A stretch of DNA of 64,000 nt, taken from contig CALRGX010000003.1 of NCBI GenBank assembly GCA_943358385.1, forward strand, positions 2,771-66,770. Direction: 5' to 3'. The DNA comes from Parcubacteria group bacterium (lineage in GTDB: Bacteria > Patescibacteriota > Minisyncoccia > Phycocordibacterales > UBA2100). The position numbers were made by a program, and so were the translations under genes. Below are positions 1 through 64,000 of the stretch, in pieces (position 1 is the first letter of the stretch; each line of letters begins with the position of its first letter). Below the pieces are notes generated by a model. It had not been told where the DNA came from and searched no databases. It was given only the letters and a program-made list of their open reading frames with translations.

Positions 1-1
1 C

Positions 2-79
2 GTCGCACTGTTGCAGACGACCGCACTCATGTTCGCCAAGGAATTGGCGGCAGGAGAGGTGGTTGCAGAGCGTCGCTAA
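2..79 (+). CDS. 3' end of an upstream gene, partial, product unknown
   Basis: Open frame running from the window edge to TAA at 77-79, followed by a GC-rich hairpin terminator. Confidence 0.3.
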   Translation, partial: VALLQTTALMFAKELAAGEVVAERR

Positions 80-92
80 GCGACCAGAAAAA

Positions 93-126
93 GAGAGGCC
101 CGCGCAAAGCGCGGGCCTCTTCATAT
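93..126 (+). terminator. Rho-independent terminator
   Basis: Hairpin gaggcccgcgc-aaa-gcgcgggcctc followed by ttcatatatt. Confidence 0.6.
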
Positions 127-186
127 ATTGCTTTATTCAATTTACTGTGTTATAATTAAAAAAGAAGTTCTATAAAGGGGACGCTG

Positions 187-807
187 ATGAACATACGCAT
201 TACGTCGCGCGGCGCGGCGTGGGCAATACTGGCGGTGGCGCTTTTGTCATTTGGTGCGGTAGCGCTTCAAGGCGCATACATTCATCCGAAGCAAGAGACC
301 ACCCAGGTACGTCCTAAAAAATCCGCCGTGAAGGTCCCGACCCAGAAAAAGGTGGAGCCCGCGAAGCAGACACCTCCTGCGCCAACAGACATGGCAAAGG
401 AATTCGACTGCCTCGCGAAGAACATCTACTGGGAGGGGCACACGCAAGGCCTCAATGGTCAGCGTATGATCGGGTACGTGACGGTGAAGCGCAAAGGCGA
501 ACCGTCGTGGCCCAACACTATCTGCGGCGTCGTCCTTCAAAAGAGAGGGAAGACGGCGCAATTCAGCTGGACGATGCAGGTCTCGGCCAAACGCGCCCCA
601 CTCAATCGGGCGAAATGGCTGATCGCACGGGAAGTGGCGCGCGAAGTACTTGCCGGCTGGCAACCAACTAACCCCAAGTTTCGCTGCGCTCGTTTCTATA
701 AGCGCGACGACAACAAGGGAGTATCGCAGAAGAACGCTGACTGGTTCGATCGTGCGCTCCGCAAGGTGGGCACCGTTGAAGATCATGCGTACTACTGCGC
801 AACCTAA
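187..807 (+). CDS. SleB/CwlJ-like cell wall hydrolase with N-terminal signal/TM
   Basis: Motifs NIYWEGHTQGLNGQRMIGYVTVKR and PNTICGVVLQ...QFSW typical of Hydrolase_2 (SleB) domains. N-terminal hydrophobic segment. AAGGGG RBS before the ATG. Confidence 0.65.
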   Translation: MNIRITSRGAAWAILAVALLSFGAVALQGAYIHPKQETTQVRPKKSAVKVPTQKKVEPAKQTPPAPTDMAKEFDCLAKNIYWEGHTQGLNGQRMIGYVTVKRKGEPSWPNTICGVVLQKRGKTAQFSWTMQVSAKRAPLNRAKWLIAREVAREVLAGWQPTNPKFRCARFYKRDDNKGVSQKNADWFDRALRKVGTVEDHAYYCAT

Positions 808-863
808 TACGGAGGGGCCACCATGTGGCCCCTCCTACTTTTTTCATACGATATACTTGATGT

Positions 864-1532
864 ATGCCCTGGGATTCTTTGCACCACGCCTATCTCCTCA
901 CGGGGAGCGATGACGCATATGTGCAGGCGTTGAATTTTCTCTCTGCACATCAGATTACCGTTTCAGGATCCGCTGATGTCTTATATCGCGCCTACGATCG
1001 TTTGGGTATCGATGATGTCGTGCAGATTGTTGAGCGTTCGATAACGCGCCCCGTTGATCTGCCGCGGCGCGTCGTCATCCTCAGTTTTGCCGACGCGACC
1101 ACTGAAGCGCAAAATGCACTTTTGAAAATTTTGGAAGAGCCACCTGCGCCGAGTGTTTTTTTCATCATTACCCCGTCGCCACATGCGCTCCTTTCCACAC
1201 TTCGTTCGCGATTATCAGAAGTCGCTGGAGCGGCAGCAGTACCGATTTCAAACGACGCAAAGCAGTTTGCTGGGGCCAGTGTAGAAATGCGCCTGGAGAC
1301 CATCAAAGAAATGCTGGCAACTAAAGAAGATGACGACGTGCGCACACTCATGAATATCACCACGCTGCTGAATGGAGTGGAGCAGGTAATTGCATCCCAG
1401 CTCACAGAACCGTCGATGCGTCATGGATTGCGTTCCCTCTATGCTGCGAAGCGAGCGCTCACCACACCGGGGGCAGCACTCAAGCCAATGTTGGAGCAGT
1501 TGGCCATACTTTTACCTCGCCTGGGGGCGTAG
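864..1532 (+). CDS. holB: DNA polymerase III delta-prime-like subunit (short form)
   Basis: HAYLLTG N-terminus, ILEEPP box and TLRSR motif characteristic of HolB/clamp-loader delta-prime. Start is uncertain. Confidence 0.55.
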   Translation: MPWDSLHHAYLLTGSDDAYVQALNFLSAHQITVSGSADVLYRAYDRLGIDDVVQIVERSITRPVDLPRRVVILSFADATTEAQNALLKILEEPPAPSVFFIITPSPHALLSTLRSRLSEVAGAAAVPISNDAKQFAGASVEMRLETIKEMLATKEDDDVRTLMNITTLLNGVEQVIASQLTEPSMRHGLRSLYAAKRALTTPGAALKPMLEQLAILLPRLGA

Positions 1533-1546
1533 TATGATGCAGCTAT

Positions 1547-2098
1547 ATGGCATACGATTTTAAACAATTAGATAGCAAGTTGGTGGGGACCAAGGAATGG
1601 CTCGCGAGCGAGTATCAAAGTTTGCGTACCGGGCGTGCAGCACCTTCGCTTCTTGATGGGGTACATGTAGAAGCGTACGGCTCACGAACACCGTTGAAGC
1701 AGGTGGCCAACGTGGGCGTAGAAGATCCGCGCACCTTGGCGGTGAGCCCCTTTGATCCGGGGCTTTTGAAGGACGTTGAGCGTGCGATTACAGCGGCGAA
1801 CCTGGGGGTGGGAACCTCAGTGAATGGGCAGATCATCCGCGTGTCGTTTCCTGAACTGACGACCGAGCGCCGCACGGAACTGGTGAAGGTAGCCAAGGCA
1901 AAACTCGAAGACTCGCGTGTCGCTGTGCGTGGTATCAGAAATGAAGTCAGCGACGACATCGAGGCGAAAGAGAAGGCGGGTGAGATAAGTGAAGACGAGA
2001 AATTCAAGCTAAAAGAGGACATGCAAAAAAAGATTGATGTGGCGAATCAAGGGCTTGAGCAGCTGTTCAAGCGCAAGGAAGACGAGATGATGCTGTAA
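1547..2098 (+). CDS. frr: Ribosome recycling factor
   Basis: 183 aa. Full-length RRF-like sequence (VHVEAYGSRTPLKQVANV...RNEVSD). Confidence 0.93.
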   Translation: MAYDFKQLDSKLVGTKEWLASEYQSLRTGRAAPSLLDGVHVEAYGSRTPLKQVANVGVEDPRTLAVSPFDPGLLKDVERAITAANLGVGTSVNGQIIRVSFPELTTERRTELVKVAKAKLEDSRVAVRGIRNEVSDDIEAKEKAGEISEDEKFKLKEDMQKKIDVANQGLEQLFKRKEDEMML

Positions 2099-2189
2099 AA
2101 ATATCTCAGATTTCACCTATGAGATCTCAAAAATGAATCCTCATCCACCATTCTGTTTTTTTTAATTCTAATTTCTAATTTATCTGCTC

Positions 2190-3281
2190 ATGTCTGCACT
2201 CATACTTATAGCAATCCTCGTGGTCCTCATCGTGGCGCACGAATTCGGGCACTTCATTGCGGCAAAACTCTCGGGTGTTCGCGTGGAAGAATTTGGTGTG
2301 GGGTATCCACCGCGTGCGCTTACCCTGGCGACTATTCGTGGCACCGAGTACACGCTCAACTGGCTGCCTTTTGGAGGATTTGTACGCTTGCTTGAAGAGG
2401 ACGGCATGGAGCTTGATCCACGTGCAGCAAAGCGCGCCGGCAGTTTTGCGGCCGCACCGCGCTGGAAGCAGGCGGTGATTCTTGCGGCAGGAGTTTTTTG
2501 TAATGTGCTGGCAGGCTGGCTCTTGTTTGCGGGAGCATTGACGGTGGGTTTGCCGGCGGCAGTGGCACCTGAAACAGAAGGCGCGCAGCTGATCATTAGT
2601 GGCGTGATGCCAGGCTCTCCTGCAGATGTAGGCGGACTGCGTGGTGGCGATGTGCTTTTGCAAGTCTCCCAAGGAGGCGCTCGTGCGACTCTTGATCCCG
2701 AAGGAGTGTCGACATTTATTGGTGCGCGCGGCGGTAAAGAAATCTCATTTCAAATTGAACGAGCTGATGTGGTGGAAGAGTATGCAGTACAGCCAGCCCA
2801 TGCGGTCATCCCAGGGGATGCATCAAAACCAGCAGTAGGCGTGGAATTGGCGATGGTTGCATACACCAAACTGCCGTTTGGTGAGGCGCTTGTTGAGGCA
2901 GCAGAAAATACGTGGAGCTCGCTCAAAAGTATTGTCGTTGGTTTGGGCACCCTGATTCGAGATGCATTTAATGCGGAAGCAAAATTGAATACGCTGGTGG
3001 GTCCGGTTGGGCTGACTTCAATTGTGGGCGATGCGGCGGGGCAAGGTATTGGACAAATTCTCGCCCTGGCTGCGTTCATTTCGCTTAACCTTGCAGTCAT
3101 CAACCTGTTGCCGATTCCAGCTCTTGATGGTGGAAGGCTTGTATTTGTGGGCATCGAAACGATCATTCGTCGTCGCATTCCGACGATTGTTTCGCAAATT
3201 CTCAACACCGTTGGTTTCTTGGCCATCGTACTTTTGATGGTGGCGATTACGGTCCAGGATGTGGCGAAGTTGGTTGGGTAG
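2190..3281 (+). CDS. rseP: Site-2 protease RseP (M50 zinc metalloprotease with PDZ domain)
   Basis: HEFGH zinc motif in the first TM helix, a PDZ-like central region and a C-terminal LDGG motif. Confidence 0.9.
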   Translation: MSALILIAILVVLIVAHEFGHFIAAKLSGVRVEEFGVGYPPRALTLATIRGTEYTLNWLPFGGFVRLLEEDGMELDPRAAKRAGSFAAAPRWKQAVILAAGVFCNVLAGWLLFAGALTVGLPAAVAPETEGAQLIISGVMPGSPADVGGLRGGDVLLQVSQGGARATLDPEGVSTFIGARGGKEISFQIERADVVEEYAVQPAHAVIPGDASKPAVGVELAMVAYTKLPFGEALVEAAENTWSSLKSIVVGLGTLIRDAFNAEAKLNTLVGPVGLTSIVGDAAGQGIGQILALAAFISLNLAVINLLPIPALDGGRLVFVGIETIIRRRIPTIVSQILNTVGFLAIVLLMVAITVQDVAKLVG

Positions 3282-3286
3282 GAGAA

Positions 3287-3400
3287 GGTACAAGGGAGAA
3301 GTAAGTAGGGTCTAGGAAAGGCGGAAAGAAAGCAGGGGAAAAGTGCGAGGTGGAAGGTGGCAGGAAAAGCAGAGGCAAAAAACAAAATCCAAGACAGAAG
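3287..3400 (+). repeat. Purine-rich intergenic repeat (family member E)
   Basis: Begins acaagggagaagtaagtagggtctagg and ends gtgcgaggtggaaggtggcagg. Homologous to the reverse complement of 10000-10140 and to copies at 30003, 43333 and 57333. Confidence 0.6.
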
Positions 3401-3404
3401 TAGA

Positions 3405-3440
3405 TACAGAAAGCGGGCGCCGTAGGCGCCCGCTTCGGGT
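3405..3440. terminator. GC hairpin between convergent genes (bidirectional terminator candidate)
   Basis: agcgggcgcc-gta-ggcgcccgct with a T-rich run on the minus side. Confidence 0.45.
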
Positions 3441-3441
3441 T

Positions 3442-3834
3442 TCAAAAGGGAAGCAGTGGCTGAACAAGAAATGCTTCCTTTGTAGAGAGTACGTGTCCAA
3501 TGCCCCGATACTCGAGCAGCTGAATTTCGTAGTTGCCGCAGGTGCAGAACACGTCTTCGAGTATGTCGGTAGGAACCTGAGCCGTGAACAGAAGCGCACG
3601 TGTGCGTCCATGTTCCCGTGCAGGCAAGGACACTGGTTTTGCAAACTGCCAATGTTCTCGCCCCGCTTCCAAACCGAAGTGAGTTCGTGCGGCGGACGCC
3701 ACTACCGATTCATCAAGAACCGTGCTGGCATCGAATACGAGCCGCGGCACGCGCCATGATGCGTGTTCGACACACTTGCGGACGACCAGTAGTTCATCTG
3801 TACTGTGGATGCAGGCGACCACGATTTGCGTCAT
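3442..3834 (-). CDS. Hypothetical protein, possible PIN-like/Mut7-C-like fold
   Basis: ORF with internal Met start MTQIVVAC. No confident motif. Located between rseP and proS on the opposite strand. Confidence 0.3.
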   Translation of the reverse strand: MTQIVVACIHSTDELLVVRKCVEHASWRVPRLVFDASTVLDESVVASAARTHFGLEAGREHWQFAKPVSLPAREHGRTRALLFTAQVPTDILEDVFCTCGNYEIQLLEYRGIGHVLSTKEAFLVQPLLPF

Positions 3835-3917
3835 GGATATCTCCCAAATGAGCCATGTGCACAATCCCACGCGCAACATACATAGTCAATTTTGGTCTTT
3901 TCGAAAAGGGGCGTACA

Positions 3918-5177
3918 ATGAGTAAAAATATGAAGCAAACACAGCTCTTCACCAAAACAAGAAAAGACGCGCCAGCCGACGAAGTGGCCAAGAACGCGCA
4001 GCTCTTGATTCGCGCAGGATACATTCACAAAGAGATGGCCGGTGTCTATTCATACCTGCCATTGGGTTTGCGCGTGCTCAAGAAAATCGAGCAGGTCATC
4101 CGTGAAGAAATGAATAAGATTAACGGGCAGGAATTGTTTCTTTCTTCGCTTCATCCGAAAGAACGCTGGGAGGCAACCGGACGCTGGGACAGCCTGGACG
4201 TACTGTTTAAACTGAAGGACACGCTTGATCGTGAGTACGCGCTCGGTGCAACGCACGAGGAAATCATTACGCCGCTCGCGCAAGAGTACATTTCATCATA
4301 TCGCGACCTACCTTTCGCGGCGTATCAATTTCAAAATAAGTTCCGTGCTGAAGTCCGTTCGAAATCAGGCATCATGCGTGGACGCGAATTTATCATGAAA
4401 GATTTGTACTCGTTCCACGTGTCGCAGGAAGATCTCGATCAGTACTACGAGCGGGCGGTTGCGGCATACTTGCGCGTATTTGAGCGCTGTGGGCTCGGTG
4501 CACAGACATACCTTACCTATGCCAGTGGCGGTACCTTTTCAAAATACAGTCACGAATTTCAAACGCTTACTGATGCGGGGGAAGATATCATTCATCTCTG
4601 TGATACCTGCAAAGTGGCGGTAAACGAAGAAATTATTGCCGAGCAACCTGCTTGTCCGAAATGTGGCGGTGCACTTACCCCTCAAAAAGCAGCCGAGACG
4701 GGGAACATTTTCAAGCTCGGTACCAAATACTCGGCAGCCTTTAACCTCACCTTTAAAGACGCGGAAGGAAAAGAACAGCCGGTCATTATGGGTTGCTATG
4801 GGATTGGCCTGGGGCGCTTGATGGGTACTGCAGTAGAAGTGCTCTCCGATACAAAAGGAATTGTGTGGCCTCGCGAAATCGCGCCGTTTAAAGTGCACCT
4901 CATTTCGATTGCCGGTAAATCAGACGAAGCCATCAAAGAAGCAACGCGCGTATACGATGATCTGATTGAACACGGTGTGGAAGTCCTGTGGGATGATCGC
5001 GATGCACGCGCAGGAGAAAAATTCGCTGATGCTGATCTGATTGGTATCCCTTTGCGTCTGGTCGTGTCGGAACGCTCTATTGCCGAGGGTGGGTATGAAC
5101 TTACTGAGCGGAAAACAGGGCAGAGTAAATTGGTGCCCGAGAGTATGCTCCTGCAGACACTGAAATCAAACGTATGA
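3918..5177 (+). CDS. proS: Prolyl-tRNA synthetase (short form lacking an editing insertion)
   Basis: Class II aaRS motifs and a ProRS-like anticodon-binding C-terminus. ATG at 3918 (MSKNMKQTQLF). Confidence 0.92.
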   Translation: MSKNMKQTQLFTKTRKDAPADEVAKNAQLLIRAGYIHKEMAGVYSYLPLGLRVLKKIEQVIREEMNKINGQELFLSSLHPKERWEATGRWDSLDVLFKLKDTLDREYALGATHEEIITPLAQEYISSYRDLPFAAYQFQNKFRAEVRSKSGIMRGREFIMKDLYSFHVSQEDLDQYYERAVAAYLRVFERCGLGAQTYLTYASGGTFSKYSHEFQTLTDAGEDIIHLCDTCKVAVNEEIIAEQPACPKCGGALTPQKAAETGNIFKLGTKYSAAFNLTFKDAEGKEQPVIMGCYGIGLGRLMGTAVEVLSDTKGIVWPREIAPFKVHLISIAGKSDEAIKEATRVYDDLIEHGVEVLWDDRDARAGEKFADADLIGIPLRLVVSERSIAEGGYELTERKTGQSKLVPESMLLQTLKSNV

Positions 5178-6253
5178 GTACGGAGAACTCATTCACACAA
5201 TTTAAAGACCGCTTTCTCTCGCGTTTTTCAAACGACATCGGCATCGATTTAGGGACGGCTAATACACTGGTGTATGTGAAGGGGCGCGGCGTGGTGGTCA
5301 ATGAACCATCGATTGTCGCCATGAACCAGAAGACGGGGCAAGTGGTTGCCGTGGGGCAGCAGGCGCGCGACATGCTGGGCCGTACTCCTTCACACATTGT
5401 TGCGGTAAAGCCACTCGTCGACGGAGTGATTTCTGATTTCGAAGTGACCGAAGAGATGCTCTCGTACTTGATCAGCAAGGCACAGGGGCCGCACACGAAA
5501 TTTCTCGGGCCGCGCGTGGTGGTGGGGGTGCCTTCGGGCATCACCTCGGTAGAGGTGAGAGCCGTGCGTGACGCAGCTCGCAATGCAGGTGCGCGCGAGG
5601 TGCACATTATAGAGGAGCCACTTGCCGCAGCAATCGGGATTGGGCTCCCAGTACATGCCGCAACAGGAAGTATGATTATCGATATTGGCGGTGGCACCAC
5701 CGATATTGGAGTGGTATCACTCGGCGGCCTGGTGAGTGCACGCAATGTGCGCATCGCAGGGGAAAAGCTCAACACCGACATCATTTCATACATACGCAAT
5801 GAATTTAAAATATTGGTAGGCGAAAAAAGCGCCGAGGAACTGAAGATTGCTGTTTCATCGGTGTCGCTCAAGGATGCTCCGCTCGAAGCAATTATCCGCG
5901 GGCGTGACCTCATCACTGGCTTGCCGCGTGAAGTGATGGTGACGGACTCGGATGTGAGGAACGCTATCGGTCACTCTATCGAAGAGCTGATTGATGCGGT
6001 GAAAGAGGTCCTGGAGACGACGCCGCCAGAGGTCCTCGCAGATGTCATGCAGCGCGGTGTGTTTCTTGCGGGCGGTGGCGCGCTTATTCGCGGGTTGCCA
6101 GAATTACTTGCTGAATCGATTGGGATGCCGGTCAAGGTTGCCCCCGATCCTTTAACTGCAGTGGTGCGTGGTACGGGCATGGTCTTAGACGACATTGATG
6201 CATATCGCGAAACACTCCTTACCTCCGATGATGAACTCGCGCCGAAACAGTAA
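5174..6253 (+). CDS. mreB: Rod shape-determining protein MreB
   Basis: IGIDLGTANTLVYV and actin-fold motifs. 359 aa. Confidence 0.95.
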   Translation: MSTENSFTQFKDRFLSRFSNDIGIDLGTANTLVYVKGRGVVVNEPSIVAMNQKTGQVVAVGQQARDMLGRTPSHIVAVKPLVDGVISDFEVTEEMLSYLISKAQGPHTKFLGPRVVVGVPSGITSVEVRAVRDAARNAGAREVHIIEEPLAAAIGIGLPVHAATGSMIIDIGGGTTDIGVVSLGGLVSARNVRIAGEKLNTDIISYIRNEFKILVGEKSAEELKIAVSSVSLKDAPLEAIIRGRDLITGLPREVMVTDSDVRNAIGHSIEELIDAVKEVLETTPPEVLADVMQRGVFLAGGGALIRGLPELLAESIGMPVKVAPDPLTAVVRGTGMVLDDIDAYRETLLTSDDELAPKQ

Positions 6254-7031
6254 TAGCAGCAAAGTACGCTTGGGCATGTTTGCGCTGGTGCTCGTGGCGG
6301 TGCTCTTTTTTGCTACCGAGTATTTTTCGGGTGGCGCGATTCGCGCAGGTGCCCGTGATGTGGCGGCGGTCGTGTGGGGCACGTCGCGCAGCACCTACGA
6401 CACCACGGGAGCAAGTGGTTTTTTCAAATCTAAAGTGGTGTTGGCAAAAGAGAATCAAGCACTCCGAAAGGAGCGCGACGCACTTTTAACGATGCAGTTT
6501 CAAAACGATGTACTCCGCTCTGAAAATGCGTCTCTGCGCGCATTTCTGAATGCACATGAAGCACATCCTGACGGCATCGTGGCAGCAGTTTTGTCGCGCC
6601 CTGGTATTTCTCCGTACGATACGTTTGTGATTGGCATGGGTGAGGGCGATGGAGTGACGGTGGGCGATTGGGTATTGGTTGCACCGGGATTGGTGATTGG
6701 AGAAATCAAAGAGGTAGGGGCACAAACTGCATTGGTGTCACTTTTTTCAGCACCAGGGTATGCGAAAGAAGTACTGTTGCGTGAAGCACTGTTGACCTAC
6801 ACCGGTCAAGGGAGTGGCGGCGGTGTGGTGCAGGCTCCACGTGACTTAGAGGTGCAAGTGGGGGACCTCATCTATCTCGCGAATAGCGGGCTCTCACTCG
6901 GTGTGGTGGGTCACGTCTCTGCCAAACCAGAAGACGCCTATCACGAAGTATTGATTGCGCCCCCGGCAAATCTTCCGGCCCTCCGCTTTGTCGAGGTGGT
7001 ACACCCGCAGGTGGCGGCAGTGCAAGAGTAG
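6228..7031 (+). CDS. mreC: Rod shape-determining protein MreC
   Basis: Follows mreB. N-terminal TM then a coiled-coil (LAKENQALRKERDALL) and a beta-rich C-terminal domain. Start is ambiguous (6228 or 6276). Confidence 0.8.
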   Translation: MMNSRRNSNSSKVRLGMFALVLVAVLFFATEYFSGGAIRAGARDVAAVVWGTSRSTYDTTGASGFFKSKVVLAKENQALRKERDALLTMQFQNDVLRSENASLRAFLNAHEAHPDGIVAAVLSRPGISPYDTFVIGMGEGDGVTVGDWVLVAPGLVIGEIKEVGAQTALVSLFSAPGYAKEVLLREALLTYTGQGSGGGVVQAPRDLEVQVGDLIYLANSGLSLGVVGHVSAKPEDAYHEVLIAPPANLPALRFVEVVHPQVAAVQE

Positions 7032-7038
7032 CGTCTGT

Positions 7039-7293
7039 ATGATACGCGCGTTTATTTCCGGAGTTGCCATGGCGAGCGTCTTTTTTGCTCCCGCATGGGT
7101 GCCACTTTTGACGGTGGGAATGTTGGCGCTGCGGTTTGCGGCATGGGAAGCAGTGTTGGTTGGTTTTCTGGTAGACCTGCTCTACGCACCTGGTGGTTTT
7201 TTCTGGGGCATTCCGATGCCTGCAACGCTTTTGATGCTGGTGGTGGTCATCGCGCTCTACCCATGGCGCACACAGTTGGCTGTCAGCCGCTGA
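7039..7293 (+). CDS. mreD: MreD-like small membrane protein
   Basis: 84-aa polytopic hydrophobic ORF immediately downstream of mreC, by position and topology. Confidence 0.45.
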   Translation: MIRAFISGVAMASVFFAPAWVPLLTVGMLALRFAAWEAVLVGFLVDLLYAPGGFFWGIPMPATLLMLVVVIALYPWRTQLAVSR

Positions 7294-7349
7294 TTCGCCA
7301 TTATGCCTTCATATTTCCATAGCGAACGGTCGACGGGTATACTCTCTTC

Positions 7350-9011
7350 ATGGCACGCTTTCGACAAGCGATGATTGATCCAGAAAATATTTTTCTGGAT
7401 TCACAAAACATGGCAGAGTTCGACACGGCCCATTTTGAAGGGCGTGTTGAAAAGCCAGTCGCTCCTTCGGCGCTCTACGCGATCGGTGTGGTGTTTTTGA
7501 TTGCGGCGGCGCTCTTTTTGTACAAGATGTTTGATTTGCAAATTGTACAGGGTGCACAATACGCGCTCGCGGCGCAGGAAAATACACTCGCATACTCACT
7601 GGTGTTTGCGGAGCGTGGCATTTTGTACGACCGCACGGGGAAGGAATTGGCATGGAACGAGCCTGGTGAATATTTTGCGCGTCGCGCGTACAGCCTGCTC
7701 CCCGGGTTGGCGCATGTATTGGGGTATGTGCAGTATCCAAAGGCTGATGGTTCTGGTTTGTGGTGGCGCACCGAATATGCGGGCATCGCGGGTGCGGAAA
7801 AGGCCTTCGACCGTGAGCTCTCGGGTATCAATGGAAAAGAAATGGTGGAGGTGGACGCACATGGTGCGGTTGCACGGGGGCACGTGGTGGAACAACCCCA
7901 AGACGGTCAATCACTTCGCTTGAGTATCGACGCAGAGGTACAAAGCAAGTTACATACGACCATGGCTGCGCACGCGGCCAACAATCGCTTTCAAGGAGGG
8001 GCAGCAGTCATCATGGATGTGCGCACCGGCGAACTTTTAGCGCTCACTAGTTTTCCTGAGTTTACCCCGCAGCCGCTCGTTGATGGTGATTCCGAGAAAG
8101 TCGCTGCCTTTGCGAATGACCCGGCGAAGCCTTTTCTTGACCGTGCCATTTCCGGCGTATATACACCAGGCTCGATTGTGAAGCCACTCTTTGCTGCCGC
8201 CGCGCTGGCTGAAGGCATCATTTCACCAGACAAATCAATTTTTAGCCCAGGCTATATCACTATCCCGAACCCATACCATCCAGAGTTACCAACGATTATG
8301 AAAGACTGGCGGGCGCACGGATGGACCACGATGCGCAAAGCAATCGAGGTATCGTCTGACGTGTATTTTTACTCGATTGGCGGTGGGTACGAAGATCAAA
8401 AAGGGCTCGGCATCACCAAGCTTGATGAATACGCGCTCCGTTTTGGACTGGGAAAAGAAACAGGCGTTCCGCTTGAAGGGGAGGTGGTGGGCACTATCCC
8501 TACGCCTGCATGGAAGAAGGAAATTTTTGGTGCTGATGAAGAATGGCGCCTAGGAGATACGTACAACACATCGATTGGGCAGTATGGATTTCAGGTGACG
8601 CCCATTCAAATGGCGCGTGCAATCGCCTCTATTGCCAATGGTGGGACGTTACTCACGCCGCAGCTGCATGCCAGCTCCACTGCGCAAGGAACTGATATTG
8701 GCATCGATGCTGCGCAACTGAAAATAATTCGTGAAGGCATGCGCCAGGCGGTTGCCGGTGACGCCGGGACTGCACGTGCGCTGAATATATCTGGTATACA
8801 CATCGCCGGTAAAACAGGTACCGCTGAATTGGGAAATCGGAAGCAGTACATGAACTCGTGGGTGGTGGGATTTTGGCCGATGGAAAATCCTCGCTACTCC
8901 TTTGCTGTGGTGTTGGAACACGCGCCTGCAGGCACGCTCTCAGGAGCTTCGCCCGGCATGCGTGGTTTTTTTGAGTGGCTCGTCGCCACAAAACCAGAGT
9001 ACGTGCAGTAA
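7350..9011 (+). CDS. mrdA: Penicillin-binding protein 2 (elongasome transpeptidase)
   Basis: SIVKP (SxxK), SDV (SxN-like) and KTGTA motifs. N-terminal TM. Directly downstream of mreBCD. Confidence 0.9.
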   Translation: MARFRQAMIDPENIFLDSQNMAEFDTAHFEGRVEKPVAPSALYAIGVVFLIAAALFLYKMFDLQIVQGAQYALAAQENTLAYSLVFAERGILYDRTGKELAWNEPGEYFARRAYSLLPGLAHVLGYVQYPKADGSGLWWRTEYAGIAGAEKAFDRELSGINGKEMVEVDAHGAVARGHVVEQPQDGQSLRLSIDAEVQSKLHTTMAAHAANNRFQGGAAVIMDVRTGELLALTSFPEFTPQPLVDGDSEKVAAFANDPAKPFLDRAISGVYTPGSIVKPLFAAAALAEGIISPDKSIFSPGYITIPNPYHPELPTIMKDWRAHGWTTMRKAIEVSSDVYFYSIGGGYEDQKGLGITKLDEYALRFGLGKETGVPLEGEVVGTIPTPAWKKEIFGADEEWRLGDTYNTSIGQYGFQVTPIQMARAIASIANGGTLLTPQLHASSTAQGTDIGIDAAQLKIIREGMRQAVAGDAGTARALNISGIHIAGKTGTAELGNRKQYMNSWVVGFWPMENPRYSFAVVLEHAPAGTLSGASPGMRGFFEWLVATKPEYVQ

Positions 9012-9097
9012 CGTGTTTTTCGCAAGACTCGTACGAGAGGGAAGCCAAGTCTGCACCTCCCGCTCGCGCACCTCTTCATGATGGGCGCAAAAATTGT

Positions 9098-9130
9098 CCA
9101 CTTTGCTTTTCCTGGGGACAGGGTACAATG
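9098..9130 (+). promoter_or_regulatory. Sigma70-like promoter upstream of greA
   Basis: TTGCTT-N17-TACAAT upstream of the greA ATG. Confidence 0.4.
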
Positions 9131-9144
9131 ACCCCCATAGCTCT

Positions 9145-9612
9145 ATGAATGAAAACAACAACTACCTGACTCAGGAAAAGTTCGATGAATTGACGGCGGA
9201 ACTTAACCATTTGAAAACGGTGCGCCGCAAAGAAATTGCAGAGCAGCTCGAATACGCACGGTCTCTCGGGGATCTCTCAGAAAATGCTGAATACCAGGAA
9301 GCGCGCAACTTGCAGGGCGCAACCGAAGACCGCGTACGTCAGCTCGAGGCAGCCCTTGCACACGTGCAGATTATCGAGCACGCTAAGAGCAGCAAAATCA
9401 CCTTGGGCAGTGTCGCCACCATCCAAAAGCAGGGCGAAAAGGAAGAGCACACATATGAAATTGTGGGATCGGCCGAAGCAAACATGCTGGAAAGAAAGAT
9501 TTCACACCTCTCACCGATGGGCGCAGCTTTGATGGGGAAGAAGAAGGGAGATTCTTTTGAGTTCGACACGCCGAAAGGGAAGCAAAAGTATAAAATCATT
9601 GCTCTGAAATAG
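9145..9612 (+). CDS. greA: Transcription elongation factor GreA
   Basis: N-terminal coiled-coil with DLSENAEY acidic-tip motif and a C-terminal FKBP-like domain. ATG at 9145. Confidence 0.9.
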   Translation: MNENNNYLTQEKFDELTAELNHLKTVRRKEIAEQLEYARSLGDLSENAEYQEARNLQGATEDRVRQLEAALAHVQIIEHAKSSKITLGSVATIQKQGEKEEHTYEIVGSAEANMLERKISHLSPMGAALMGKKKGDSFEFDTPKGKQKYKIIALK

Positions 9613-9628
9613 GTGTAACCTCGTACAT

Positions 9629-9668
9629 AAAAGCAAGCCCTCGCCATGCGAGGGTTTGCTTTTATGTG
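9629..9668 (+). terminator. Rho-independent terminator of greA
   Basis: aagcaagccctcgc-catg-cgagggtttgctt followed by ttatgtg. Confidence 0.65.
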
Positions 9669-9714
9669 AATATATAGTATAATACTGCTGGTTTCCTCAA
9701 CTTGGGAGTTCACG

Positions 9715-9924
9715 ATGACCATCGAAGGTCTGTGGATACTACGTGATGCAGTGAGCAAGGCGGGGCAAGTACTTGCCGCCGGGGCCATGGTTGCCTCGTT
9801 GGTGGTTCTGCCGCATGGTTTTGCAGCTTTGGGTCAGGCATGGGCGGATCTGCCCTGCTTCGCCTACCTGTGCCTCACCGTATCATGCCTCCTCTTCGAG
9901 GACTGCCTGAGACCGGTTGAATAA
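9715..9924 (+). CDS. Possible small hydrophobic protein (69 aa)
   Basis: GGGAG RBS 7 nt before the ATG. Hydrophobic product. Followed by two hairpins (9905-9934, 9948-9980). No similarity recognised. Confidence 0.3.
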   Translation: MTIEGLWILRDAVSKAGQVLAAGAMVASLVVLPHGFAALGQAWADLPCFAYLCLTVSCLLFEDCLRPVE

Positions 9925-9947
9925 CTTGTCTCAGGCCACCTATCTCT

Positions 9948-9980
9948 GCGCGGGCACCTCTGGTGCCCGCGTTCTGTATT
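9948..9980 (+). terminator. Hairpin terminator candidate
   Basis: gcgcgggcacc-tctg-gtgcccgcg followed by ttctgtatt. Confidence 0.5.
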
Positions 9981-9999
9981 AGTGCGATGGTTCTGTCCT

Positions 10000-10270
10000 T
10001 TTTTCTGTCATTCCTACCACCTACCACCTCGCACCTTCTGCTTCCTCTCTTGTTTTTCTTCTCCCCTAGACGCTATACGCTTTTTCCCTGCGTCTAGTTT
10101 TCCTTATACGCTAACCCCTACTCCCTTGTTTTCTGTTCTTCCTCCCACCTGTAACCTTCCACCTCTTACCTCTGCTTCGTTCCCCCGACGCTGTACGCTT
10201 TTCCCTTGCTTCTAGTTTTCCTCGCACCTGAAACCTGCGACCTCGCACCTTCTCCCTCCTCCCTATATAC
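10000..10270 (-). repeat. Two tandem purine-rich repeat copies in the lysK leader (family members C and F, minus orientation, pyrimidine-rich on the plus strand)
   Basis: Plus strand carries ccacctaccacctcgcaccttc and direct subrepeats gacgctatacgctttttccctgcgtctagttttcct and gacgctgtacgcttttcccttgcttctagttttcct. The reverse complement matches repeat E. Confidence 0.6.
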
Positions 10271-10277
10271 TGCCCAT

Positions 10278-11852
10278 ATGTTCTGGCCCGACAAACACCT
10301 CACCGCTATTTCCGAGCGTTTTGCAAAAGACATTGCCGCTAAGCGGCAACTCGTCATTCGTGACGAAAAGACGGCGAGTGGGCGGGTGCATATTGGGTCC
10401 ATGCGTGGTGTTGCTATCCATGGTCTCGTTTCCGATGTGTTGAAAACGCAGGGGCTCGATGTGGTTTTTCGTTATGAAATCAACGACTTCGATCCAATGG
10501 ACGGTATACCTGCAGAACTGCCTGCTGAAGAATGGGGAAAATATTTGGGTTTGCCACTTAATAAAGTGCCATCACCAGATGGTATCGCCGAAAACTTTGC
10601 CGAGTTTTATGCTGCTGAATTTAAAACGGTCATTGCTGAGGCAGGATTTACACCAGAGTACTATCGCGCGAGCGAGCTCTATCTTTCCGGGCGCATGAAC
10701 GACGTCATCAAAATGGCGATCGAGCGTGCAGAAGATATCCGCCGTATCTACAAAGACATATCGGGCTCTACCAAGGAAGGTGCGTGGCTACCTATTTCGA
10801 TGGTGTGTACGCAGTGCGGCAAAGTGGGCACTACTCAGGCAGATGCATGGGATGGCACCAAGGTGCACTACCGTTGCACCAAGGGTCCCGGTGGGGCAGA
10901 GGGTTGTGGCTTTGAAGGCGAGAACGAGCCATGGGATGGTAAGGCAAAATTACCGTGGAAAGTGGAATGGCCTGCAAAGTGGAAAGTGGTGGGCGTTGAT
11001 ATAGAAGGCGCAGGTAAAGATCACAGCACCAAAGGTGGCGCGCGTGATGTCGCAAACAAAATCGCACAAGAAGTATTCGGCATGACATCGCCCTACGACA
11101 TGCCCTATGAATTTTTCCTCGACAAGGATGGCAAGAAAATGTCGTCATCAAAAGGTCGCGGTGTTTCATCGCGAGAAATTGCCGATAATTTTCCACCCAT
11201 CATTCTGCGCCTGGCCTTGATGGGGAAGGACCCTGTGCAGCAAACCTCAATTGATCCTGAAGGAGAGCTTTTGGCACTTCTCTACGATTGGCACGACAAA
11301 ATTGCAGAAAAGTATTGGAGTGGTGTTGCTGATGACGATGCGCGACTGTTCGAGCTTTTGTATCATGGCAAACCGCCAGAGCGTATGTATCTGCCGCGGT
11401 TTTCAGTGGTGACTTTTGTGTGCCAGATGACCCACCTTGATCCCATTGTGGAATTTGCGGCACTTAAGGAAGCAACACTTACACCCGACGAGGAGCGTGA
11501 ATTAACCGAGCGCATTATTTTTGCTAAGCGCTGGCTCTCGACCTACGCGCCAGATAAATACAAGTACATTTTGCAAAGCACGCTCCCCGACATGGCCGCA
11601 ACTCTAAGTGACATTCAAAAGTTGGCGCTCAAGGAAGTGTTTGCGTTTGTCGAAGGGCGCGAAAGTGTCGACGGTCCGACTTTTCACGCGGCACTACACG
11701 ACATCAAGACGAGACTCAACATCCCCCCAAAAGATTTCTTTGCCGCGCTGTACATCATTTTCCTCGGGCGGGATTCAGGGCCACAGGCAGGCTGGTTCCT
11801 CTCTACGTTAGACCGAGCATTTCTCGTCAAACGCTTGAGCGAGGCGGTGTAG
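10278..11852 (+). CDS. lysK: Lysyl-tRNA synthetase, class I
   Basis: Class I HIGH-like region (HIGSMRG) and a KMSSSKG (KMSKS) motif. Zinc-binding CxxC cluster. About 525 aa. Confidence 0.88.
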   Translation: MFWPDKHLTAISERFAKDIAAKRQLVIRDEKTASGRVHIGSMRGVAIHGLVSDVLKTQGLDVVFRYEINDFDPMDGIPAELPAEEWGKYLGLPLNKVPSPDGIAENFAEFYAAEFKTVIAEAGFTPEYYRASELYLSGRMNDVIKMAIERAEDIRRIYKDISGSTKEGAWLPISMVCTQCGKVGTTQADAWDGTKVHYRCTKGPGGAEGCGFEGENEPWDGKAKLPWKVEWPAKWKVVGVDIEGAGKDHSTKGGARDVANKIAQEVFGMTSPYDMPYEFFLDKDGKKMSSSKGRGVSSREIADNFPPIILRLALMGKDPVQQTSIDPEGELLALLYDWHDKIAEKYWSGVADDDARLFELLYHGKPPERMYLPRFSVVTFVCQMTHLDPIVEFAALKEATLTPDEERELTERIIFAKRWLSTYAPDKYKYILQSTLPDMAATLSDIQKLALKEVFAFVEGRESVDGPTFHAALHDIKTRLNIPPKDFFAALYIIFLGRDSGPQAGWFLSTLDRAFLVKRLSEAV

Positions 11853-11902
11853 GACTTTGTGTGAGTGCTGTGCAGAGTAGCCGGCGTGTCGACAAAAGAG
11901 AA

Positions 11903-11937
11903 CAGCCGACACTCTGTGTCGGCTGTTAATTTTTTTG
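11903..11937. terminator. Bidirectional terminator between convergent genes
   Basis: acagccgacac-tctg-tgtcggctgt followed by taattttttt. Confidence 0.7.
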
Positions 11938-11939
11938 CG

Positions 11940-12338
11940 TCATGAAGAGCGCAAGATGGTGGAGCGAACTCTGTAGGAGAATCCTTCGTGCTCGTCTGTG
12001 TATACCACTTTGATGACCGTGAGGTAGAAAGGTGTCAGGCCAATACCTTTGAGGTGGACCATAACCTTTTTCTCTCCGCCGACATCTGAGTACTCTTTGA
12101 GGATGCCGTCTCGCACCTCGCAGACCACACGACCCACTTCTGCGTTTAGTCGTTTTGCAGCCTTAGTAGGATGCAGACCAACTTTAGCCAAGTGCGGGAT
12201 GGCCTGTTCCACATACGCTGCACTGCTAAAAATTAATTCGCAAAAGCGTTGTCCGCGCATTGCGTCGCTGAACATGGGTGTCTCCTGTGTCCTTTTACTG
12301 CCGAGAGAATAGCATGGTGCGCGTTGTTTTTTATACAT
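11940..12338 (-). CDS. Hypothetical protein with possible helix-hairpin-helix motif
   Basis: ORF with a VHLKGIGLTPF HhH-like segment. Start is uncertain (12338 or 12275). Confidence 0.3.
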   Translation of the reverse strand: MYKKQRAPCYSLGSKRTQETPMFSDAMRGQRFCELIFSSAAYVEQAIPHLAKVGLHPTKAAKRLNAEVGRVVCEVRDGILKEYSDVGGEKKVMVHLKGIGLTPFYLTVIKVVYTDEHEGFSYRVRSTILRSS

Positions 12339-12415
12339 GATGCCCTTGCCGCACAGGGTATAGACATATAGTAAAAGCGTGGTATTATCCATCTCGGTGA
12401 GCAAAAAGCTCCCGT

Positions 12416-12718
12416 GTGACGCTTGAAAGAGGTTATCTTATGTCCATCTATCACCAGTACAAAGAAGTGCGTCGCGCCGCCCATAGCCCTCGCGAAGAGG
12501 GTGAGATGGTCGGCCACGTGGTCGGAAAGACATTGATCGCCACTGTTGCGACCATCGCTCTCGGCGTGGCGGTCGTCATGTTTGTCACAGATTCGAAGCC
12601 GTGGGCAGGGCCGCTCATTATCGGCTGCGCTCTCTTGGGCATCGTCGTTGGCGGCATGTGGGGCATGCGCACGGTTGTGCGCAAGTACACCCGCGTCGGC
12701 GGCACGACCACCGCGTAG
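12416..12718 (+). CDS. Small 2-TM membrane protein, hypothetical
   Basis: Two hydrophobic helices. No recognised domain. Confidence 0.35.
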   Translation: MTLERGYLMSIYHQYKEVRRAAHSPREEGEMVGHVVGKTLIATVATIALGVAVVMFVTDSKPWAGPLIIGCALLGIVVGGMWGMRTVVRKYTRVGGTTTA

Positions 12719-12859
12719 TGCCAATCGGTCGCTCGTAATTCTTGGCCCCACAGCATTCGCTGTGGGGCCTTCATCGTTTGTACATAGACGCCGGGATGTG
12801 CACAGAGGGTACTTCCATGCGCGATATACTGCAGTCATGGATAATAACTGTGCGCGCAT

Positions 12860-13576
12860 ATGATTTCTGGAGCATCACTCTCGGTGGCACTTTTGGCGGG
12901 TCTGGTCTCCTTTCTTTCACCTTGTGTTTTGCCGATTGTGCCGGGGTTTCTCGCATATCTGGCAGGTAGCACTACGCACGGTGTGCCGAGCCGCAGCAAG
13001 ACATTCGTCGCCAGTCTCTTTTTTGTGTCTGGGTTTTCAATCGTATTTGCAGTGATTGGAGTCCTCTTGAATACGATACTTTCCCAGATTGCCTACGATG
13101 CGCAGATATGGCTATCGCGCATCGGCGGCATGGTCATTATTTTTTTCGGTCTGTATCTGACAGGTATTATTCGCGTACGCTTTCTGGACCGGCCGCATAC
13201 GATAAAGGTGCGCACACTGTTTGGTTCGCGCGAGCTTACTGCATTTGCCTTTGGTGCAGCATTTGCGGCAGGGTGGACGCCGTGTGTGGGGGCTGCGCTC
13301 GGCGCGATTCTGGGGCTTGCCGCAAGTGAGCCCGCTGCCGCTTTCGCTCTTTTGATGGCATATGCACTAGGTCTCGGTGTGCCGTTTTTGCTCATCGGAC
13401 TGTTTGCGGGGGAATCAGGGGCATGGCTTTCACGCTGGGGAACAGTCGCGCGTTATGCGACGATCGCATTTGGATTGCTCTTGATAGGAGTTGGCTTGCT
13501 CATTTTCACCCAGCAGCTGGCAGCATTCGGCAACTTCGATTTTCTCACCAAGATGCTGTATATATTGCCTATATGA
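12860..13576 (+). CDS. ccdA: Cytochrome c-type biogenesis/thiol-disulfide transporter CcdA (DsbD family)
   Basis: Conserved Cys in TM1 (FLSPCVLP) and a six-TM DsbD-beta-like core. Confidence 0.85.
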   Translation: MISGASLSVALLAGLVSFLSPCVLPIVPGFLAYLAGSTTHGVPSRSKTFVASLFFVSGFSIVFAVIGVLLNTILSQIAYDAQIWLSRIGGMVIIFFGLYLTGIIRVRFLDRPHTIKVRTLFGSRELTAFAFGAAFAAGWTPCVGAALGAILGLAASEPAAAFALLMAYALGLGVPFLLIGLFAGESGAWLSRWGTVARYATIAFGLLLIGVGLLIFTQQLAAFGNFDFLTKMLYILPI

Positions 13577-14328
13577 ATACGTTTAGAACATTGAACACAC
13601 CGATGCAGGTACTGGCTGCAGTACTGGGTGTTGCACTACTTGGCGTTGTTGTGTTTTATCTCGGCAAGGACTCACCGCAGGATACGCCCCGCAAAGATGC
13701 ACCGACGATAGAAGTGCCGGTGCCTATTGTGCCCAACACACAGAAAGGAGCGCAGTACCCCACGGCAAAAGAATTGGAAGGTATCGCTGGCTACATCAAT
13801 AGCCCGAGTGCTGATGGTGGAGATACGCCCTTCAGAATCGCTGACTGGGTAGGGCGACGAGTGATCCTGCTTCAGTTCTGGAGTGCCAACTGCACGAATT
13901 GCAAACGAGTCCAGCCCTACATGAATGCGTGGCATGACAACTATAAAGAGAAGGGGCTGCTGACGATTGGTGTGCACACCCCCATAACACCAGAAGGAAG
14001 AGTATATGGGGTGGTGTCAGATGCGGTGCGGAATGAGCGTATTACCTACCCTGTCGTGGTGGACTCTGATTTCAAAACATGGGACGCGTATGAAAACGAC
14101 GCGTGGCCGCACCTGTATCTGATCGATACTGATGGATACGTGGTGTACGAGCACGTGGGCGAAGATGCGTACCTGGAAACGGAAATGAAGATACGCGAGC
14201 TTCTGATGGAACACGCTCAAAAACGAGGAAACCCGTTGCCCATATTGAATATGATCCCGAAAGAATCTCCTGCGGGAGAGGTAACGCGCGATCCGAGTGA
14301 TCCGGGCTACATAATGCGTGGTCAATAA
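13573..14328 (+). CDS. TlpA/ResA-like membrane-anchored thioredoxin
   Basis: WSANCTNC CxxC redoxin motif with an N-terminal TM anchor. ATGA start/stop overlap with ccdA. Confidence 0.8.
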   Translation: MNTFRTLNTPMQVLAAVLGVALLGVVVFYLGKDSPQDTPRKDAPTIEVPVPIVPNTQKGAQYPTAKELEGIAGYINSPSADGGDTPFRIADWVGRRVILLQFWSANCTNCKRVQPYMNAWHDNYKEKGLLTIGVHTPITPEGRVYGVVSDAVRNERITYPVVVDSDFKTWDAYENDAWPHLYLIDTDGYVVYEHVGEDAYLETEMKIRELLMEHAQKRGNPLPILNMIPKESPAGEVTRDPSDPGYIMRGQ

Positions 14329-14398
14329 TCCATTCGGCGTTTCGCTTTGTGTCGGGCTGTGATAAAACGGTACACGGCAGGAACAGAGGAGAACAGGC

Positions 14399-15043
14399 AT
14401 GCACAGGGCACTGTATTGCACCGTCGAGGACACCTTGGCAGAAATCGAGTCGAGAAATCGTGATGGTATCGAGCAAGGAAAGGTTTGCAACGTGGCACGG
14501 GCGCATGCGCTCCCGCTTCCTATTGACGGGATGGTCTTGTTACTAACTGCACTCGGCCATGACCGTTTTGAAGTGCTCGATTTGGGATGTGGTGTTGGTC
14601 GAGTGGCTGCCTATCTCATCGACCATGGAAAAGACTACACCGGGCTCGATTTTGCGCGCGGGTACTTGGACGAGGCGCGTGCATCCAACTCCGGTGTGCC
14701 TTTCGTCTGCGCCAGCATGAGTGCAATACCATTCCCTGACGAGAGTTTTGACGGTGTGTTCACTTGCTGCTCACTGCAGTACACACCAAAAATGTATGTA
14801 GGCACGGTATTGGAAAGCGTGCGCACTGTCTTACGCTCTCGCGGAGTCTTCGTGGCGATGCTTCCATACATTGGGGTGTCGTACGAGGAGATAATAGAGC
14901 GCGACGATGGATCCCAGCTGTACCACTCATGGTGGGATACGAGTGAGTTCGAGGAGGCATTGGATGCTACCGGCTTTTTTGTCGCAAACTCATGGGTCGC
15001 AGAACTCGATGGGACCAGCTACTTTCTCGCCATAAAGCGCTAG
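14399..15043 (+). CDS. Class I SAM-dependent methyltransferase
   Basis: Motif I VLDLGCGVGR and the downstream acidic motif. Confidence 0.75.
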   Translation: MHRALYCTVEDTLAEIESRNRDGIEQGKVCNVARAHALPLPIDGMVLLLTALGHDRFEVLDLGCGVGRVAAYLIDHGKDYTGLDFARGYLDEARASNSGVPFVCASMSAIPFPDESFDGVFTCCSLQYTPKMYVGTVLESVRTVLRSRGVFVAMLPYIGVSYEEIIERDDGSQLYHSWWDTSEFEEALDATGFFVANSWVAELDGTSYFLAIKR

Positions 15044-15167
15044 ACGTCAGCGAAGCAAATGGAAAGAAACGACCTCTTAGACCGTGCAGTGAGGCTGTGT
15101 ACAACCTTCCTTGCCCCCCGCTACAGCGGGGGGTATCGTTTATGCATTATCTACTTAATCGTCGTAC

Positions 15168-15198
15168 ATCCACGCACGGTATTGGTTTACCGTGCGTG
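15168..15198. promoter_or_regulatory. Perfect 11-bp inverted repeat upstream of the DoxX gene
   Basis: ccacgcacggta-ttggttt-accgtgcgtgg, 24 nt before the ATG at 15222. Confidence 0.35.
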
Positions 15199-15221
15199 GG
15201 CGTGCAATCAAAAAATACGAC

Positions 15222-15620
15222 ATGAACAGCTTTCTTAATGAGTGGGGTGCGCTTATCGCTCGCGTTTTTCTTTCGGCCCTCTTTATCGTTGGAGGTGCAG
15301 GTATGGCCATGAACTTTGGAGGTACTGCAGGGTTCCTGGGGTCACTTACACCAGTGCCGGGAGTGGTTATGGCGGCACTAGCAATACTCTTCAAGCTTGG
15401 TGGTGGTCTCGCTCTTCTCGTAGGTTGGAAGGCTCGTGAAGCTGCGTGGGCGCTTATTGCCTTCACGCTCGCTACGATTCTCTTGGCGCACATGAACTGG
15501 TCAGATCAGAATCAGATGACCCAGGCACTCAAGAACCTTGCCATCATTGGCGGTCTCTTGATGGTGGTGATTCATGGAGTAGGCAGCAAAGTGTTGGGCA
15601 GCAAATCAGGAGCGATGTAG
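15222..15620 (+). CDS. DoxX family membrane protein
   Basis: About 130-aa four-TM protein with a DoxX-like pattern (LIARVFLSALFIVGG). Confidence 0.7.
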   Translation: MNSFLNEWGALIARVFLSALFIVGGAGMAMNFGGTAGFLGSLTPVPGVVMAALAILFKLGGGLALLVGWKAREAAWALIAFTLATILLAHMNWSDQNQMTQALKNLAIIGGLLMVVIHGVGSKVLGSKSGAM

Positions 15621-15634
15621 TAGTGCTTTTTCAA

Positions 15635-15669
15635 CACAAAGTGCCCGCCTCCGGCGGGCACTTTGTGTT
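15635..15669 (+). terminator. Long perfect hairpin after DoxX
   Basis: acacaaagtgcccgcc-tcc-ggcgggcactttgtgt (16-bp stem). Confidence 0.5.
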
Positions 15670-15680
15670 ATGCTGAATCT

Positions 15681-16145
15681 ATGACAGAAAAGGGACACGT
15701 ATCCAAAGATCAGGCACTGTGGAATGCAGTCGCGACATTTGCGTTCGTCACGCTCGTGATTTTGGGTTTTGGACTCCTCACTCATGGCGGCAGGTTCACC
15801 AAGATTTTGTACTACATCGATTTCTTCGACGTCCTCATTATGGGGTTGGCGACGTTCCGAATCATTCGTCTGATCACCTACGACAAGATATTTTCCTTTG
15901 TGCGTGAGTTCTTTTTGCACGAAGTGGAGGGTGTATATGTAAAGCGTGATGGTGGCTTCAAGCGACTGGTATCAGAATTAATAGAATGTATGTGGTGCAC
16001 CGGCTTGTGGGCAGGGCTTTTCGTTTTCGTCGCGTATCTGGCGAATCCAGTGGGCACATTCCTCGTATATATCTTGGCCATCGCGGCCTTGGGGTCTTTC
16101 TTTCAAAATGTTTCAAAGGCGGTCGCTAGCACTTTTGAGAAATAG
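15681..16145 (+). CDS. DUF1360-like membrane protein
   Basis: RLITYDKI and CMWCTGLW motifs reminiscent of DUF1360. Confidence 0.45.
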   Translation: MTEKGHVSKDQALWNAVATFAFVTLVILGFGLLTHGGRFTKILYYIDFFDVLIMGLATFRIIRLITYDKIFSFVREFFLHEVEGVYVKRDGGFKRLVSELIECMWCTGLWAGLFVFVAYLANPVGTFLVYILAIAALGSFFQNVSKAVASTFEK

Positions 16146-16150
16146 AGCAT

Positions 16151-17536
16151 ATGGCGCGATACCAGCGCGCGCTGTTCTTATTTCGGCGTGATTTTAGATT
16201 GGAAGACAACACAGCACTGAATGCGGCTTTTAAGGATGCGGAAGAGGTGGTGTGTGCTTTTATCTTGGACGAGCGGCAAGTGAGTAAGCAAAATCCATAC
16301 GCGGGCGAGCACCTGCTGCAATTTATGGCAGAGAGTTTGATGGAAGTCGACGCTGAGCTGCAATTAAAAAAAGGGCGCCTGCACGTGTGGAACGGCATTG
16401 CAGAAGCAATTATTCCACGTCTCGCGCGCGAGGCCTCATGCCAGGCGGTGTATGTTAATCGTGACTACACGCCGTTTGCGCAGATGCGCGACGAAGCGAT
16501 TATGCAGGCATGTACTGCAGTCGGAGTAGTAATGCATACGTATGATGATGCTCTTTTGGTTGCCCCTGGAAAAGTACTTACGCAGAAAATAGAGCCATAC
16601 AGCGTCTTCACCCCTTTTTATCGCGCAGCAAGAACGGGGATGGTGCCGCACCCTGAAACGGCAGAGGGTAAGTACGCTGCGCTGCCAAGCGGTGCCGATG
16701 GTGGCGAGGCGCTCCTTGCACCATTCTTGCGCAACAAAATACTAGCTGCTCGCGGAGGGCGCGCAGCAGTACGCGCCGTACTCGATGATGTTGGACGACA
16801 TACACACTACAGCTATGAGCGTGACATGGTGGCGCACGCGGGTACCACGCTACTCTCGCCATACTTAAAGCACGGGTGCGTTTCAGTGCGTGAAGCGTAT
16901 TGGGCAATGAGAGAGCAGCTGCCGCACACGTATGAGCCGCTCACGCGGCAATTGTACTGGCGTGATTTTTTCACACACCTCGTGTTTTTCCATCCTGAAG
17001 TGCTGGGGAAAGCATTCAAGCCACAGTACGACCGCGTGCGATGGGACGAGCCAGGAGAAAATTTTGAACGCTGGAAGAAGGGCGAGACGGGTTTTCCAAT
17101 TGTGGATGCAGGCATGCGCCAGTTGAATGAAAGTGGGTGGATGCACAATCGCGCGCGCATGATTACTGCCAGTTTCCTTGTAAAAGATCTACACATAGAT
17201 TGGCGTGAAGGCGAGCGCTATTTTGCCACCAAACTCATCGACTACGACCCGGCAGTGAACAACGGTTCGTGGCAATGGGTAGCCGGAACAGGTGCAGATG
17301 CGGCGCCATACTTCCGCATTTTCAACCCCTGGTTGCAGCAGAAAAAATTTGATCCTGATGCTCTCTATATAAAGCGGTGGGTACCTGAGCTTGAGAGTGT
17401 GCCCATTAGTGATATTCACACATGGGACAAAAAGGCAGGCGGCCTCTTCGAGGCCGCCCTGTACCCTGCGCCCATGCTTGATCATCGCGAAGAAGCAGAA
17501 GAGGCTAAGCGCCGATTTGGTAAAGCGTTGAAGTAG
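16151..17536 (+). CDS. phr: Deoxyribodipyrimidine photolyase / cryptochrome family
   Basis: N-terminal photolyase alpha/beta domain and a C-terminal FAD-binding domain (WREGERYF...WQWVAGTGADAAPYFRIFNP). Confidence 0.9.
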   Translation: MARYQRALFLFRRDFRLEDNTALNAAFKDAEEVVCAFILDERQVSKQNPYAGEHLLQFMAESLMEVDAELQLKKGRLHVWNGIAEAIIPRLAREASCQAVYVNRDYTPFAQMRDEAIMQACTAVGVVMHTYDDALLVAPGKVLTQKIEPYSVFTPFYRAARTGMVPHPETAEGKYAALPSGADGGEALLAPFLRNKILAARGGRAAVRAVLDDVGRHTHYSYERDMVAHAGTTLLSPYLKHGCVSVREAYWAMREQLPHTYEPLTRQLYWRDFFTHLVFFHPEVLGKAFKPQYDRVRWDEPGENFERWKKGETGFPIVDAGMRQLNESGWMHNRARMITASFLVKDLHIDWREGERYFATKLIDYDPAVNNGSWQWVAGTGADAAPYFRIFNPWLQQKKFDPDALYIKRWVPELESVPISDIHTWDKKAGGLFEAALYPAPMLDHREEAEEAKRRFGKALK

Positions 17537-17603
17537 CGCACGGAATACGATAGGGTGCAGACAGAGACGGTATTGGCCGTTGGACGTTGAGGAGGAAAGA
17601 GAG

Positions 17604-18644
17604 ATGCTCGATAAACTTTTGGCAGATGCTGAGGCGCTGAGGACTGAGGTGCAGACCGATGCAGCCACGAGCCAGCAAAAACTGGCTGCTGCGTGTGCGG
17701 CTGTCCGTGCAGCAATCACAGGTGGAGAGACCACCGGCAGTCCTATCAAGGATGTGCTGTGTATGCGCGTGAGCCGTCTTGATTCCACGATGCTGGCGCA
17801 GTACGAAGCAATCGATGCGGCACTCAAAGGGAAAGTAGGGCAGTTAGTGTTGGTGGCGTTTGATGAAAGCGTGCGCACGAAGCATACGTTTACCGGCCAC
17901 GGGAACGAATACACGGTGATGCGTAAAGGTATACTGGGCGTACTTGCACGAGATGCGTTGCAGAGAAGTACGGACCTCACCAAGCACACACTATCGATCC
18001 CTACGAGCATGTTCGCCAGCCTAGGAGAGTACTCACTCACCGTGCAGCAAGGAGCGATTAGTGAAGGCTCATACTCGTTCAACTGGGGAACGTTTGTTGC
18101 AGACCCTAACGAGATGCCGTACTACCGCATGCATGAAGGGTCATGCGTGCCAAACGTTCAGGTGATCGCAGGGAATGCAGAAGTACTGGCGTACGTTGAG
18201 AAGCGCGCCTTTTCTTTGGGCTGCCTCAGCATCGACGTGGTGTTGCGTGCCAGTCTGCTCTTTCACATGAATATACCGCTCACTGATCGAATCATCGCTG
18301 CATATGAAAGCACGGTCGCCTTGGATTGCGCGCGGCTCACCGGTTTGCGTAGGGAAGCAGAATACGTCAGTGCGACCTTGGCTGACTTGCGCCGTGCTCG
18401 GCTGGAAAAGCAGCCGTTTATGCTGCTGGATCGGCAGACGATGCTCAACGCTCTAGATGCTGAAAAGTTTCAGCGCACTGAAAAGGAGCTCGTACGCCGC
18501 CTCGGCGAAATTCACACTGAAGTGGTGCGTGTGTTTGGTAACGGTGGCACGAGTAACGTTGGGTTGCTGCTCCCTTACTTCCATAGCCACCCCATCATTC
18601 CGTGGGCGCGCGGGTACATGTTGGAAAGTGAAATGAATAAGTAA
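17604..18644 (+). CDS. Hypothetical cytoplasmic protein (346 aa), no recognised domain
   Basis: GAGGAGG RBS. Clean ORF with its own terminator at 18651-18690. Confidence 0.55.
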   Translation: MLDKLLADAEALRTEVQTDAATSQQKLAAACAAVRAAITGGETTGSPIKDVLCMRVSRLDSTMLAQYEAIDAALKGKVGQLVLVAFDESVRTKHTFTGHGNEYTVMRKGILGVLARDALQRSTDLTKHTLSIPTSMFASLGEYSLTVQQGAISEGSYSFNWGTFVADPNEMPYYRMHEGSCVPNVQVIAGNAEVLAYVEKRAFSLGCLSIDVVLRASLLFHMNIPLTDRIIAAYESTVALDCARLTGLRREAEYVSATLADLRRARLEKQPFMLLDRQTMLNALDAEKFQRTEKELVRRLGEIHTEVVRVFGNGGTSNVGLLLPYFHSHPIIPWARGYMLESEMNK

Positions 18645-18650
18645 GAAAAC

Positions 18651-18690
18651 AGAGGCGGCCACGCAGTGGCCGCCTCTACCTGTTTTAATT
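18651..18690 (+). terminator. Rho-independent terminator
   Basis: agaggcggccac-gca-gtggccgcctct followed by acctgtttta. Confidence 0.65.
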
Positions 18691-18746
18691 GTGGAATGCT
18701 ACCCTGTGTGCGCGTCGTACGTGGCGCACCTATCTGCTGCATTGGG

Positions 18747-18819
18747 TCGGGGTATCGTATAGTGGTAGTACGCAAGGCTGGGGGTCTTGTAGCCCGAGTT
18801 CGATTCTCGGTACCCCGAC
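18747..18819 (+). tRNA. tRNA-Pro (anticodon GGG)
   Basis: Manual cloverleaf fold. Acceptor CGGGGTA/TACCCCG with C1:G72 and A73 typical of tRNA-Pro. D-arm with AGTGGTA loop. Anticodon loop CTGGGGG. T-arm CCGAG-TTCGATT-CTCGG. Confidence 0.85.
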
Positions 18820-18909
18820 CGAGTGCAGCGAGGGCGGGTACAGTAACCTGCCTGCGCAGGTTACGTCGAGAATCGAAGCGCCGCAGGATATGTTTGCGAG
18901 CACCACGAG
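18809..18909 (+). repeat. 101-bp direct repeat copy 1, starting inside the tRNA-Pro 3' end
   Basis: Identical to 18996-19096. Contains a gtaacctgc-ctgc-gcaggttac hairpin. Confidence 0.85.
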
Positions 18910-18995
18910 CAAACATCCGAGGCGCCGTCCGAGAACGCGAGGTCTTTTGTGAGGCCATGGGCCGAAGCAAAAGCCCGCGATTCTGGGACGATGAA

Positions 18996-19096
18996 GGTAC
19001 CCCGACCGAGTGCAGCGAGGGCGGGTACAGTAACCTGCCTGCGCAGGTTACGTCGAGAATCGAAGCGCCGCAGGATATGTTTGCGAGCACCACGAG
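18996..19096 (+). repeat. 101-bp direct repeat copy 2
   Basis: Perfect copy of 18809-18909, including the last 12 nt of tRNA-Pro (ggtaccccgacc). Confidence 0.85.
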
Positions 19097-19104
19097 CGCG
19101 CATT

Positions 19105-19148
19105 TAATTTTGTATAAAAAAGTGGTGCCCCGCGAACGTCGCGGGGCA
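19105..19148 (-). terminator. Rho-independent terminator of the NYN gene
   Basis: gtgccccgcga-acg-tcgcggggcac, followed on the minus strand by ttttttatac. Confidence 0.7.
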
Positions 19149-19169
19149 CCGAGTTGGATGGAGTACTGT

Positions 19170-19721
19170 TTATTCTTTGCGACCCCGCTCCTTGCCGAAC
19201 ACCTTCAGAAGATTGGCTAGGTCAATGAACTCGTCGGCTTGTCGCCGGAGTTCGTCAGCCGCGAACGGTGCGGCTGGGTCTATGCTCGAGACCACGATGA
19301 CCCGTCTTCCCATGTCCTGAATTGCTTCGACGAGAGGAGTGAAGTCGGCGTTGCCGCTGAAGAGAACAATCTCGTCAACGGTAGGAGCAATCGTAATCGC
19401 CTGCACTGCCAGCAGGACATCGATCGTTCCCCTCAAGCGACGGTTCCCAGAAGTGTCGCCGCGTTCCTTCGCTAGCCGGGTCACCATGGTATAACCATTG
19501 TAATCCAGCCAGTCGAGCAATGGACGAATGCTCTGCACACCGTCCTCACCCTCCTCAACGGTCGTGAAATAGTACGACCGAAGAAGGTGGCTTCTTGCTC
19601 GGGCCCACAGCGTCAGCTTCCGGTAGTCAACATCCATGCCGAACGCTCTCGCGCAGGAATAAGTGTTGGCTCCGTCGATGAGTACAGCGCTTTTAGGCTT
19701 GTACTCTACTTTGTCGGCCAT
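19170..19721 (-). CDS. NYN/LabA-like domain protein (putative RNase)
   Basis: AVLIDGANTY and GNADFTPLVEA...VIVVS motifs typical of LabA/NYN (PIN-like) domains. Confidence 0.7.
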   Translation of the reverse strand: MADKVEYKPKSAVLIDGANTYSCARAFGMDVDYRKLTLWARARSHLLRSYYFTTVEEGEDGVQSIRPLLDWLDYNGYTMVTRLAKERGDTSGNRRLRGTIDVLLAVQAITIAPTVDEIVLFSGNADFTPLVEAIQDMGRRVIVVSSIDPAAPFAADELRRQADEFIDLANLLKVFGKERGRKE

Positions 19722-19947
19722 GCCGACCTCCATCGCCGCTTCAATACCACCCTGGGAGGTGGCCACCTCCACAGATGTGGAGGCCGCAGACAGCGGCAAA
19801 CCTTACGTCATATGGATATTATACCACATATTAGAAATAACACAATGGACCAAAAAAGGCGTGTGCACAAAGCTTTTTTGGCACGTTTCCTCGCATGGTA
19901 CGCTGGGGGGCGTGTCTAGCTACGTTCATCAACTCCGTGACTTCCTG

Positions 19948-22059
19948 ATGAAGTCGACCGCCCCGCAGGTCTTGATCTTCTCGAGCGCCGCACTGTACTT
20001 CCTCTTGGAATTTATTGTTGGGAAGTATCTGCTGCCGATTTTCGGTGGCTCGTGGGCAGTGTGGATCACGGTGCTGTCTTTTTTCACCACTGCCTTACTG
20101 CTGGGGTATCTGTATGCGCATTGGCTCATTCAAAAAAATGCACAGACGCAGCGGCAGTGGCATCGCGCATTGCTTTTGTTGGCTGCGCTTTGTGTCGGTA
20201 GTGTCGGCGCGGCTGTTGCTTTGGGCGCCAACATTCCCGCATACTTCGGCGTCGGCAACTTACCACCAGCTCTGGAAATTATTCTGCTACTCCTCTGCAC
20301 CGTTGGCATCCCTGCAATCGCCCTAGCTGCCACCAATACCTTGGTACAGCACTGGAGCTATGAAAACGAAGGCACGTATCGCCTGTACGCACTTTCGAAT
20401 GCAGGATCATTTGTGGGGCTACTCAGCTATCCGTTTCTGGTGGAGCCGCTCCTTGCGGTCCCTACACAAGCCGCCTTGTGGGCACTAGGTTTTATCTTCT
20501 TTGCCTACCAGTTGCGTCGCTTTATACAAAAAGATGCGCACGCAGTAGCAACGCACGTACACAGTGAAAAAGTGTCTATTGGTACCAAATTGCTGTGGCT
20601 CACTCTGGCCGCATTCCCCGCGCTTCTGATGGTCGCCACTACCGCGCAAATCACACACGTCGTTGCCCCTATCCCGCTTCTCTGGATGGTGCCGCTTGGT
20701 TTGTATTTGCTTTCATACGTGCTCGCGTTTTCAGGGAGAGGTGGGGGGAGGGTGGCCACCGGGATGTTTCTTGCGGCGGCATGGGGGTCTCTCTACCTTC
20801 TTGATGCAGGGGTCACATCGTTTATGGAGCGGCTCGGGGTGTACCTTTCGCTTCTGTTCTTCGCGTCCTTGGTTCTCCATGCTCATCTATTTGCTGCACG
20901 GCCAAAAGGTGCGCAGCTTTCACTCTTTTACTTCTATGTATCACTCGGTGGCGCCCTGGGCACACTGCTGATTTCTTTTGGTGCACCGCTGGCCTTCAAT
21001 GATCTGTGGGAGTTTCCCATCGCGGTGCTCATAGGGGTGATACTTTCCACCGTATTCTTCCTTTACTCTTTGGTAGGGCCGAAATTTATTTGGCCAGTAC
21101 GCATCCTTGCCGTCGGCTTCGTCTTTATTGCAGTGAATCAATTCTACGTATTCACCCAGGCTGAATTTGGCTTTGAGGGGACCGAGCGCAACTTCTACGG
21201 CATCACGATGGTATACAAAACCGACGACAAGGTCTCGCTCTATCACGAGGAAACGTTGCACGGTTCGCAATTTACGGATGCTGAAAATTCGAGAAAGCCA
21301 ACGACGTACTATTCGTTGCATGGGGCAGTCGGGCGCTCGTTTGGCTACGAGCGTGTGGTGGCGCATCCTGAGGGTCCGCTTAATGTGGCGATTATAGGAC
21401 TAGGAACAGGTACGGTCGCTGCATATTGCCGTCCAGGAGACTCATTTGTGTACTACGAAATAGATCGACGCATGGAGCGTATTGCGCGCAACGATTTCAC
21501 GTATTTGTCGCACTGTCCGGGGGTCGAAGTGCGCATTGGCGACGCACGTCGTGTGATGGAATTGGAGGTAGATGCAGGAAAAAAACAAATGTATGACATC
21601 CTGATCATCGATGCGTTCAACGACGACAACATTCCCGCACATTTGGTGACCGTTGAGGCGCTCGAGACCTACGCACAGCTGATGCGGCACGACGACAGTA
21701 TCATCGCGTTCCATACATCGAATCGTTATCTAGAGCTGGCGCCGCTCGTAGTGTCTCTTGCCAAAGAAAAAGGTTTTGCGGCAGTCGTCATAGATGGTGG
21801 CGGTGAGGCAGATGTGGGCGGCACTTCATCTCAGTGGGTACTGCTCTCGAAAAACACCGATGTATTCAAGCGTGAGCTCTTTCTAGAAAATTCAGACGAA
21901 CTACCGACGTATCTGCCGCGCCCGTGGACCGACACCTACTCAAATATTCTCCCTATCATTTCCGTACCCACCTCTTTTGCAGACATAATTGGCGAGAGAA
22001 TATTTTTTCCTACTCCATGGCCGCTGTATGCATCCTCGACCCTTGATACGGCAGAATAA
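19948..22059 (+). CDS. Membrane-anchored spermidine-synthase-like protein (multi-TM N-domain plus aminopropyltransferase-like C-domain), paralog A
   Basis: About 10 TM helices. C-terminal GLGTGTVAAY...DILIIDAFNDDNIPAHL spermidine-synthase-fold motifs (COG4262-like). Confidence 0.75.
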   Translation: MKSTAPQVLIFSSAALYFLLEFIVGKYLLPIFGGSWAVWITVLSFFTTALLLGYLYAHWLIQKNAQTQRQWHRALLLLAALCVGSVGAAVALGANIPAYFGVGNLPPALEIILLLLCTVGIPAIALAATNTLVQHWSYENEGTYRLYALSNAGSFVGLLSYPFLVEPLLAVPTQAALWALGFIFFAYQLRRFIQKDAHAVATHVHSEKVSIGTKLLWLTLAAFPALLMVATTAQITHVVAPIPLLWMVPLGLYLLSYVLAFSGRGGGRVATGMFLAAAWGSLYLLDAGVTSFMERLGVYLSLLFFASLVLHAHLFAARPKGAQLSLFYFYVSLGGALGTLLISFGAPLAFNDLWEFPIAVLIGVILSTVFFLYSLVGPKFIWPVRILAVGFVFIAVNQFYVFTQAEFGFEGTERNFYGITMVYKTDDKVSLYHEETLHGSQFTDAENSRKPTTYYSLHGAVGRSFGYERVVAHPEGPLNVAIIGLGTGTVAAYCRPGDSFVYYEIDRRMERIARNDFTYLSHCPGVEVRIGDARRVMELEVDAGKKQMYDILIIDAFNDDNIPAHLVTVEALETYAQLMRHDDSIIAFHTSNRYLELAPLVVSLAKEKGFAAVVIDGGGEADVGGTSSQWVLLSKNTDVFKRELFLENSDELPTYLPRPWTDTYSNILPIISVPTSFADIIGERIFFPTPWPLYASSTLDTAE

Positions 22060-22074
22060 TGGAGCATCAGCTAC

Positions 22075-24144
22075 ATGTCTACTATGAAACAGATAATACA
22101 ATTCTTTAAACGCTTTAGTCCTGCGGAGACACTGATCTTCTCGAGCGCCGCACTGTACTTCCTCTTGGAATTTATTGTTGGGAAGTATCTGCTGCCGATT
22201 TTCGGTGGCTCGTGGGCAGTGTGGATCACGGTGCTGTCTTTTTTTACCGTCGCCCTTTTGTTGGGGTATGTGTATGCGCATTGGCTCACCAAGCGAACAG
22301 TTGCGGTACAACAAAAAATGCACCGGACGCTTCTTCTGGTTGCACTCGTGCCTGCGGCGCTCGTAGGTATAGCGATCATGAGTGGAGCGAGCGTGCCTGC
22401 ATACTTCGGCGTCGGCAACTTACCACCAGCTCTGGAAATTATTCTGCTACTCCTCTGCACCGTTGGCATCCCTGCAATCGCCCTAGCTGCCACCAATACC
22501 TTAGTACAGCACTGGAGCTATGAAAACGAAGGCACGTATCGCCTGTACGCACTTTCGAATGCAGGATCATTTGTGGGGCTCCTCAGCTATCCGTTTCTGG
22601 TGGAGCCGCTTTTTTCCGTGCGGGTGCAAGCGGTATTGTGGGTCATCGCATTTGTGTACTTTGTATATGCCATGCGGCACTTCATCCTGCATACCGCGGC
22701 CATAGAAGTGGCAAAAGATGAACATCACACACCCGTTTCAGTCTCACGGCGCCTCACGTGGCTTGGACTCGCCGCATTCCCCGCGCTTCTGATGGTCGCC
22801 ACTACCGCGCAAATCACACACGTCGTTGCCCCTATCCCGCTTCTCTGGATGGTGCCGCTTGGTTTGTATTTGCTTTCATACGTGCTCGCGTTTTCAGGGA
22901 GAGGTGGGGGGAAAGTCGTCATGACGCTCTTCGTTCTCTCTGCAGGAGGGTCGTTGTACCTACTGGACGCGAGCGTGCATGTGTACATGTTGCGCTTGTT
23001 TGTGTACTTGCCGCTTCTTTTCTTTGCATCACTCTCGATTCATGCTCTTTTGTATCGACTACGCCCTCATGGTGGGGCGCTGTCGTCTTTTTATCTGTAT
23101 CTGTCCCTTGGCGGGGCATTGGGCACGCTTTTGGTTTCTTTTGGTGCGCCGATCATTTTCAACGAGCTCTGGGAGTTTCCGCTTGCAGTGTTTGCCGCAT
23201 TTTTGGGAGGCTGTGCGCTCCTCTTGTACAGTGCATCTGCACACCTGTCGTCATGGGTGCCGCGTGTACTCATGGTGGCAGTGGCCTTTGGAGCGGGGCA
23301 GTTTTTCTATGCATTTACGCAGGAATATTTTGGTTTTGAAGGAGTGGAAAGAAATTTCTACGGCATCACCACGGTGGTAGATGGCCCTGACAAAGTGACC
23401 CTGTTGCACGAGCAAACGGTGCATGGCACACAGCTTAAGTTTGATGAGCGCGTACCTACCGCGTACTTTACGCTCCACAGCGCCATTGGAAGAACGTTTG
23501 GCTATCAGCGTGTGGTGGCACACCCCGATCGGCCGCTTTCGGTGGGCGTGATTGGATTGGGCGCAGGCACCATGGCGGCGTACTGTCGACCAGGAGACAC
23601 GTTTGTATATTACGAAATCGACGCACGCATGGAGCGCATTGCGCGCAACGATTTCACCTACCTATCGCACTGCCCCGGGATAGAAGTGCGCATCGGTGAT
23701 GGACGACGCTTGATGGAGCAAGAAGTGGCGGCGGGGCAGACGGGCGTCTACGATGTGCTGATGGTTGATGCATTCAACGACGACAACATTCCTGCACACT
23801 TGGTAACGGTAGAAGCGCTGGATGTCTACGGCAAACTATTGCGCGAGAAAGACAGTATCATCGTTTTTCAAGCATCGAATCGTTACATTGCCCTTGCGCC
23901 TTTGGTTATCGCACTCGCCAAAGAGCGTGGCTATTTCGCGGTAGTGATGGAAGGGGATGTGAGCATGGACACTGCGTCACTCACTTCGCAATACGTGCTT
24001 CTTTCGAAAGATCCGCACGTGTTTAGCCAGAAACTGTTCCTTGAGGCATCGGTGGAGCTGCCGAAGTATTTACCGACTGCATGGACTGATACCTACTCAA
24101 ACATTCTGCCGCTACTCACGCTGCCGAGCCCTTTTCGGGATTAA
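22075..24144 (+). CDS. Membrane-anchored spermidine-synthase-like protein, paralog B
   Basis: Same architecture as A. Three DNA blocks nearly identical to A (22127-22250, 22396-22620, 22770-22912). Confidence 0.75.
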   Translation: MSTMKQIIQFFKRFSPAETLIFSSAALYFLLEFIVGKYLLPIFGGSWAVWITVLSFFTVALLLGYVYAHWLTKRTVAVQQKMHRTLLLVALVPAALVGIAIMSGASVPAYFGVGNLPPALEIILLLLCTVGIPAIALAATNTLVQHWSYENEGTYRLYALSNAGSFVGLLSYPFLVEPLFSVRVQAVLWVIAFVYFVYAMRHFILHTAAIEVAKDEHHTPVSVSRRLTWLGLAAFPALLMVATTAQITHVVAPIPLLWMVPLGLYLLSYVLAFSGRGGGKVVMTLFVLSAGGSLYLLDASVHVYMLRLFVYLPLLFFASLSIHALLYRLRPHGGALSSFYLYLSLGGALGTLLVSFGAPIIFNELWEFPLAVFAAFLGGCALLLYSASAHLSSWVPRVLMVAVAFGAGQFFYAFTQEYFGFEGVERNFYGITTVVDGPDKVTLLHEQTVHGTQLKFDERVPTAYFTLHSAIGRTFGYQRVVAHPDRPLSVGVIGLGAGTMAAYCRPGDTFVYYEIDARMERIARNDFTYLSHCPGIEVRIGDGRRLMEQEVAAGQTGVYDVLMVDAFNDDNIPAHLVTVEALDVYGKLLREKDSIIVFQASNRYIALAPLVIALAKERGYFAVVMEGDVSMDTASLTSQYVLLSKDPHVFSQKLFLEASVELPKYLPTAWTDTYSNILPLLTLPSPFRD

Positions 24145-24240
24145 GCTGATGTAAAAAGAGCGCTCTATCGTACGAGTGCAAAACATGGCATAGTGCAGAA
24201 AGAGCAGCGCCGTGCTGCCAACTCAACAAGGAGAGACATC

Positions 24241-24552
24241 ATGACTGCATTTCGCGCGTTTTTGATCGCCCTCATCGTCGGTTTGGTTGGTGGGATGACT
24301 ACTTCTGCCATCCGCGCCGACGACCTGCAGAAGCCTGCGATACAGGTGGAAGCAACGGCTCCGGCCCTGCAAAAAATGGCGGTTCTCGCCACGAAACTGC
24401 CGGAAACCATGAGCCTTCCCTCGGGCGTCGTGCCCATCTGCAGCGCGCCGAAGATTTCCTGCGAGTCGTTCTGCTTCCAGTGTCGCGGCGGCCGCGGCTC
24501 CTGCATACGCGACTGCAAGAACCGCGGCAATCCCTGCGTGAGCCCGTGTTGA
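24241..24552 (+). CDS. Small secreted cysteine-rich protein (103 aa)
   Basis: N-terminal signal/TM. Eight Cys in the last 36 residues (C-x6-C-x3-C-x2-C-x6-C-x3-C-x6-C-x3-C). Own terminator. Confidence 0.5.
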   Translation: MTAFRAFLIALIVGLVGGMTTSAIRADDLQKPAIQVEATAPALQKMAVLATKLPETMSLPSGVVPICSAPKISCESFCFQCRGGRGSCIRDCKNRGNPCVSPC

Positions 24553-24574
24553 AGTGACGGCTCTGTTATTCCTT

Positions 24575-24610
24575 GCCGGCCCCGACTCTGTCGGGGCCGG
24601 CTTCTGTTTG
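24575..24610 (+). terminator. Rho-independent terminator
   Basis: gccggccccgac-tctg-tcggggccggc followed by ttctgtttg. Confidence 0.7.
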
Positions 24611-24675
24611 TGTGGATAAATGTGGTTGCGTGGTAGAAAGTGGCATATACTTGGAAACTAGTGGGAGAAAGTGGG
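24611..24675 (+). promoter_or_regulatory. MraZ operator: seven (G)TGG(G) direct repeats phased every 10 bp
   Basis: TGTGG at 24611 and 24621, then TGG/GTGG at 24631, 24641 and 24651, then GTGGG at 24661 and 24671, upstream of mraZ. Confidence 0.6.
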
Positions 24676-24823
24676 AACATGCCCAGGTGCACGATTAAGG
24701 ACGTGCGTCCTGAGTCTGGTGAATCCATTGGATTCAGCAGAGTCCCCGTGTCTTGAAAAAGATGCGGGGAACATGATGCCCCAGCACAACATGCTGGGAA
24801 CCACCTACATCTCACGAAAATAT

Positions 24824-25258
24824 ATGTTCATCGGCGAGTACGAACACGCGTTAGACGACAAAAAACGGGTGATGCTCCCGAAGGCATTCAAGAATGGGTT
24901 AGGTAAGAAAATGGTGATGACGCGGGGTTTTGACAATTGTTTGTTTGTCTACCCACAAGACGCGTGGAAGAAAGTTGCGGAAAAACTTCAGACACTTTCT
25001 TTTGCGCAGGCTGATACGCGTGGGTTCAGTCGCTTTCTGCTTTCAGGTGCGGCAGAGGTAGAGGTTGATGCTGCTGGTCGTGTGCTGATTCCGGAAAACC
25101 ACAAGCAATTCGCTGGTCTCAAAAGGACGGTGGTCTTTGCAGGGGTCTCGGATCGGGTCGAAGTGTGGGATGCAGGGCTGTGGAAGAGCTATAAAGCGCG
25201 CATTGAGAAGCAAGCTGATGCGATGGCCGAAAAGCTCGGTGAGATTGGAGTGCTGTAG
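24824..25258 (+). CDS. mraZ: Transcriptional regulator MraZ
   Basis: Two DxxxR motifs (DDKKRVMLP and DAAGRVLIP). MFIGEYEH N-terminus. Confidence 0.9.
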   Translation: MFIGEYEHALDDKKRVMLPKAFKNGLGKKMVMTRGFDNCLFVYPQDAWKKVAEKLQTLSFAQADTRGFSRFLLSGAAEVEVDAAGRVLIPENHKQFAGLKRTVVFAGVSDRVEVWDAGLWKSYKARIEKQADAMAEKLGEIGVL

Positions 25259-25299
25259 GTTTTTGGTTGCAGAGAGCTGCTAGAGGATTTGCATACGTC

Positions 25300-26238
25300 A
25301 TGCGCACGCGACGAACCACATCCTCTAGCAACTCGGTGCCACGAGAGACTGACCTGCACCCTAGTGTTCTTTTACATGAAGTTGTTGATGCGCTTGAACT
25401 CACCGGCAGTGAGACAATCGTCGACTGCACCCTGGGTGGTGCGGGGCATACCAAGGCAATTGCTGCAAAGCTGAAAGGCGACGGCAAACTGATAGGCCTT
25501 GATGCCGACCCTGCTGCAGTAGATCGTGCGCGGCGTGCACTAAAAAATGCGCAGCCACGAGTCTTGTTGTCGGTGAGCAACTTTCGCCACCTCAGAAGGA
25601 CTCTGGAAACACTCAAGATAGCGGCAGTCGATGGGTTTGTCTTCGACCTTGGGTGGAGCGGATACCAGCTGGTTGCCGAACGAGGATTTTCATTCATGGC
25701 TGATGAACCACTCTTGATGACCTATGGAGCCAAGGATGCCCACGTGTTTACTGCGTACGACGTGGTGAACAACTGGGAAGAGGAAAGCATTGCCGACATT
25801 CTCTATGGTTGGGGTGAAGAGCGATTTGCCCGGCGCATTGCCAAAGCCATTGTGGCGAGGCGTGAACTAAAGCCCATTGCAACCGCCAGAGAGCTCGGTG
25901 AATTGATTAGCCACGCGGTCCCACGCTTCTATGCGCGTGCAAAATTGCATCCGGCCACGAAAACATTCCAGGCAATCCGCATTGCGGTAAATGACGAGCT
26001 AGGCGCCTTGAATGACGGTCTTTCGCAAGCGCTGATATCGCTCGCACCTAAAGGAAAGATTGCGGTGATTACGTTCCACAGCATCGAGGACAGGGCAGTA
26101 AAGCGTCTTTTCCGTGAATGGCAAAACCGTGAACTGGGTATGGCGACGACCAAGAAGCCCATTCGACCATCAACTACTGAATTGAGTGCCAACCCACGCG
26201 CTCGCAGTGCAAAACTTCGTGTCTTTCAAAAAAACTAA
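25300..26238 (+). CDS. rsmH: 16S rRNA m4C1402 methyltransferase RsmH (MraW)
   Basis: HPSVLLHEVVDAL and DCTLGGAGH motifs. Start is uncertain (25267 or 25300). Confidence 0.9.
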   Translation: MRTRRTTSSSNSVPRETDLHPSVLLHEVVDALELTGSETIVDCTLGGAGHTKAIAAKLKGDGKLIGLDADPAAVDRARRALKNAQPRVLLSVSNFRHLRRTLETLKIAAVDGFVFDLGWSGYQLVAERGFSFMADEPLLMTYGAKDAHVFTAYDVVNNWEEESIADILYGWGEERFARRIAKAIVARRELKPIATARELGELISHAVPRFYARAKLHPATKTFQAIRIAVNDELGALNDGLSQALISLAPKGKIAVITFHSIEDRAVKRLFREWQNRELGMATTKKPIRPSTTELSANPRARSAKLRVFQKN

Positions 26239-26239
26239 C

Positions 26240-26584
26240 ATGCAACCCATAATTCCATACATACAGAAAACCAAAGCGCTCCTTGCAGAGGAGTATTTTT
26301 GGGAATCTCACCTGCGGCGGCTCTTGGTCCTCTGTACTGCGGTTGCGTTTGTGGCATACGTGTATTGTGTAGCGGCCTCTATTTTGAATGTGATTGCCCG
26401 CAAAGAGGCTGATGCGAAAACGGCGTCTTTTGCTGCTGCCATTTCGGCACATGAATCGACCTACTTTTCACTTACTCAGTCGATAAAAGAAGAGTCATTG
26501 GGAGAACATGGTTTGTTTGCGATTTCCGACAAACATTTTGTGACGCGAACGCCAACCCTCGGCTTCTCCGCGCATGTCCGGTAA
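26240..26584 (+). CDS. ftsL: FtsL-like cell division protein
   Basis: Small bitopic protein between rsmH and ftsI, by position and topology. Confidence 0.45.
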   Translation: MQPIIPYIQKTKALLAEEYFWESHLRRLLVLCTAVAFVAYVYCVAASILNVIARKEADAKTASFAAAISAHESTYFSLTQSIKEESLGEHGLFAISDKHFVTRTPTLGFSAHVR

Positions 26585-28298
26585 ATCAAAAGGGCTCGCT
26601 CGGTTTCAATGGCGAGTGCGCACAATATTGGGCTGTCTGATTGCAGTCGCACTCCTTCTCATTGCGCGACTCTACTTCGTGCAGGTCGTAAACGGCGCCG
26701 AATACCGTGCAGCGGCTGAAGGACAATACACTTCCACGGGTGCTGCAGCAGAAGCTCGAGGGGATATCTATTTCACGGAAAAAGACGGGCGCGCGTACGC
26801 TGCTGCAGTAATGCGCTCGGGCTACAAAATCGCCATCCAACCAAGTGTGCTCGAGAATCCGGAAAAAGTGTACGGACTTTTAAACGAAGTAACACCTATT
26901 TCAAAAGAGCGATTTTTTGCTGCAGTTGCCAAAACGACTGACCCGTATGAAGAGGTAGCCACCCGCGTGGATGAAGAGGCGGGAAGAATAGTACGCGACA
27001 TGGAGCTCTTGGGCGTGGTGGTGTCTCACGATCGCTGGCGCTTTTACCCTGCACAGGAGCGCGCAGCGCAGACGCTGGGATTTGTTGGGTTCCAAGGACA
27101 CGAGCGCGTAGGGCGCTATGGCTTGGAGCGCTACTGGCAAGACACACTGAAGCGCAATCCTCACGAACTCTATGGAAACTTCTTTGCAGATATTTTTGCC
27201 AACATTGAAGGCCTAGCAGCAACGACGAGTGCCGAAGGCGGGGATGTGATTACCACTATCGAACCTACCGTTGCGCAGCGATTGGAAGATGTGTTACACA
27301 AAATTGACGAAACGTACTCCCCAAAACTTTCAGGCGGTATTGTGATGGATCCAAAAACGGGTGCCATCATCGCTATGAGTGCGACACCGAGCTTTGACCC
27401 AAACAAGTACAACGAAGTAACCTCGCCTGCCGTGTTTAGTAATCCTATGGTTGAAAGTGTTTTTGAATTGGGCTCCATCATGAAGCCGCTCACCGTTGCT
27501 GCCGGCATCGATGCGGGGGTGATCAACGCAGGAACCACTTACAACGATACGGGTTGTATTACGCGTAGCGAATTCCGCGTGTGCAATTTCGATCACATAG
27601 CACGCGGGCGCGTGGCGATGCAGGAAGTTTTGAGTCAATCATTGAATACGGGTGCCACGTATGTTGCCGAGAAGCTTGGTTTTGATCGATTTGCCCAGTA
27701 TGTGCGAGCTTACGGCCTGGGTGAAGAAACAGGCATTGATGTGCCCAATGAAGTGCGCGGAAAGCTCGCCGGTTTGGACAGCGGCTCGGCAGTCGACTTG
27801 GCATCAGCATCATTTGGGCAGGGAATTGCTTTGACCCCGATTGCCATGACTCGCGCCCTTGCCTCGCTTGCAAACGGCGGCATTTTACCTGAACCGCACG
27901 TGGTGGATCGCATTGTGTACCCTTCAGGACTTTCAAAGAAAACCTGGCACATGGGTGAGACGCGGGTGATTTCCGCGGCAGCAGCAGAAGAAACAACACG
28001 CATGCTGGTGGAAGTGGTAGACACGGCGCTTTTGAAAGGAAAGGTAAAGCAAGCAGGGTATTCCATTGCCGCGAAGACGGGCACCGCACAAATCGCACAG
28101 CAAGGCGGCGGCTATTCAGCAGATAAATACCTGCACTCGTTCTTCGGCTATTTCCCTGCACATGACCCCAAATTCGTGGTCTTTCTCTTTACCGTAGAGC
28201 CGAAAAACGTGGAATATGCATCGCAGACCTTGACCGAGCCGTTTATGGACCTCGCTAAATTCCTCATTAGCTACTACGATATCCCTCCCGACCGCTAG
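26574..28298 (+). CDS. ftsI: Peptidoglycan D,D-transpeptidase FtsI (PBP3-like)
   Basis: N-terminal TM. SIMKP (SxxK) and KTGTAQ motifs. In the dcw cluster. Confidence 0.9.
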   Translation: MSGKSKGLARFQWRVRTILGCLIAVALLLIARLYFVQVVNGAEYRAAAEGQYTSTGAAAEARGDIYFTEKDGRAYAAAVMRSGYKIAIQPSVLENPEKVYGLLNEVTPISKERFFAAVAKTTDPYEEVATRVDEEAGRIVRDMELLGVVVSHDRWRFYPAQERAAQTLGFVGFQGHERVGRYGLERYWQDTLKRNPHELYGNFFADIFANIEGLAATTSAEGGDVITTIEPTVAQRLEDVLHKIDETYSPKLSGGIVMDPKTGAIIAMSATPSFDPNKYNEVTSPAVFSNPMVESVFELGSIMKPLTVAAGIDAGVINAGTTYNDTGCITRSEFRVCNFDHIARGRVAMQEVLSQSLNTGATYVAEKLGFDRFAQYVRAYGLGEETGIDVPNEVRGKLAGLDSGSAVDLASASFGQGIALTPIAMTRALASLANGGILPEPHVVDRIVYPSGLSKKTWHMGETRVISAAAAEETTRMLVEVVDTALLKGKVKQAGYSIAAKTGTAQIAQQGGGYSADKYLHSFFGYFPAHDPKFVVFLFTVEPKNVEYASQTLTEPFMDLAKFLISYYDIPPDR

Positions 28299-28356
28299 AA
28301 TCGACTAAAAGGATGTCTGCGACAGAAGGATGGTAAAAAGGTAGAATAAAGAAAAT

Positions 28357-29652
28357 ATGACATTCATACGCTCGATCGTAACGATGATTCTGACCTGGGA
28401 AGCTCGACTGATACTAAAAAAATATACGCCTTTTATTGTGGCGGTGACGGGTAGTGTGGGAAAGACAACGACCAAAGATGCGATTTACACGGTCCTCTCC
28501 AAGGACCGTGACACGCGCAAAAGCGATAAAAGTTTAAATAGTGAGCTCGGTATCCCGCTTACCATCATTGGTGCGGAAAGTGGCTGGTGGAACCCTATTT
28601 CGTGGCTCACCATCATGTGGAAAGGGCTGCTGTTGATTATTCTCCCCACGCGCTATCCAGAGGTGCTGGTTTTGGAAGTAGGGGCAGATCATCCTGGCGA
28701 TGTACGCCGTGCCGCGGTATGGCTCAAGCCGCACATTGCGGTGATCACGGGGATCCCCGAAATTCCTGCACACGTAGAATTTTTTGATTCACCTGATGCG
28801 GTGGTGAAGGAGAAAAAAGAATTAGCGCTGCATGTGCGTTCGGGCGGCTCGGTTATTTTGAATGGCGATGATGAACGTACTCGAGCCATGCATAGTGAGT
28901 TTCGCGCAACCGCGGTGCGCTATGGCCTCACCGCCGGAAACGAATTTACTGCATCACACGAAAGCGTGGTGTATCAGCAAGATGCACCACGAGGGATGCG
29001 TTTTCGTGTGGATCACAGTGGCTCGTCGGTCCCTATTACCATCATGGGTGCCCTAGGGCGCACACATATCCTGCCGTCTTTGGCAGCGTGTGCCGTTGCT
29101 GATGCAATGGGTATCGATCTGGTCGCTGCAGGCGGCGCACTTTTGTCGCATGAGCCAGGGCCAGGCCGTATGCGCGTGATCGAAGGCCTAGGGGGCAGCA
29201 CTATTATCGACGATACCTACAACGCCTCGCCTGCGGCCGTTGCTGCGGCCCTACAGACCCTACACGAGCTGGAAACAGGAGGGCGAAAGATTGCGCTTTT
29301 GGGCGACATGCTTGAATTGGGCAAATACAGTAACGCCGCACACGATGCGGTTGGCGCACAGGCGAGCGGCATTGTTTCTGAATTGGTGACGGTAGGCACT
29401 GAGGCAGCACGTATCGCAGAAAGTGCGCGTAATGCAGGACTCAACCCTGATCGTATTGTGGAATACAAACGAGGTGAATCACTCGCTGCTGGCGAGGCAT
29501 GTGCCAAGCAAATTCGCGAAGGCGATGTCATTTTAGTGAAAGGCTCGCAAGGTATTCGCATGGAGCGTGCGGTAAAGGCATTGATGGCCGAACCGCATCG
29601 GGCAAAAGAATTGCTGGTGCGCCAGAGCGATGAGTGGCTCGCGCTACCGTAG
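28357..29652 (+). CDS. murF: UDP-MurNAc-tripeptide--D-Ala-D-Ala ligase MurF
   Basis: VAVTGSVGKTTTKD P-loop and Mur ligase middle and C-terminal domains. Confidence 0.9.
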   Translation: MTFIRSIVTMILTWEARLILKKYTPFIVAVTGSVGKTTTKDAIYTVLSKDRDTRKSDKSLNSELGIPLTIIGAESGWWNPISWLTIMWKGLLLIILPTRYPEVLVLEVGADHPGDVRRAAVWLKPHIAVITGIPEIPAHVEFFDSPDAVVKEKKELALHVRSGGSVILNGDDERTRAMHSEFRATAVRYGLTAGNEFTASHESVVYQQDAPRGMRFRVDHSGSSVPITIMGALGRTHILPSLAACAVADAMGIDLVAAGGALLSHEPGPGRMRVIEGLGGSTIIDDTYNASPAAVAAALQTLHELETGGRKIALLGDMLELGKYSNAAHDAVGAQASGIVSELVTVGTEAARIAESARNAGLNPDRIVEYKRGESLAAGEACAKQIREGDVILVKGSQGIRMERAVKALMAEPHRAKELLVRQSDEWLALP

Positions 29653-29746
29653 GTCATACGTCTTGACTCACTACGCCTTGTCTTATGGGGGTAGAATATT
29701 TTTTATATCGTAACAGTCGTGCGCGTACAAATATAAGGAACACCAT

Positions 29747-30022
29747 ATGAGCAACCTACACAACACGGGCCCGTCACTTTTCGCGAGCGAAGCAGAGGCA
29801 CTTCTGGCACCTGGGAAAATCGTTCGGCATTATAAAGGCGGCATCTACCGCATTATCGACGAACACGTGCGTCACAGTGAGACGCTGGAAGAAGGCGTGC
29901 TCTACGAGCATCTGTGGCCCAACAAGCATGGGTTTTGGTTTCGACCTGTAGCCATGTTCTGGGGGAATGTAGAGCCAGAGAAGGGTGGTGGGCCGCGATT
30001 TACCGTTGTAGATAGGGAATAG
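29747..30022 (+). CDS. DUF1653-like small protein
   Basis: YKGGIYRIIDEHVRHSETLEEGVLYEHLWPN pattern matching the DUF1653 family. Confidence 0.55.
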   Translation: MSNLHNTGPSLFASEAEALLAPGKIVRHYKGGIYRIIDEHVRHSETLEEGVLYEHLWPNKHGFWFRPVAMFWGNVEPEKGGGPRFTVVDRE

Positions 30023-30062
30023 GGACAAGGGTTTAGGGATTAGCGTATAGAAAGGATAAGCA
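30003..30062 (+). repeat. Purine-rich intergenic repeat (family member A)
   Basis: agggacaagggtttagggattagcgtatagaaaggataagcaggaaga. Confidence 0.55.
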
Positions 30063-30079
30063 GGAAGACAAAAAAAGAA

Positions 30080-30104
30080 GAGGCCGGCGCATAGCGCCGG
30101 CCTC
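30080..30104 (-). terminator. Rho-independent terminator for the minus-strand two-gene unit
   Basis: gaggccggcgc-ata-gcgccggcctc, with tttttttct on the minus strand after the stem. Confidence 0.7.
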
Positions 30105-30125
30105 GATGCCTCTCTGGTGCTCACA

Positions 30126-30236
30126 CTAGCCATGGATAATCCACGGGAGTGCGATGATGGCCGAAAGTGCGAGCGCAAGCGCGATACCGAGTGCAATACC
30201 CCAGTATCCGAGCTTGTGCGTGCCTTCGTAGATCAT
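30126..30236 (-). CDS. Small hydrophobic peptide (36 aa: MIYEGTHKLGYWGIALGIALALALSAIIALPWIIHG)
   Basis: AAGGAGAG RBS 6 nt before the ATG. One TM helix. Terminator directly downstream. Too short for the ORF track. Confidence 0.4.
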   Translation of the reverse strand: MIYEGTHKLGYWGIALGIALALALSAIIALPWIIHG

Positions 30237-30253
30237 ATGTCTCTCCTTCGTTG

Positions 30254-30634
30254 CTACTTCTTTCGCTTCTTGGTTCTTTTGCCTTTGTTGCTGCCCTTGC
30301 GCTCACTTTTGGGTGGGGGCGGTGTAGGCAGATTTTCCGTGACTTGTCCCAACTCAACACTCAGTGAATCAAGTGCGTCGACTGCAGCTTCTACCCGGGC
30401 CATTGCTTCGTCTTGGAATACTTCCCATGTAGTGTTGAGTTGTACACGCAGTGCAGCAATCTGACTCGGGTCAGCTTTCACACGTTCGAGTTGCGTGAGG
30501 AACTGCTCGAGTGCGTGGTGCAATTGGGCACCGTCGTTGTTCAGAACGTGAGACGCGAGCTTCAATTCCGTGAGTAAGCGAGCAATACTTCCTGCAAGCT
30601 CGGCAAATCGCCGCTTGGTGATTTCGTCGGGCAT
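30254..30634 (-). CDS. Hypothetical coiled-coil protein with a Lys-rich C-terminal tail
   Basis: ORF with Met start MPDEITKRRF. Ends in KGSNKGKRTKKRKK. Confidence 0.4.
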   Translation of the reverse strand: MPDEITKRRFAELAGSIARLLTELKLASHVLNNDGAQLHHALEQFLTQLERVKADPSQIAALRVQLNTTWEVFQDEAMARVEAAVDALDSLSVELGQVTENLPTPPPPKSERKGSNKGKRTKKRKK

Positions 30635-30834
30635 AAGAGCCTCCCTATGCTTCAGCTGCCATGTTTCTATCACAGTATATCCATCCTCCAAAGGTACCCA
30701 AGTGGTAGGGGAACACTTTTGCATCGCGGCATAAAAAATCGTATGATATCGGGGCTTTGGCAGGGCGTGTGTTCTACTATGCTTTGCCTCAGCATCTGTC
30801 CTGGGTTTAGTGTCTGGTTTGTATTTGGGGCAGC

Positions 30835-30878
30835 GGCGCTATACCCTAAAACCTAAACCCTACTCCCTTGGCTTTCAT
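30835..30878 (-). repeat. Purine-rich intergenic repeat, partial (family member D, minus orientation)
   Basis: Reverse complement reads ccaagggagtagggtttaggttttagggtatagcg. Confidence 0.5.
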
Positions 30879-30950
30879 GGCCCTATCGTCTAGCGGCTAG
30901 GACACGGCCTTCTCAAGGCTGTAACCGGGGTTCGATTCCCCGTAGGGTCA
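30879..30950 (+). tRNA. tRNA-Glu (anticodon CTC)
   Basis: Cloverleaf with acceptor GGCCCTA/TAGGGTC, D-arm GTCT-AGCGGCTA-GGAC, anticodon loop TTCTCAA and T-arm CGGGG-TTCGATT-CCCCG. Resembles E. coli tRNA-Glu. Confidence 0.85.
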
Positions 30951-32476
30951 CATTCAGAAACTTGGTCGGAAGTAAGCGCGAAATCTGGGCGCGCCGAAGG
31001 CGCGCTGTATGGCGAGGGAATGAAATCCGTCTTGCGGGCGCGGGCGAATTCGGAGGGCGGGCAAAATGAGATCGAAATAGTTTTGTCTTTTAGCGCGGGG
31101 TTCGTTCCGAAGGAACGCAGAAAATCTCGCATTTCGTGGAGATTTTCACTGGTTGCCAGAAACCCCGCGCGTTTTGAATCCAAAATCCACTTCCGCAGGG
31201 GTTCGACCCAATTCTTTCTCTCGGCTCGGGCAGATGAAGATTTTGCTTGAAGCGAGCTCCTTTGACGCATGAGCGCGTCCTTTTTCGTTAGATATATGTC
31301 GCGCTCAATATCGTGGTTTAAGTACAAATCCACGAGTGCGTCGAGCTTCGCTTCAAGCGTTTTCAAATCTTCCTTCATCTGCCCGAGCCGATTTCCCGAA
31401 GCGTGAATTTCGTCATGCTCAAAAACCTCTACTTTTTTGAGCATATAATTTGCCCACGCTTCGGGAAGCGACACTGTTTGAAGCTGTTCCTTTACTTGGA
31501 GAGCGAGCGCATCTTCCTGCAAATATCCTTGACCACATTTTCCTTTCTTTTTCGTACAACGATAATAGCGATACCGACCGCCCATTTTTCCAGTACACCA
31601 TTGAGCAGTTATCATCGAGCCACATTCCCCACAACGAAAAAGTCCGGTGAAAGGAAAATTGTGAGATATTTTGCTATGCCTCGGATGCGCTCGCACGAGA
31701 AGTTGTTTCTGCACAGCTTCAAACAGTGTCGGAGAAAGAATTGGCGCAAAGCTTCCGGGAAAATATTCCTCACGATGCTTGGTAAATCCCAAGTATGCAC
31801 GATTCGTCAAGATCCTTTTCACGGAAGCTTTGCCAAGGGGCGTTCCGGACTTTTGAGCAACACCGTGGTCAGCCAAAAATTGCGACAACGAAATGAGGGT
31901 ATGTGTTCCTTTTACATACTCGCCAAACGCGCGCACAATAATTTTAGATTTCACCGGATTAGGTTCGATATTTCGTGTGGTGGGGTTGTTCACATACCCG
32001 AATGGAGCGCGGGTTAGCCATTCTCCGCGTCGCAATTTTTGGCGCATACCTCGCTCAACATTTTGCTTCAAATTGTCGGAATAATATTTGCTCTGTCCGA
32101 ACGCCACTTGAAGCATAAATAGCCCCTGCGGAGTGGGTTCAAACCAAAATGTCGGAAAACGCAAAGAGATGATTTTTGAAGTGTCTACGGCGTAAATGAT
32201 GCGTCCTCCGTCAATACTATTTCTCGCTAGTCGGTCAGGATGCCATGCGAGGATGCCAACATTGCCTAACTTATCAATTTTGAGCATCATTTCGCCGAAC
32301 ACTTCTCGTCCCGGACTCTTTGCGCTTTTCGACTCTTGAAATTCCTCAAGAATTTCAAGATTTTCTCTGCTCGCAAATTCACGAAGTTCCACAAGTTGAG
32401 CTGGAATACTCATCACTTGCTTATCGTCATCTTCGGTGCTCTTGCGAGCATAGAGAAAATATTTTGGTTTGTTCAT
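30890..32476 (-). CDS. Large serine recombinase (resolvase catalytic domain, recombinase domain, zinc-ribbon, coiled-coil)
   Basis: YARKSTEDDDKQVMSIPAQ with catalytic Ser, and a DRLAR motif. CGECGS...YYRCTKKKGKCGQGY zinc ribbon. The last ~57 codons are encoded by IR-A plus the antisense of tRNA-Glu. Confidence 0.85.
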   Translation of the reverse strand: MNKPKYFLYARKSTEDDDKQVMSIPAQLVELREFASRENLEILEEFQESKSAKSPGREVFGEMMLKIDKLGNVGILAWHPDRLARNSIDGGRIIYAVDTSKIISLRFPTFWFEPTPQGLFMLQVAFGQSKYYSDNLKQNVERGMRQKLRRGEWLTRAPFGYVNNPTTRNIEPNPVKSKIIVRAFGEYVKGTHTLISLSQFLADHGVAQKSGTPLGKASVKRILTNRAYLGFTKHREEYFPGSFAPILSPTLFEAVQKQLLVRAHPRHSKISHNFPFTGLFRCGECGSMITAQWCTGKMGGRYRYYRCTKKKGKCGQGYLQEDALALQVKEQLQTVSLPEAWANYMLKKVEVFEHDEIHASGNRLGQMKEDLKTLEAKLDALVDLYLNHDIERDIYLTKKDALMRQRSSLQAKSSSARAERKNWVEPLRKWILDSKRAGFLATSENLHEMRDFLRSFGTNPALKDKTISISFCPPSEFARARKTDFIPSPYSAPSARPDFALTSDQVSECDPTGNRTPVTALRRPCPSR

Positions 32477-32646
32477 AAATAGTTTTTGGATTCAAAAAAA
32501 GAAACTATTAAGATCTCATTTCTTGCTTTCCGCCCGCCCTCCGAATTCGCCCGCGCCCGCAAGACGGATTTCATTCCCTCGCCATACAGCGCGCCTTCGG
32601 CGCGCCCAGATTTCGCGCTTACTTCCGACCAAGTTTCTGAATGTGA
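30948..32646 (-). mobile_element. Large serine recombinase gene bounded by perfect 115-bp inverted repeats (IR-A), abutting the tRNA-Glu 3' end
   Basis: 30948-31062 is the exact reverse complement of 32532-32646. The left IR starts in the last 3 nt of tRNA-Glu. Confidence 0.8.
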
Positions 32647-32866
32647 TCTAATCATATCCTTTGCGCGAACCTTTTTCGAGAGCTAATCGCACGCTCCGCG
32701 TGCGTGGTGGCTTTAGACCAATGCGTACGCTCCGATTGCGTGGTGACTCTCACAATCCGACCAGCGCCTCGCGGACTCGGCGCTCCGCCCTCGCCCCGTT
32801 CCGCCTTTCCATACTTATTTTTTCGCGGGGGGGGATTTTTTTAAAATTGAATGGGCGGAAACGGGG
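32644..32866 (+). repeat. IR-B left copy (223 bp)
   Basis: Reverse complement of 38872-39092. Internal ~22-bp subrepeats (acgctccg..tgcgtggtg x2). G8 and T7 homopolymer tracts (the right copy has C6 and A7). Confidence 0.85.
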
Positions 32867-32872
32867 CGAGGG

Positions 32873-33298
32873 CTACGAACGTAACTTCTTATAAAGAACA
32901 AATCCTATAAACATAGCCGCACCTCCTATCACGAGATGTGGCGTGTTAAGAACCAATCTCGTAAACATATCTGCAACTGGCTCTGTATCAAAATGAAAAA
33001 GATTGAGATTGAGGTATGCTTTACCAGCAAAAACTCCCACGACACCGTCAAGGAAATAAGCTGTCCCAAATGCTCTAAAATAGAACAAGGCGGCGCCACG
33101 AGAATACCACGCTGCAAGTGCAGCCCAGATTCCGGAGAGGATATGCAGATTGTTTGCTATGGGTTCAAGTTTGAAAAAGCCGAATATCAAGCCGTTTTCC
33201 GCAATAATGAAAGGCATGTAATTCATTGCAGCCAAAAAAGTAAACATAGCTGTAAATAACCACGCCAAATTTTGAACTGTAAAATATTTATAGACCAT
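32873..33298 (-). CDS. Small polytopic membrane protein (141 aa), DUF4383-like guess
   Basis: Four predicted TM helices. First gene inside the IR-B cassette. Confidence 0.4.
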   Translation of the reverse strand: MVYKYFTVQNLAWLFTAMFTFLAAMNYMPFIIAENGLIFGFFKLEPIANNLHILSGIWAALAAWYSRGAALFYFRAFGTAYFLDGVVGVFAGKAYLNLNLFHFDTEPVADMFTRLVLNTPHLVIGGAAMFIGFVLYKKLRS

Positions 33299-33359
33299 GA
33301 GGGTGTCGCTAGTTATTAGTAAAATGTATTATAATAATAGCACAGCTTAAATACGTCCT

Positions 33360-34964
33360 GTGGCAAAACTACGATCACACTTGAAACCGAAAATCTCAAG
33401 CATCCTGCTTGTCTTTTTTGCGCTTCTCGCCTTGATTCTTGGAAAGAAAACATACGATCTCGCCGCCGCGCCGAAAAATGAGAGAGATTGCAATTTTGTC
33501 TATCCGTATACGACCGATAAAACAACGATTGAAATACGATATTCCGGTTTGGATGAATCAGGACTCGAAGTGCTTCAAAAGGGCGGGACGATCAATGATG
33601 CGAGCTGTCTCAATAAAACGAATGTATATGCGATTGTGCAGGTCAGGAGCGAGGACGATATCGAGGCCGCGCTCCAATTCGCCCGTGAGCATGATCTCAA
33701 AGTCACTCCTGCAGGTGAGCATCACAGTATGGGCGGACAGAGTTTCTCCCGCGGTGGTCTCGTGCTCGACATGCGAGAGTTTGACCAGATAAAGGTAGAC
33801 AAAGCAAACAAGATACTCAATGTACAAAGCGGCGCGTCATGGAAAGAAGTACAGGCAGTGCTTGATCCGTTGGGACTTGCGGTAAAGGCGATGCAATCCA
33901 TCAACATCTTCACAGTGGGAGGAACGCTAAGCGTCAATGCTCACGGCATTGTGCATGATCCGGGACAGATCGCCCCGACGGTGCGTCAGATTCGAGTCAT
34001 GTTGAGTTCCGGAGAAATTAAAACTGCAAGCCCCACCATAAATCCTGAATTGTTTAGCGCTGTGCTCGGCGGCTACGGCCTCTCCGGCATTATTCTCGAT
34101 GTTGATCTTGATATCGTTGACAACGAGTCATATGCGTGGAAGACGGAATACATGGATTTCAAAGATTTTCCCGAATATTATCGGAACGAGATTATCGGGA
34201 ACGACGACGTCGGACTTTTTTATGCGCGACTCTCGATTGCGCCGGGCTCTTATCTCACAGAGACGGCAATTCATCGGTATGAAAAACTTGATTTTGAGAT
34301 GGAGCCGGAGCCGCTACGGGGTGCATCAAAAGTTTGGATAAAGCGTCTTATCTTCAATATTTCAAAAACCGGAGGACTTGGCCGATGGATGCGCTGGACT
34401 ACCGAAAAATATCTTGAGCCGGGCGTGCATACCTGTATCTCCCGCAACCAAGCGATTGCGACTGGCCATGAGGAGGAGATTTGTGTGGCAAGTCGAAACA
34501 ACAAAATGAATCAATCAATGGAATACCTTGACGTCCGACAGAAAGATACCAACATCCTGCACGAATACTTTATCCCTCTTGAAAACTCGGTAGCGTTTAT
34601 CGAGGGATTGAAAAAAGTAGTAAGGGAGGATGACGTAAATCTTTTGAATGTGACCCTGCGCATCGTCACGAAGGATACGATTACCGCGCTGCCATACGCA
34701 AAAGACGACCGCATCGCATTCGTGCTTTACTTCAATCAAAAATTGAACGAAAAGGACAGCAAGAAATTGGAGAAAGCGACCGTGGACTTGATTGATCTCG
34801 CTGTTGCAAACGGAGGAACATATTATCTCCCGTATCAACTCTATTACTCAAAAGAACAGTTGCGCGCAGCGTATCCCGAAATAGACCGCTTCTTTGGACT
34901 GAAGCACAGATATGACCCGATTGGTTTATTCTCTAACTCCTTTTACGAAAAGTACGGCGACTGA
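33360..34964 (+). CDS. FAD-linked oxidoreductase (FAD_binding_4 / vanillyl-alcohol-oxidase or DprE1-like fold) with N-terminal TM anchor
   Basis: LKVTPAGEHHSMGGQSFSRGGLVLDM FAD-binding (PCMH) motif. 534 aa. N-terminal TM. Confidence 0.7.
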   Translation: MAKLRSHLKPKISSILLVFFALLALILGKKTYDLAAAPKNERDCNFVYPYTTDKTTIEIRYSGLDESGLEVLQKGGTINDASCLNKTNVYAIVQVRSEDDIEAALQFAREHDLKVTPAGEHHSMGGQSFSRGGLVLDMREFDQIKVDKANKILNVQSGASWKEVQAVLDPLGLAVKAMQSINIFTVGGTLSVNAHGIVHDPGQIAPTVRQIRVMLSSGEIKTASPTINPELFSAVLGGYGLSGIILDVDLDIVDNESYAWKTEYMDFKDFPEYYRNEIIGNDDVGLFYARLSIAPGSYLTETAIHRYEKLDFEMEPEPLRGASKVWIKRLIFNISKTGGLGRWMRWTTEKYLEPGVHTCISRNQAIATGHEEEICVASRNNKMNQSMEYLDVRQKDTNILHEYFIPLENSVAFIEGLKKVVREDDVNLLNVTLRIVTKDTITALPYAKDDRIAFVLYFNQKLNEKDSKKLEKATVDLIDLAVANGGTYYLPYQLYYSKEQLRAAYPEIDRFFGLKHRYDPIGLFSNSFYEKYGD

Positions 34965-35891
34965 TTAGCGGTGTTCATACTTATCCCGCATCTTCTTCGC
35001 AAGTGGTGGTTCGTCCGTGACGAGGCCGTATGAATTCTTGCGAAGCGCGAAGTCAACCGACGTTTCGTCGTTGACCGACCAGAGAAACACCGGGTATCCC
35101 TTCGCAAGGAGTTTATCGATCACGGCTTCATCAACTTGATACTGAATACTGACCGCATCGGGCTTTACAAGTTTTCTAATCAGAGTCCGCGTCCACTCCG
35201 TTTGTAAGTACCACGGCAATGTAACTCGGTCTTCTTCCTTCGTTTCCGCAATCCGTTTCGGATCCCACCCTGTATCCATGAATATGAAAACCGTCTTGAT
35301 GCGCGGATCCATTTTTTTGAGGCGATGCAGGACAACCGGATTGAACGAACTTATATACACCCGCTCATACGCATTATGTTTTGCTAGTACCTCGTTCACG
35401 CGCCGCTCGATGCCTGTATCCGACGCGGCGGGCACTTTCAACTCAACCATCAGGTATGCATCGGGTGTTATCTCCTTGACAAAATCCTCGAACGTCTTGA
35501 TGTATACGCCAGAAAATCCGTTCCCATACTTTGTTCCGAGATCATACGTTTGCAGTTCTGTAAGCGTCTTTGCATCAATGCGGCCTTCGCCCGTTGTAAA
35601 CCGCTCAAGGGACACGTCATGGAAAATCACCACTTCTTCATCCTGCGAGAATTGAGCATCAACATCTACACCGTCAAACCCTTGTGCAACGGCAATTCGC
35701 GCTCCCTCCAAGCTGTTGTCAGGCGCATGATTACCAAAACCGCGATGTGCAAACACCAATATTTGTTCGTCAGTTGAAATTAAGCCTTTGTATTTTGGCT
35801 CGTATAAAAACAGGTACGCTGGAAGTGCAACGACCACCAAGACAATAACCGAGGTGTATTTGAATATTTTTCCTTTTGCGAAAGTGGGCAT
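34965..35891 (-). CDS. Glycerophosphodiester phosphodiesterase family protein, membrane-anchored
   Basis: HRGFGNHAPDNSLEG and FDGVDVDAQFSQDEEVVIFHD GDPD catalytic motifs. Confidence 0.75.
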   Translation of the reverse strand: MPTFAKGKIFKYTSVIVLVVVALPAYLFLYEPKYKGLISTDEQILVFAHRGFGNHAPDNSLEGARIAVAQGFDGVDVDAQFSQDEEVVIFHDVSLERFTTGEGRIDAKTLTELQTYDLGTKYGNGFSGVYIKTFEDFVKEITPDAYLMVELKVPAASDTGIERRVNEVLAKHNAYERVYISSFNPVVLHRLKKMDPRIKTVFIFMDTGWDPKRIAETKEEDRVTLPWYLQTEWTRTLIRKLVKPDAVSIQYQVDEAVIDKLLAKGYPVFLWSVNDETSVDFALRKNSYGLVTDEPPLAKKMRDKYEHR

Positions 35892-35940
35892 ATTCTCCTA
35901 TATCAAGATATACTAACAGTATACTTCCTTTCACAAACGA

Positions 35941-36828
35941 ATGACATTCTCTGCTTTCAAAAAACATAAGGTGGTGCGCTTGATTGCGCGAGTGGCTATC
36001 GGTACAGTCGTACTTTTCGCAATTCTTGTGTTATCACTTCTGTTGTTTCGCGAGCCTTCAAACGATAGGGATTGGGCGTTTGATCAGTCAATATTGCCGT
36101 ATGCAATTTTTGACGGCGACATAGTGACGATAAAAAATATCCGCAACTTCTCCTATGCGTCGCGCAACGAATATGCGCCAAACTATTACGACAAGACGTT
36201 TGATTTACGAACGATAGAATCAGTGGATTATATTGTTGAGCCACTTGCCAGCATCGCCGCCGCGCACACGTTTTTGAGTTTCGGCTTTAAGAATGGCGAT
36301 CATGTTGCCATCTCCATTGAAATACGAAAAGAAAAGGGCGAGGAATTTTCCCCGTTCCGAGCACTCGTCAACGAGTACGAGATCATGTATGTCATCGTTG
36401 ATGAGCGCGACACTATACAACTCCGTGCTATACATCGGGACAACCCTGTTTATCTCTATTCTGCCAAAGTATCGCCTGATAAGATAAGACCGCTATTCGT
36501 TGATATACTGGAGCGAGCAAACAAGCTGAAAGAGAAGCCGGAATTTTACAACACTCTTACAAACACCTGCGCAACGAACATTGCAGACCATATCAACAAT
36601 ATCTCGCCTGGACGCATCTCGTTTGATTGGCGAATTTTGCTTCCACTTGATTCCGATCAATTTGCCTACGAACTTGGATTGATTGACAACTCACTGCCGT
36701 TTGAGGAAGTACGCCAGAAACATCTTATAAACGATTTTATAAAAGAGTACGCAGACGACCCCGACTTTTCCGTCAAGATACGCGAAGCGCAACAGCGCTC
36801 GCTCGCTAATACCGACTCATCCCAGTAA
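35941..36828 (+). CDS. DUF4105-like (Lnb N-terminal-domain-like) protein
   Basis: N-terminal TM. YNTLTNTCATN motif resembling the DUF4105 signature. Confidence 0.5.
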   Translation: MTFSAFKKHKVVRLIARVAIGTVVLFAILVLSLLLFREPSNDRDWAFDQSILPYAIFDGDIVTIKNIRNFSYASRNEYAPNYYDKTFDLRTIESVDYIVEPLASIAAAHTFLSFGFKNGDHVAISIEIRKEKGEEFSPFRALVNEYEIMYVIVDERDTIQLRAIHRDNPVYLYSAKVSPDKIRPLFVDILERANKLKEKPEFYNTLTNTCATNIADHINNISPGRISFDWRILLPLDSDQFAYELGLIDNSLPFEEVRQKHLINDFIKEYADDPDFSVKIREAQQRSLANTDSSQ

Positions 36829-38371
36829 ATTCTCCAAAACGATACCAAAGTGTCTTGCCGATGCTTGTGCCGGCGTACGTCTCGTAATCTGTCGAGTAGG
36901 TCTTGCCCTCTGTATTGTTCCAGCTCGCGTTAAAGAACGCCATCGCATCGTTGATTGCCCTAACTCCAGCATCACCGGAGACAAGGACGTTCGTTTCCAG
37001 ATTAAGATTGTCGAGATTGCGCCTCGTGAGGTTTGCCGAGCCTTGAATAATTGAATTCGCACCGTTTTTCTTGAAAATGAGTAATTTACTATGACACTGC
37101 TCGCCGTGCGTATCGCACCAGCGAATCGTAGTATTGCCGTTCGTGTACTCTGCAAGTTCATGCGCGACTTGTCGGTTCGGAATTCCGTTTTTCTCTCTGC
37201 CGAAAGCGTCTTTATTCGGATCAAGTAAAAGGCGTATTTTCACACCACGTTCGTCCGCTTGCTTGAGTGCTCGCACGATGTCACGATCTGAAAGATAGAA
37301 CATCGCCATATCAAATTCATCGTTGCTCCCAAGTTCTGCTAACAGTTCAAGTATCTTCTTCTCGATTGCTCGCTCTGTGAGTAGTTGTACGCGCACATCA
37401 CCATTCCGGTCATTAATCGTGTCGAGAATATGCTTAGATGGTTCTATAAAGTTTGCATCAGAAAAACGAGCTACTACGCGTTCGCTTCGAAGCACATCTT
37501 GCCACAAATTGTCATCAACTCGTATTGCTGTATTACTATGTGCGCTTGAGCCATCGTGAGGGTTGGCGGAGGTTATGAGTACCGAAAAGCCGCTGGTTCT
37601 TTCTCTTGCATCGTCCGTCATGAGCACCTTTCGATGGTTTGCTTTGAAGTTGAACGAATTGAGATACGAGACGATGTTTATGTTTGGTTTTCGAGCATCA
37701 AGCGCGTTTGGTACTATGTCGCCAAGTCCTTGATCCGGTAGCCACCTAAAAAATGTTCTCCACAAAGCACTAAATACAGGATTGCTGTCACGAAGCGGAA
37801 TGAGATTTGTTGTTATGACGGAAATACCCGCGCGCTCCAAATCTTTGAAGTGATCGGGGGTGTATCCTCCGTACATTGAGTTGATAGGGTCGGTAATCAC
37901 TTGGATAACGATGTCCGGTTTTTGTGTTTTCTTTTCAATCAGTAGGTCGGTGAGTTCCTTAGAGAGTTGTCGGTGCGACGTAGTCGCAGTTCCTAAAAAG
38001 TCGCTGAAAAAAAACATGTCGAGCAGGATATATGTCTCGGCATTTTTGATCATACGAAACGCCTCGTCAAATATCTGCTGGTCGGAATGTCGTACACCGC
38101 CTTTGTCGATGTACGTTCGGTCACTAAAAAAATCTATACTCGAATTCGGAACAGTGTACGATTGACTTTCGAGCGTTAAACCGTTTGGGAGCGGTTTGTA
38201 TGCTCCGTATAATCCTACAATGGCGACGAGAGCAACGACTCCAAAAATTATTTTTCTTATCACATAGATATTGTACCGCAGAAGCAGTTCTGATTTTAGG
38301 GAGTCCCGCCCGCGACCCCTTCCGCCCTTCGCGGGCGGGATGTGCGCGCACTGGGTGGGAGGGGCAAGCAC
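36806..38371 (-). CDS. Phospholipase D family protein / cardiolipin-synthase-like (two HKD motifs), membrane-anchored
   Basis: HRKVLMTD...SANPHDGS and HSKLLIF...GSANLTRRNL HxK(x)4D motifs. N-terminal TM. The first ~30 codons overlap a GC hairpin, so the true start may be downstream. Confidence 0.75.
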   Translation of the reverse strand: MLAPPTQCAHIPPAKGGRGRGRDSLKSELLLRYNIYVIRKIIFGVVALVAIVGLYGAYKPLPNGLTLESQSYTVPNSSIDFFSDRTYIDKGGVRHSDQQIFDEAFRMIKNAETYILLDMFFFSDFLGTATTSHRQLSKELTDLLIEKKTQKPDIVIQVITDPINSMYGGYTPDHFKDLERAGISVITTNLIPLRDSNPVFSALWRTFFRWLPDQGLGDIVPNALDARKPNINIVSYLNSFNFKANHRKVLMTDDARERTSGFSVLITSANPHDGSSAHSNTAIRVDDNLWQDVLRSERVVARFSDANFIEPSKHILDTINDRNGDVRVQLLTERAIEKKILELLAELGSNDEFDMAMFYLSDRDIVRALKQADERGVKIRLLLDPNKDAFGREKNGIPNRQVAHELAEYTNGNTTIRWCDTHGEQCHSKLLIFKKNGANSIIQGSANLTRRNLDNLNLETNVLVSGDAGVRAINDAMAFFNASWNNTEGKTYSTDYETYAGTSIGKTLWYRFGEFTGMSRY

Positions 38372-38871
38372 ATACGGCTTCGCGCCTCGGACATTTCCGC
38401 TAGGGCGTCCACGCCCTTGGATGAGCGCCGCCGTAATCTTGCAATACAGAAATTCGAAGCGGAAGCGACACCACGAACGCTATTTTGAAAACGAGAAGGG
38501 GGTTGTGCGAGGGAGGACTCCGAAGGCACAAACAACGAAGGCAAAGACATAGGTAAACTACTAACTAAAATAAAGCACTGAATACTCTAGCAAACCACTG
38601 CGAGGAGGAGACCGAAGCTGGGGGGAGGATTCCTTCCTACCCCCAAACAGCATGGCGCCCGAGCACCCGCTCCGCAGAGCGGGAGTGCGAGGAGAAGCGC
38701 CAAACCTAGACATCTAGGCGCGAGTAGCCCTAGCGGAAATGTTCCGAGGCGGATGCCGAGGATGGACTCCATGGGCTGGACGAACCACTAGCGATAAAAA
38801 ATGACACGAGGCTCAATATTGAATTTGCATTTTCTTCCGACTGCTTCTTCCTTAGAAGAAGCCCGGCCGAG

Positions 38872-39092
38872 CCCCGTTTCCGCCCATTCAATTTTAAAAA
38901 AATCCCCCCGCGAAAAAATAAGTATGGAAAGGCGGAACGGGGCGAGGGCGGAGCGCCGAGTCCGCGAGGCGTTGGTCGGATTGTGAGAGTCACCACGCAA
39001 TCGGAGCGTACGCATTGGTCTAAAGCCACCACGCACGCGGAGCGTGCGATTAGCTCTCGAAAAAGGTTCGCGCAAAGGATATGATTAGATCA
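38872..39092 (-). repeat. IR-B right copy (221 bp)
   Basis: Reverse complement of 32644-32866 except for homopolymer tract lengths. Confidence 0.85.
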
Positions 39093-39308
39093 CCAGTGTG
39101 GAGACAAGATTCGATTCGGAGTGGTTTTCTTTGGCGGCTGCCAAAGAAAACCACTGATTCTGGGCGATGCCGCGCGCTGCGCGCGAGTCTTGAGCCTCCT
39201 TTCGGGTGGATACCAGAAGCGTCACGCGGAGAGCATTGTAAAAATCGCTGCACGGATCAAAAGCTCTTGCGTTATAACGCGCACTTTTGGGCGCTTACTA
39301 CGGAAAGT

Positions 39309-39608
39309 ATGTGGCTAGGTATTCATGCAGAGGTTGCCTATCGTGCGCCGCTGTATCGCTGCACACATTGTTGGGTCGAGGAAAGCCATATGCACCGCGT
39401 CACGATTACTCGATGCGCAGATGTGGGAGAACTGTGTCAGAAGTATGACCTTTCTGCCAAGGACATATATATCCGTCTCAGCGATGTGGTGAAGGGGTGG
39501 CTTGCGGAAGCGCGCCAGCGTGCCGCTACTGCAGAGGCAGTTGCTGGTGCCGTCGCCCGTGAGGAAAGCGTGCTGTGGACGCTGTATGCCAACCATCCAC
39601 GCGACTGA
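39309..39608 (+). CDS. Hypothetical protein (99 aa) with Cys/His cluster
   Basis: ORF with ATG at 39309 and a YRCTHCW..H.H cluster. No recognised family. Confidence 0.3.
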   Translation: MWLGIHAEVAYRAPLYRCTHCWVEESHMHRVTITRCADVGELCQKYDLSAKDIYIRLSDVVKGWLAEARQRAATAEAVAGAVAREESVLWTLYANHPRD

Positions 39609-39667
39609 ATGAGCGCAGCCCCCAACCTTGTTGGGGGCTGCTTTGGTTATGGTATTATGGACGGTAT

Positions 39668-40027
39668 ATGGCAGGAGAAGGCCCAAAAAAGAGAAAGCCT
39701 GGATTTGGCAAGCGTGGGGTTTCGCCAGCTGCACCAAAAGACATGCTTAAAGAAACACGTGAATCAGGCGCCAGTGCGTTCTCCTTCGAAGAGATCATGC
39801 ATTTTGTGGCTAATACGGATGACCATTTTAAAGCCCCACCTGGCGCACGAGTGGAGGGTCTGGCTTTTGCGCCACTGCGCGATAACCTCCTTAAAATAGG
39901 TGGCATGCTGGCGCAGATTCGACACATTGATAACGACCCAACTGCACACGGCGAGAAAAAAGAGCGGGATATTAAGTCGCTTGTGGATCACATCAATCGC
40001 ACATTGCGTCTCGGTTCTACTCAGTAA
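39668..40027 (+). CDS. Hypothetical basic N-terminal protein (119 aa)
   Basis: ATG at 39668 (MAGEGPKKRKPGFGKRG). Confidence 0.35.
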   Translation: MAGEGPKKRKPGFGKRGVSPAAPKDMLKETRESGASAFSFEEIMHFVANTDDHFKAPPGARVEGLAFAPLRDNLLKIGGMLAQIRHIDNDPTAHGEKKERDIKSLVDHINRTLRLGSTQ

Positions 40028-40875
40028 TCACAGAGCACGGCATCGTATCCCAGTGCTGTAGAGAGCACTGCTTTTGCGGTGGCGCGATTGCCCATCATAT
40101 CGACGAGGCCTTCATTCAAGGCGAGTGCGCCAGGGAGCGCCGAGCCATCAGCGAGGCGCACTACTTTTTCACGTTCCATCGAGCGTGATTTTGCTACCAA
40201 GTCTACAAAGTGTTCGTGCCATGCAGCCATATCGCGCTCGAAGAGTGCTCGCTCTTCTGCGGTGAGTGGTTTGTTTGGATTGCCCGAGTCTTTAAACTTT
40301 CCGGATGCAAGGGAAACAAATTCGAGACCTTCTTTGGTGTTTTGCCCGACTGTTTGCAGGTACGAGCTGGTGATGCCAATCGAGCCAACATCTGAAAATG
40401 GCGAAGCGATGATGGTGTCGGCACCCATTGCTGCCATGTATGCGCCCGAGGTACCTGCTTCGCGGATCAATGCCACGGAAGGTTTCGTTAGTTCGTTCAT
40501 CGCATCCAGAATCACCTCTGACGCGACGGGTGTGCCGCCATAGGAATCAATCTGGAGCATGACGGCAGACACATTTGGATCTTGTTCGGCGTTGTGCAAC
40601 AGGCTCACTATGAAATCAGCGTCGGTGTAGGGAAGTGATGCGCCACCTTCATCAGTAGGGCCGAGCGCAGCATAGGGATTCCCAAAAAGAATATCGCCAC
40701 TGAGAGGTACGACGACGGTATTACACACGCCGTCCGAGAGCCATGGACTGTACGGAAAGGTGCGCGCGTCGTTCCATAATCCATACATGTTGAGACCCAT
40801 TTTAAAAACAATGAGCGCGGCGACGCTCCAGAGGAGAGGTTTACCAACCAGCTTTACTATTTTTTCAGTAGGCAT
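40021..40875 (-). CDS. sppA: Signal peptide peptidase SppA (S49 family, 36K type)
   Basis: DSYGGTPVASE and GAYMAAMGADTI S49 motifs. N-terminal TM. Confidence 0.85.
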   Translation of the reverse strand: MPTEKIVKLVGKPLLWSVAALIVFKMGLNMYGLWNDARTFPYSPWLSDGVCNTVVVPLSGDILFGNPYAALGPTDEGGASLPYTDADFIVSLLHNAEQDPNVSAVMLQIDSYGGTPVASEVILDAMNELTKPSVALIREAGTSGAYMAAMGADTIIASPFSDVGSIGITSSYLQTVGQNTKEGLEFVSLASGKFKDSGNPNKPLTAEERALFERDMAAWHEHFVDLVAKSRSMEREKVVRLADGSALPGALALNEGLVDMMGNRATAKAVLSTALGYDAVLCDY

Positions 40876-40933
40876 ATGCGACAGTATATCCCACCGAATC
40901 TGACTCAATCGCTCGCTCTGGTATAGTGGGTGC

Positions 40934-41800
40934 ATGGGAAATGAAGTAACACAGGTGTTAAGCATCGCCGATATGCTGCAGTTACAGCTGCTCGATTTTG
41001 CGCCGAAACTTATACTCAGCGTGATAGTGCTGGTAACAGGGTGGCTGGCTATCAATGTGTTGGTGCGCGCGCTGCGGACCGTGCTTTTGAAATACGAGTT
41101 TGATCAGGCGCTCGAGCGCTTTGTGGAAAGTATCACTAACGCTCTTCTGAAAGTGGTGTTGGTGGTAACGGTGGCTGGCATCGCAGGAATTGAAACCACG
41201 TCTCTCGTGGCACTTTTGGGTGCCGCAGGACTTGCCATTGGATTGGCGCTTCAGGGTTCGCTCTCGAATTTCGCGGGCGGCGTTTTGATTTTGATGCTCA
41301 AGCCATTCAAGTATGACGACTACATCGTGGCGCAAGGAGTGGAGGGGAAGGTGCAGAAAATAGAAATCTTTAGTACGACCATCAACACTATTGATAATCA
41401 GCGCATTGTGATCCCCAATGGCGCACTCGTGAATGGAGTGATTGTGAACAGAACGGGCAAAGAGACGCGCCGCATCGACCTCATGATTGGTATTGGGTAC
41501 GACGCCGCGGTTGATCATGCTCGACAAGTGGCGCTCGCCACCGTGGCGACTGATGCGCGCGTGCTACACGACCCGCTGCCTGAAGTGGTCTTGACTGCAC
41601 TTGGGGATAGTGCACAGCACATCGAAGTGCGTTTCTGGGTGCATACGGTGGATTTTGCGGCAAAATTTGATTTGCTCGAGCGTGTGAAGTTGGCCTTTGA
41701 TGATGCGGGCATTACCATTCCGTATCCGCAGCGTGTGATGCACACGGTGCCCGAGAAAGCACCGAAGACTAAAAAAGCTTCGAAGAAAGCGACCTCATAA
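40934..41800 (+). CDS. mscS: Small-conductance mechanosensitive channel
   Basis: Three TM helices followed by an MscS beta-domain (QRIVIPNGALVNGVIVNRT). Confidence 0.85.
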   Translation: MGNEVTQVLSIADMLQLQLLDFAPKLILSVIVLVTGWLAINVLVRALRTVLLKYEFDQALERFVESITNALLKVVLVVTVAGIAGIETTSLVALLGAAGLAIGLALQGSLSNFAGGVLILMLKPFKYDDYIVAQGVEGKVQKIEIFSTTINTIDNQRIVIPNGALVNGVIVNRTGKETRRIDLMIGIGYDAAVDHARQVALATVATDARVLHDPLPEVVLTALGDSAQHIEVRFWVHTVDFAAKFDLLERVKLAFDDAGITIPYPQRVMHTVPEKAPKTKKASKKATS

Positions 41801-41839
41801 CGTATACTCTCGGCAGCTCATCTTTGAGGAGGATAGACG

Positions 41840-42331
41840 ATGATCTTCGATACGATTCCTGCTGATTTCGTGCCGCGTTTTGACGTGGCCGCGACACTTC
41901 TTGAATACCATCCAAAAGATGGCGGGCCGCTCTCGGTCTTGTTCCTCTTGCGGCACATCGACAAACCGCAGGGTGGCACGTGGTGTTTGCCTGGAGGAAA
42001 AGTTGATCCAGGAGAGTCACTCGTGCACGCCGCAGCACGCGAGCTTTTTGAAGAGACGGGGTTACGTGTGCCCGAAGCGGAGCTTTCGTTTGTGGAGAGT
42101 GTGGCAGTACGTCACGCACCAGAACATGGTGGATATCAATTCTGGTACCACATGTTTCGCTATCGCATGTCAGAAATTCTTGCTGTGGACCCATCACGTC
42201 AAAAGCCGCTCATTCTGAATCCGCACGATCATACGACCGTCTACTGGTGCCCGCCGTGGATCGCCTGGCAATCCATCAATCTGATTCCGGACGAAGCGCC
42301 GTGCCTGAAGCGGGTGTACGGTTTTCGGTAA
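41840..42331 (+). CDS. NUDIX hydrolase
   Basis: Nudix box [32 protein letters not shown]. Confidence 0.8.
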
Positions 42332-42422
42332 GAACGACTACAAGAGCCGCCTCGAAGAGGCGGCTCTTTCATGCTTTTTGTGACGCGGCCACCTCTCGTA
42401 TACCGCGATTTCTTGTGGTAAA

Positions 42423-43334
42423 ATGCCGCCGATGTACGCCATCGCAGGACTCACGGGAATGCTTTCCTCACTCTTCGCCACTACTGCTTTTGCGGTAGAA
42501 GAATCGCACGCGGTAGTGGCGCAAGGTGTAGCTACCACGACGGCACTGGTAGAACATGCGCCAGAAGCAGCGCACACCGGCATTCACGTGGTACTTGCGG
42601 CCGAACGGCTGGGGTCTTTCATGGGCATTCCCATCACGAACACACTCATTACGGCATGGGTGGTCATGGCGATACTTATTGGCCTTGCATTTATGGTGAG
42701 ACGCCGACTGTCTTTGGTCCCGGGGAAACTGCAGCTGGTGTTCGAGGAGGTCATTGAATTCATCCACGGGTTTGTGCGCGACACGTTGGAAAACGATACA
42801 CTGGCGCGCAAGGTCCTGCCGCTCTTGCTCACGCTCTTCCTTTTCATTTTCTTTTGTAACGCATTGGAATTCGTACCGGGCATAGGGTCTGTCGGCTTTT
42901 ACCAGCCAGATCCTGCAGGGCATGGTGAGGTATTCCATCCACTCTTTCGCAGTGTAAACACTGATTTAAATGTGACGCTCGCTTTGACTATTATTGTGGT
43001 CTTGGTGATCGAATTCCTGGGCATCATCACGCTTGGTTTCTTTACCTACGCTGGCAAGTTCATCAACTTTAGCTCGCCCGTGAATTTCTTTGTGGGCATC
43101 ATCGAGTTGGTGGGAGAGTTGGCGCGCCTGGTTTCATTCTCGTTCCGATTGTTCGGCAATATATTTGCTGGCGAAGTGTTGATAGGAGTGGCGACATTTT
43201 TCGTACCATACATTCTACCGAGCGGGCTGATGGCATTTGAATTATTTGTTGGTTTTGTGCAAGCGGCGATCTTTACGCTGCTCACTCTTTTCTTCATTAA
43301 ACTGGCGGTGACGAATCCGCATGAAGCGCATTAG
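42423..43334 (+). CDS. atpB: F0F1 ATP synthase subunit a
   Basis: Conserved Arg in RLFGNIFAGE and polytopic topology. Confidence 0.9.
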   Translation: MPPMYAIAGLTGMLSSLFATTAFAVEESHAVVAQGVATTTALVEHAPEAAHTGIHVVLAAERLGSFMGIPITNTLITAWVVMAILIGLAFMVRRRLSLVPGKLQLVFEEVIEFIHGFVRDTLENDTLARKVLPLLLTLFLFIFFCNALEFVPGIGSVGFYQPDPAGHGEVFHPLFRSVNTDLNVTLALTIIVVLVIEFLGIITLGFFTYAGKFINFSSPVNFFVGIIELVGELARLVSFSFRLFGNIFAGEVLIGVATFFVPYILPSGLMAFELFVGFVQAAIFTLLTLFFIKLAVTNPHEAH

Positions 43335-43425
43335 TAGGGAGAAGGGACAAGGGTTTAGCGTTTAGCGCATAGGTAAAGTAAGAAAAACAAGAGGGAACGG
43401 TCGAGTTGCGGAGGATGGTGGGGGA
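43333..43425 (+). repeat. Purine-rich intergenic repeat (family member B)
   Basis: agggacaagggtttagcgtttagcgcatag...ggaggatggtgggggaag. Confidence 0.55.
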
Positions 43426-43691
43426 AGATATAGTTGCGGCAGGTCAGTCCCTTCTAGAGGGGATGAGAGGCGTCTTCGCCTTCAGGTTAAGTTGCGCCCC
43501 TCGGGACGCAATGGTGGTGGGGAATCACCTTCTTGTGCCGTTCTGGAGCAAGTTTGTTTGGGACGAGTCCCAGACAGTAAAGGAAATACCACATAGGTGC
43601 GGTTCTACGGAGCCGTGCACCCAAAGATTTATCGCCACACCCTGACCTCGCTTTTCGGCCCGCGCACCCTGTGCGCGGGCCACTTCTTTTT
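43395..43691 (+). ncRNA. Candidate structured non-coding transcript / long atpB 3' UTR ending in tandem terminators
   Basis: About 350 nt without a credible ORF. Several GC stems. Terminator hairpins at 43658-43691 and 43710-43742. Confidence 0.2.
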
Positions 43692-43709
43692 AATATTTGC
43701 CAAAACGAA

Positions 43710-43742
43710 GGGCGCAGACTGAAAGTCTGCGCCCTTTTTGGT
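43710..43742. terminator. Second terminator hairpin (bidirectional)
   Basis: gggcgcagac-tgaaa-gtctgcgccc followed by tttttggtg. Confidence 0.65.
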
Positions 43743-43758
43743 GTCGTGTGGGTGTTGC

Positions 43759-43995
43759 TTAGCGGCGAGCGATGTTGGCCGGAGGGCGCACGTTTTTCAC
43801 GACGTGCGGAATCTTCCGGATTGTCATGCCGGCCGCGAGCATGGCCGTCTCGACCTTCTCGGCAGGATGCCGTGCGCACGCCACTCCGGTGTTGTACTTG
43901 GAGAGACGGTCGCTGCAGACGATGCAGCAGCGCGCTTCCGTGCGCTGCTTCAGCGGGGTGCCAAGATGGTCGAACGCGACAGCATACGTAAGCAT
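43759..43995 (-). CDS. Small Cys-containing hypothetical protein (78 aa), antisense to the atp operon
   Basis: ORF with CCIVCSD and CARH cluster. Flanked by a terminator. Confidence 0.3.
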   Translation of the reverse strand: MLTYAVAFDHLGTPLKQRTEARCCIVCSDRLSKYNTGVACARHPAEKVETAMLAAGMTIRKIPHVVKNVRPPANIARR

Positions 43996-44106
43996 GTGTT
44001 TTATTCCCATACGGTTGTAACCTTTGGTATTATATCACAGATATGGGGTTATGCAAGTATGTCGAGACAAGCGCTTTCTGTGCCCATGTCTCTCTCGTGT
44101 GTCTAG

Positions 44107-44391
<285 letters not shown>

Positions 44392-44419
44392 CGCACGTGG
44401 GCATTGCGCCCCAACTACC

Positions 44420-44866
44420 ATGGGAGAATTCTTCACCACTTTCGGCGTTAACTGGAAACTGCTCATAATACAAGCAGTAAATTTCGGTGTGCTCCTCGGA
44501 GCCCTGAGCTACCTTTTGTACACCCCGGTCATGAAGATGCTCGACGAACGCAAAGCGCTGGTGGCAAAGGGTGTGCAAGACGCAGCCGACGCAAAAAATC
44601 GTCTTGAGAGTGCGTCGGTTGAATCGCGTAACCTGGTAGGCAAAGCCGCTCTTGAAGCAGAGGGTATTGTGTCGCATGCGCGCGAACACGCGGTTTCGCG
44701 TGGTGCTGACATCGAGCGCGTTGCCAAAGAGCGTGCGGATGCAATGGTGAAGGAAGCGGCAGAGCGTGCCGAGGCGCTGAAAGTGAGTGCCATGAAAGAG
44801 AGTGATGCCGCGATTGCAAAGGCTGCAGTCCTCGCTGCTGAAAAGATTTTGCAAGGAAAAAAATAG
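44420..44866 (+). CDS. atpF: F0F1 ATP synthase subunit b
   Basis: N-terminal TM then a long Ala/Glu/Lys-rich helix. Confidence 0.85.
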   Translation: MGEFFTTFGVNWKLLIIQAVNFGVLLGALSYLLYTPVMKMLDERKALVAKGVQDAADAKNRLESASVESRNLVGKAALEAEGIVSHAREHAVSRGADIERVAKERADAMVKEAAERAEALKVSAMKESDAAIAKAAVLAAEKILQGKK

Positions 44867-44867
44867 T

Positions 44868-45224
44868 ATGCCCCACAACTACACTCATGCGCTGATGCAC
44901 ATTGCACACACGACCGAGCCAAAACGGGCGGTGTCGCTTTTGACTGACGCGCTGCGTGCACGTGGGCGCCTCAAGCTACTTCCTAAAATGAAGGCACTCC
45001 TCGTGCGCGAATCCTTGCGCGCAGAGCGCCAGCCGGCAGCCGAACTTTTTGTCGCGGTTGAATCGGGTGAGAAAAGTGCTCGTGCGGCGTCGGGGCTTCA
45101 GGATGCGCCGCTGATTATCGACCCCACCATTGTGGGCGGATACCAGGCACGAGTGGGTGACACCATGACCGATGCATCTTTCAAAAAGCAATTACAAGAT
45201 TTATATAACCGCGCGACCGCGTAA
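44868..45224 (+). CDS. atpH: F0F1 ATP synthase subunit delta (short, 118 aa)
   Basis: Position between atpF and atpA. OSCP-like C-terminal segment (GGYQARVGD). Confidence 0.65.
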
Positions 45225-45229
45225 GCACC

Positions 45230-46795
45230 ATGGCTGACAAAACTATCATCGACAAGATCATCCGAGAGATTGAGCTCGTGACACCACAGGGCGAGGAATC
45301 GCACGTGGGCCGCGTGGTTGCAGTAGGCGACGGTGTTGTTTCAATCGACGGTCTTTCAAAAGCGGTTATGAGTGAGGTCATTGAATTTCAGACCGACGCA
45401 GGAAAACCGCTTGCAGATTCGCTTGGCGGCGCTGCCATATTCGGCCTCGTCTTGAACCTCGAAGAAGATAGTGTGAAAGCGGTGGTGTTGGGTGATTCAA
45501 GTTTGATTGGCGAAGGGATGCTCGCAAAATCAACGGGCCGTGTTCTCTCCATTCCTGTATCAGATGCGATGGTAGGCCGCGTAGTAAATGCGCTGGGAGA
45601 ACCAATTGACGGCAAAGGGCCGATTAAAGACGGAAAATTTGTACCGATTGAACGTGAAGCGTATGGCGTGATGCAGCGCCAGTCAGTTGGTACGCCACTA
45701 CATACGGGAGTGAAAGCAATCGATGCCATGGTGCCGATTGGCCGTGGTCAGCGCGAGCTGATTATTGGTGACCGTTTTACGGGAAAGACCACGATTGCGA
45801 TTGATACCATCATCAACCAAAAAGCAGAGCCAAAAGGAAGCCGCCCTATTTGTATATATGTCGCCATTGGACAGAAGGAAAGTAAGACGGCGCGTATCAT
45901 GCAACAGCTCACGGATGCGGGCGCGATGGAATACACCATTATTGTGAACTCTCCTGCGTCAGCTCCTGCTGCATTGCAGTACCTCGCGCCATTTGCCGGC
46001 GCTTCAATTGGCGAACATTTCATGGACCAGGGCAAAGACGCGTTGGTGATTTACGACGACCTCTCAAAGCAGGCAGTAGCGTATCGTGAGTTGTCGCTCC
46101 TCTTACGTCGCCCACCAGGACGTGAAGCGTACCCAGGCGATGTGTTTTATCTACACTCACGCCTGCTCGAACGTGCAGCGAAGCTCTCTGCAGAAAAGGG
46201 TGGGGGTTCATTGACTGCGTTGCCGATTATCGAAACACAGGAAGGCGACATCTCTGCCTACATTCCGACCAACGTGATTTCGATTACCGATGGACAAATC
46301 TTCCTGGATGCAAGTCTTTTCAACAAAGGCATTCGCCCAGCCATTAACGTGGGTGATTCCGTATCACGCGTAGGCTCTGCAGCACAGACGAAAGCAATGA
46401 AAGGAATTTCAGGCACCCTCAAACTTTCGCTTGCACAGTTCCGCGAACTTGAAGCATTCGTGCAATTTGCATCTGATCTGGATGAGGCAACCGCAAAGCG
46501 CATCGACGATGGGCGTCGCATGGTGGAGCTGTTGAAGCAAGGTAAAGGTGCACCGATGCCGTTTGAAGAGCAGGTGGTCGTGATTTACGCGGCGACCAAA
46601 GGATTGTTGCATGGCGCGGCAATTAGCAATTTGCGCAACGTAGAAGTGGCGCTGAGCCAGTACATGCGCGACCAGCAAAGCGAGGTACTAACGCTCATTC
46701 GTGAATCGGCGAAAATTGACGACACTACAAAAGAAAAGCTTGAGAAAGCGATTGATACATTCAAGGCTGCCCACACAGAATGGTTCGCACAGTAA
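45230..46795 (+). CDS. atpA: F0F1 ATP synthase subunit alpha
   Basis: P-loop GDRFTGKT and alpha-specific motifs. Confidence 0.95.
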
Positions 46796-46800
46796 ACAGT

Positions 46801-47043
46801 ATGGATGATCTGTTTGAAAAAATGAGGCAACACCGAGTCGTAGCACGCTTTTTGGGCGCGTTTGCTCTCGCTGCGCTCCTCGCGATGATCCTCTTTTTCG
46901 GAGGATACATCTATGGTGCTTTCACTACCACCGAAGTAGACCCACCAATTTCTGCGGGGACTGACCTCCTGCTTACCTGGTGGCCCGCTGTCGCTTTTGT
47001 GTTCGCGGTCGTGTTTATAAAAGGTGGTAGACACGTTTCCTAA
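46801..47043 (+). CDS. Small 2-TM membrane protein (80 aa) inserted between atpA and atpG
   Basis: ATG 6 nt after the atpA stop. Two hydrophobic helices. Confidence 0.4.
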   Translation: MDDLFEKMRQHRVVARFLGAFALAALLAMILFFGGYIYGAFTTTEVDPPISAGTDLLLTWWPAVAFVFAVVFIKGGRHVS

Positions 47044-47049
47044 TTGCGT

Positions 47050-47970
47050 ATGGCCGGCCTCAAAAACATAAAAATCAAAATTCAGTCCGTAAAGAAAACG
47101 GGGAAGGTTACGCGCGCCATGGAAGCGGTGTCTGCCGTAAAGATGCGCAAGAGCCAACAGCGGGCACTTTCGGCACGCCCATATGCACTTTCGGCGCTCA
47201 CTGTACTTGCAAAAGTTGCCGGCACCAACGAGCTGCAGCAGTATCCATTGGGCATAGCACGCGAGGGCAAAACTGCCATAGTGATTGTGACCAGCGACAA
47301 AGGACTGGCTGGGGCATTGAACAGTTCGGTCTTGAAAATTGCCGAGCGCACATTAACGGCAAAAAACTTGAACAAAGACAACACCGTGTTGATTTGTATC
47401 GGGCGTCGCGGTGCAGACTACTTCCAGAATCGCGGTTATGACGTACGCGTGCGAGAAGAAAACATGAGCGATGGGGTCACCACGGATGAATTGCAAGCGG
47501 TGACCAATAATCTTTTGGCATGGCACGCCATCGGTGACATCGGTGCAGCGTTTGTGATTTACACCAACTTTCTCTCAACCTTTGAGCAAAAAGCAGTCGC
47601 GCGCCAGATTGTTCCTCTTACCAATGCGCTGATGAAAGAGGTGGTAGAAGGAATTCCTGCCACTAAAGGAAAGTTTGCCGGCTTTTCACGGCCGGAGCTT
47701 TCTATAGAAGGCACTACCTACACGATTGAACCGTCACCTGAATCCGTGCTCGCCGCTATATTGCCCCGCCTCTTGAACGTCGTTACCTACCATGCCTTGA
47801 TGGAGGCGAAGGCATCAGAACACAGTGCGCGCATGGTCGCTATGAAGAACGCGACGGACAAATCGAAGGAGGTGGCGAAGGAATTGACCTTGAAGTACAA
47901 TAAGGCGCGCCAGGCGGCAATCACCCGTGAGGTGTCGGAAATCACGAGCGGTATTGAGGCGATGAGGTAG
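47050..47970 (+). CDS. atpG: F0F1 ATP synthase subunit gamma
   Basis: MAGLKNIKIKIQSVKKTGKVTRAMEAVSAVKMRK N-terminus and conserved C-terminal helix. Confidence 0.9.
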   Translation: MAGLKNIKIKIQSVKKTGKVTRAMEAVSAVKMRKSQQRALSARPYALSALTVLAKVAGTNELQQYPLGIAREGKTAIVIVTSDKGLAGALNSSVLKIAERTLTAKNLNKDNTVLICIGRRGADYFQNRGYDVRVREENMSDGVTTDELQAVTNNLLAWHAIGDIGAAFVIYTNFLSTFEQKAVARQIVPLTNALMKEVVEGIPATKGKFAGFSRPELSIEGTTYTIEPSPESVLAAILPRLLNVVTYHALMEAKASEHSARMVAMKNATDKSKEVAKELTLKYNKARQAAITREVSEITSGIEAMR

Positions 47971-47996
47971 ATTATCTAAATTTAACAAAATTTCGT

Positions 47997-48245
47997 ATGA
48001 ACATGGAAAGACCACAGCAACATAACGCTTCTTCTGAGAGCGCGTCAAAACCAAAGTTAACTGCCGAAGAAAAAGCACTGATTTTGGAACTATACAATGG
48101 TGACCAGATTCTTGCAGAAGTTTTGGAAGAAGAAATTGAAGCATCCATGCATGCTGACCCGTCGACTGGTGACGAAGTTATCTCAGACCCCACTGCACGC
48201 CAAAATTTTATTCGATTGTACGTTGAGAAACGTCAAAAAATGTAA
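47997..48245 (+). CDS. Small acidic hypothetical protein (82 aa) between atpG and atpD
   Basis: Highly acidic ORF, no recognised domain. Confidence 0.35.
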   Translation: MNMERPQQHNASSESASKPKLTAEEKALILELYNGDQILAEVLEEEIEASMHADPSTGDEVISDPTARQNFIRLYVEKRQKM

Positions 48246-48278
48246 CAGCGACGAGTTACGTTGTTGTGCACACAGTAG

Positions 48279-49685
<1,407 letters not shown>

Positions 49686-49691
49686 GCGCCT

Positions 49692-49934
49692 ATGGCTCGC
49701 GCGTTCCACTTAACGATTGCATCACCTTCAGAAGTATTTTTTGATGGGGATGCTTCTGAAGTGTCACTTCCGGGGAGCGATGGACGGTTGCAGATTCTGG
49801 CGGGGCACGAGCCACTAATTACGACACTACGCCAAGGCGCCGTTACCTACACAGCATCAGATACTGAAAAAACCATGCACATTGAGAGTGGTGTTGTGGA
49901 AGTTGCCGAGAATCATTGCACCATACTGCTATAG
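49692..49934 (+). CDS. atpC: F0F1 ATP synthase subunit epsilon (N-terminal beta-sandwich only, 80 aa)
   Basis: Position after atpD and conserved N-terminal motif. The C-terminal helical hairpin is absent. Confidence 0.75.
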   Translation: MARAFHLTIASPSEVFFDGDASEVSLPGSDGRLQILAGHEPLITTLRQGAVTYTASDTEKTMHIESGVVEVAENHCTILL

Positions 49935-49941
49935 TAGGTGC

Positions 49942-51960
49942 ATGAATAAGGGTTTCGCCGTGCTTTTGATGGCGCTCGTTTGTGGAGCGCCATATGTGGT
50001 ACGCGCCGCCACACCACCAGAAACACCGGTCGCGCCGACTGAAGTAAAAAATGGTTGCGCCCCTGCGGCACCCACTGGTGTTGCGCCTCCTGCAGGTACT
50101 GCACCGAAACCACGAGAAATTCAAGGGAAAAATGTCGGCGACATTATCAAGCAGCTTGATCCTTCCACACATGACACAATTACCGTGGGTGGAAATGGAA
50201 AGGTAACCGTTACGTCTCGCTGCGGCATGTTGGGGCAGCAGGGTTCGGTCACGATGTGTCTTATGACCGGCATTTGTGTGAAAGTGGTGAAAGATAAGGC
50301 CATCACTGCGAAAGTAGAAGAGTTACAGAAGGACCTGCGCTTCCAAGATATTTTGAATAGCGACAAGCCTGAACGTGCGGCGCAGGAATTAGTAAAGCAG
50401 CTGTTTGCTGTAAAGCCAGGGTTGCAGCAAGAACTATCACGTTCAGTGAGCGGTATTCTGGGGCGTGCGTTTGGCGATACAGGTATGATCGCCGGCATGG
50501 TAAAAGACGAAGTTCAGAAACCAGCGGATGAAATCATTCGCGCCTTGGCGCAAGGTGATTTCGAAGCGGTCGCAAAGTCATCCCAAGAATTGGCGGCAAA
50601 ACTGAAAAGTTCAGGGATTCTTGAGGAGCTCACCAACCCAAAACAGTGGAGTACGTTACTTGAAAAAATTAGTGGCGGGCAACTTACTCCACAAGCTCGT
50701 GAAGCATTTAAAGCGCTTGCCGGTGTTGCGTGTGATTTAACCGGGCAAGATTGCGCTCAGGTCACGGGCCTGGGAAGGGTGCCGCGACTAGGTAGCGAGC
50801 CCGTACGCGCCGGTATCGATAGAAAAATAGACCCTGTTGAATTTGCGCATCGGGTGGCCTATAAAATTTCACAGTCGCCCTTAAACGGTGTGGCGCCGAC
50901 CGCGCTTCATCGATTTGGTGTTACTACCGGATCCCCGCAAGAATGGGCGCGTTTCTTCACGATGCTCACGAATCAGGAATCGGGCTTGCGGGTGGCGACT
51001 GTTGATACTGACGGATCTCTCATTCGTTTTGCATCAACACTCGCGGGTGAGAATTCGTTTGGGCCAGGCCAGTTTACTATTGGCCAGTATGGCCTTAAAA
51101 CATGGGCTGAGGTGAATGACCCGGATAGGGTCATTGATGCGTATATTAAAGTGGCGGAGCAAGGCAACCTTTTTAGATACTTTGGATCGTTGCAACGACC
51201 CGAAGAGACGCTGAAACATGATCCGTGGTACCAGACGGCCGTTGCGCCGTATGTCGACGGTGGTGTGCCCTATGCTCGTCCAGTGACTACTGCCGCTACA
51301 ACGTTCGAGCAGGTGGTGCGAACGGCTGCCTCAGGGCAAACGCCCACGTCGCTCGGGGGTTTGGGCCAAGCCTTTTCGAGTATTTTTGGAGGTACTGGGC
51401 AAAATGGCATCGGTGGGATGCTCGGCTCGCTCCTCGGCGGCAATTCGCCACTGAGCGGCCTTATGAGCATGTTGCCGAAACTTCTAGGAGGATTGAGTGG
51501 GCTCGGTGGGTCAGGTGGGTCTAGTGGGTCATCAGGAACCTCAGGTGGGGGAACGGGCGGTGACTCATCAGGAGCAACGGGAGGGCAACCTACACCAACG
51601 GTAGGTGGCACACCGCAAACAGGCACACCACCTACACCGGGAGCAGTGGTGCCCGTAGAACAGCCAATTACGCAGGTAGCGATTCGTTTGGTGGCGAGCC
51701 CGCGAACACTACGGAAAGGAGACACCTATTCAATTATTTGGGCGGCAACCGGCGTTGATGAGGCGCGAGCGTGCAGACTTTTTGAAGAAGGGCAGAATCG
51801 TTCGCAGATTGCTATTGGAAATACTGATTCGCTCGTGCGCCAAGTGCCCGCCGTAACTTCTCTGCGCGAGCTCGTTTTCTCTCTCGAGTGCACGCCTAAA
51901 GACACTCGCGCAGATAGTACAAAGGCAAAGGCGACCGTGCGTATTACAATTGGCTCATGA
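49942..51960 (+). CDS. Secreted 672-aa protein with Pro-rich and Gly/Ser-rich linkers and a possible lysozyme/lytic-transglycosylase-like segment
   Basis: Signal peptide MNKGFAVLLMALVCGAPYVVRA. Low-complexity GGSGGSSGSSGTSGGG. The ES..GPGQF segment is only weakly SLT-like. Confidence 0.55.
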   Translation: MNKGFAVLLMALVCGAPYVVRAATPPETPVAPTEVKNGCAPAAPTGVAPPAGTAPKPREIQGKNVGDIIKQLDPSTHDTITVGGNGKVTVTSRCGMLGQQGSVTMCLMTGICVKVVKDKAITAKVEELQKDLRFQDILNSDKPERAAQELVKQLFAVKPGLQQELSRSVSGILGRAFGDTGMIAGMVKDEVQKPADEIIRALAQGDFEAVAKSSQELAAKLKSSGILEELTNPKQWSTLLEKISGGQLTPQAREAFKALAGVACDLTGQDCAQVTGLGRVPRLGSEPVRAGIDRKIDPVEFAHRVAYKISQSPLNGVAPTALHRFGVTTGSPQEWARFFTMLTNQESGLRVATVDTDGSLIRFASTLAGENSFGPGQFTIGQYGLKTWAEVNDPDRVIDAYIKVAEQGNLFRYFGSLQRPEETLKHDPWYQTAVAPYVDGGVPYARPVTTAATTFEQVVRTAASGQTPTSLGGLGQAFSSIFGGTGQNGIGGMLGSLLGGNSPLSGLMSMLPKLLGGLSGLGGSGGSSGSSGTSGGGTGGDSSGATGGQPTPTVGGTPQTGTPPTPGAVVPVEQPITQVAIRLVASPRTLRKGDTYSIIWAATGVDEARACRLFEEGQNRSQIAIGNTDSLVRQVPAVTSLRELVFSLECTPKDTRADSTKAKATVRITIGS

Positions 51961-52256
51961 TATTCATCCGCGTGGTAGAACAGTTTTCGTGCGAGCGCTG
52001 TGCCACGTTGGTGCAAGGTAATGGGTACACCAATCACTGTCCGAAATGTTTGTGGAGCAAGCATGTAGATACGAACCCAGGCGACCGCGCGGCACTCTGT
52101 GGTGGCATGATGCAGCCCGAGCTTTTAGAAAGAGGTGGTGACGTATGGATTCTGACGCACAAATGTGTGGCATGCGGCCATCGCAAACGTAACCGACTCT
52201 CACCACATGATGATTTTGATGCAGCGCTCGAGGCTGTCGCTCCCAAAAAAGAATAG
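51957..52256 (+). CDS. RNHCP domain zinc-ribbon protein
   Basis: YTNHCPKCLWSKH and CVACGH motifs. ATGA overlap with the upstream gene. Confidence 0.55.
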   Translation: MIFIRVVEQFSCERCATLVQGNGYTNHCPKCLWSKHVDTNPGDRAALCGGMMQPELLERGGDVWILTHKCVACGHRKRNRLSPHDDFDAALEAVAPKKE

Positions 52257-52514
52257 ACGGGACGGGTACACGAAAAGTAGTGGCCGCAGCACGGAGTGCT
52301 GCGGCCAAGGATCAGTGGAGAAGCGGAGCGCGACGCCATGGAACAGGTCACCGTCCTCCTTGATGCGCATTTCGGTTCATGCTGGTAGCTCACTATTCCA
52401 CGTAGTGAGCAGGCAGAACGTTATAGCGCATCGTCGCGGATATCCAACGCGGCATATTGCCCACCTGTCACAAACTGCTGGCGTGATTTAATCACGCACC
52501 ATGTAATGGCGCAA

Positions 52515-55500
52515 CTAGTTGCGGATGACCCCTTTCGGGAGCTTTTTTCCAGGCCAGCGGTACACCAGAAGAGGGATGAATACCAAGGTGAGAATCATCG
52601 CAAAGGTAAGGCCGAAGAGAATCGCGTACGCGAGCGGACTCCAGAGGCCTGATGCGTGCGTGAGTGGAATCATACCCAAAACGGTGGTGATGGTCGTGAG
52701 GAAGATAGGGCGCAGGCGCGTGGTCGCTGCCTCGATGACGATGTCGAGAAAGAGTCGGCCTTCACCTGCATGCAGGCGCGTGATGATGCTATCCATCAGA
52801 ATGATTGCATGGTTGATGATCACGCCCGCTAGCGCAATAACACCCAAGAGTGATGGGAAGGAGAGTGCCTGGCCCATGAGTGCGAGCCCGGCAAACACGC
52901 CGATAAGAGAAAGTGGTACGGTGAGTAAGAGGTACGTCGTGAAGCGATATGAATCAAATGCCAAGACCAGAATAACGAACATCAGTGCGAGCCCGGCGAG
53001 AAGGGCATACCCCATTTCAGCGAAGGATTGATTTGTCTCTTCGTTTTCGCCACCTATTTGCATAGTGACGCCTTTCGGAAGCTCTACCTCCTTCATGCGT
53101 TCGTTAAAGCTTGCCAAAACCTGAGCTGAGGTGAAATTGGGTGCGAGTGAACTGGTGAGGGTGAGGAGACGCTCGCGGTCTTCATGCACAATGGTTGCGT
53201 TACTCTTGCGCAAACCTTCGCGCATGAGAGAGCCCAGCAAGACCGTGTTTCCGGTGGGTGAGGTGATGGTGATCTGGCGCAGCGCATCAATCGAGACGGC
53301 ATTTGCGTCGTGAGGGTCCACAAAAGAAGGGTTAAGGTTCATAGAGACGATCACATCGACGTCTTTGTCTCCGCCGGTGAGTTTTGTAGCGGTAGTGCCG
53401 GATACTGCCGTGCGCAAGGTGGAAGCCACTGCGGCAGGAGTCAGACCGGCTGCAGCCAATTTTGCACGATCGATGTCGAGTACGTACTCAATGCCGTTAT
53501 TTTTGCTTGAAGTATCTACCGACGTGGCGCCTTCTGTTTGCGCCAATACATCGCGGCCAATTGAAACAGCGCTATCAAGTGCGTCGCGGTCTTTGCCGGT
53601 GAATTTTATGAGAATTTCTGCGCCAACGGGCGGCCCACCTGTTGGTTGGCCGGCACGGATTTCTGCGCGCGCCGTGAGTGGTGTGGTGGCACTGCGGATC
53701 TCTTGAAGGACTTCGCTGGAGGTGAAATCACGCTCGCTAGGAAGATTTATCGTGACGTTAGCATAGCGTGAATCACGCTGGGGGTTGTTGCTGAATTGGC
53801 TTGTGGCACCCACGGTCGTGACAAATGACTCGATGCGACTGATTGGGTAGAGCGATTCTTCGACGGCGCGTGCCATGAGGTCGGTCTGAGCAAGAGGTGT
53901 CCCTTGCGGCATTTCAATATCGATGTACACAAAATCAATGTCTTCCTGTGGGAAAAAATCTACAGGAATGGCACCAATGATAGGGAGCGAAAGTGCCACA
54001 AAGAAGCCCACAATAATGGTCACCAAGAAACGGTTCTGATCACCCCGCGAGGTAAGGAAGCGGCGCAGCATAGTTGCGTATGCCTCTTTCGCACGCTCGG
54101 CCCATTCGTCCTGCAATTTAGCAAAGCGTGACGGCTCTGCGGCGCTGGTGAGCATCAAGGTAAGGGTCGGGACCATGCCGAGTGCTACCACAATGGATGC
54201 CAAAAGGACGAAGATGATGGTGAAAGGAATGGTTGCAATAAATTTGCCCACGATTCCCGATATGAAGAAAAGAGGCACGAACACGGCGACGGTGGTCATG
54301 GTTCCGCCAATCAAAGGCCACGCATACTCACGGATGGCTTCTACTGCCGCCGCGTCTTTGCCGTGTGTTTTGATACGCGTATGAATTGCTTCCACTACCA
54401 CAATGCCCGAGTCCACCAAAATACCAATGGCGAGAATGAGTGAGAAAAGGGAGACGAAGTTGATGGTGTTCCCTGAGTACAGAAGGCCAATGAAGGCAAT
54501 GAGGAAAGAGAGCGGAATGGAAAGTCCAGCAACAATTGATTCACGCCAGCCAATCGTGAGAAAGAGTGAAATCATCACCAGAGCGACGGTTTCAAGGCCG
54601 GTGCGTATCAATTGGGTCAAATCTCGCTGTACTTCCTTTCCTGCGTCTTGGACAATCACCACCTCACTCCCCGCAAGCAGTGTCGTTTCCATGACGGTGA
54701 GTTTTTCTCGCACCTGTGCGGTTGTGAGGGTCACGTCTTGGCCGCGCACTTTATATACAGAAAGAGTGAATGCCTGGCGTGAAGGTTCACCCGAGAGAGA
54801 CACGCGAGTGAACGAATTGGCATCCACCACTCCATCAGAGACGGTTGCGATGTCTCGCAAATAAATAGGCTGGCCACCAACGGAGAGGATGGGAAGGGTC
54901 TCGAAGTTTTCCACGCGATCGAGCCCACCATCAAATGCCACATTGTAGGACACATCATTAGTGATGATAGAACCAACGGGAAGCGTGGCATTTGAGGCTG
55001 CCAGAGCACCCACTACCTGCTGCAAAGTAAGACCGTAGCGTTCGAGTTCTTCTTTCTTTACCACTACCTGCACTTCGCGGTCACGCACGCCGGAAACTTC
55101 TACACGCGATACACCACGCACACTCTGGAGCTCGCTTTTAACCTGCTCGCTTAAATCAGCGAGTGATGCAAAAGGCGCATCAGCAGAGACAGTGATGATT
55201 TGTACAGGCTGATCGACAAAGTTCACGTCGGTGACGCTCGGGTCCGTGGCGTCTTCTGGAAGGTCGCCTTTTGCTTTGTCGACCTCGTCTTTTAGCTTCT
55301 GGATTGATTTGTCTAGGTCAGCGGATGCGTTGAACTCTGCGGTGATGACGGAAACACTCTCGCGAGAGGTTGAGGTGAGCTTATTCAAATCAGCGAGATT
55401 CGCCAATTTTTCTTCCAGTTTGTTGGTGACCAATCGTTCCACTTCTTCAGGTGAAGCACCCGGAAGCACCGTACTTACGATACCTACTGGAATCTGCACT

Positions 55501-55619
55501 TCAGGCGCCGACTCTTTGGTAATGGAGACCACCGCAATGGTGCCCCACAAAACCAGCCCTGCCATGAGGAGCAAGGTAAATTGGCGCTTATGGAGAAAGA
55601 AGGTCCAAAGTGAATGCAT
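52515..55619 (-). CDS. RND superfamily efflux transporter (AcrB/HAE-type)
   Basis: 1034 aa. Twelve TM helices with two large periplasmic loops. Confidence 0.9.
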   Translation of the reverse strand: MHSLWTFFLHKRQFTLLLMAGLVLWGTIAVVSITKESAPEVQIPVGIVSTVLPGASPEEVERLVTNKLEEKLANLADLNKLTSTSRESVSVITAEFNASADLDKSIQKLKDEVDKAKGDLPEDATDPSVTDVNFVDQPVQIITVSADAPFASLADLSEQVKSELQSVRGVSRVEVSGVRDREVQVVVKKEELERYGLTLQQVVGALAASNATLPVGSIITNDVSYNVAFDGGLDRVENFETLPILSVGGQPIYLRDIATVSDGVVDANSFTRVSLSGEPSRQAFTLSVYKVRGQDVTLTTAQVREKLTVMETTLLAGSEVVIVQDAGKEVQRDLTQLIRTGLETVALVMISLFLTIGWRESIVAGLSIPLSFLIAFIGLLYSGNTINFVSLFSLILAIGILVDSGIVVVEAIHTRIKTHGKDAAAVEAIREYAWPLIGGTMTTVAVFVPLFFISGIVGKFIATIPFTIIFVLLASIVVALGMVPTLTLMLTSAAEPSRFAKLQDEWAERAKEAYATMLRRFLTSRGDQNRFLVTIIVGFFVALSLPIIGAIPVDFFPQEDIDFVYIDIEMPQGTPLAQTDLMARAVEESLYPISRIESFVTTVGATSQFSNNPQRDSRYANVTINLPSERDFTSSEVLQEIRSATTPLTARAEIRAGQPTGGPPVGAEILIKFTGKDRDALDSAVSIGRDVLAQTEGATSVDTSSKNNGIEYVLDIDRAKLAAAGLTPAAVASTLRTAVSGTTATKLTGGDKDVDVIVSMNLNPSFVDPHDANAVSIDALRQITITSPTGNTVLLGSLMREGLRKSNATIVHEDRERLLTLTSSLAPNFTSAQVLASFNERMKEVELPKGVTMQIGGENEETNQSFAEMGYALLAGLALMFVILVLAFDSYRFTTYLLLTVPLSLIGVFAGLALMGQALSFPSLLGVIALAGVIINHAIILMDSIITRLHAGEGRLFLDIVIEAATTRLRPIFLTTITTVLGMIPLTHASGLWSPLAYAILFGLTFAMILTLVFIPLLVYRWPGKKLPKGVIRN

Positions 55620-55642
55620 ACGGGTCGATGTATTGGTAACAG

Positions 55643-57298
55643 CTATTCAACCGTGACGATTTGATTGGGGCGCAAGCCGCGCACGTCGGTAACGATGTAG
55701 GTATCCAGAGTGAGCCCGTCGCGGATTTCAACACGATCACCCAAAAGCGTACCAATGGTTACTTTTTGCTCGATCAGTTTGTTATCCTCCACGGTGAAAA
55801 TTGATTCTCCGTCCGCGGTGATGCGCAAGGCGGTAATCGGGATGGTGATGCGTTGGGCAATCTTCGTCGCAGCAGGCTTTTCCGTGAAGGTGAGAATCGC
55901 CGCAGAACCATTCACGAGTGCTGCTGCGCCTTTGGTGACGGCAACACGCACTTCAACTTTTTTGGTGAGCGGATCAACACCGGCACCCATGCGAGTGATG
56001 ACGCCTTCCGCACCGCCTTCGATAGACACTTTGCCGCCCACGCGCAAAAGTCGTGCGTCAGAGTCAGTTACAAAGGTGCTGATTTCAAGTGTGCCGTTAT
56101 TTGCAATAGTTGCAGCGGGGGAGAATGCCTGCACAAAATCGCCCTTGGTGAGTGAGAACGCGTTAATGGTACCGGAAATGGGTGCACGAATGATTGATTT
56201 TTCGTATGCAGCGCTTGCTTGTGCGAGTGCACCTTGAGCCTGCTTTACTGCAGCTTGTGCAGAGGCAATGTCATTCTTGTCTCCACCCGTAACACCTTGG
56301 CTCAGCGTTTGTTCGGCAATGGTGAGTGCATTTTGGCGCGTAGCGATGGCTTCGCGGGCAGCGTTCAATCCAGAAAGTGAAGACACGATACCGGCACGAG
56401 CTCCGGATGCACTTGCTTGATATGCAGCTATTGCTGCGGAAGATACATTAGTGGTTGGCAATGCTGAGTTTAGCGCAGTGATGATTTTATCGAAGAACGT
56501 GAGGAGCGTGCGCAGCTCGGCCTCGGTCGTGGTGAGCTCTGTTGCCAAATCTGATCGGCTGGTGAGTGTTTTTCCTGCGGTAGTCTGGCGGGTGAGGGTG
56601 GCGTTCAGGCCAATGCGTGCATTTTCAATGTCGAGCTCGATTTGTGATTGCGACGTGGGTACAGAAAATTGCGGGACGGCACTCGAAGGATTTGAAATCA
56701 TGCTGTCAGCGGTGACGCGGATAGCATTTTCCACTGAAGCATATGTAGCCAGAAGAGTGTTCACTGTACTTTCGCGGGTGCTTTCAAGAGCTGCGGTGGC
56801 AGAATCTTTGCTCGCGCCAAGGATGGTCTTTTGTTCATCGCGAGAACCGCCCGTGACACGGCGCAGATTCGCCTGGGCTGCATCAAGAGCGCCTTGCGCA
56901 GAGAGAAGAGAGGCACGCTCCGAAGCACTGTCTATTTCGGCGATGATGCTCCCGGCGCTGATTCGGTCACCAAGCTTACGCATTACGCGGGTCACTTTGC
57001 CACCTTTTTCTGCGAGGACGGTAGCCTGTGCTTCCGAAGTGATGGTGCCCACGGTAGTGAGCGACGTACCGGAAGAGGAAAGAATACCGACGTTTTCAAG
57101 TGTCACTTTTCGGTCCAATGCCTCGGTTACTACTTGCTCTGTGCCAGAAAAAAGGAGACGACCAGCGATGGATCCCCCAATAATGACGAGAGTGAGAATG
57201 GTTGCTGCCCACACTTTATGAGCAAGGGCGAACGTTTTAACGGAAGTATAAACTCGCTGTGCGAGGTTGAAAACAAAGGCTTTTATAGATGACAACAT
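55643..57298 (-). CDS. Efflux periplasmic adaptor / membrane-fusion protein (HlyD family)
   Basis: N-terminal TM, long Ala-rich coiled-coil, and C-terminal beta-barrel and lipoyl-like segments. Upstream of the RND gene. Confidence 0.75.
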   Translation of the reverse strand: MLSSIKAFVFNLAQRVYTSVKTFALAHKVWAATILTLVIIGGSIAGRLLFSGTEQVVTEALDRKVTLENVGILSSSGTSLTTVGTITSEAQATVLAEKGGKVTRVMRKLGDRISAGSIIAEIDSASERASLLSAQGALDAAQANLRRVTGGSRDEQKTILGASKDSATAALESTRESTVNTLLATYASVENAIRVTADSMISNPSSAVPQFSVPTSQSQIELDIENARIGLNATLTRQTTAGKTLTSRSDLATELTTTEAELRTLLTFFDKIITALNSALPTTNVSSAAIAAYQASASGARAGIVSSLSGLNAAREAIATRQNALTIAEQTLSQGVTGGDKNDIASAQAAVKQAQGALAQASAAYEKSIIRAPISGTINAFSLTKGDFVQAFSPAATIANNGTLEISTFVTDSDARLLRVGGKVSIEGGAEGVITRMGAGVDPLTKKVEVRVAVTKGAAALVNGSAAILTFTEKPAATKIAQRITIPITALRITADGESIFTVEDNKLIEQKVTIGTLLGDRVEIRDGLTLDTYIVTDVRGLRPNQIVTVE

Positions 57299-57332
57299 AG
57301 GTGAATAGTAACACAGATTTGTCAAATTAGCA

Positions 57333-57385
57333 AGGAACAGGTGATAGGTGGAAGGAGTTAGGTGTTAGAAGGTGCACGCGCAGGA
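57333..57385 (+). repeat. Purine-rich intergenic repeat, partial (family member G)
   Basis: caaggaacaggtgataggtggaaggagttaggtgttagaaggtgcacgcgcagg. Confidence 0.45.
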
Positions 57386-57399
57386 AATGCAACAAAATG
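57383..57399 (+). promoter_or_regulatory. Shared 17-mer ggaaatgcaacaaaatg (copy 1)
   Basis: 16 of 17 nt identical to 62129-62145. Both lie upstream of plus-strand genes of unknown function. Confidence 0.4.
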
Positions 57400-57517
57400 T
57401 GTCTCACCGCAGGTGATTTCCGCTAGCTTCCTTTACAGAATTAGCGGGTAGCCTAGGTATATGTGGCGCTCGCTGTAAAACCGTTTTTTATGAGATGCTG
57501 ATTGCACGCTAGGCCCC

Positions 57518-58696
57518 GTGACCTTGTGGTACACTGCGACAACTACTCCTCTTGGTACGCTCGCCACAGCAGCAGTTACACCGTGTATGCATCCGCTTTA
57601 TGTCTGGACCCTGTCTTTAACTGCCATATTGATTATGGCCATTGTTGGTATATGTACCTGGCCAAGTACTGTTCTGTATACCAGTGACTATGCGGGGAAG
57701 AGCGCGGTGACCATACTCAAGGCACCAGAACTGGACAAACGTGTGTACGACCAAAAAATGTTGGCGCTTGCACAGGTGTCTACAACAACGATTGCTGCAC
57801 TCACGTATGCAACAACATCAGGCAACACCACTCTTTCTAGTTATACTCCTGAGTCTCTTGCTTCAAGCACGATTGGCCGGTGGCCAACTCGTGTAGCCTA
57901 CCCAAAACACGGAGCGATCTTGCCTGATAGGCGCATCATCGCCTACTACGGCAACTTCTACTCGAAAGGCATGGGTGTACTAGGGCAGTACGACGAGGCT
58001 GAAGTGCTGCGCAAGTTGCGCGAAGAAGTGGCTGCATGGAATAACGCTGATCCATCTACACCTGTGCTTCCCGCGATTGATTACATAGCCACAACTGCCC
58101 AAGAAAGTCCTGGCAAAGAAGGGCTCTATACACTCCGCATGCCCGACTCACAGATTGACCACGCACTTGAGTTGGCCGCAAAAGTTGACGGCATTGTGAT
58201 CTTGGAGTTACAGATAGGGCTCAGTGACCTGAAGAGAGAGCTACTCCTTTTAGAAAAATATTTAAAAATGCCTCAGGTGCACTTGGCACTCGATCCTGAA
58301 TTTGCAATGCATGGGAATAGTGCGCCAGGCACGGTGGTAGGTTCTTTTGATGCGGCAGAAATTAACTATGCTTCAAAATACTTGGCAGGACTCGTCGATA
58401 CCTATCGACTGCCACCAAAAGTGCTCATTGTGCATCGCTTTACGGAAGACATGGTGACCAACTATAAAAAAATCACTCCATTACCGCAAGTGCAGATTGT
58501 CATGGACATGGATGGCTGGGGTGAGCCAGCAAAAAAGAAGAATACGTATAACAGAGTTATTGCGCCGCAACCAGTACAATTCACCGGGTTTAAGCTGTTC
58601 TATAAAAATGATTTGAAACCTCCGTCAACACGACTTCTTACGCCTGCAGAGGTTTTAGAGTTAACGCCGGCACCCTCGTTTATTCAGTATCAGTAG
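57518..58696 (+). CDS. Hypothetical membrane-anchored protein (possible TIM-barrel glycoside-hydrolase-like fold)
   Basis: N-terminal TM. No confident motif. 392 aa. Confidence 0.45.
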   Translation: MTLWYTATTTPLGTLATAAVTPCMHPLYVWTLSLTAILIMAIVGICTWPSTVLYTSDYAGKSAVTILKAPELDKRVYDQKMLALAQVSTTTIAALTYATTSGNTTLSSYTPESLASSTIGRWPTRVAYPKHGAILPDRRIIAYYGNFYSKGMGVLGQYDEAEVLRKLREEVAAWNNADPSTPVLPAIDYIATTAQESPGKEGLYTLRMPDSQIDHALELAAKVDGIVILELQIGLSDLKRELLLLEKYLKMPQVHLALDPEFAMHGNSAPGTVVGSFDAAEINYASKYLAGLVDTYRLPPKVLIVHRFTEDMVTNYKKITPLPQVQIVMDMDGWGEPAKKKNTYNRVIAPQPVQFTGFKLFYKNDLKPPSTRLLTPAEVLELTPAPSFIQYQ

Positions 58697-58792
58697 ACTG
58701 TTTTCCTCCGGCATGTAGCTCCTCAGGTTTCAAGCCGATTGATGTCGGGAGGGGGTAGATGCAGGCAGCACGCGGTTTGTTATACTCTCGCG

Positions 58793-59020
58793 ATGCTTAA
58801 ACAATTTTTGATGAAGAAGCTGATTGCACGCCAGCTTGCGTCGCTGCCTGCAGATCAGCGCAAAATGATAGAAGACTTGGTGGAAAAGAATCCTGATCTC
58901 TTCATGCAGTTGGCACAGGAGGTGCAGGCAGAAATGGCAGCCGGGAAATCTCAGCAAGACGCTATGATGGCCGTTGCTATGAAAAATAAAGAGACGTTGG
59001 GGAAGTTGATGGGGAAGTAG
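58793..59020 (+). CDS. Small helical hypothetical protein (75 aa)
   Basis: ORF beginning MLKQFLMKKLIARQLASLPADQRK. Confidence 0.3.
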   Translation: MLKQFLMKKLIARQLASLPADQRKMIEDLVEKNPDLFMQLAQEVQAEMAAGKSQQDAMMAVAMKNKETLGKLMGK

Positions 59021-59082
59021 GCTTCCGTTTTATACCCACAGCGCGGATTTCTGTCGCCTATAGCTCAGGTATACTTTGCCCC

Positions 59083-59664
59083 ATGGAATCCAAAAAGGTC
59101 TTCGTGCTCTTGGGGCATCCCGACAAAGACACCTACACTGGCGCACTCGCTGATGCCTACGAGCGTGCTGCCAAAGAATCAGGGCACGAGGTCCGGCGCA
59201 TGAATATAGAAGAAATGGCGTTCGATCCTATCCTGCACAAGGGATACAAAGCCATCCAAGAGCTAGAGCCAGTACTCAAAGAAATGCAAGAAAACATCCG
59301 CTGGGCGGATCACTTTATGGTGATCTATCCCAATTGGTGGTGCACTATGCCGGCAAAACTAAAAGGCATGTTTGATCGTGCCTGGCTTCCTGGGTTTGCA
59401 TTCAACTTCGACAAGCCGACCGGCAAGTTGATTAAGCGACTCTCTGGAAAAACGGCGCGCGTGATGGTGATTGCTGGATCGCACAGTCCTTTCATGACGT
59501 GGTGGAAGTTTGGTGACTTCACGAATGAAATCTCGCGCGGCATTCTTGGATTCGCAGGTATGGACGTTTCCGTCTCTACCTTTGGGCCATGCGATCACTG
59601 CACCGTGGGTGAGCGCGAGACGTGGCAGAAGCAGGTAGAAGCTTTGGGTCGCGCCGCGCAGTAG
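59083..59664 (+). CDS. NAD(P)H dehydrogenase (quinone) / flavodoxin-like FMN reductase
   Basis: KVFVLLGHPDKDTYTGALADAY and Flavodoxin_2 family pattern. Confidence 0.8.
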   Translation: MESKKVFVLLGHPDKDTYTGALADAYERAAKESGHEVRRMNIEEMAFDPILHKGYKAIQELEPVLKEMQENIRWADHFMVIYPNWWCTMPAKLKGMFDRAWLPGFAFNFDKPTGKLIKRLSGKTARVMVIAGSHSPFMTWWKFGDFTNEISRGILGFAGMDVSVSTFGPCDHCTVGERETWQKQVEALGRAAQ

Positions 59665-59725
59665 GAAAGAATATGTACACAGTGAGGGCCGCACCACGAA
59701 GTGGTGCGGCTCTGGATGTTGGCCA

Positions 59726-60025
59726 TTATGTACTTTCGAGCTCGGCGCGAAACCGCATTGCACGACTGAGGATGCCGAACATTGCAGCTCCATGCAACGC
59801 AAAGATATGCAGAGAGTGCGTGGGTGAGTAATGCGGCCGCAGTATTGCCGTGATGGCGAGCAGCGCGACCATTATTTGCAAAATGCGAGTACTCGTCTCT
59901 AATGGACATATTTTGAGTATGCGGTAGCTAATCTGCGAGATGAGTATGAACGCAAAGAATGACATTGGAATGGCATATAGGAGCCTCGCAATATCTATTC
60001 CTGGTGCGATGGAATCAGCGGGCAT
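59726..60025 (-). CDS. Hypothetical small membrane protein
   Basis: ORF with three hydrophobic segments. No homology recognised. Confidence 0.25.
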   Translation of the reverse strand: MPADSIAPGIDIARLLYAIPMSFFAFILISQISYRILKICPLETSTRILQIMVALLAITAILRPHYSPTHSLHIFALHGAAMFGILSRAMRFRAELEST

Positions 60026-60154
60026 GGTTGTCCTCACGGTTGCATTAGTCTTGCGCTAGCATGCCCGACATGCGGGAGTACTGTCAAACATCATGCATTA
60101 CTGGTGGTCCGAGCATATTGCTGCTTGATACTTTGTGTGTCAGAATATCGCGAC

Positions 60155-61258
60155 ATGTCACTTTCTATTGGAATTGTGGGTCTGCCAAACGTCGGTAAAT
60201 CGACGCTTTTTAATGCGCTCACCAAAAAGAGTGTGCCCGCAGAGAATTACCCTTTCTGCACTATCGATCCATCAGTAGGTATCGTGCCGGTTCCTGACCC
60301 GCGCTTGCAAGCACTCTCGACGATGAGTAAGACGCAGAAAATTGTTCCTGCAGTGGTTGAATTTGTAGATATTGCCGGCTTAGTGAAGGGGGCCTCTGAA
60401 GGTGAGGGTCTAGGGAATCAGTTTCTTTCAAACATCCGGGAAGTTGATGCTATTGCTGAGGTGGTGCGCATGTTTGATGACGAAGATATTACTCATGTGC
60501 ATGGTGACGTAGACCCGCTCCACGATATCGAAGTCATTAATCTCGAGCTCATCCTTGCTGATTTTCAGGTGGTCTCAAAGCGGCTTGACCGCGTCAGTCG
60601 AGAAGCGCGCTCTGGCGACAAAGATGCTATTGCAGAAGAGGAGGTCCTGAAGATGCTGAATGAAGTACTTGAGAAAGGGAAACTGGCGAGCACTGTTCAT
60701 TTTGAAGCGCGCCAAGAACCAATCGTAAAGGCATTACAACTGTTGACTACGAAGCCATTTCTCTATGTCCTCAACCGTAAGAGTGGGGTAGTGAACGTTG
60801 ATGCAGAAAATGCAGAGCGTTGGAGAGTGTTGCAACAATTTTTTAAAGACACCGGTGCCCATTACGTGTTTGTGGATGCGGCAACCGAAAGGGAATTGAA
60901 TGATGTGCACGACGACGAGCGCGACCAATTTCGCCGCGAAATGGGTATTGCGGAAAGCGGCATTGACGCCCTTATTCGTGCCGGCTACGAAACACTCGAT
61001 TTGATTTCATACTTCACCACTGGTGAGAAGGAGACGCGTGCATGGACCGTAAAGCGTGGATCGACTGCGCCCCAGGCAGCAGGTGCGATTCATACTGATT
61101 TTGAGGCAAAATTTATTCGCGCGGAAGTGATTCAGTGGTCTGACTTGGTGCAGGCTGGCTCATTTGCCGCTGCGCGTGAGAAAGGACTGGTACGCACGGA
61201 AGGCAAAGAGTATATATTTCAAGATGGTGACGTCACGGAATTTCGACACGGCGCGTAG
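60155..61258 (+). CDS. ychF: Ribosome-binding ATPase YchF (Obg-family GTPase)
   Basis: [19 protein letters not shown]1 motif, and TGS domain at the C-terminus. Confidence 0.9.
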
Positions 61259-61339
61259 CTTGCATACTTTGAAAATAGTGGCATAGTGCTTTTGGTATCG
61301 CATCGATAGCCGATGTGAACTAGCAACAAGGAGCTCTCC

Positions 61340-61768
61340 GTGGAGAGAACACTGACGGATCTGGTTCATCGCCTGGGCCAGAATCTCGATGCCGCCTTCG
61401 AAGGGCGCACGAAAGGGTCGGCCATCACGCCTAGGCAGCTCGCTGTTTTGCGTGCCGCCAAGGAGTGGAACGGTGTCTCGCAAACGACGCTTGTCGAAAA
61501 AACCGGTGTCGATCGCTCGACACTGGCCGATATTGTGAAGCGCCTGGTCCAGCGTGGGTGGCTCAGTAGGCGTCGTGCCAAAGACGATGCGCGTGCGTAT
61601 GTGGTGCGCTGCACCACCGAAGGCGCGGGCATCATCAATGCGCATGTGCCGGCGCTTCTCGCGATCGAGAAAGCTGCGCTTGCTTCGCTTACAAAAGCAG
61701 AAGCAGATGCTTTGAAGCTCGCGCTTGATCGCATGAACAATCACTTGGAGGGCGATGCGAAGAAGTAG
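61340..61768 (+). CDS. MarR family transcriptional regulator
   Basis: GTG start after a CAAGGAG RBS. Winged-helix (TPRQLAVLRAA...VSQTTLVEKTGVDRSTLADIVKRLVQRGWL). Confidence 0.8.
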   Translation: MERTLTDLVHRLGQNLDAAFEGRTKGSAITPRQLAVLRAAKEWNGVSQTTLVEKTGVDRSTLADIVKRLVQRGWLSRRRAKDDARAYVVRCTTEGAGIINAHVPALLAIEKAALASLTKAEADALKLALDRMNNHLEGDAKK

Positions 61769-61796
61769 CGCAGCCAGTGAGGTGTGCGTATGCCGG

Positions 61797-61830
61797 CGGA
61801 CCAATGGTCCGCCGGCATTTCTGTATCAGG
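61797..61830. terminator. Bidirectional terminator
   Basis: tgccggcggacc-aat-ggtccgccggca followed by tttctgtatc. Confidence 0.65.
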
Positions 61831-62065
61831 CTTTGAACTGCTCGATAAACGACGCACGGTCGCGCGCGTGCAGTTTGATAACCGAAGCCACTCTGCTTGC
61901 TTTTAGTCCAGGGCACTCGATGCGCAGTTCATCAGCAATAGAGGCGTACGAACGACTCTCAGCGAGTAGTGCTGCTACGCGCCCAAACAAAGTGCGCGGG
62001 ATATCAGTGTGCGCTCGCGGACAGTATGTCGTTTTTGCTTTCTTATGAGCAAAGGTGTATGTCAT
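61826..62065 (-). CDS. Small HTH-like hypothetical protein (79 aa)
   Basis: SYASIADELRIECPGLKASRVASVIK resembles a helix-turn-helix. Confidence 0.3.
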   Translation of the reverse strand: MTYTFAHKKAKTTYCPRAHTDIPRTLFGRVAALLAESRSYASIADELRIECPGLKASRVASVIKLHARDRASFIEQFKA

Positions 62066-62128
62066 GGCACACGCTCCTTTGGTTGCCGGTCCTCGCGGAT
62101 TGTAAATTTTATACACGACAGCGCAAGA

Positions 62129-62145
62129 GGAAATGCAACAAGATG
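62129..62145 (+). promoter_or_regulatory. Shared 17-mer ggaaatgcaacaagatg (copy 2)
   Basis: 78 nt upstream of the ATG at 62207. Matches 57383-57399. Confidence 0.4.
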
Positions 62146-62206
62146 GGGACAGTCGTATCATTTTTCAGCCGGTTGCGCGCTCAGGGGCGCATGCTAGGCT
62201 TCCTCT

Positions 62207-63157
62207 ATGGAACACACATCAACTACTGGCCCCAAAGATTTCTTTCTGTGGGTAGCCGCAACCGTGGCGTTATACGTCAGCGTGGTTAGTTTACTTGCAC
62301 TCTGGTTCGAGCTCATAGACCGCGTGTTTGTAGCGCCGAGCTTCTCGGGGTACGTCGACCCCTATTCAACGGGGATTCGCATCGCGGTGGCGTCACTCAT
62401 CGTTATTTTCCCCTTATACGTGTATTTCATGCGGCTACTGCACACTGATATACGCCTTCACCATGAAAAGAAGGAGCTCTGGGTACGCCGCTGGCTCTTG
62501 GTGGCGTCTCTTTTTATTGCAGGATTGACGCTGGTGATTGATCTCATTGTGTTGATTAACGCGTTTTTGGGCGGGGAAGAGCTCACGGCAGCCTTTGTGC
62601 TCAAGATTCTTGCCGTGTTTGTCGTCGTGGGTGGTTCCTTCTTGTACTACGTTCATGAGGTGAAAGGTACGTGGGAGCGCTCGGAAGGTCTCTCGAAAGG
62701 AATCGCCGCCGGTGTGGCGGCCGTTGTCCTGGCTTCTGTGGCTGCCGCGTTTATGTTCATCGGCTCTCCCGCAACACAGAGAATGATGCGCTACGATGCG
62801 CAGAAAGTATCGGATCTCCAAAGCATGCAGTATCAAATTACCGACTTCTATCAGCAGAAGGAACGCCTCCCACTTTCTCTCGACGAATTGAAAGATCCGC
62901 TGCGTGGCAATGTGGTGCCTGTAGATCCGCAAGAAGCTGATGGCTTTGTCTACGAGTATCGACCAGTGACGCCTTTGAGTTTTATGATCTGCGCCACATT
63001 CAATCTGGAGAATATTCAGGAAAAAGTGACGAGCCCACGGCCAGTGGATATGTACGTAGATCCGGCTATGGAATACTGGCAGCACAAATCGGGCGAGACG
63101 TGTTTCGTCCGCGAAGTTGACCCAGAAAAGTTTCCTCCCTACGAAAAAGCGCGATAG
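62207..63157 (+). CDS. Polytopic membrane protein with a C-terminal pilin-like extracytoplasmic domain (DUF5671-like guess)
   Basis: Four or five N-terminal TM helices. C-terminal region with a pseudopilin-like pattern (RYDAQKVSDLQSMQYQITDFYQQKERLP). Confidence 0.45.
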   Translation: MEHTSTTGPKDFFLWVAATVALYVSVVSLLALWFELIDRVFVAPSFSGYVDPYSTGIRIAVASLIVIFPLYVYFMRLLHTDIRLHHEKKELWVRRWLLVASLFIAGLTLVIDLIVLINAFLGGEELTAAFVLKILAVFVVVGGSFLYYVHEVKGTWERSEGLSKGIAAGVAAVVLASVAAAFMFIGSPATQRMMRYDAQKVSDLQSMQYQITDFYQQKERLPLSLDELKDPLRGNVVPVDPQEADGFVYEYRPVTPLSFMICATFNLENIQEKVTSPRPVDMYVDPAMEYWQHKSGETCFVREVDPEKFPPYEKAR

Positions 63158-63159
63158 TT

Positions 63160-63474
63160 ATGCCGGAAAAAGGCCCGTGGGGTAAAGCGCCCGAACACGC
63201 ACCGAAAAATCTCGAGATGATGCGCACTGAATGCAGCGACTCGCTCCTAGACTATGCGCGTGAACGTGCGAAAGAACTGCAGGTGGACTACACCGTTGAA
63301 TTAGGCGACGCGACCGCTAGCGGAAGATTGTTGCGCATTACTCATGGTGATGCTGATGCGTTTGGACGCGAACTCGAAGAGGCAGGGAGGCGTGCAGAGG
63401 AGCTGTACCCAAGCGAAGTACACCCCATAGTGACGTACACTCCTGCTTCTCGCGAGGTGGTTATCTTGGTATAG
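63160..63474 (+). CDS. Hypothetical protein (104 aa)
   Basis: ORF 3 nt after the previous stop. No motif recognised. Confidence 0.35.
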
Positions 63475-63514
63475 GTCGCTTTGGCTCATACGAGTCGTGT
63501 GCTATCGTTTTCGC

Positions 63515-64000
63515 ATGAGCAAGCAGTACGACCATCAGGAGATTGAGCGGCGTTGGCAGCACCTGTGGCGTGAGGCGAATATCTACCAGGCCAAAGAAGA
63601 GAAAGACAAACCAAAAGCGTACGTGCTGGACATGTTTCCGTATCCATCCGGTGAGGGATTGCATGTGGGCCATCCCAAAGGCTATATAGCCACTGACGTC
63701 TTTTCACGTATGAAGCGCATGCAGGGGCACAGTGTGCTTCATCCCATGGGATGGGATGCGTTTGGTCTCCCTGCAGAAAATTACGCCATCAAAAATAAAG
63801 TGCATCCGCGTGTCGCCGTCGAAAAGAACGTGGCGCGCTTTAAAGAGCAGCTCGAAGGTATTGGGTTTGACTATGATTGGTCGCGAGAAATAAATACGAC
63901 CGATCCTGAATTTTATCGCTGGACGCAATGGATTTTTCTCAAGCTTTTCGAGCGTGGATTGGCCTATGAATCACACGAGCCAATAAATTGGTGCCCATCG
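63515..64000 (+). CDS. leuS: Leucyl-tRNA synthetase, N-terminal part (runs off the window)
   Basis: [20 protein letters not shown] region and a GWDAFGLP motif. Confidence 0.9.

Follow-up and report, generated by a model that had tools for sequence, protein, structure and literature searches.

How does a recombinase gene come to lie between perfect inverted repeats, with its reading frame running on into a tRNA gene? The question arises from contig CALRGX010000003.1 of assembly GCA_943358385.1, of which we analysed one stretch of 64,000 nt, called the window here; all positions count within it. A large serine recombinase (LSR) gene on the minus strand is bracketed, as the original prediction stated, by perfect 115-bp inverted repeats. 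The two arms of this pair, IR-A, lie at 30948-31062 and 32532-32646, are 115 nt each and are 100% complementary. Our reading, to which we give a probability of about 0.78, is that the bracketed recombinase is one module, the one nearest the tRNA, of an 8.1-kb integrative island, inserted by the LSR at the last bases of tRNA-Glu(CTC).

An empty tRNA-Glu site, which the original prediction proposed to look for in related strains, exists. By looking up the exact protein of the neighbouring DUF1653 gene we located it in a genome of the same species (L084, GCA_943354405.1), where a tRNA-Glu identical in sequence to that of the window ends in GGGTCAC and passes directly into CAGTGTGG. The flanks of the occupied and the empty site are 99.97-99.98% identical, and because L084 carries them without the insert, the window contains an insertion of 8,142 bp flanked by TCAC (30952-39093, equivalently 30948-39089). 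The LSR and 6 kb of low-GC cargo are absent from L084 together. The two alignments between L084 and the window overlap by exactly 4 nt, the TCAC direct repeat; its left copy is at 30948-30951 and its right copy at 39090-39093, both on the plus strand. In the GC profile, the element has a GC content of 0.46-0.48 across 31001-38000 and about 0.52 from 38001 on, its last ~1.1 kb included, and the flanks are mostly at 0.50-0.56. Scanning the JGI metagenomes for the exact pattern of the unoccupied attB produced no match. Two other loci, L020 and L079, were considered as reciprocal empty sites for tRNA-Glu and tRNA-Ser and set aside, as the correspondence is only approximate, with boundaries placed within ~100-300 bp.

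The target gene, on the plus strand, spans 30879-30951 according to ARAGORN and 30879-30950 according to Rfam (RF00005, 58 bits). By these ends the left arm does begin inside the tRNA, in its last 3-4 nt. The tRNA is intact at the occupied site, and its final 3-4 nt (TCA/TCAC) are common to the gene and the element. The identity between the two ends is limited to the 4-bp TCAC, with no long direct repeat, as would be expected of an attP x attB reaction catalysed by an LSR. An Rfam search of the A and T repeat regions returned no family besides the tRNA.

The recombinase ORF (30890-32476, minus strand, 528 aa) contains the Pfam domains PF00239 (Resolvase), PF07508 (Recombinase) and PF13408 (Zn_ribbon_recom). 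The catalytic domain is found at residues 7-153 (PF00239, E 3e-19), and Y9-A10-R11-K12-S13, with the serine nucleophile Ser13, is invariant in an alignment of 41 homologues. The zinc-ribbon cysteines C282, C285, C307 and C314 are invariant in the same 41 sequences, and the AlphaFold2 model, of moderate quality (mean pLDDT 66.7), has the long helices of a coiled coil at 339-419. Compared with the PDB by Foldseek, the model has the LSR fold, matching SprA (9y66, 9dxh) with E 1e-15, Bxb1 with 6e-13, and phiC31 and 4kis with ~2e-9. The sequence of the enzyme bears very little resemblance to those of solved LSRs (SprA, E 6e-8). Since a scan of viral contigs for the recombinase gave no relatives, there is no evidence of a phage origin.

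The folded part of the enzyme comprises roughly residues 1-470 (31067-32476), and residues 472-528 are a predicted disordered tail, with pLDDT below 50 from residue 472. It had been claimed that the ORF reads through the left arm and the whole antisense tRNA. The last ~57 codons are indeed encoded by repeat and tRNA, ~38 by the IR-A arm (residues ~472-509, on the minus strand) and ~19 by the antisense tRNA, but the stop codon at 30890-30892 lies within the gene, so that 62 of its 73 bases are crossed. The arm-encoded region is the most variable part of the recombinase between species.

The left arm (A') holds a GC hairpin, GCGCGCC-TTC-GGCGCGC. Inwards, the arms have an imperfect extension of 28 nt with 82% complementarity, located at 31064-31091, where it codes for ..KDKTISISF of the recombinase, and at 32494-32521, in the 5' leader of the gene (both plus strand); it is also present in L001 and L002. 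A 60-mer and a 20-mer from the arm both occur at these two places in the 64-kb window and nowhere else in it (chance expectation 0), and IR-A thus has no further copy in the window.

A second and larger pair of inverted repeats, IR-T, lies directly outside the right IR-A arm and had been missed (32643-32867 and 38871-39093). Its arms match as 198 nt at 98% and 48 nt at 94%. Within the left arm, on the plus strand, are a short coding tail, a pair of direct repeats of 34 nt, each a hairpin (32679-32748), and a long hairpin whose loop is rich in A/T, and this region is conserved beside the upstream A arm in most loci. The right arm (T'), on the minus strand, borders the host flank. The overall layout is tRNA, A', recombinase, A·T, cargo, T', host, in which the A pair brackets the recombinase and the T pair the cargo.

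The cargo (32868-38870), absent from L084, consists of five genes, annotated as a DUF4383 membrane protein (32873-33298, minus strand), an FAD/ALO-type oxidase (33360-34964, plus), a GDPD phosphodiesterase (34965-35891, minus), a Lnb_N-domain protein (35941-36828, plus) and a PLD-like protein (36806-38371, minus). No recombination directionality factor (RDF) is recognisable among them, although RDFs are too diverse to be excluded by sequence. Among the cargo genes across the family are restriction-modification systems and genes for AAA_15 ATPases, surface proteins and lipid enzymes, and no inverted cargo was seen between close relatives (L031/L032 and others).

Comparing the junctions, we find one common core at a fixed position. 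Junction J1 joins A to the tRNA, J2 joins A to the tail, and J3 joins the host to the tail. The position of the core is fixed in the junctions of nine loci; the exception is L012, which has no common core at its far junction. J1 and J3 have the same orientation and J2 is inverted, its core GTGA (32643-32646, plus strand) being opposite in orientation to both TCAC copies. The outer junctions have the properties of an attL (tRNA·A') and an attR (T'·host), and between them lies an internal, inverted, intact attP-like site, A·T, made up of the right arm (A, 32532-32646, plus strand) and the tail that follows it. Judged from the sequence, the tRNA would be the B-type half-site of attL and the tail a P'-type half-site. 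A CGAAC motif is separated from the core by 13 nt in the tRNA half-site and by 19 nt in that of the tail, an offset that recalls the spacing by which P-type and B-type LSR sites reportedly differ. By eye, no conserved host-side half-site is evident in the junction comparison, and no dyad symmetry in the A·T site. About 118 nt from the core there is a SNP specific to J3, ..CCGACCAACGCC.. vs ..CCGACCAGCGCC...

Reading out of the right arm in frame (ORF 32486-32686), the codons at 32645-32686 on the plus strand encode D-LIISFARTFFES-stop. This is a native C-terminus, ..DLIISFARTFFES, and a native-tailed recombinase would end in ..SECDLIISFARTFFES. In all 40 unique junctions, which come from very divergent hosts, the frame of the tail stays open and is conserved, and its entropy by codon position (0.66 / 0.42 / 0.83) has the pattern typical of coding sequence. 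The native tail is under coding selection. This conserved FARTFF tail is present in ten of the 120 best homologues.

The same design recurs widely. Relatives of the recombinase are encoded in at least 578 species-level genomes, and all of those fetched are from Patescibacteria. To survey the architecture we used 79 loci, one per species representative. In 70 of the 79 the LSR is found at the 3' end of a tRNA or tmRNA gene in the orientation of the window, 66 at an antisense tRNA and four at a tmRNA, the pattern of an island that inserts at such a gene and restores it, as at the intact tRNA-Glu of the window. The tRNA targets belong to 16 anticodon classes according to ARAGORN, one of them a tRNA-like call with a stop anticodon. 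Full inverted repeats are present in 62 of the 79 loci, whose outer 110 nt are 99.1% identical in the median, 28 of the pairs being perfect. Across the family the A pairs measure 115-155 nt and the T pairs 165-265 nt. The elements themselves span only about 3.5-8 kb and carry no phage or conjugation genes. T pairs enclose 1.8-5.2 kb of variable cargo in ten loci, including one on a closed chromosome, and are mostly 100% identical. These ten are out of ~26 loci that have about 6 kb of upstream flank; the loci without a visible T pair may have longer cargo or no T pair. Two recombinases (L003, L004) are 95-97% identical to that of the window and lie in unrelated flanks, which we count, from the sequence comparison, as evidence for horizontal transfer. 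Locus L095 resembles a tandem array and is better read as such than as a circle of the 2-micron type.

The arms evolve in concert. In L006 and L009 their outer ends are orthologous by position and their centres are homogenised within each genome. The homogenised part has a sharp inner boundary, located where selection on the two copies differs, one side being coding sequence and the other leader. In some lineages the arms have drifted to 75-85% identity. Each A arm carries a conserved hairpin with compensatory changes.

From these observations we propose the following mechanism. The attP would sit inside the 3' end of the recombinase gene and consist of arm A, the core GTGA and the tail with the T arm. 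Integration would join the recombinase ORF to the antisense tRNA, giving attL (tRNA·A'), and carry the 13 codons with which the native gene ends (LIISFARTFFES) to the opposite end of the element, giving attR (T'·host). With attP placed in the 3' end of the gene, integration would therefore exchange the native C-terminus for antisense-tRNA codons. Excision would be recombination between the two directly repeated TCAC cores, and the native ORF would be restored on the circle, its tail supplied by T'. We infer that this circle carries two inverted attP sites; in assemblies alone its junction is indistinguishable from J2. The second intact copy of attP (A·T) would be the inverted one just upstream of the recombinase, and it is because of this spare copy that the A arms would bracket the recombinase and the T arms the cargo. 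The spare site could give two alternative configurations, either by integration through one or the other attP or by inversion between the A arms. In the prevalent one the recombinase would be convergent with the tRNA and its native tail lost. Against this proposal, under the canonical rules for LSRs the spare attP has no partner to react with in the integrated state.

More speculatively, and in our opinion rather doubtfully, the island may have a self-contained control, in which exchange of the tail, FARTFF in the native form against an ending in antisense-tRNA codons in the integrated form, together with orientation relative to tRNA read-through, would replace the separate RDF or repressor of known serine-integrase systems. 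There would then be two integrated isomers and a programmable enzyme that reads the universal T-arm/acceptor end of tRNAs.

Among other explanations, a self-inverting switch is possible but not probable. According to this explanation the 1.47-kb body of the recombinase would be flipped within a lineage, either by the LSR or by RecA working on the 115-nt arms. The common state, convergent with the tRNA, antisense to its read-through and ending in antisense-tRNA codons, would be "off" or altered. The flipped state, downstream of the tRNA, co-directional with it and with the FARTFF tail regained, would be "on". The switch is compatible with the island and would give the spare A·T copy its function. 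A spare 3' end stands exactly where an inversion would re-join it, and in three loci (L097, L016, L074) the tRNA is upstream and co-directional and the recombinase reads into the FARTFF tail. The native tail in some of the top homologues points the same way, and so do the near-identity of the arms, despite lying in the region most variable between species, and the hairpin conserved in each. However, same-species contigs that bridge the arms are all in the orientation of the window (L083, L088 and L101; L089 and L090 bridge the left arm), and no single element is seen in both orientations. The flipped state is found in other species only, and the same-species assemblies are uniform, judged on their contigs. 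The bias of 70 : 2 among species representatives argues against frequent neutral flipping. The orientation of L097 is reliable because its arms have diverged, but diverged arms fit an alternative integration via the other attP better than a recent arm-to-arm inversion. The flipped contigs with perfect arms, L016 and L074, end inside the element and could be path choices of the assembler. Moreover, attL x attP is not a pair that canonical LSRs recombine, and the enzyme, a 528-aa LSR with repeats of 115-155 nt, is not a small invertase of the kind that has a C-terminal HTH and 26-bp crossover sites. L001 was rejected as a further flipped example on account of an NN scaffold join beside a 23-nt copy of the repeat. 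A gapped-pattern search for the flipped state beside tRNA-Glu, run without a matching control scan and so uninformative, gave 0 matches.

It is unlikely that the inverted A·T copy is a relic, an ancient duplication of attP that has no present function, is kept as 5' leader or promoter of the recombinase and is homogenised by gene conversion. The patchy, position-specific conversion in L006 and L009, its sharp boundary between coding and leader sequence and the arms drifted to 75-85% would all be expected of such a relic, and a weak sigma-70-like promoter match in the tail points towards the recombinase. This match is not above chance, with five found against 3.0 expected in shuffled sequence, and a relic would hardly keep the tail frame open in all 40 unique junctions of very divergent hosts, or T pairs that are mostly identical.

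The original prediction also offered a serine-recombinase element with terminal inverted repeats targeting tRNA-Glu. A mobile element with a serine recombinase, directed at the 3' end of tRNA-Glu, is indeed what we find, but the 115-bp repeats are not its termini: the unit is 8,142 bp with 4-bp direct repeats, in which the left arm stands at the end and the right arm is internal. A transposon of 1.7 kb (30948-32646) bounded by the arms, with cargo and T arms as a separate insertion, is very improbable and largely refuted. It would account for perfect arms that bracket the recombinase gene only, for the many metagenomic contigs of 1.7-2.2 kb, the size of the unit, and for the modular look of the arrays L055 and L095. 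In L084, however, recombinase and cargo are missing together, 8,142 bp and not 1.7 kb, and no locus has the tRNA, A', recombinase, A and host in succession without the tail, of which L004 keeps 7 nt. The cores at the arm ends are inverted (TCAC vs GTGA) and only the outer junctions are direct, and therefore the 1.7-kb unit is not the product of integrating a single-site circle. There is no third IR-A copy in the 64-kb window, insertion is site-specific at tDNA ends, and the short contigs are expected from assembly breaks at the repeats, as in the cargo-only contigs L099 and L100, which end at T. A cassette model, with the modules as circles that have a palindromic site and integrate separately, was rejected as well, because J1 and J2 have cores of opposite orientation and J1 and J3 are the only direct pair.

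That a mis-joined or arbitrarily oriented contig explains the repeat and the ORF read-through is hardly credible: with a perfect 115-nt inverted repeat, a de Bruijn graph indeed does not fix which way round the inner segment lies, many contigs break at A or T repeats and L001 has its NN join beside one, but the same architecture is found in more than 60 independent assemblies, including the closed chromosome CP060229.1 (L053), it has the same orientation in loci with imperfect arms, and five independent same-species assemblies agree at ≥99.9%.

The integrative island shares with the LSR integrases phiC31, Bxb1, SPbeta SprA and Listeria A118/LI the resolvase, recombinase and zinc-ribbon/coiled-coil domains, the fold, an identity of a few bp at the ends (here TCAC), a recombinase beside attP and short asymmetric sites. 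In contrast to their protein-coding targets, its targets are the 3' ends of tRNA and tmRNA genes; its attP would lie inside the recombinase ORF, so that the C-terminus of the enzyme changes on integration; its size is small, with no phage or conjugation genes and no RDF recognised; and, because of the extra inverted attP copy, it has nested repeat pairs of 115-155 and 165-265 nt. It is unusual for an LSR gene to be enclosed by long inverted repeats, in agreement with the original prediction. TnpX (Tn4451), TndX (Tn5397) and CcrAB (SCCmec) also move cargo by an LSR via a circular intermediate and have no long direct repeats, but they lack long inverted repeats, targeting of tDNA ends and a site within the recombinase ORF.

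Islander-type islands, P4-like integrases and tycheposons are likewise small cargo islands at the 3' end of a restored tRNA or tmRNA gene, with the integrase adjoining the tDNA and variable cargo (defence, modification and surface genes). They differ in using a tyrosine recombinase where we find a serine recombinase, and in the displaced tDNA fragment at the far end, where here only 4 bp are repeated. An LSR replaces the tyrosine recombinase in 27 of 937 tycheposon elements (bioRxiv 10.1101/2020.12.28.424599), and integration at tRNA and tmRNA genes has been thought to be a niche of tyrosine integrases (PMC4383910).

Sites within the coding sequence of an element, with a product altered by integration and restored by excision, also have parallels. 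In SSV1 the attachment site lies within the element's own int gene, which integration splits in two, and phages with integration-dependent immunity are said to have attP inside a phage gene. These use tyrosine integrases, whereas in the island only the last 13 codons would be exchanged and the frame runs into an antisense tRNA. The hin gene, like the recombinase gene of the island, lies inside a segment (H) bracketed by inverted repeats, and the Mu G segment, which exchanges ends of the S gene, resembles the island in its alternative C-terminal coding ends. The serine invertases (Hin, Mu Gin, P1 Cin) differ in being small enzymes with 26-bp sites and a Fis-dependent enhancer, against an LSR with repeats of 115 nt or more, one of whose alternative ends is an antisense tRNA. 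The yeast 2-micron plasmid, with FLP/FRT in 599-bp inverted repeats, resembles the putative circle, which would consist of two unique segments, recombinase and cargo, separated by two inverted copies of a site-bearing repeat. FLP is a tyrosine recombinase, however, and the plasmid replicates autonomously and raises its copy number through inversion, whereas the island has no replication genes and a circle that we infer.

We found no description of this family in the literature on serine recombinases of Patescibacteria, the candidate phyla radiation (CPR) or Parcubacteria, or on attP within an integrase gene; the design with two nested inverted-repeat pairs, which recurs in hundreds of tiny Patescibacteria genomes, is apparently undescribed. 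For annotation it matters that the A and T repeats systematically break short-read CPR assemblies and create recombinase ORFs that run through tRNA genes. An LSR clade that reads the conserved T-arm/acceptor end of tRNAs, with a second half-site that is apparently non-specific, would be of practical interest, LSRs being tools of genome engineering. The architecture raises a mechanistic question, namely how the directionality and the expression of the LSR are controlled. It also means that serine integrases can be dedicated integrators at tRNA and tmRNA genes, and in the Patescibacteria, whose genomes are tiny and whose mobile elements are poorly known, the island family may serve as a major carrier of horizontally transferred genes.

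The recombinase gene is an open reading frame of 528 aa on the minus strand (30890..32476), placed between the arms of a perfect 115-nt inverted repeat, IR-A (left arm A', 30948-31062; right arm A, 32532-32646), as the original prediction had described. A 60-mer and a 20-mer from IR-A each occur at both arms only in the 64-kb window, with zero occurrences expected by chance, and the repeat search extends the arms inwards by 28 nt at 82% identity (31064-31091 / 32494-32521). The frame contains all three domains of a large serine recombinase (LSR), Resolvase (3e-19), Recombinase (2.7e-11) and Zn_ribbon_recom (1e-11). Its 3' end consists of the left arm (~38 codons) followed by 55 nt antisense to a tRNA-Glu(CTC) (~19 codons), with the stop at 30890-30892. 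The tRNA is found at 30879-30951 by ARAGORN and by Rfam (58 bits over 30879-30950). The read-through from the left arm into the antisense tRNA had been proposed before and is real, but it covers 62 of the 73 tRNA bases, not the whole gene. Two features had been missed: a 4-bp direct repeat and a second inverted pair, IR-T (T, 32643-32867; T', 38871-39093; 198 nt at 98% plus 48 nt at 94%), which brackets a low-GC stretch. In the window profile the GC content dips from ~0.53 to ~0.46 between ~31000 and ~38000.

A contig of the same species (L084, GCA_943354405.1), retrieved by searching for exact matches to the protein of the adjacent DUF1653 gene, lacks the element, i.e. it holds the empty tRNA-Glu site that had been suggested as a check. 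Its positions 1-11205 correspond to window 19747-30951 (99.98% identity), positions 11202-14576 to window 39090-42464 (99.97%), and the empty site reads ..GGTTCGATTCCCCGTAGGG-TCAC-CAGTGTGGAGACAAG.. The insertion is therefore 8,142 bp long (30952-39093), with a 4-bp direct repeat, TCAC, at 30948-30951 and 39090-39093. Several other contigs of the species end a few to ~26 bases from the boundary of tRNA and element, which is consistent with populations in which some sites are occupied and others empty. A long hairpin (GTGGTTTTCTTTGGC..GCCAAAGAAAACCAC; window 39130-39165, L084 11236-11270) lies 3' of the empty attB and is probably the original terminator of the tRNA-Glu; the insertion moves it 8 kb away from the tRNA. 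The best-supported reading, with a probability of about 0.78, is an integrative island driven by the LSR at the 3' end of a tDNA.

The order of the element is tRNA, A', recombinase (minus strand), A·T, cargo, T' and host. With the A or host side written first and the partner last, its junctions are ..GTTTCTGAAT-GTGA-CCCTACGGGGAATCGAACC (J1, where the partner is the antisense tRNA), ..GTTTCTGAAT-GTGA-TCTAATCATATCCTTTGCGCGAACC (J2, internal, where it is the tail, the 13 native C-terminal codons) and ..CTCCACACTG-GTGA-TCTAATCATATCCTTTGCGCGAACC (J3, host and then tail). Nine other loci show the same pattern at their three junctions, with the identity common to all three at one fixed position; this core reads GTGA where the target is tRNA-Glu and GCGG where it is tRNA-Ser. 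Judged by sequence, J1 and J3, in direct orientation, would be attL and attR, with an attB made of the tRNA end and host sequence. J2 would join both element-derived halves in an intact attP-like site whose orientation is opposite to that of both ends. The motif CGAAC occurs in the tRNA half (T-arm of the tRNA), at a distance of 13 nt from the core, and also in the tail half, where the distance is 19 nt. In LSR half-sites the motif of the zinc-ribbon domain is reportedly shifted outward in P-type relative to B-type sites, a shift that this spacing recalls and that may serve as a lead. Among the junctions compared, no conserved host-side half-site is visible. In two related genomes (L020 7526-7739, L079 7520-7751) the element sits on opposite sides of one divergent tRNA-Glu(TTC)/tRNA-Ser(CGA) pair, at Glu in one and Ser in the other, each with the core of its target (GTGA vs GCGG). 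At a tRNA-Pro locus (L012) the far junction, about position 1595, joins host and tail without the core common to the other two (..TTTCG|TCATATT vs ..TGTGA|TCATATT), which may be due to later mutation or rearrangement.

Read outward from arm A on the plus strand, the ORF at 32486..32686 ends in ..SECDLIISFARTFFES*, a FARTFF-type ending. At 40 unique J2 junctions this frame stays open across the core for at least 13 codons, with the tail consensus (E)VSxC(D/G)x(I/L)(I/L)xFARTFF(E/Q)... Column entropies of 0.66 / 0.42 / 0.83 by codon position, together with synonymous changes (GCG/GCA/GCT, ACC/ACT, TTC/TTT), mean that the tail is under coding selection. On paper, recombination of J1 with J3 would give a circle in which the recombinase reads through arm A into the T' copy and regains ..SECDLIISFARTFFES*, and thus attP would lie inside the recombinase ORF; the integrated gene would carry an antisense-tRNA tail in place of the native one. 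In an AlphaFold2 model from a 41-sequence alignment, with a mean pLDDT of 66.7, the folded part reaches to about residue 470, and pLDDT is below 50 from residue 472 on, the portion encoded by arm A and the antisense tRNA. The best PDB matches of the model are serine integrases (SprA, E 1e-15; Bxb1, 6e-13; phiC31 and LI integrase, ~2e-9), and sequence-level similarity to characterised LSRs is weak (SprA, E 6e-8).

Homologues of the recombinase number in the thousands and, where the source organism is named, it is always a member of the Patescibacteria, as for 80 of 80 fetched loci; a relative is encoded in at least 578 of the genomes scanned, each species being represented by one genome. Peptides of the type ..C-D-P-T-G-N-R-T-P.., the antisense of the T-arm, form the C-terminus of 85 of the top 120 homologues, and ten end in ..(I/L)(I/L)xFARTFF.. 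In 66 of the 79 loci analysed the gene adjoins the 3' end of an antisense tRNA, and a tmRNA gene is the neighbour in a further four. The tRNA targets fall into 16 anticodon classes (ARAGORN), most commonly Glu-CTC and Glu-TTC, one class being a tRNA-like call with a stop anticodon: at L063 1832-1905 the insertion-site "tRNA-Stop" (anticodon TTA) may be a tRNA resembling a UAA suppressor or an erroneous call. The recombinases at the tmRNA (ssrA) loci form a sub-clade, placed at the 3' end of that gene (L045 1752-2141, L047 7524-7915, L048 5560-5959, L052 1822-2223); these tmRNA genes score 108-145 bits with Rfam and are not called by ARAGORN. The inverted repeat is complete in 62 of the 79 loci; the outer 110 nt of the arms have a median identity of 99.1% (28 perfect), yet the arm-encoded peptide is the most variable part of the recombinase between species. 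An assembly artefact is excluded, since the architecture recurs in the closed chromosome CP060229.1 (L053) and in loci with imperfect arms. Two loci, L003 and L004, encode recombinases 95-97% identical to that of the window (~93-94% in DNA) in unrelated flanks, a sequence pattern that indicates recent horizontal transfer. In L004 (95%) the tail is reduced to its first 7 nt (TCTAATC) beside the upstream arm, about 5824-5831, with unrelated sequence thereafter; it is probably a deletion derivative without the T arm.

The cargo of the window element comprises five genes (DUF4383, FAD/ALO-type oxidase, GDPD, Lnb_N-domain protein and PLD-like protein). Elsewhere, 1.8-5.2 kb of variable cargo lies between T pairs that measure 164-265 nt and in most cases are 100% identical (L012, L019, L020, L031, L032, L053, L055, L066, L079, L081); this cargo includes AAA_15 ATPase, methyltransferases, GrpB, deaminase, a restriction-modification system with a LexA-methylase fusion and a beta-helix/PKD surface protein. 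Each T arm holds two 34-nt direct repeats forming small hairpins (CGCACGC..GCGTGCG then TGGTG; window 32679-32748 and 38988-39057), and a further hairpin with a 20-bp stem and an A/T-rich loop of ~47 nt lies at 32786-32875. Similar motifs are seen downstream of the tail in many other loci, and Rfam holds no family matching them. In L055 (434-696 and 3103-3385) an additional, incomplete A·T site and a T'/T pair separate two blocks of cargo, an arrangement suggestive of multi-module cargo arrays or of tandem elements in decay.

The right A arm and tail at J2 look like an inverted duplicate of the last ~190 nt of the recombinase gene, with a degenerate copy of ..KDKTISISF.. at the inner end. The presence of this inverted attP copy accounts for both repeat pairs, A around the recombinase and T around the cargo, and on the island reading IR-A would mark an attP arm that was duplicated and inverted. 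The inner boundary of the arms is sharp, at GCCC(G/A)CCC. In L006 and L009 the outer arm ends are orthologous by position and the centres homogenised within each genome; such patchy tracts point to gene conversion, not whole-arm exchange. In the window itself, three blocks of 145-215 nt, 94-99% identical, are shared by 19973-20749 and 22133-22912 in two large neighbouring ORFs (in L083, a contig of the same species, 732 and 689 aa); the two resemble paralogues in which segments were converted recently.

In L097 the order is tRNA-Ile(+), A', recombinase(+), A·T and cargo, i.e. the recombinase is co-directional with the tRNA. The two arms clearly differ, which rules out assembler ambiguity as the source of this flipped state; integration by way of the other attP copy would fit. 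The recombinase is flipped in L016 and L074 too, both on contigs ending inside the element. All repeat-bridging contigs of the window's species (L083, L088, L089, L090, L101) have the recombinase convergent with the tRNA, and those of its contigs that hold only cargo stop at T. With three copies of A but no tRNA, L095 (A·Ta - cargo - Ta'·A' - rec - A·Tb) is best interpreted as whole units repeated in tandem. In a public Taylorbacteria scaffold (L001) an "NN" join at 3004-3005 is immediately adjacent to 23 nt that repeat the arm end, which makes the position of its recombinase relative to the tRNA unreliable. That the spare attP acts as a switch inverting the recombinase is compatible with the island and is a tentative possibility; that it is a functionless relic also serving as a 5' leader seems less likely still. 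The initial idea of a 1.7-kb transposon with terminal inverted repeats is very improbable, as the empty site lacks all 8.1 kb, a solo A'-recombinase-A insertion was not seen, and the inverted cores at the two arm ends mean that the unit cannot come from integration of a circle carrying a single site.

The enzyme has every testable feature of an LSR. The island behaves like Islander-type tDNA islands, but their defining tyrosine integrase and displaced tDNA fragment at the far end are missing here. Among tycheposons, an LSR replaces the tyrosine recombinase in 27 of 937 elements (bioRxiv 10.1101/2020.12.28.424599). In full-text literature we found no description of this Patescibacteria recombinase family or of nested inverted attP duplications.

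Of 58 arms (L002-L082), more than 50 contain a GC-rich hairpin 31-45 nt from the outer end, with compensatory changes between lineages and often a T-run next in the outward direction. In the window it is located within the A arms at 31000-31020 and 32574-32594, with a weak T-run and no call from the terminator scan. Its position is within the coding frame of the recombinase, some 12 codons ahead of the crossover. The hairpin may halt transcripts leaving the module, for instance into the antisense of the tRNA, and if it does terminate transcription the recombinase mRNA would have no stop codon.

Follow-up and report, generated by a model that had tools for sequence, protein, structure and literature searches.

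The segment 30948-39093 of the window, as we call the whole 64,000-nucleotide stretch of Parcubacteria group DNA analysed here, is very probably one integrative element of 8,142 bp, a small genomic island that was inserted by a large serine recombinase at a tRNA-Glu(CTC) gene (Table 1). Patescibacteria are organisms with tiny genomes that rely on hosts for their lipids and nucleotides, and the ways in which they exchange genes are poorly understood. The family to which this element belongs is a concrete vehicle of such exchange, with defined attachment sites at the 3' ends of tRNA genes; among its cargoes are defence systems, surface proteins and, in the present element, enzymes of phospholipid processing with a possible role in lipid scavenging. 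A previous sequence-only reading of the locus had described a 6.2-kb lipid-remodelling cassette, bounded by its own inverted repeats and possibly invertible or mobile. The recombinase-associated, horizontally acquired and mobile character of this cassette is supported here; its status as a unit of its own is not, since it is present or absent only together with the recombinase segment.

Table 1. Features of the element and of its integration site, in window coordinates.
Feature	Position	Strand	Basis or remark
tRNA-Glu(CTC), integration target	30879..30951	+	ARAGORN; Rfam tRNA, 58 bits; empty-site contigs
Large serine recombinase, 528 aa	30890..32476	-	Pfam, translation, conservation profile
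IR-A distal arm (A')	30948..31062	.	P'-type attachment half; attL together with the tRNA end
IR-A proximal arm (A)	32532..32646	.	55 nt upstream of the recombinase start codon
Core of the intact inverted attP-like junction B'/A'	32643..32646 (GTGA = TCAC)	.	Junction comparison; 68-locus consensus
IR-B proximal arm (B)	32643..32867	.	Motif, sub-repeats, long stem, G-run
Promoter-like site in B arm, TCGAAA-17 nt-TATGAT	32651..32679	-	Position conserved across loci
Small membrane protein, weak DUF4383 match	32873..33298	-	Pfam
FAD-linked oxidase, FAD_binding_4 + ALO	33360..34964	+	Pfam
Glycerophosphodiester phosphodiesterase family protein (GDPD)	34965..35891	-	Pfam
Lnb_N (former DUF4105) domain protein	35941..36828	+	Pfam
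PLD-superfamily protein (PLDc_2), N-terminal membrane helix	36806..38371	-	Pfam
ESR, conserved structured non-coding element, ~410 nt	38361..38770	+	Fold, homologues, covariation
IR-B distal arm (B')	38871..39093	.	attR together with the flank from 39094; core TCAC at 39090-39093
Promoter-like site, second copy	39057..39085	+	Points out of the element, into host DNA

Occupancy polymorphism, which had been proposed as the decisive test, was found: four independent contigs from this species have an empty site (three from further assemblies and one from Logan/ENA), located by exact-protein look-ups of the flanking genes. In these empty sites base 30951 is joined to base 39090 through one common TCAC, a 4-nt overlap; the left flank ends at 30951 and the flanks are 99.8-100% identical to the window. 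The recombinase and the cassette are a single precise insertion at the 3' end of the tRNA gene, the last 4 nt of which (TCAC, 30948-30951) form the crossover core of attL, and target-site duplication is absent beyond the core already contained in the empty site. An exact 24-mer spanning the predicted attB had no match in the JGI metagenomes. An IS or composite transposon was rejected, as the Pfam search found no transposase in the element, nothing is duplicated beyond the core, and insertions always lie at tRNA 3' ends.

In its domain content the enzyme is a large serine recombinase, with matches to Resolvase (PF00239, 3e-19), Recombinase (PF07508, 2.7e-11) and Zn_ribbon_recom (PF13408, 1e-11), all exceeding the gathering scores, and with a YARKST motif at the N-terminus. 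Its reading frame passes through A', which codes for approximately the last 38 in-element codons, and through the core, and terminates in the antisense strand of the tRNA gene. A distant PDB match is the SPbeta integrase (E = 6e-8), and the best-scoring NCBIfam model is CcrB (E = 6e-20, below the cut-off of that model). Identity is at most 27% to phage-encoded and at most 28% to plasmid-encoded enzymes, and no close relatives were found in IMG/VR; on these grounds, and because the cargo is devoid of phage genes, a prophage or plasmid origin was rejected.

The insertion carries two pairs of inverted repeats, which at such length and identity cannot have arisen by chance. The repeat finder reports IR-A (30948-31062/32532-32646) as 115 nt of 100% complementarity, and IR-B (32643-32840/38896-39093) as 198 nt at 98%, extended by 32820-32867/38871-38918, which gives a proximal arm of ~225 nt (32643-32867) and a distal one of 223 nt (38871-39093), in agreement with the ~222 bp noticed before. 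Several details of that earlier description change. In a global alignment the B arms differ by one G/A substitution and by a G run (G8 versus G6), so that the reported homopolymer difference holds for the G run and not for the T7/A7 tracts, which are of equal length. IR-A and IR-B overlap by 4 nt (32643-32646, GTGA = TCAC) instead of 3 nt. The two direct sub-repeats are present, not as ~22-bp units but as 34-nt ones with 76% identity (32679-32712 and 32715-32748), each with a CACGC..GCGTG-type palindrome. The internal stem, thought to be of 20 bp, is also present (~32787-32805 with 32854-32873); it extends 6 nt past the arm, and the stem of the distal copy is therefore shorter. The segment is indeed AT-richer than its surroundings: G+C is 45.5-47.8% per 1-kb window across 31-38 kb versus ~50-55% in the flanks, and 46.7% in the cargo versus 52.6% in the flanks. 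Two candidate coding functions were discarded, namely a small protein from the B arm, where the 77-100-aa ORFs give Arg-rich, low-complexity translations, and a 60-aa upstream ORF across the A arm, which is not conserved in other loci.

These repeats can be understood by comparing the junctions. IR-A and IR-B are the two halves of one ~337-bp attachment region, of which the element has two copies, one intact and one divided by the integration. The TCAC core is common to the three junctions tRNA/A', B'/A' and B'/Y, and the flanks swap as expected for attL, attP and attR. IR-B is one half of an attachment region, of which IR-A is the other, and not the specific ends of a cassette, as had been proposed. 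Eleven other loci show the attB/attP pattern; their cores measure 0-6 nt and reach at least 3 nt in 10 of the 11, for instance CCGC(A) at tRNA-Ser; in one locus (L013) the right junction lacks the common core. Hybrids of attB and attP halves form attL and attR in the window and in 10 of these 11 loci. Dyad symmetry is not clear in the att sites, and the host-derived half of attB varies from one species to another. A conserved AAGTTCGCGCAAAGG motif lies in the B arm 16 nt from the core. Its GGTTCG begins 19 nt out (19-20 nt across sites), and the GGTTCG of the tRNA T-arm stands 13-14 nt from the core, a shift of 6 bp that concerns the left halves only and assumes that the motif is a protein contact. 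In serine integrases the zinc-ribbon motif is placed 5 bp inward in attB relative to attP (PMC3783163). In the window the A arm has a mirrored GTTCGCGC motif, which was given no weight, being at an asymmetric distance and not conserved.

The element family is widespread. Species-representative genomes contain at least 578 loci, metagenomes add many others, and the order tRNA, A', recombinase, A.B, cargo, B' is repeated across Patescibacteria loci. In 80 genome loci nearly all recombinase genes lie between arms of 115-131 nt, mostly 98-100% identical, and the distal arm overlaps the tRNA 3' end by 3-4 nt; at least nine tRNA types are targeted, always at their 3' ends. The B pair abuts the A arm in at least 12 loci with sufficient flank, including the closed chromosome CP060229.1, and the layout is kept where the recombinase is only 34% identical (L147) and at a tRNA-Gln (L118). 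No description of this architecture in Patescibacteria/CPR was found in the literature searches; the element family is apparently undescribed, and the earlier judgement of an undescribed kind appears fair as far as the conserved architecture is concerned. For recombinase biology, the family offers a clade of large serine recombinases at most 28% identical to phage and plasmid enzymes, with readable attP/attB pairs for at least nine tRNA targets.

Within an element the arms are usually 98-100% identical, while the A arms of the window element are 73-90% identical to those of elements whose recombinase proteins are 90-97% identical. By this comparison the arms undergo concerted evolution and not passive decay, since they are near-identical within an element yet diverged between elements with similar recombinases. 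An origin of the repeats in assembly error, or in an ancient duplication that became fixed and now has no function, is extremely improbable. Assemblers do make palindromic metagenome contigs out of these repeats, and three such artefacts were seen (L140, L142, L149), but the structure is also found in one closed chromosome and in independent assemblies from MEGAHIT, SPAdes and other assemblers, and some arm pairs are 77-95% identical, which is impossible from a collapsed repeat. A Logan contig ends ~30 nt into each B arm, as expected of a genuine two-copy repeat. Against an ancient duplication stand both the concerted evolution of the arms and the occupancy polymorphism.

A second alternative is a pair of invertible segments of the shufflon or Hin/Gin type, in which the recombinase would flip 1.47-kb and 6.0-kb segments and thereby vary the expression of envelope genes. 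The sites are inverted and share a core, the recombinase segment is reversed relative to the tRNA in L017, L075, L156 and L178 (for the first two, k in the assembly exceeded the arm length), and the ESR adjoins the proximal instead of the distal arm in L042 and L110. These orientations, nevertheless, occur between different elements, and the window element keeps a single one in all its assemblies; no inverted form turned up in any carrying assembly when the DUF4383, PLD and recombinase proteins were looked up, and all contigs crossing the repeats have the same order. Its sole polymorphism is the presence or absence of the whole 8.1 kb. Moreover, ~95% of loci show one recombinase orientation, where a roughly even mix would be expected of a frequent switch, although short-read assemblies determine orientation weakly across perfect repeats of more than 200 nt. 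Because both B arms have the same sequence, inversion leaves the neighbours of the cargo unchanged and alters no promoter-gene or coding junction, so that a phase-variable switch is not indicated. The enzyme is also of the large integrase type, with integrase-type C-terminal domains, and not a small invertase. We consider invertible segments quite unlikely.

Similarly improbable is a composite of two elements, that is, an IS-like unit in 115-nt repeats beside a separate repeat-bounded cassette mobilised in trans. It draws on two cases. The recombinase units of L004 and L005 match that of the window at 93-94% DNA identity and lie in unrelated DNA, which indicates that the unit has moved between hosts; B-like sequence is reduced there to 36 nt and 11 nt, with no distal arm within 10 kb, so the unit is separable from a given B arm and cargo. 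In L018 a repeat-bounded segment without a recombinase inside lies beside a second tRNA-Ser. Within the species, however, just two states were found, full and empty; the middle junction is exactly B'/A', with the same core as both outer junctions; the A.B abutment is kept down to 34% recombinase identity; and a segment between two inverted sites cannot be excised by them.

The single integrative element remains the preferred reading. According to it, the recombinase inserted the element at the TCAC core by conservative site-specific recombination, with tRNA/A' as attL and B'/host as attR. The element still holds the joined site B'/A' (~337 bp) intact and inverted, with the recombinase gene on one side of it and the cargo on the other. 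The free form would presumably be a circle in which two inverted 337-bp repeats divide the 1.47-kb recombinase segment from the cargo. No circular contig or direct terminal overlap was found among the element loci examined, and no candidate gene for a recombination directionality factor was found in the element. The B-arm site, which points across the core toward the recombinase gene, is promoter-like and may act as such; once the element is integrated, this internal copy could drive expression of the recombinase gene and subject it to auto-regulation, in which case the A arm would be the 5' leader. The distal copy would fire into host DNA, where the small ORFs 39390-39608 and 39668-40027 lie. 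The assignment was made by sigma-70 consensus, with a score of at least 9/12 in 35% of loci versus 9% of shuffles, and the bases in question may instead be plain recombinase contacts.

Serine-integrase elements and prophages (phiC31, Bxb1, A118/LI, SPbeta and the clostridial skin element) share with the window element the three recombinase domains, a precise insertion with few core bases and no target duplication, an att site adjoining the recombinase gene and, possibly, a binding motif nearer the core in attB than in attP. They possess a single ~50-bp attP that is destroyed by integration, whereas here a second, inverted copy is kept intact, the repeated region spans 337 bp and the recombinase gene lies between two arms. 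Canonical serine integrases use sites of ~50 bp, which leaves near-identical arms of 115-270 nt unaccounted for. The retained inverted attP, with its long and concertedly evolving arms, is a conserved feature of the family. Tycheposons of Prochlorococcus are likewise small cargo-carrying families of streamlined genomes with variable cargo, each integrase clade aiming at a particular tRNA gene, but they use mainly tyrosine recombinases and direct partial-tRNA repeats, and no inverted duplication is reported (bioRxiv 10.1101/2020.12.28.424599); identity with them was rejected, given that the window enzyme is a serine recombinase and just 4 nt of the tRNA are repeated. The SCC elements of staphylococci and enterococci are also small cargo islands moved by large serine recombinases (Ccr) at the 3' end of a conserved RNA-related gene, but their target is rlmH and not a tRNA, with short direct and inverted end repeats and no internal att copy. 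The Hin/Gin/Cin systems likewise have a serine recombinase gene in or next to a segment with inverted crossover sites at its ends; they are small (~190 aa) invertases with a C-terminal helix-turn-helix, 26-bp sites, an enhancer and expression switching, and display neither presence/absence polymorphism nor a tRNA target. In the yeast 2-micron plasmid (FLP/FRT), FLP is a tyrosine recombinase that serves the copy-number amplification of a replicating plasmid. The circle proposed here, if it exists, would resemble it in having two long inverted repeats with a crossover site and the recombinase in one unique segment; the window element differs in that it has no replication gene and that its enzyme carries out integration into a chromosome.

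The ESR lies directly inside the distal B arm and is oriented toward it. A long helix closes it, several helices inside it show compensatory changes, its fold z is -4.8, and homologues adjoin a B arm in other elements; members of the family often possess one. Rfam gave no match at E <= 1 over 29500-40500, arms included, and the sole match within 38300-39100, of 17 nt at E = 8, is due to chance. The ESR is hence a candidate for a large new non-coding RNA, supported by covariation and absent from Rfam. A guide- or bridge-RNA function was rejected: exact matches between the ESR and its own att sites are of 7-9 nt, not longer than those to the sites of other elements (7-11 nt). A more speculative and rather doubtful proposal is that the inverted att duplication and the ESR are adaptations to a mobilisation route undescribed for serine-integrase elements. 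This route might be a flip-flop circle, 2-micron-like, or else passage as single-stranded DNA, which these bacteria, naturally competent and scavenging nucleotides, would take up. Within one strand, A'-A and B-B' pairing would rebuild a double-stranded attachment site, possibly a priming structure, and the ESR would serve as an RNA or single-stranded-DNA cofactor or as an origin. If true, the hundreds of family members would make up a new mobile-element class, and the ESR would be a new, large structured nucleic acid.

The cargo is unrelated between elements. In related elements of this layout it includes restriction-modification genes, methyltransferases, an AAA_15 ATPase, a transposase or a surface beta-helix/PKD protein. 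The payload is interchangeable, the lipid genes being one version of it, and the lipid theme is incidental to the mechanism. The individual gene calls of the sequence-only reading hold at the Pfam level for all five proteins (DUF4383, FAD_binding_4+ALO, GDPD, Lnb_N and PLDc_2). The FAD-linked oxidase resembles DprE1 and sugar-lactone oxidases, only below curated cut-offs. The supposed two-HKD protein is a PLDc_2 protein with one full HxKx4D motif and a second, degenerate one (HSKLLIFK); the GTG start at 38371 overlaps the structured element, so the true start of the gene probably lies further downstream.

The three junctions of the island, an 8,142-bp element made up of a recombinase segment between inverted A arms and a cassette of lipid genes between inverted B arms (A' and B' being the distal arms), are, judged from sequence, an attL, attP and attR pattern about one common crossover core, TCAC. 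According to this reading, the empty site is predicted as ...GTAGGG-TCAC-CAGTGTGG..., and precisely this site, with position 30951 joined to 39090 via a single TCAC, is found in contigs of the same species whose flanks are 99.8–100% identical and which were retrieved by exact-protein look-ups of the small flanking genes. The occupied form is present in other samples of the same series. The sequence-only reading had suggested a recombinase-associated, possibly mobile cassette, to be checked by its presence or absence among strains; full and empty sites do both occur within the species (four empty-site contigs), and the cassette is mobile, not as a unit alone but together with the recombinase segment, the insertion of 8,142 bp comprising both. 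No contig with either segment lacking the other, or with the cassette in inverted orientation, was obtained by exact-protein look-ups; the invertibility suggested earlier thus finds no example among the contigs that carry the cassette. The insertion mechanism is of the serine-integrase island type, and the cassette is the cargo module of such an element.

Features of the island, with related contigs and loci (L numbers are loci of other genomes or metagenomes encoding relatives of the recombinase)
Feature	Coordinates, contigs or loci	Length, identity or sequence	Remarks
tRNA-Glu(CTC)	30879-30951		abuts IR-A
IR-A, arms around the recombinase gene	30948-31062/32532-32646	115 nt, 100%	repeat finder
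IR-B, arms around the cassette	32643-32840/38896-39093	198 nt, 98%	repeat finder; continues as 32820-32867/38871-38918
Junction of tRNA and A' (attL)		...CCCCGTAGGG-TCAC-ATTCAGAAAC...	
Junction of B' and A' (middle, attP)		...GATTAGA-TCAC-ATTCAGAAAC...	other strand
Junction of B' and host (attR)		...GATTAGA-TCAC-CAGTGTGG...	
Empty site	GCA_943354405.1; GCA_964924975.1; ERZ27280191; ERZ27280192		
Structured element	38361-38770 (+)	~410 nt	
Structured element, other loci	L032:4550-4922; L067:5715-6156; L042:229-597		also L108-L187
Second repeat pair, other loci	L013, L020, L021, L032, L033, L052, L054, L061, L067, L074, L080, L082		

The inverted-repeat boundaries of the cassette, as first described, are real and need small corrections only (repeat finder and B-arm alignment). 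The B arms had been said to differ in homopolymers only; global alignment confirms the G8 versus G6 run and adds one G/A substitution, the T/A tracts being equal. The overlap of IR-A and IR-B is 4 nt (GTGA) instead of 3, the two direct subrepeats of each B arm are present at 34 nt and 76% identity instead of about 22 bp (repeat finder), and a long internal stem is seen in each arm, as claimed. The cassette is also AT-richer than its surroundings, with a G+C content of 45.5–47.8% per 1-kb window (31–38 kb) versus about 50–55% elsewhere. A MAG contig, GCA_943354395.1, is near-identical to the window, and a Logan contig is confined to the unique cassette with 30 nt of arm on either side, the signature of a genuine two-copy repeat. 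The G-run of the proximal B-arm stem-loop (32823–32830) counts 8 residues in the window, as against 9 for GCA_943354395.1 and 10 for an ENA contig (L001/L104 and L106 compared). In the distal arm it is 6 residues long in each of the two assemblies covering it (the window and GCA_943354395.1); the variation reflects either slippage or homopolymer sequencing error. By Pfam, the cargo products are DUF4383, FAD_binding_4/ALO, GDPD, Lnb_N and PLDc_2 proteins; the NCBIfam matches, all sub-threshold, are DprE1 or lactone-oxidase-like, GDPD or lysoPG-PLD-like, and PLD superfamily. It is plausible that these genes, with their predicted activities, are adaptive cargo suiting a lipid-scavenging organism.

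The gene between the A arms encodes a large serine recombinase of 528 aa, in which Pfam identifies Resolvase, Recombinase and Zn-ribbon domains. Its reading frame, antisense to the tRNA gene, continues through the distal A arm into the final bases of that gene. In all members of the recombinase family the frame crosses the A arm without a stop; FCPPxEF is conserved within the arm-encoded part, and the final ~20 residues are antisense tRNA. The C-terminal tail, being encoded beyond the core, therefore depends on the DNA past it. In the window the recombinase end (30890–31062, minus strand) reads ...CDPTGNRTP... in antisense tRNA, and on excision the tail would become ...CDLIISFARTFFES. Weaker inverted matches of 82–86% (31064–31091/32494–32521 and 31172–31192/32477–32497) prolong the complementarity between the recombinase leader, as far as the start codon, and the 3' coding part of the gene, and the full-length mRNA could form a long 5'–3' duplex from them.

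The consensus of the internal junction in 68 loci is TTcgAAAtAAGTTCGcGCAAAGG.TAg.Att.CatCAC|Aaa.aGAaACTTC. The motif GGTTCG lies 19–20 nt from the core in the B arm and 13–14 nt from it in the tRNA T-arm. For the Listeria integrase, the distance of the zinc-ribbon motif from the centre is 5 bp less in attB than it is in attP (PMC3783163); the 6-bp shift of GGTTCG, a putative protein contact, is consistent with this rule. The same B-arm stretch fits a promoter of the sigma-70 type facing across the core (in the window, TCGAAA-17-TATGAT), and promoter scores of at least 9/12 at the fixed position are found in 35% of loci versus 9% of shuffles. If real, the internal promoter would drive the recombinase gene with the A arm as leader, and its distal copy would read outward into host DNA; the recombinase, bound to its own site, would repress its own gene.

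When each species was represented by a single genome, at least 578 loci encoding relatives of the recombinase were found, and the 80 listed among them are all from Patescibacteria MAGs. Nearly all recombinase genes of the 80 loci lie between inverted arms of 115–131 nt, mostly 98–100% identical, and 3–4 nt are common to the distal arm and the 3' end of a tRNA gene. The targets are mostly Glu-CTC or Glu-TTC, with Ser, Ile, Ala, Arg, Gly, Pro, Leu and Val also used, as well as Gln (L118); the recombinase clades appear to differ in tRNA target, each having its own. In many loci the sequence stops within a few hundred bases on the upstream side of the recombinase, where assemblies are broken by the repeats. 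Where the flank suffices, a second repeat pair (140–273 nt, 96–100%) adjoins the proximal A arm and encloses 1.8–8.9 kb, one case being the closed 0.99-Mb chromosome CP060229.1 (L054). Junction triplets with a common core of 3–6 nt are present in 10 of 11 such loci compared, and a metagenome contig whose recombinase is 34% identical keeps the same order: tRNA-Glu, a, recombinase, a'b', cargo, structured element, b, host. The cargo proteins are unrelated from element to element, those of other elements including an AAA_15 ATPase, methyltransferases, a two-methylase restriction-modification set with a LexA-fused methylase, a beta-helix/PKD surface protein and an rve transposase. The recombinase units of L004 and L005 have 93–94% DNA identity to that of the window and unrelated flanks, which speaks for a recent move from host to host.

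Several loci present additional arrangements. L048 carries two recombinase-type repeat-flanked units on one contig (9043–10747, with no adjacent tRNA called, and 18770–20422, adjoining a tRNA-Ser called with an ACT anticodon), so that one genome can hold several elements. In L018 (11714–14429 and 15251–15405), a second tRNA-Ser(GCT) lies beside the tRNA-Ser(ACT) recombinase element and is followed by a 206–212-nt inverted-repeat pair enclosing 2.2 kb, after which the 5' block of the structured element occurs once more; this pair, with no recombinase inside, may represent an element that is non-autonomous or has decayed. In L040, a tRNA-Glu(TTC) (1693–1775) whose end, ...GGTAGGGTCA|TGAG..., is unoccupied lies 250 nt from an element at tRNA-Ser(CGA).

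The structured element lies in a non-coding stretch of 0.5 kb, from the PLD gene to the distal B arm, that is G+C-rich and has a fold z of -4.8. About half of the complete elements have a homologue at the corresponding position, and a two-block pattern search matched more than 120 metagenome contigs, mostly near the contig end. In 44 non-redundant sequences, 91.4% of pairing cells are paired, versus 34–47% with slid partners, and 34 pairs show double changes, versus 18–25 in the slid controls; these values were reached in none of 500 shuffles. On the window's plus strand, G-U pairs number 262 versus 88 A-C mismatches, a pattern by which any transcript is predicted to be of that strand. The alignment thus gives strong covariation support for a conserved structure. 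The element has no match in Rfam, and its complementarity to att sites is not locus-specific. It is missing where the B arm is of another type, and it also accompanies recombinases just 34–45% identical to that of the window.

The arms are usually identical within one element, and the A arms of the window are only 73–90% identical to those of elements whose recombinases are 90–97% identical in protein; the comparison indicates that arms evolve in concert. A minority of arm pairs, 77–95% identical, may be old, inactive copies. In four loci (L017, L075, L156 and L178) the recombinase reads away from the tRNA or has its 3' end beside the internal junction, and in two (L042 and L110) the structured element is beside the proximal instead of the distal arm, from which it follows that both segments have inverted within the family; the assemblies of L017 and L075 used k-mers longer than the arm. 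One orientation is common to about 95% of the recombinase genes. Since short reads poorly resolve orientation over perfect repeats of more than 200 nt, frequent switching is held unproven. Three metagenome contigs (L140, L142 and L149) are palindromic throughout, in the order recombinase, arms, cargo, arms, recombinase; they are assembler artefacts of the repeats and call for caution in automated annotation.

The closest named relatives of the recombinase, all distant, are the SCC Ccr recombinases, XisF and the SPbeta integrase. Two features of the present family are not known from those systems: the inverted attachment region that is retained, its long arms homogenised, throughout a large clade, and the structured element that goes with it; a literature search found no description of this architecture. 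Elsewhere in the window, three direct repeat blocks of 145–215 nt, 94–99% identical (19973–20749 versus 22133–22912), are common to two adjacent large genes (732 and 689 aa) lacking Pfam domains, which look like recent paralogues or products of gene conversion.
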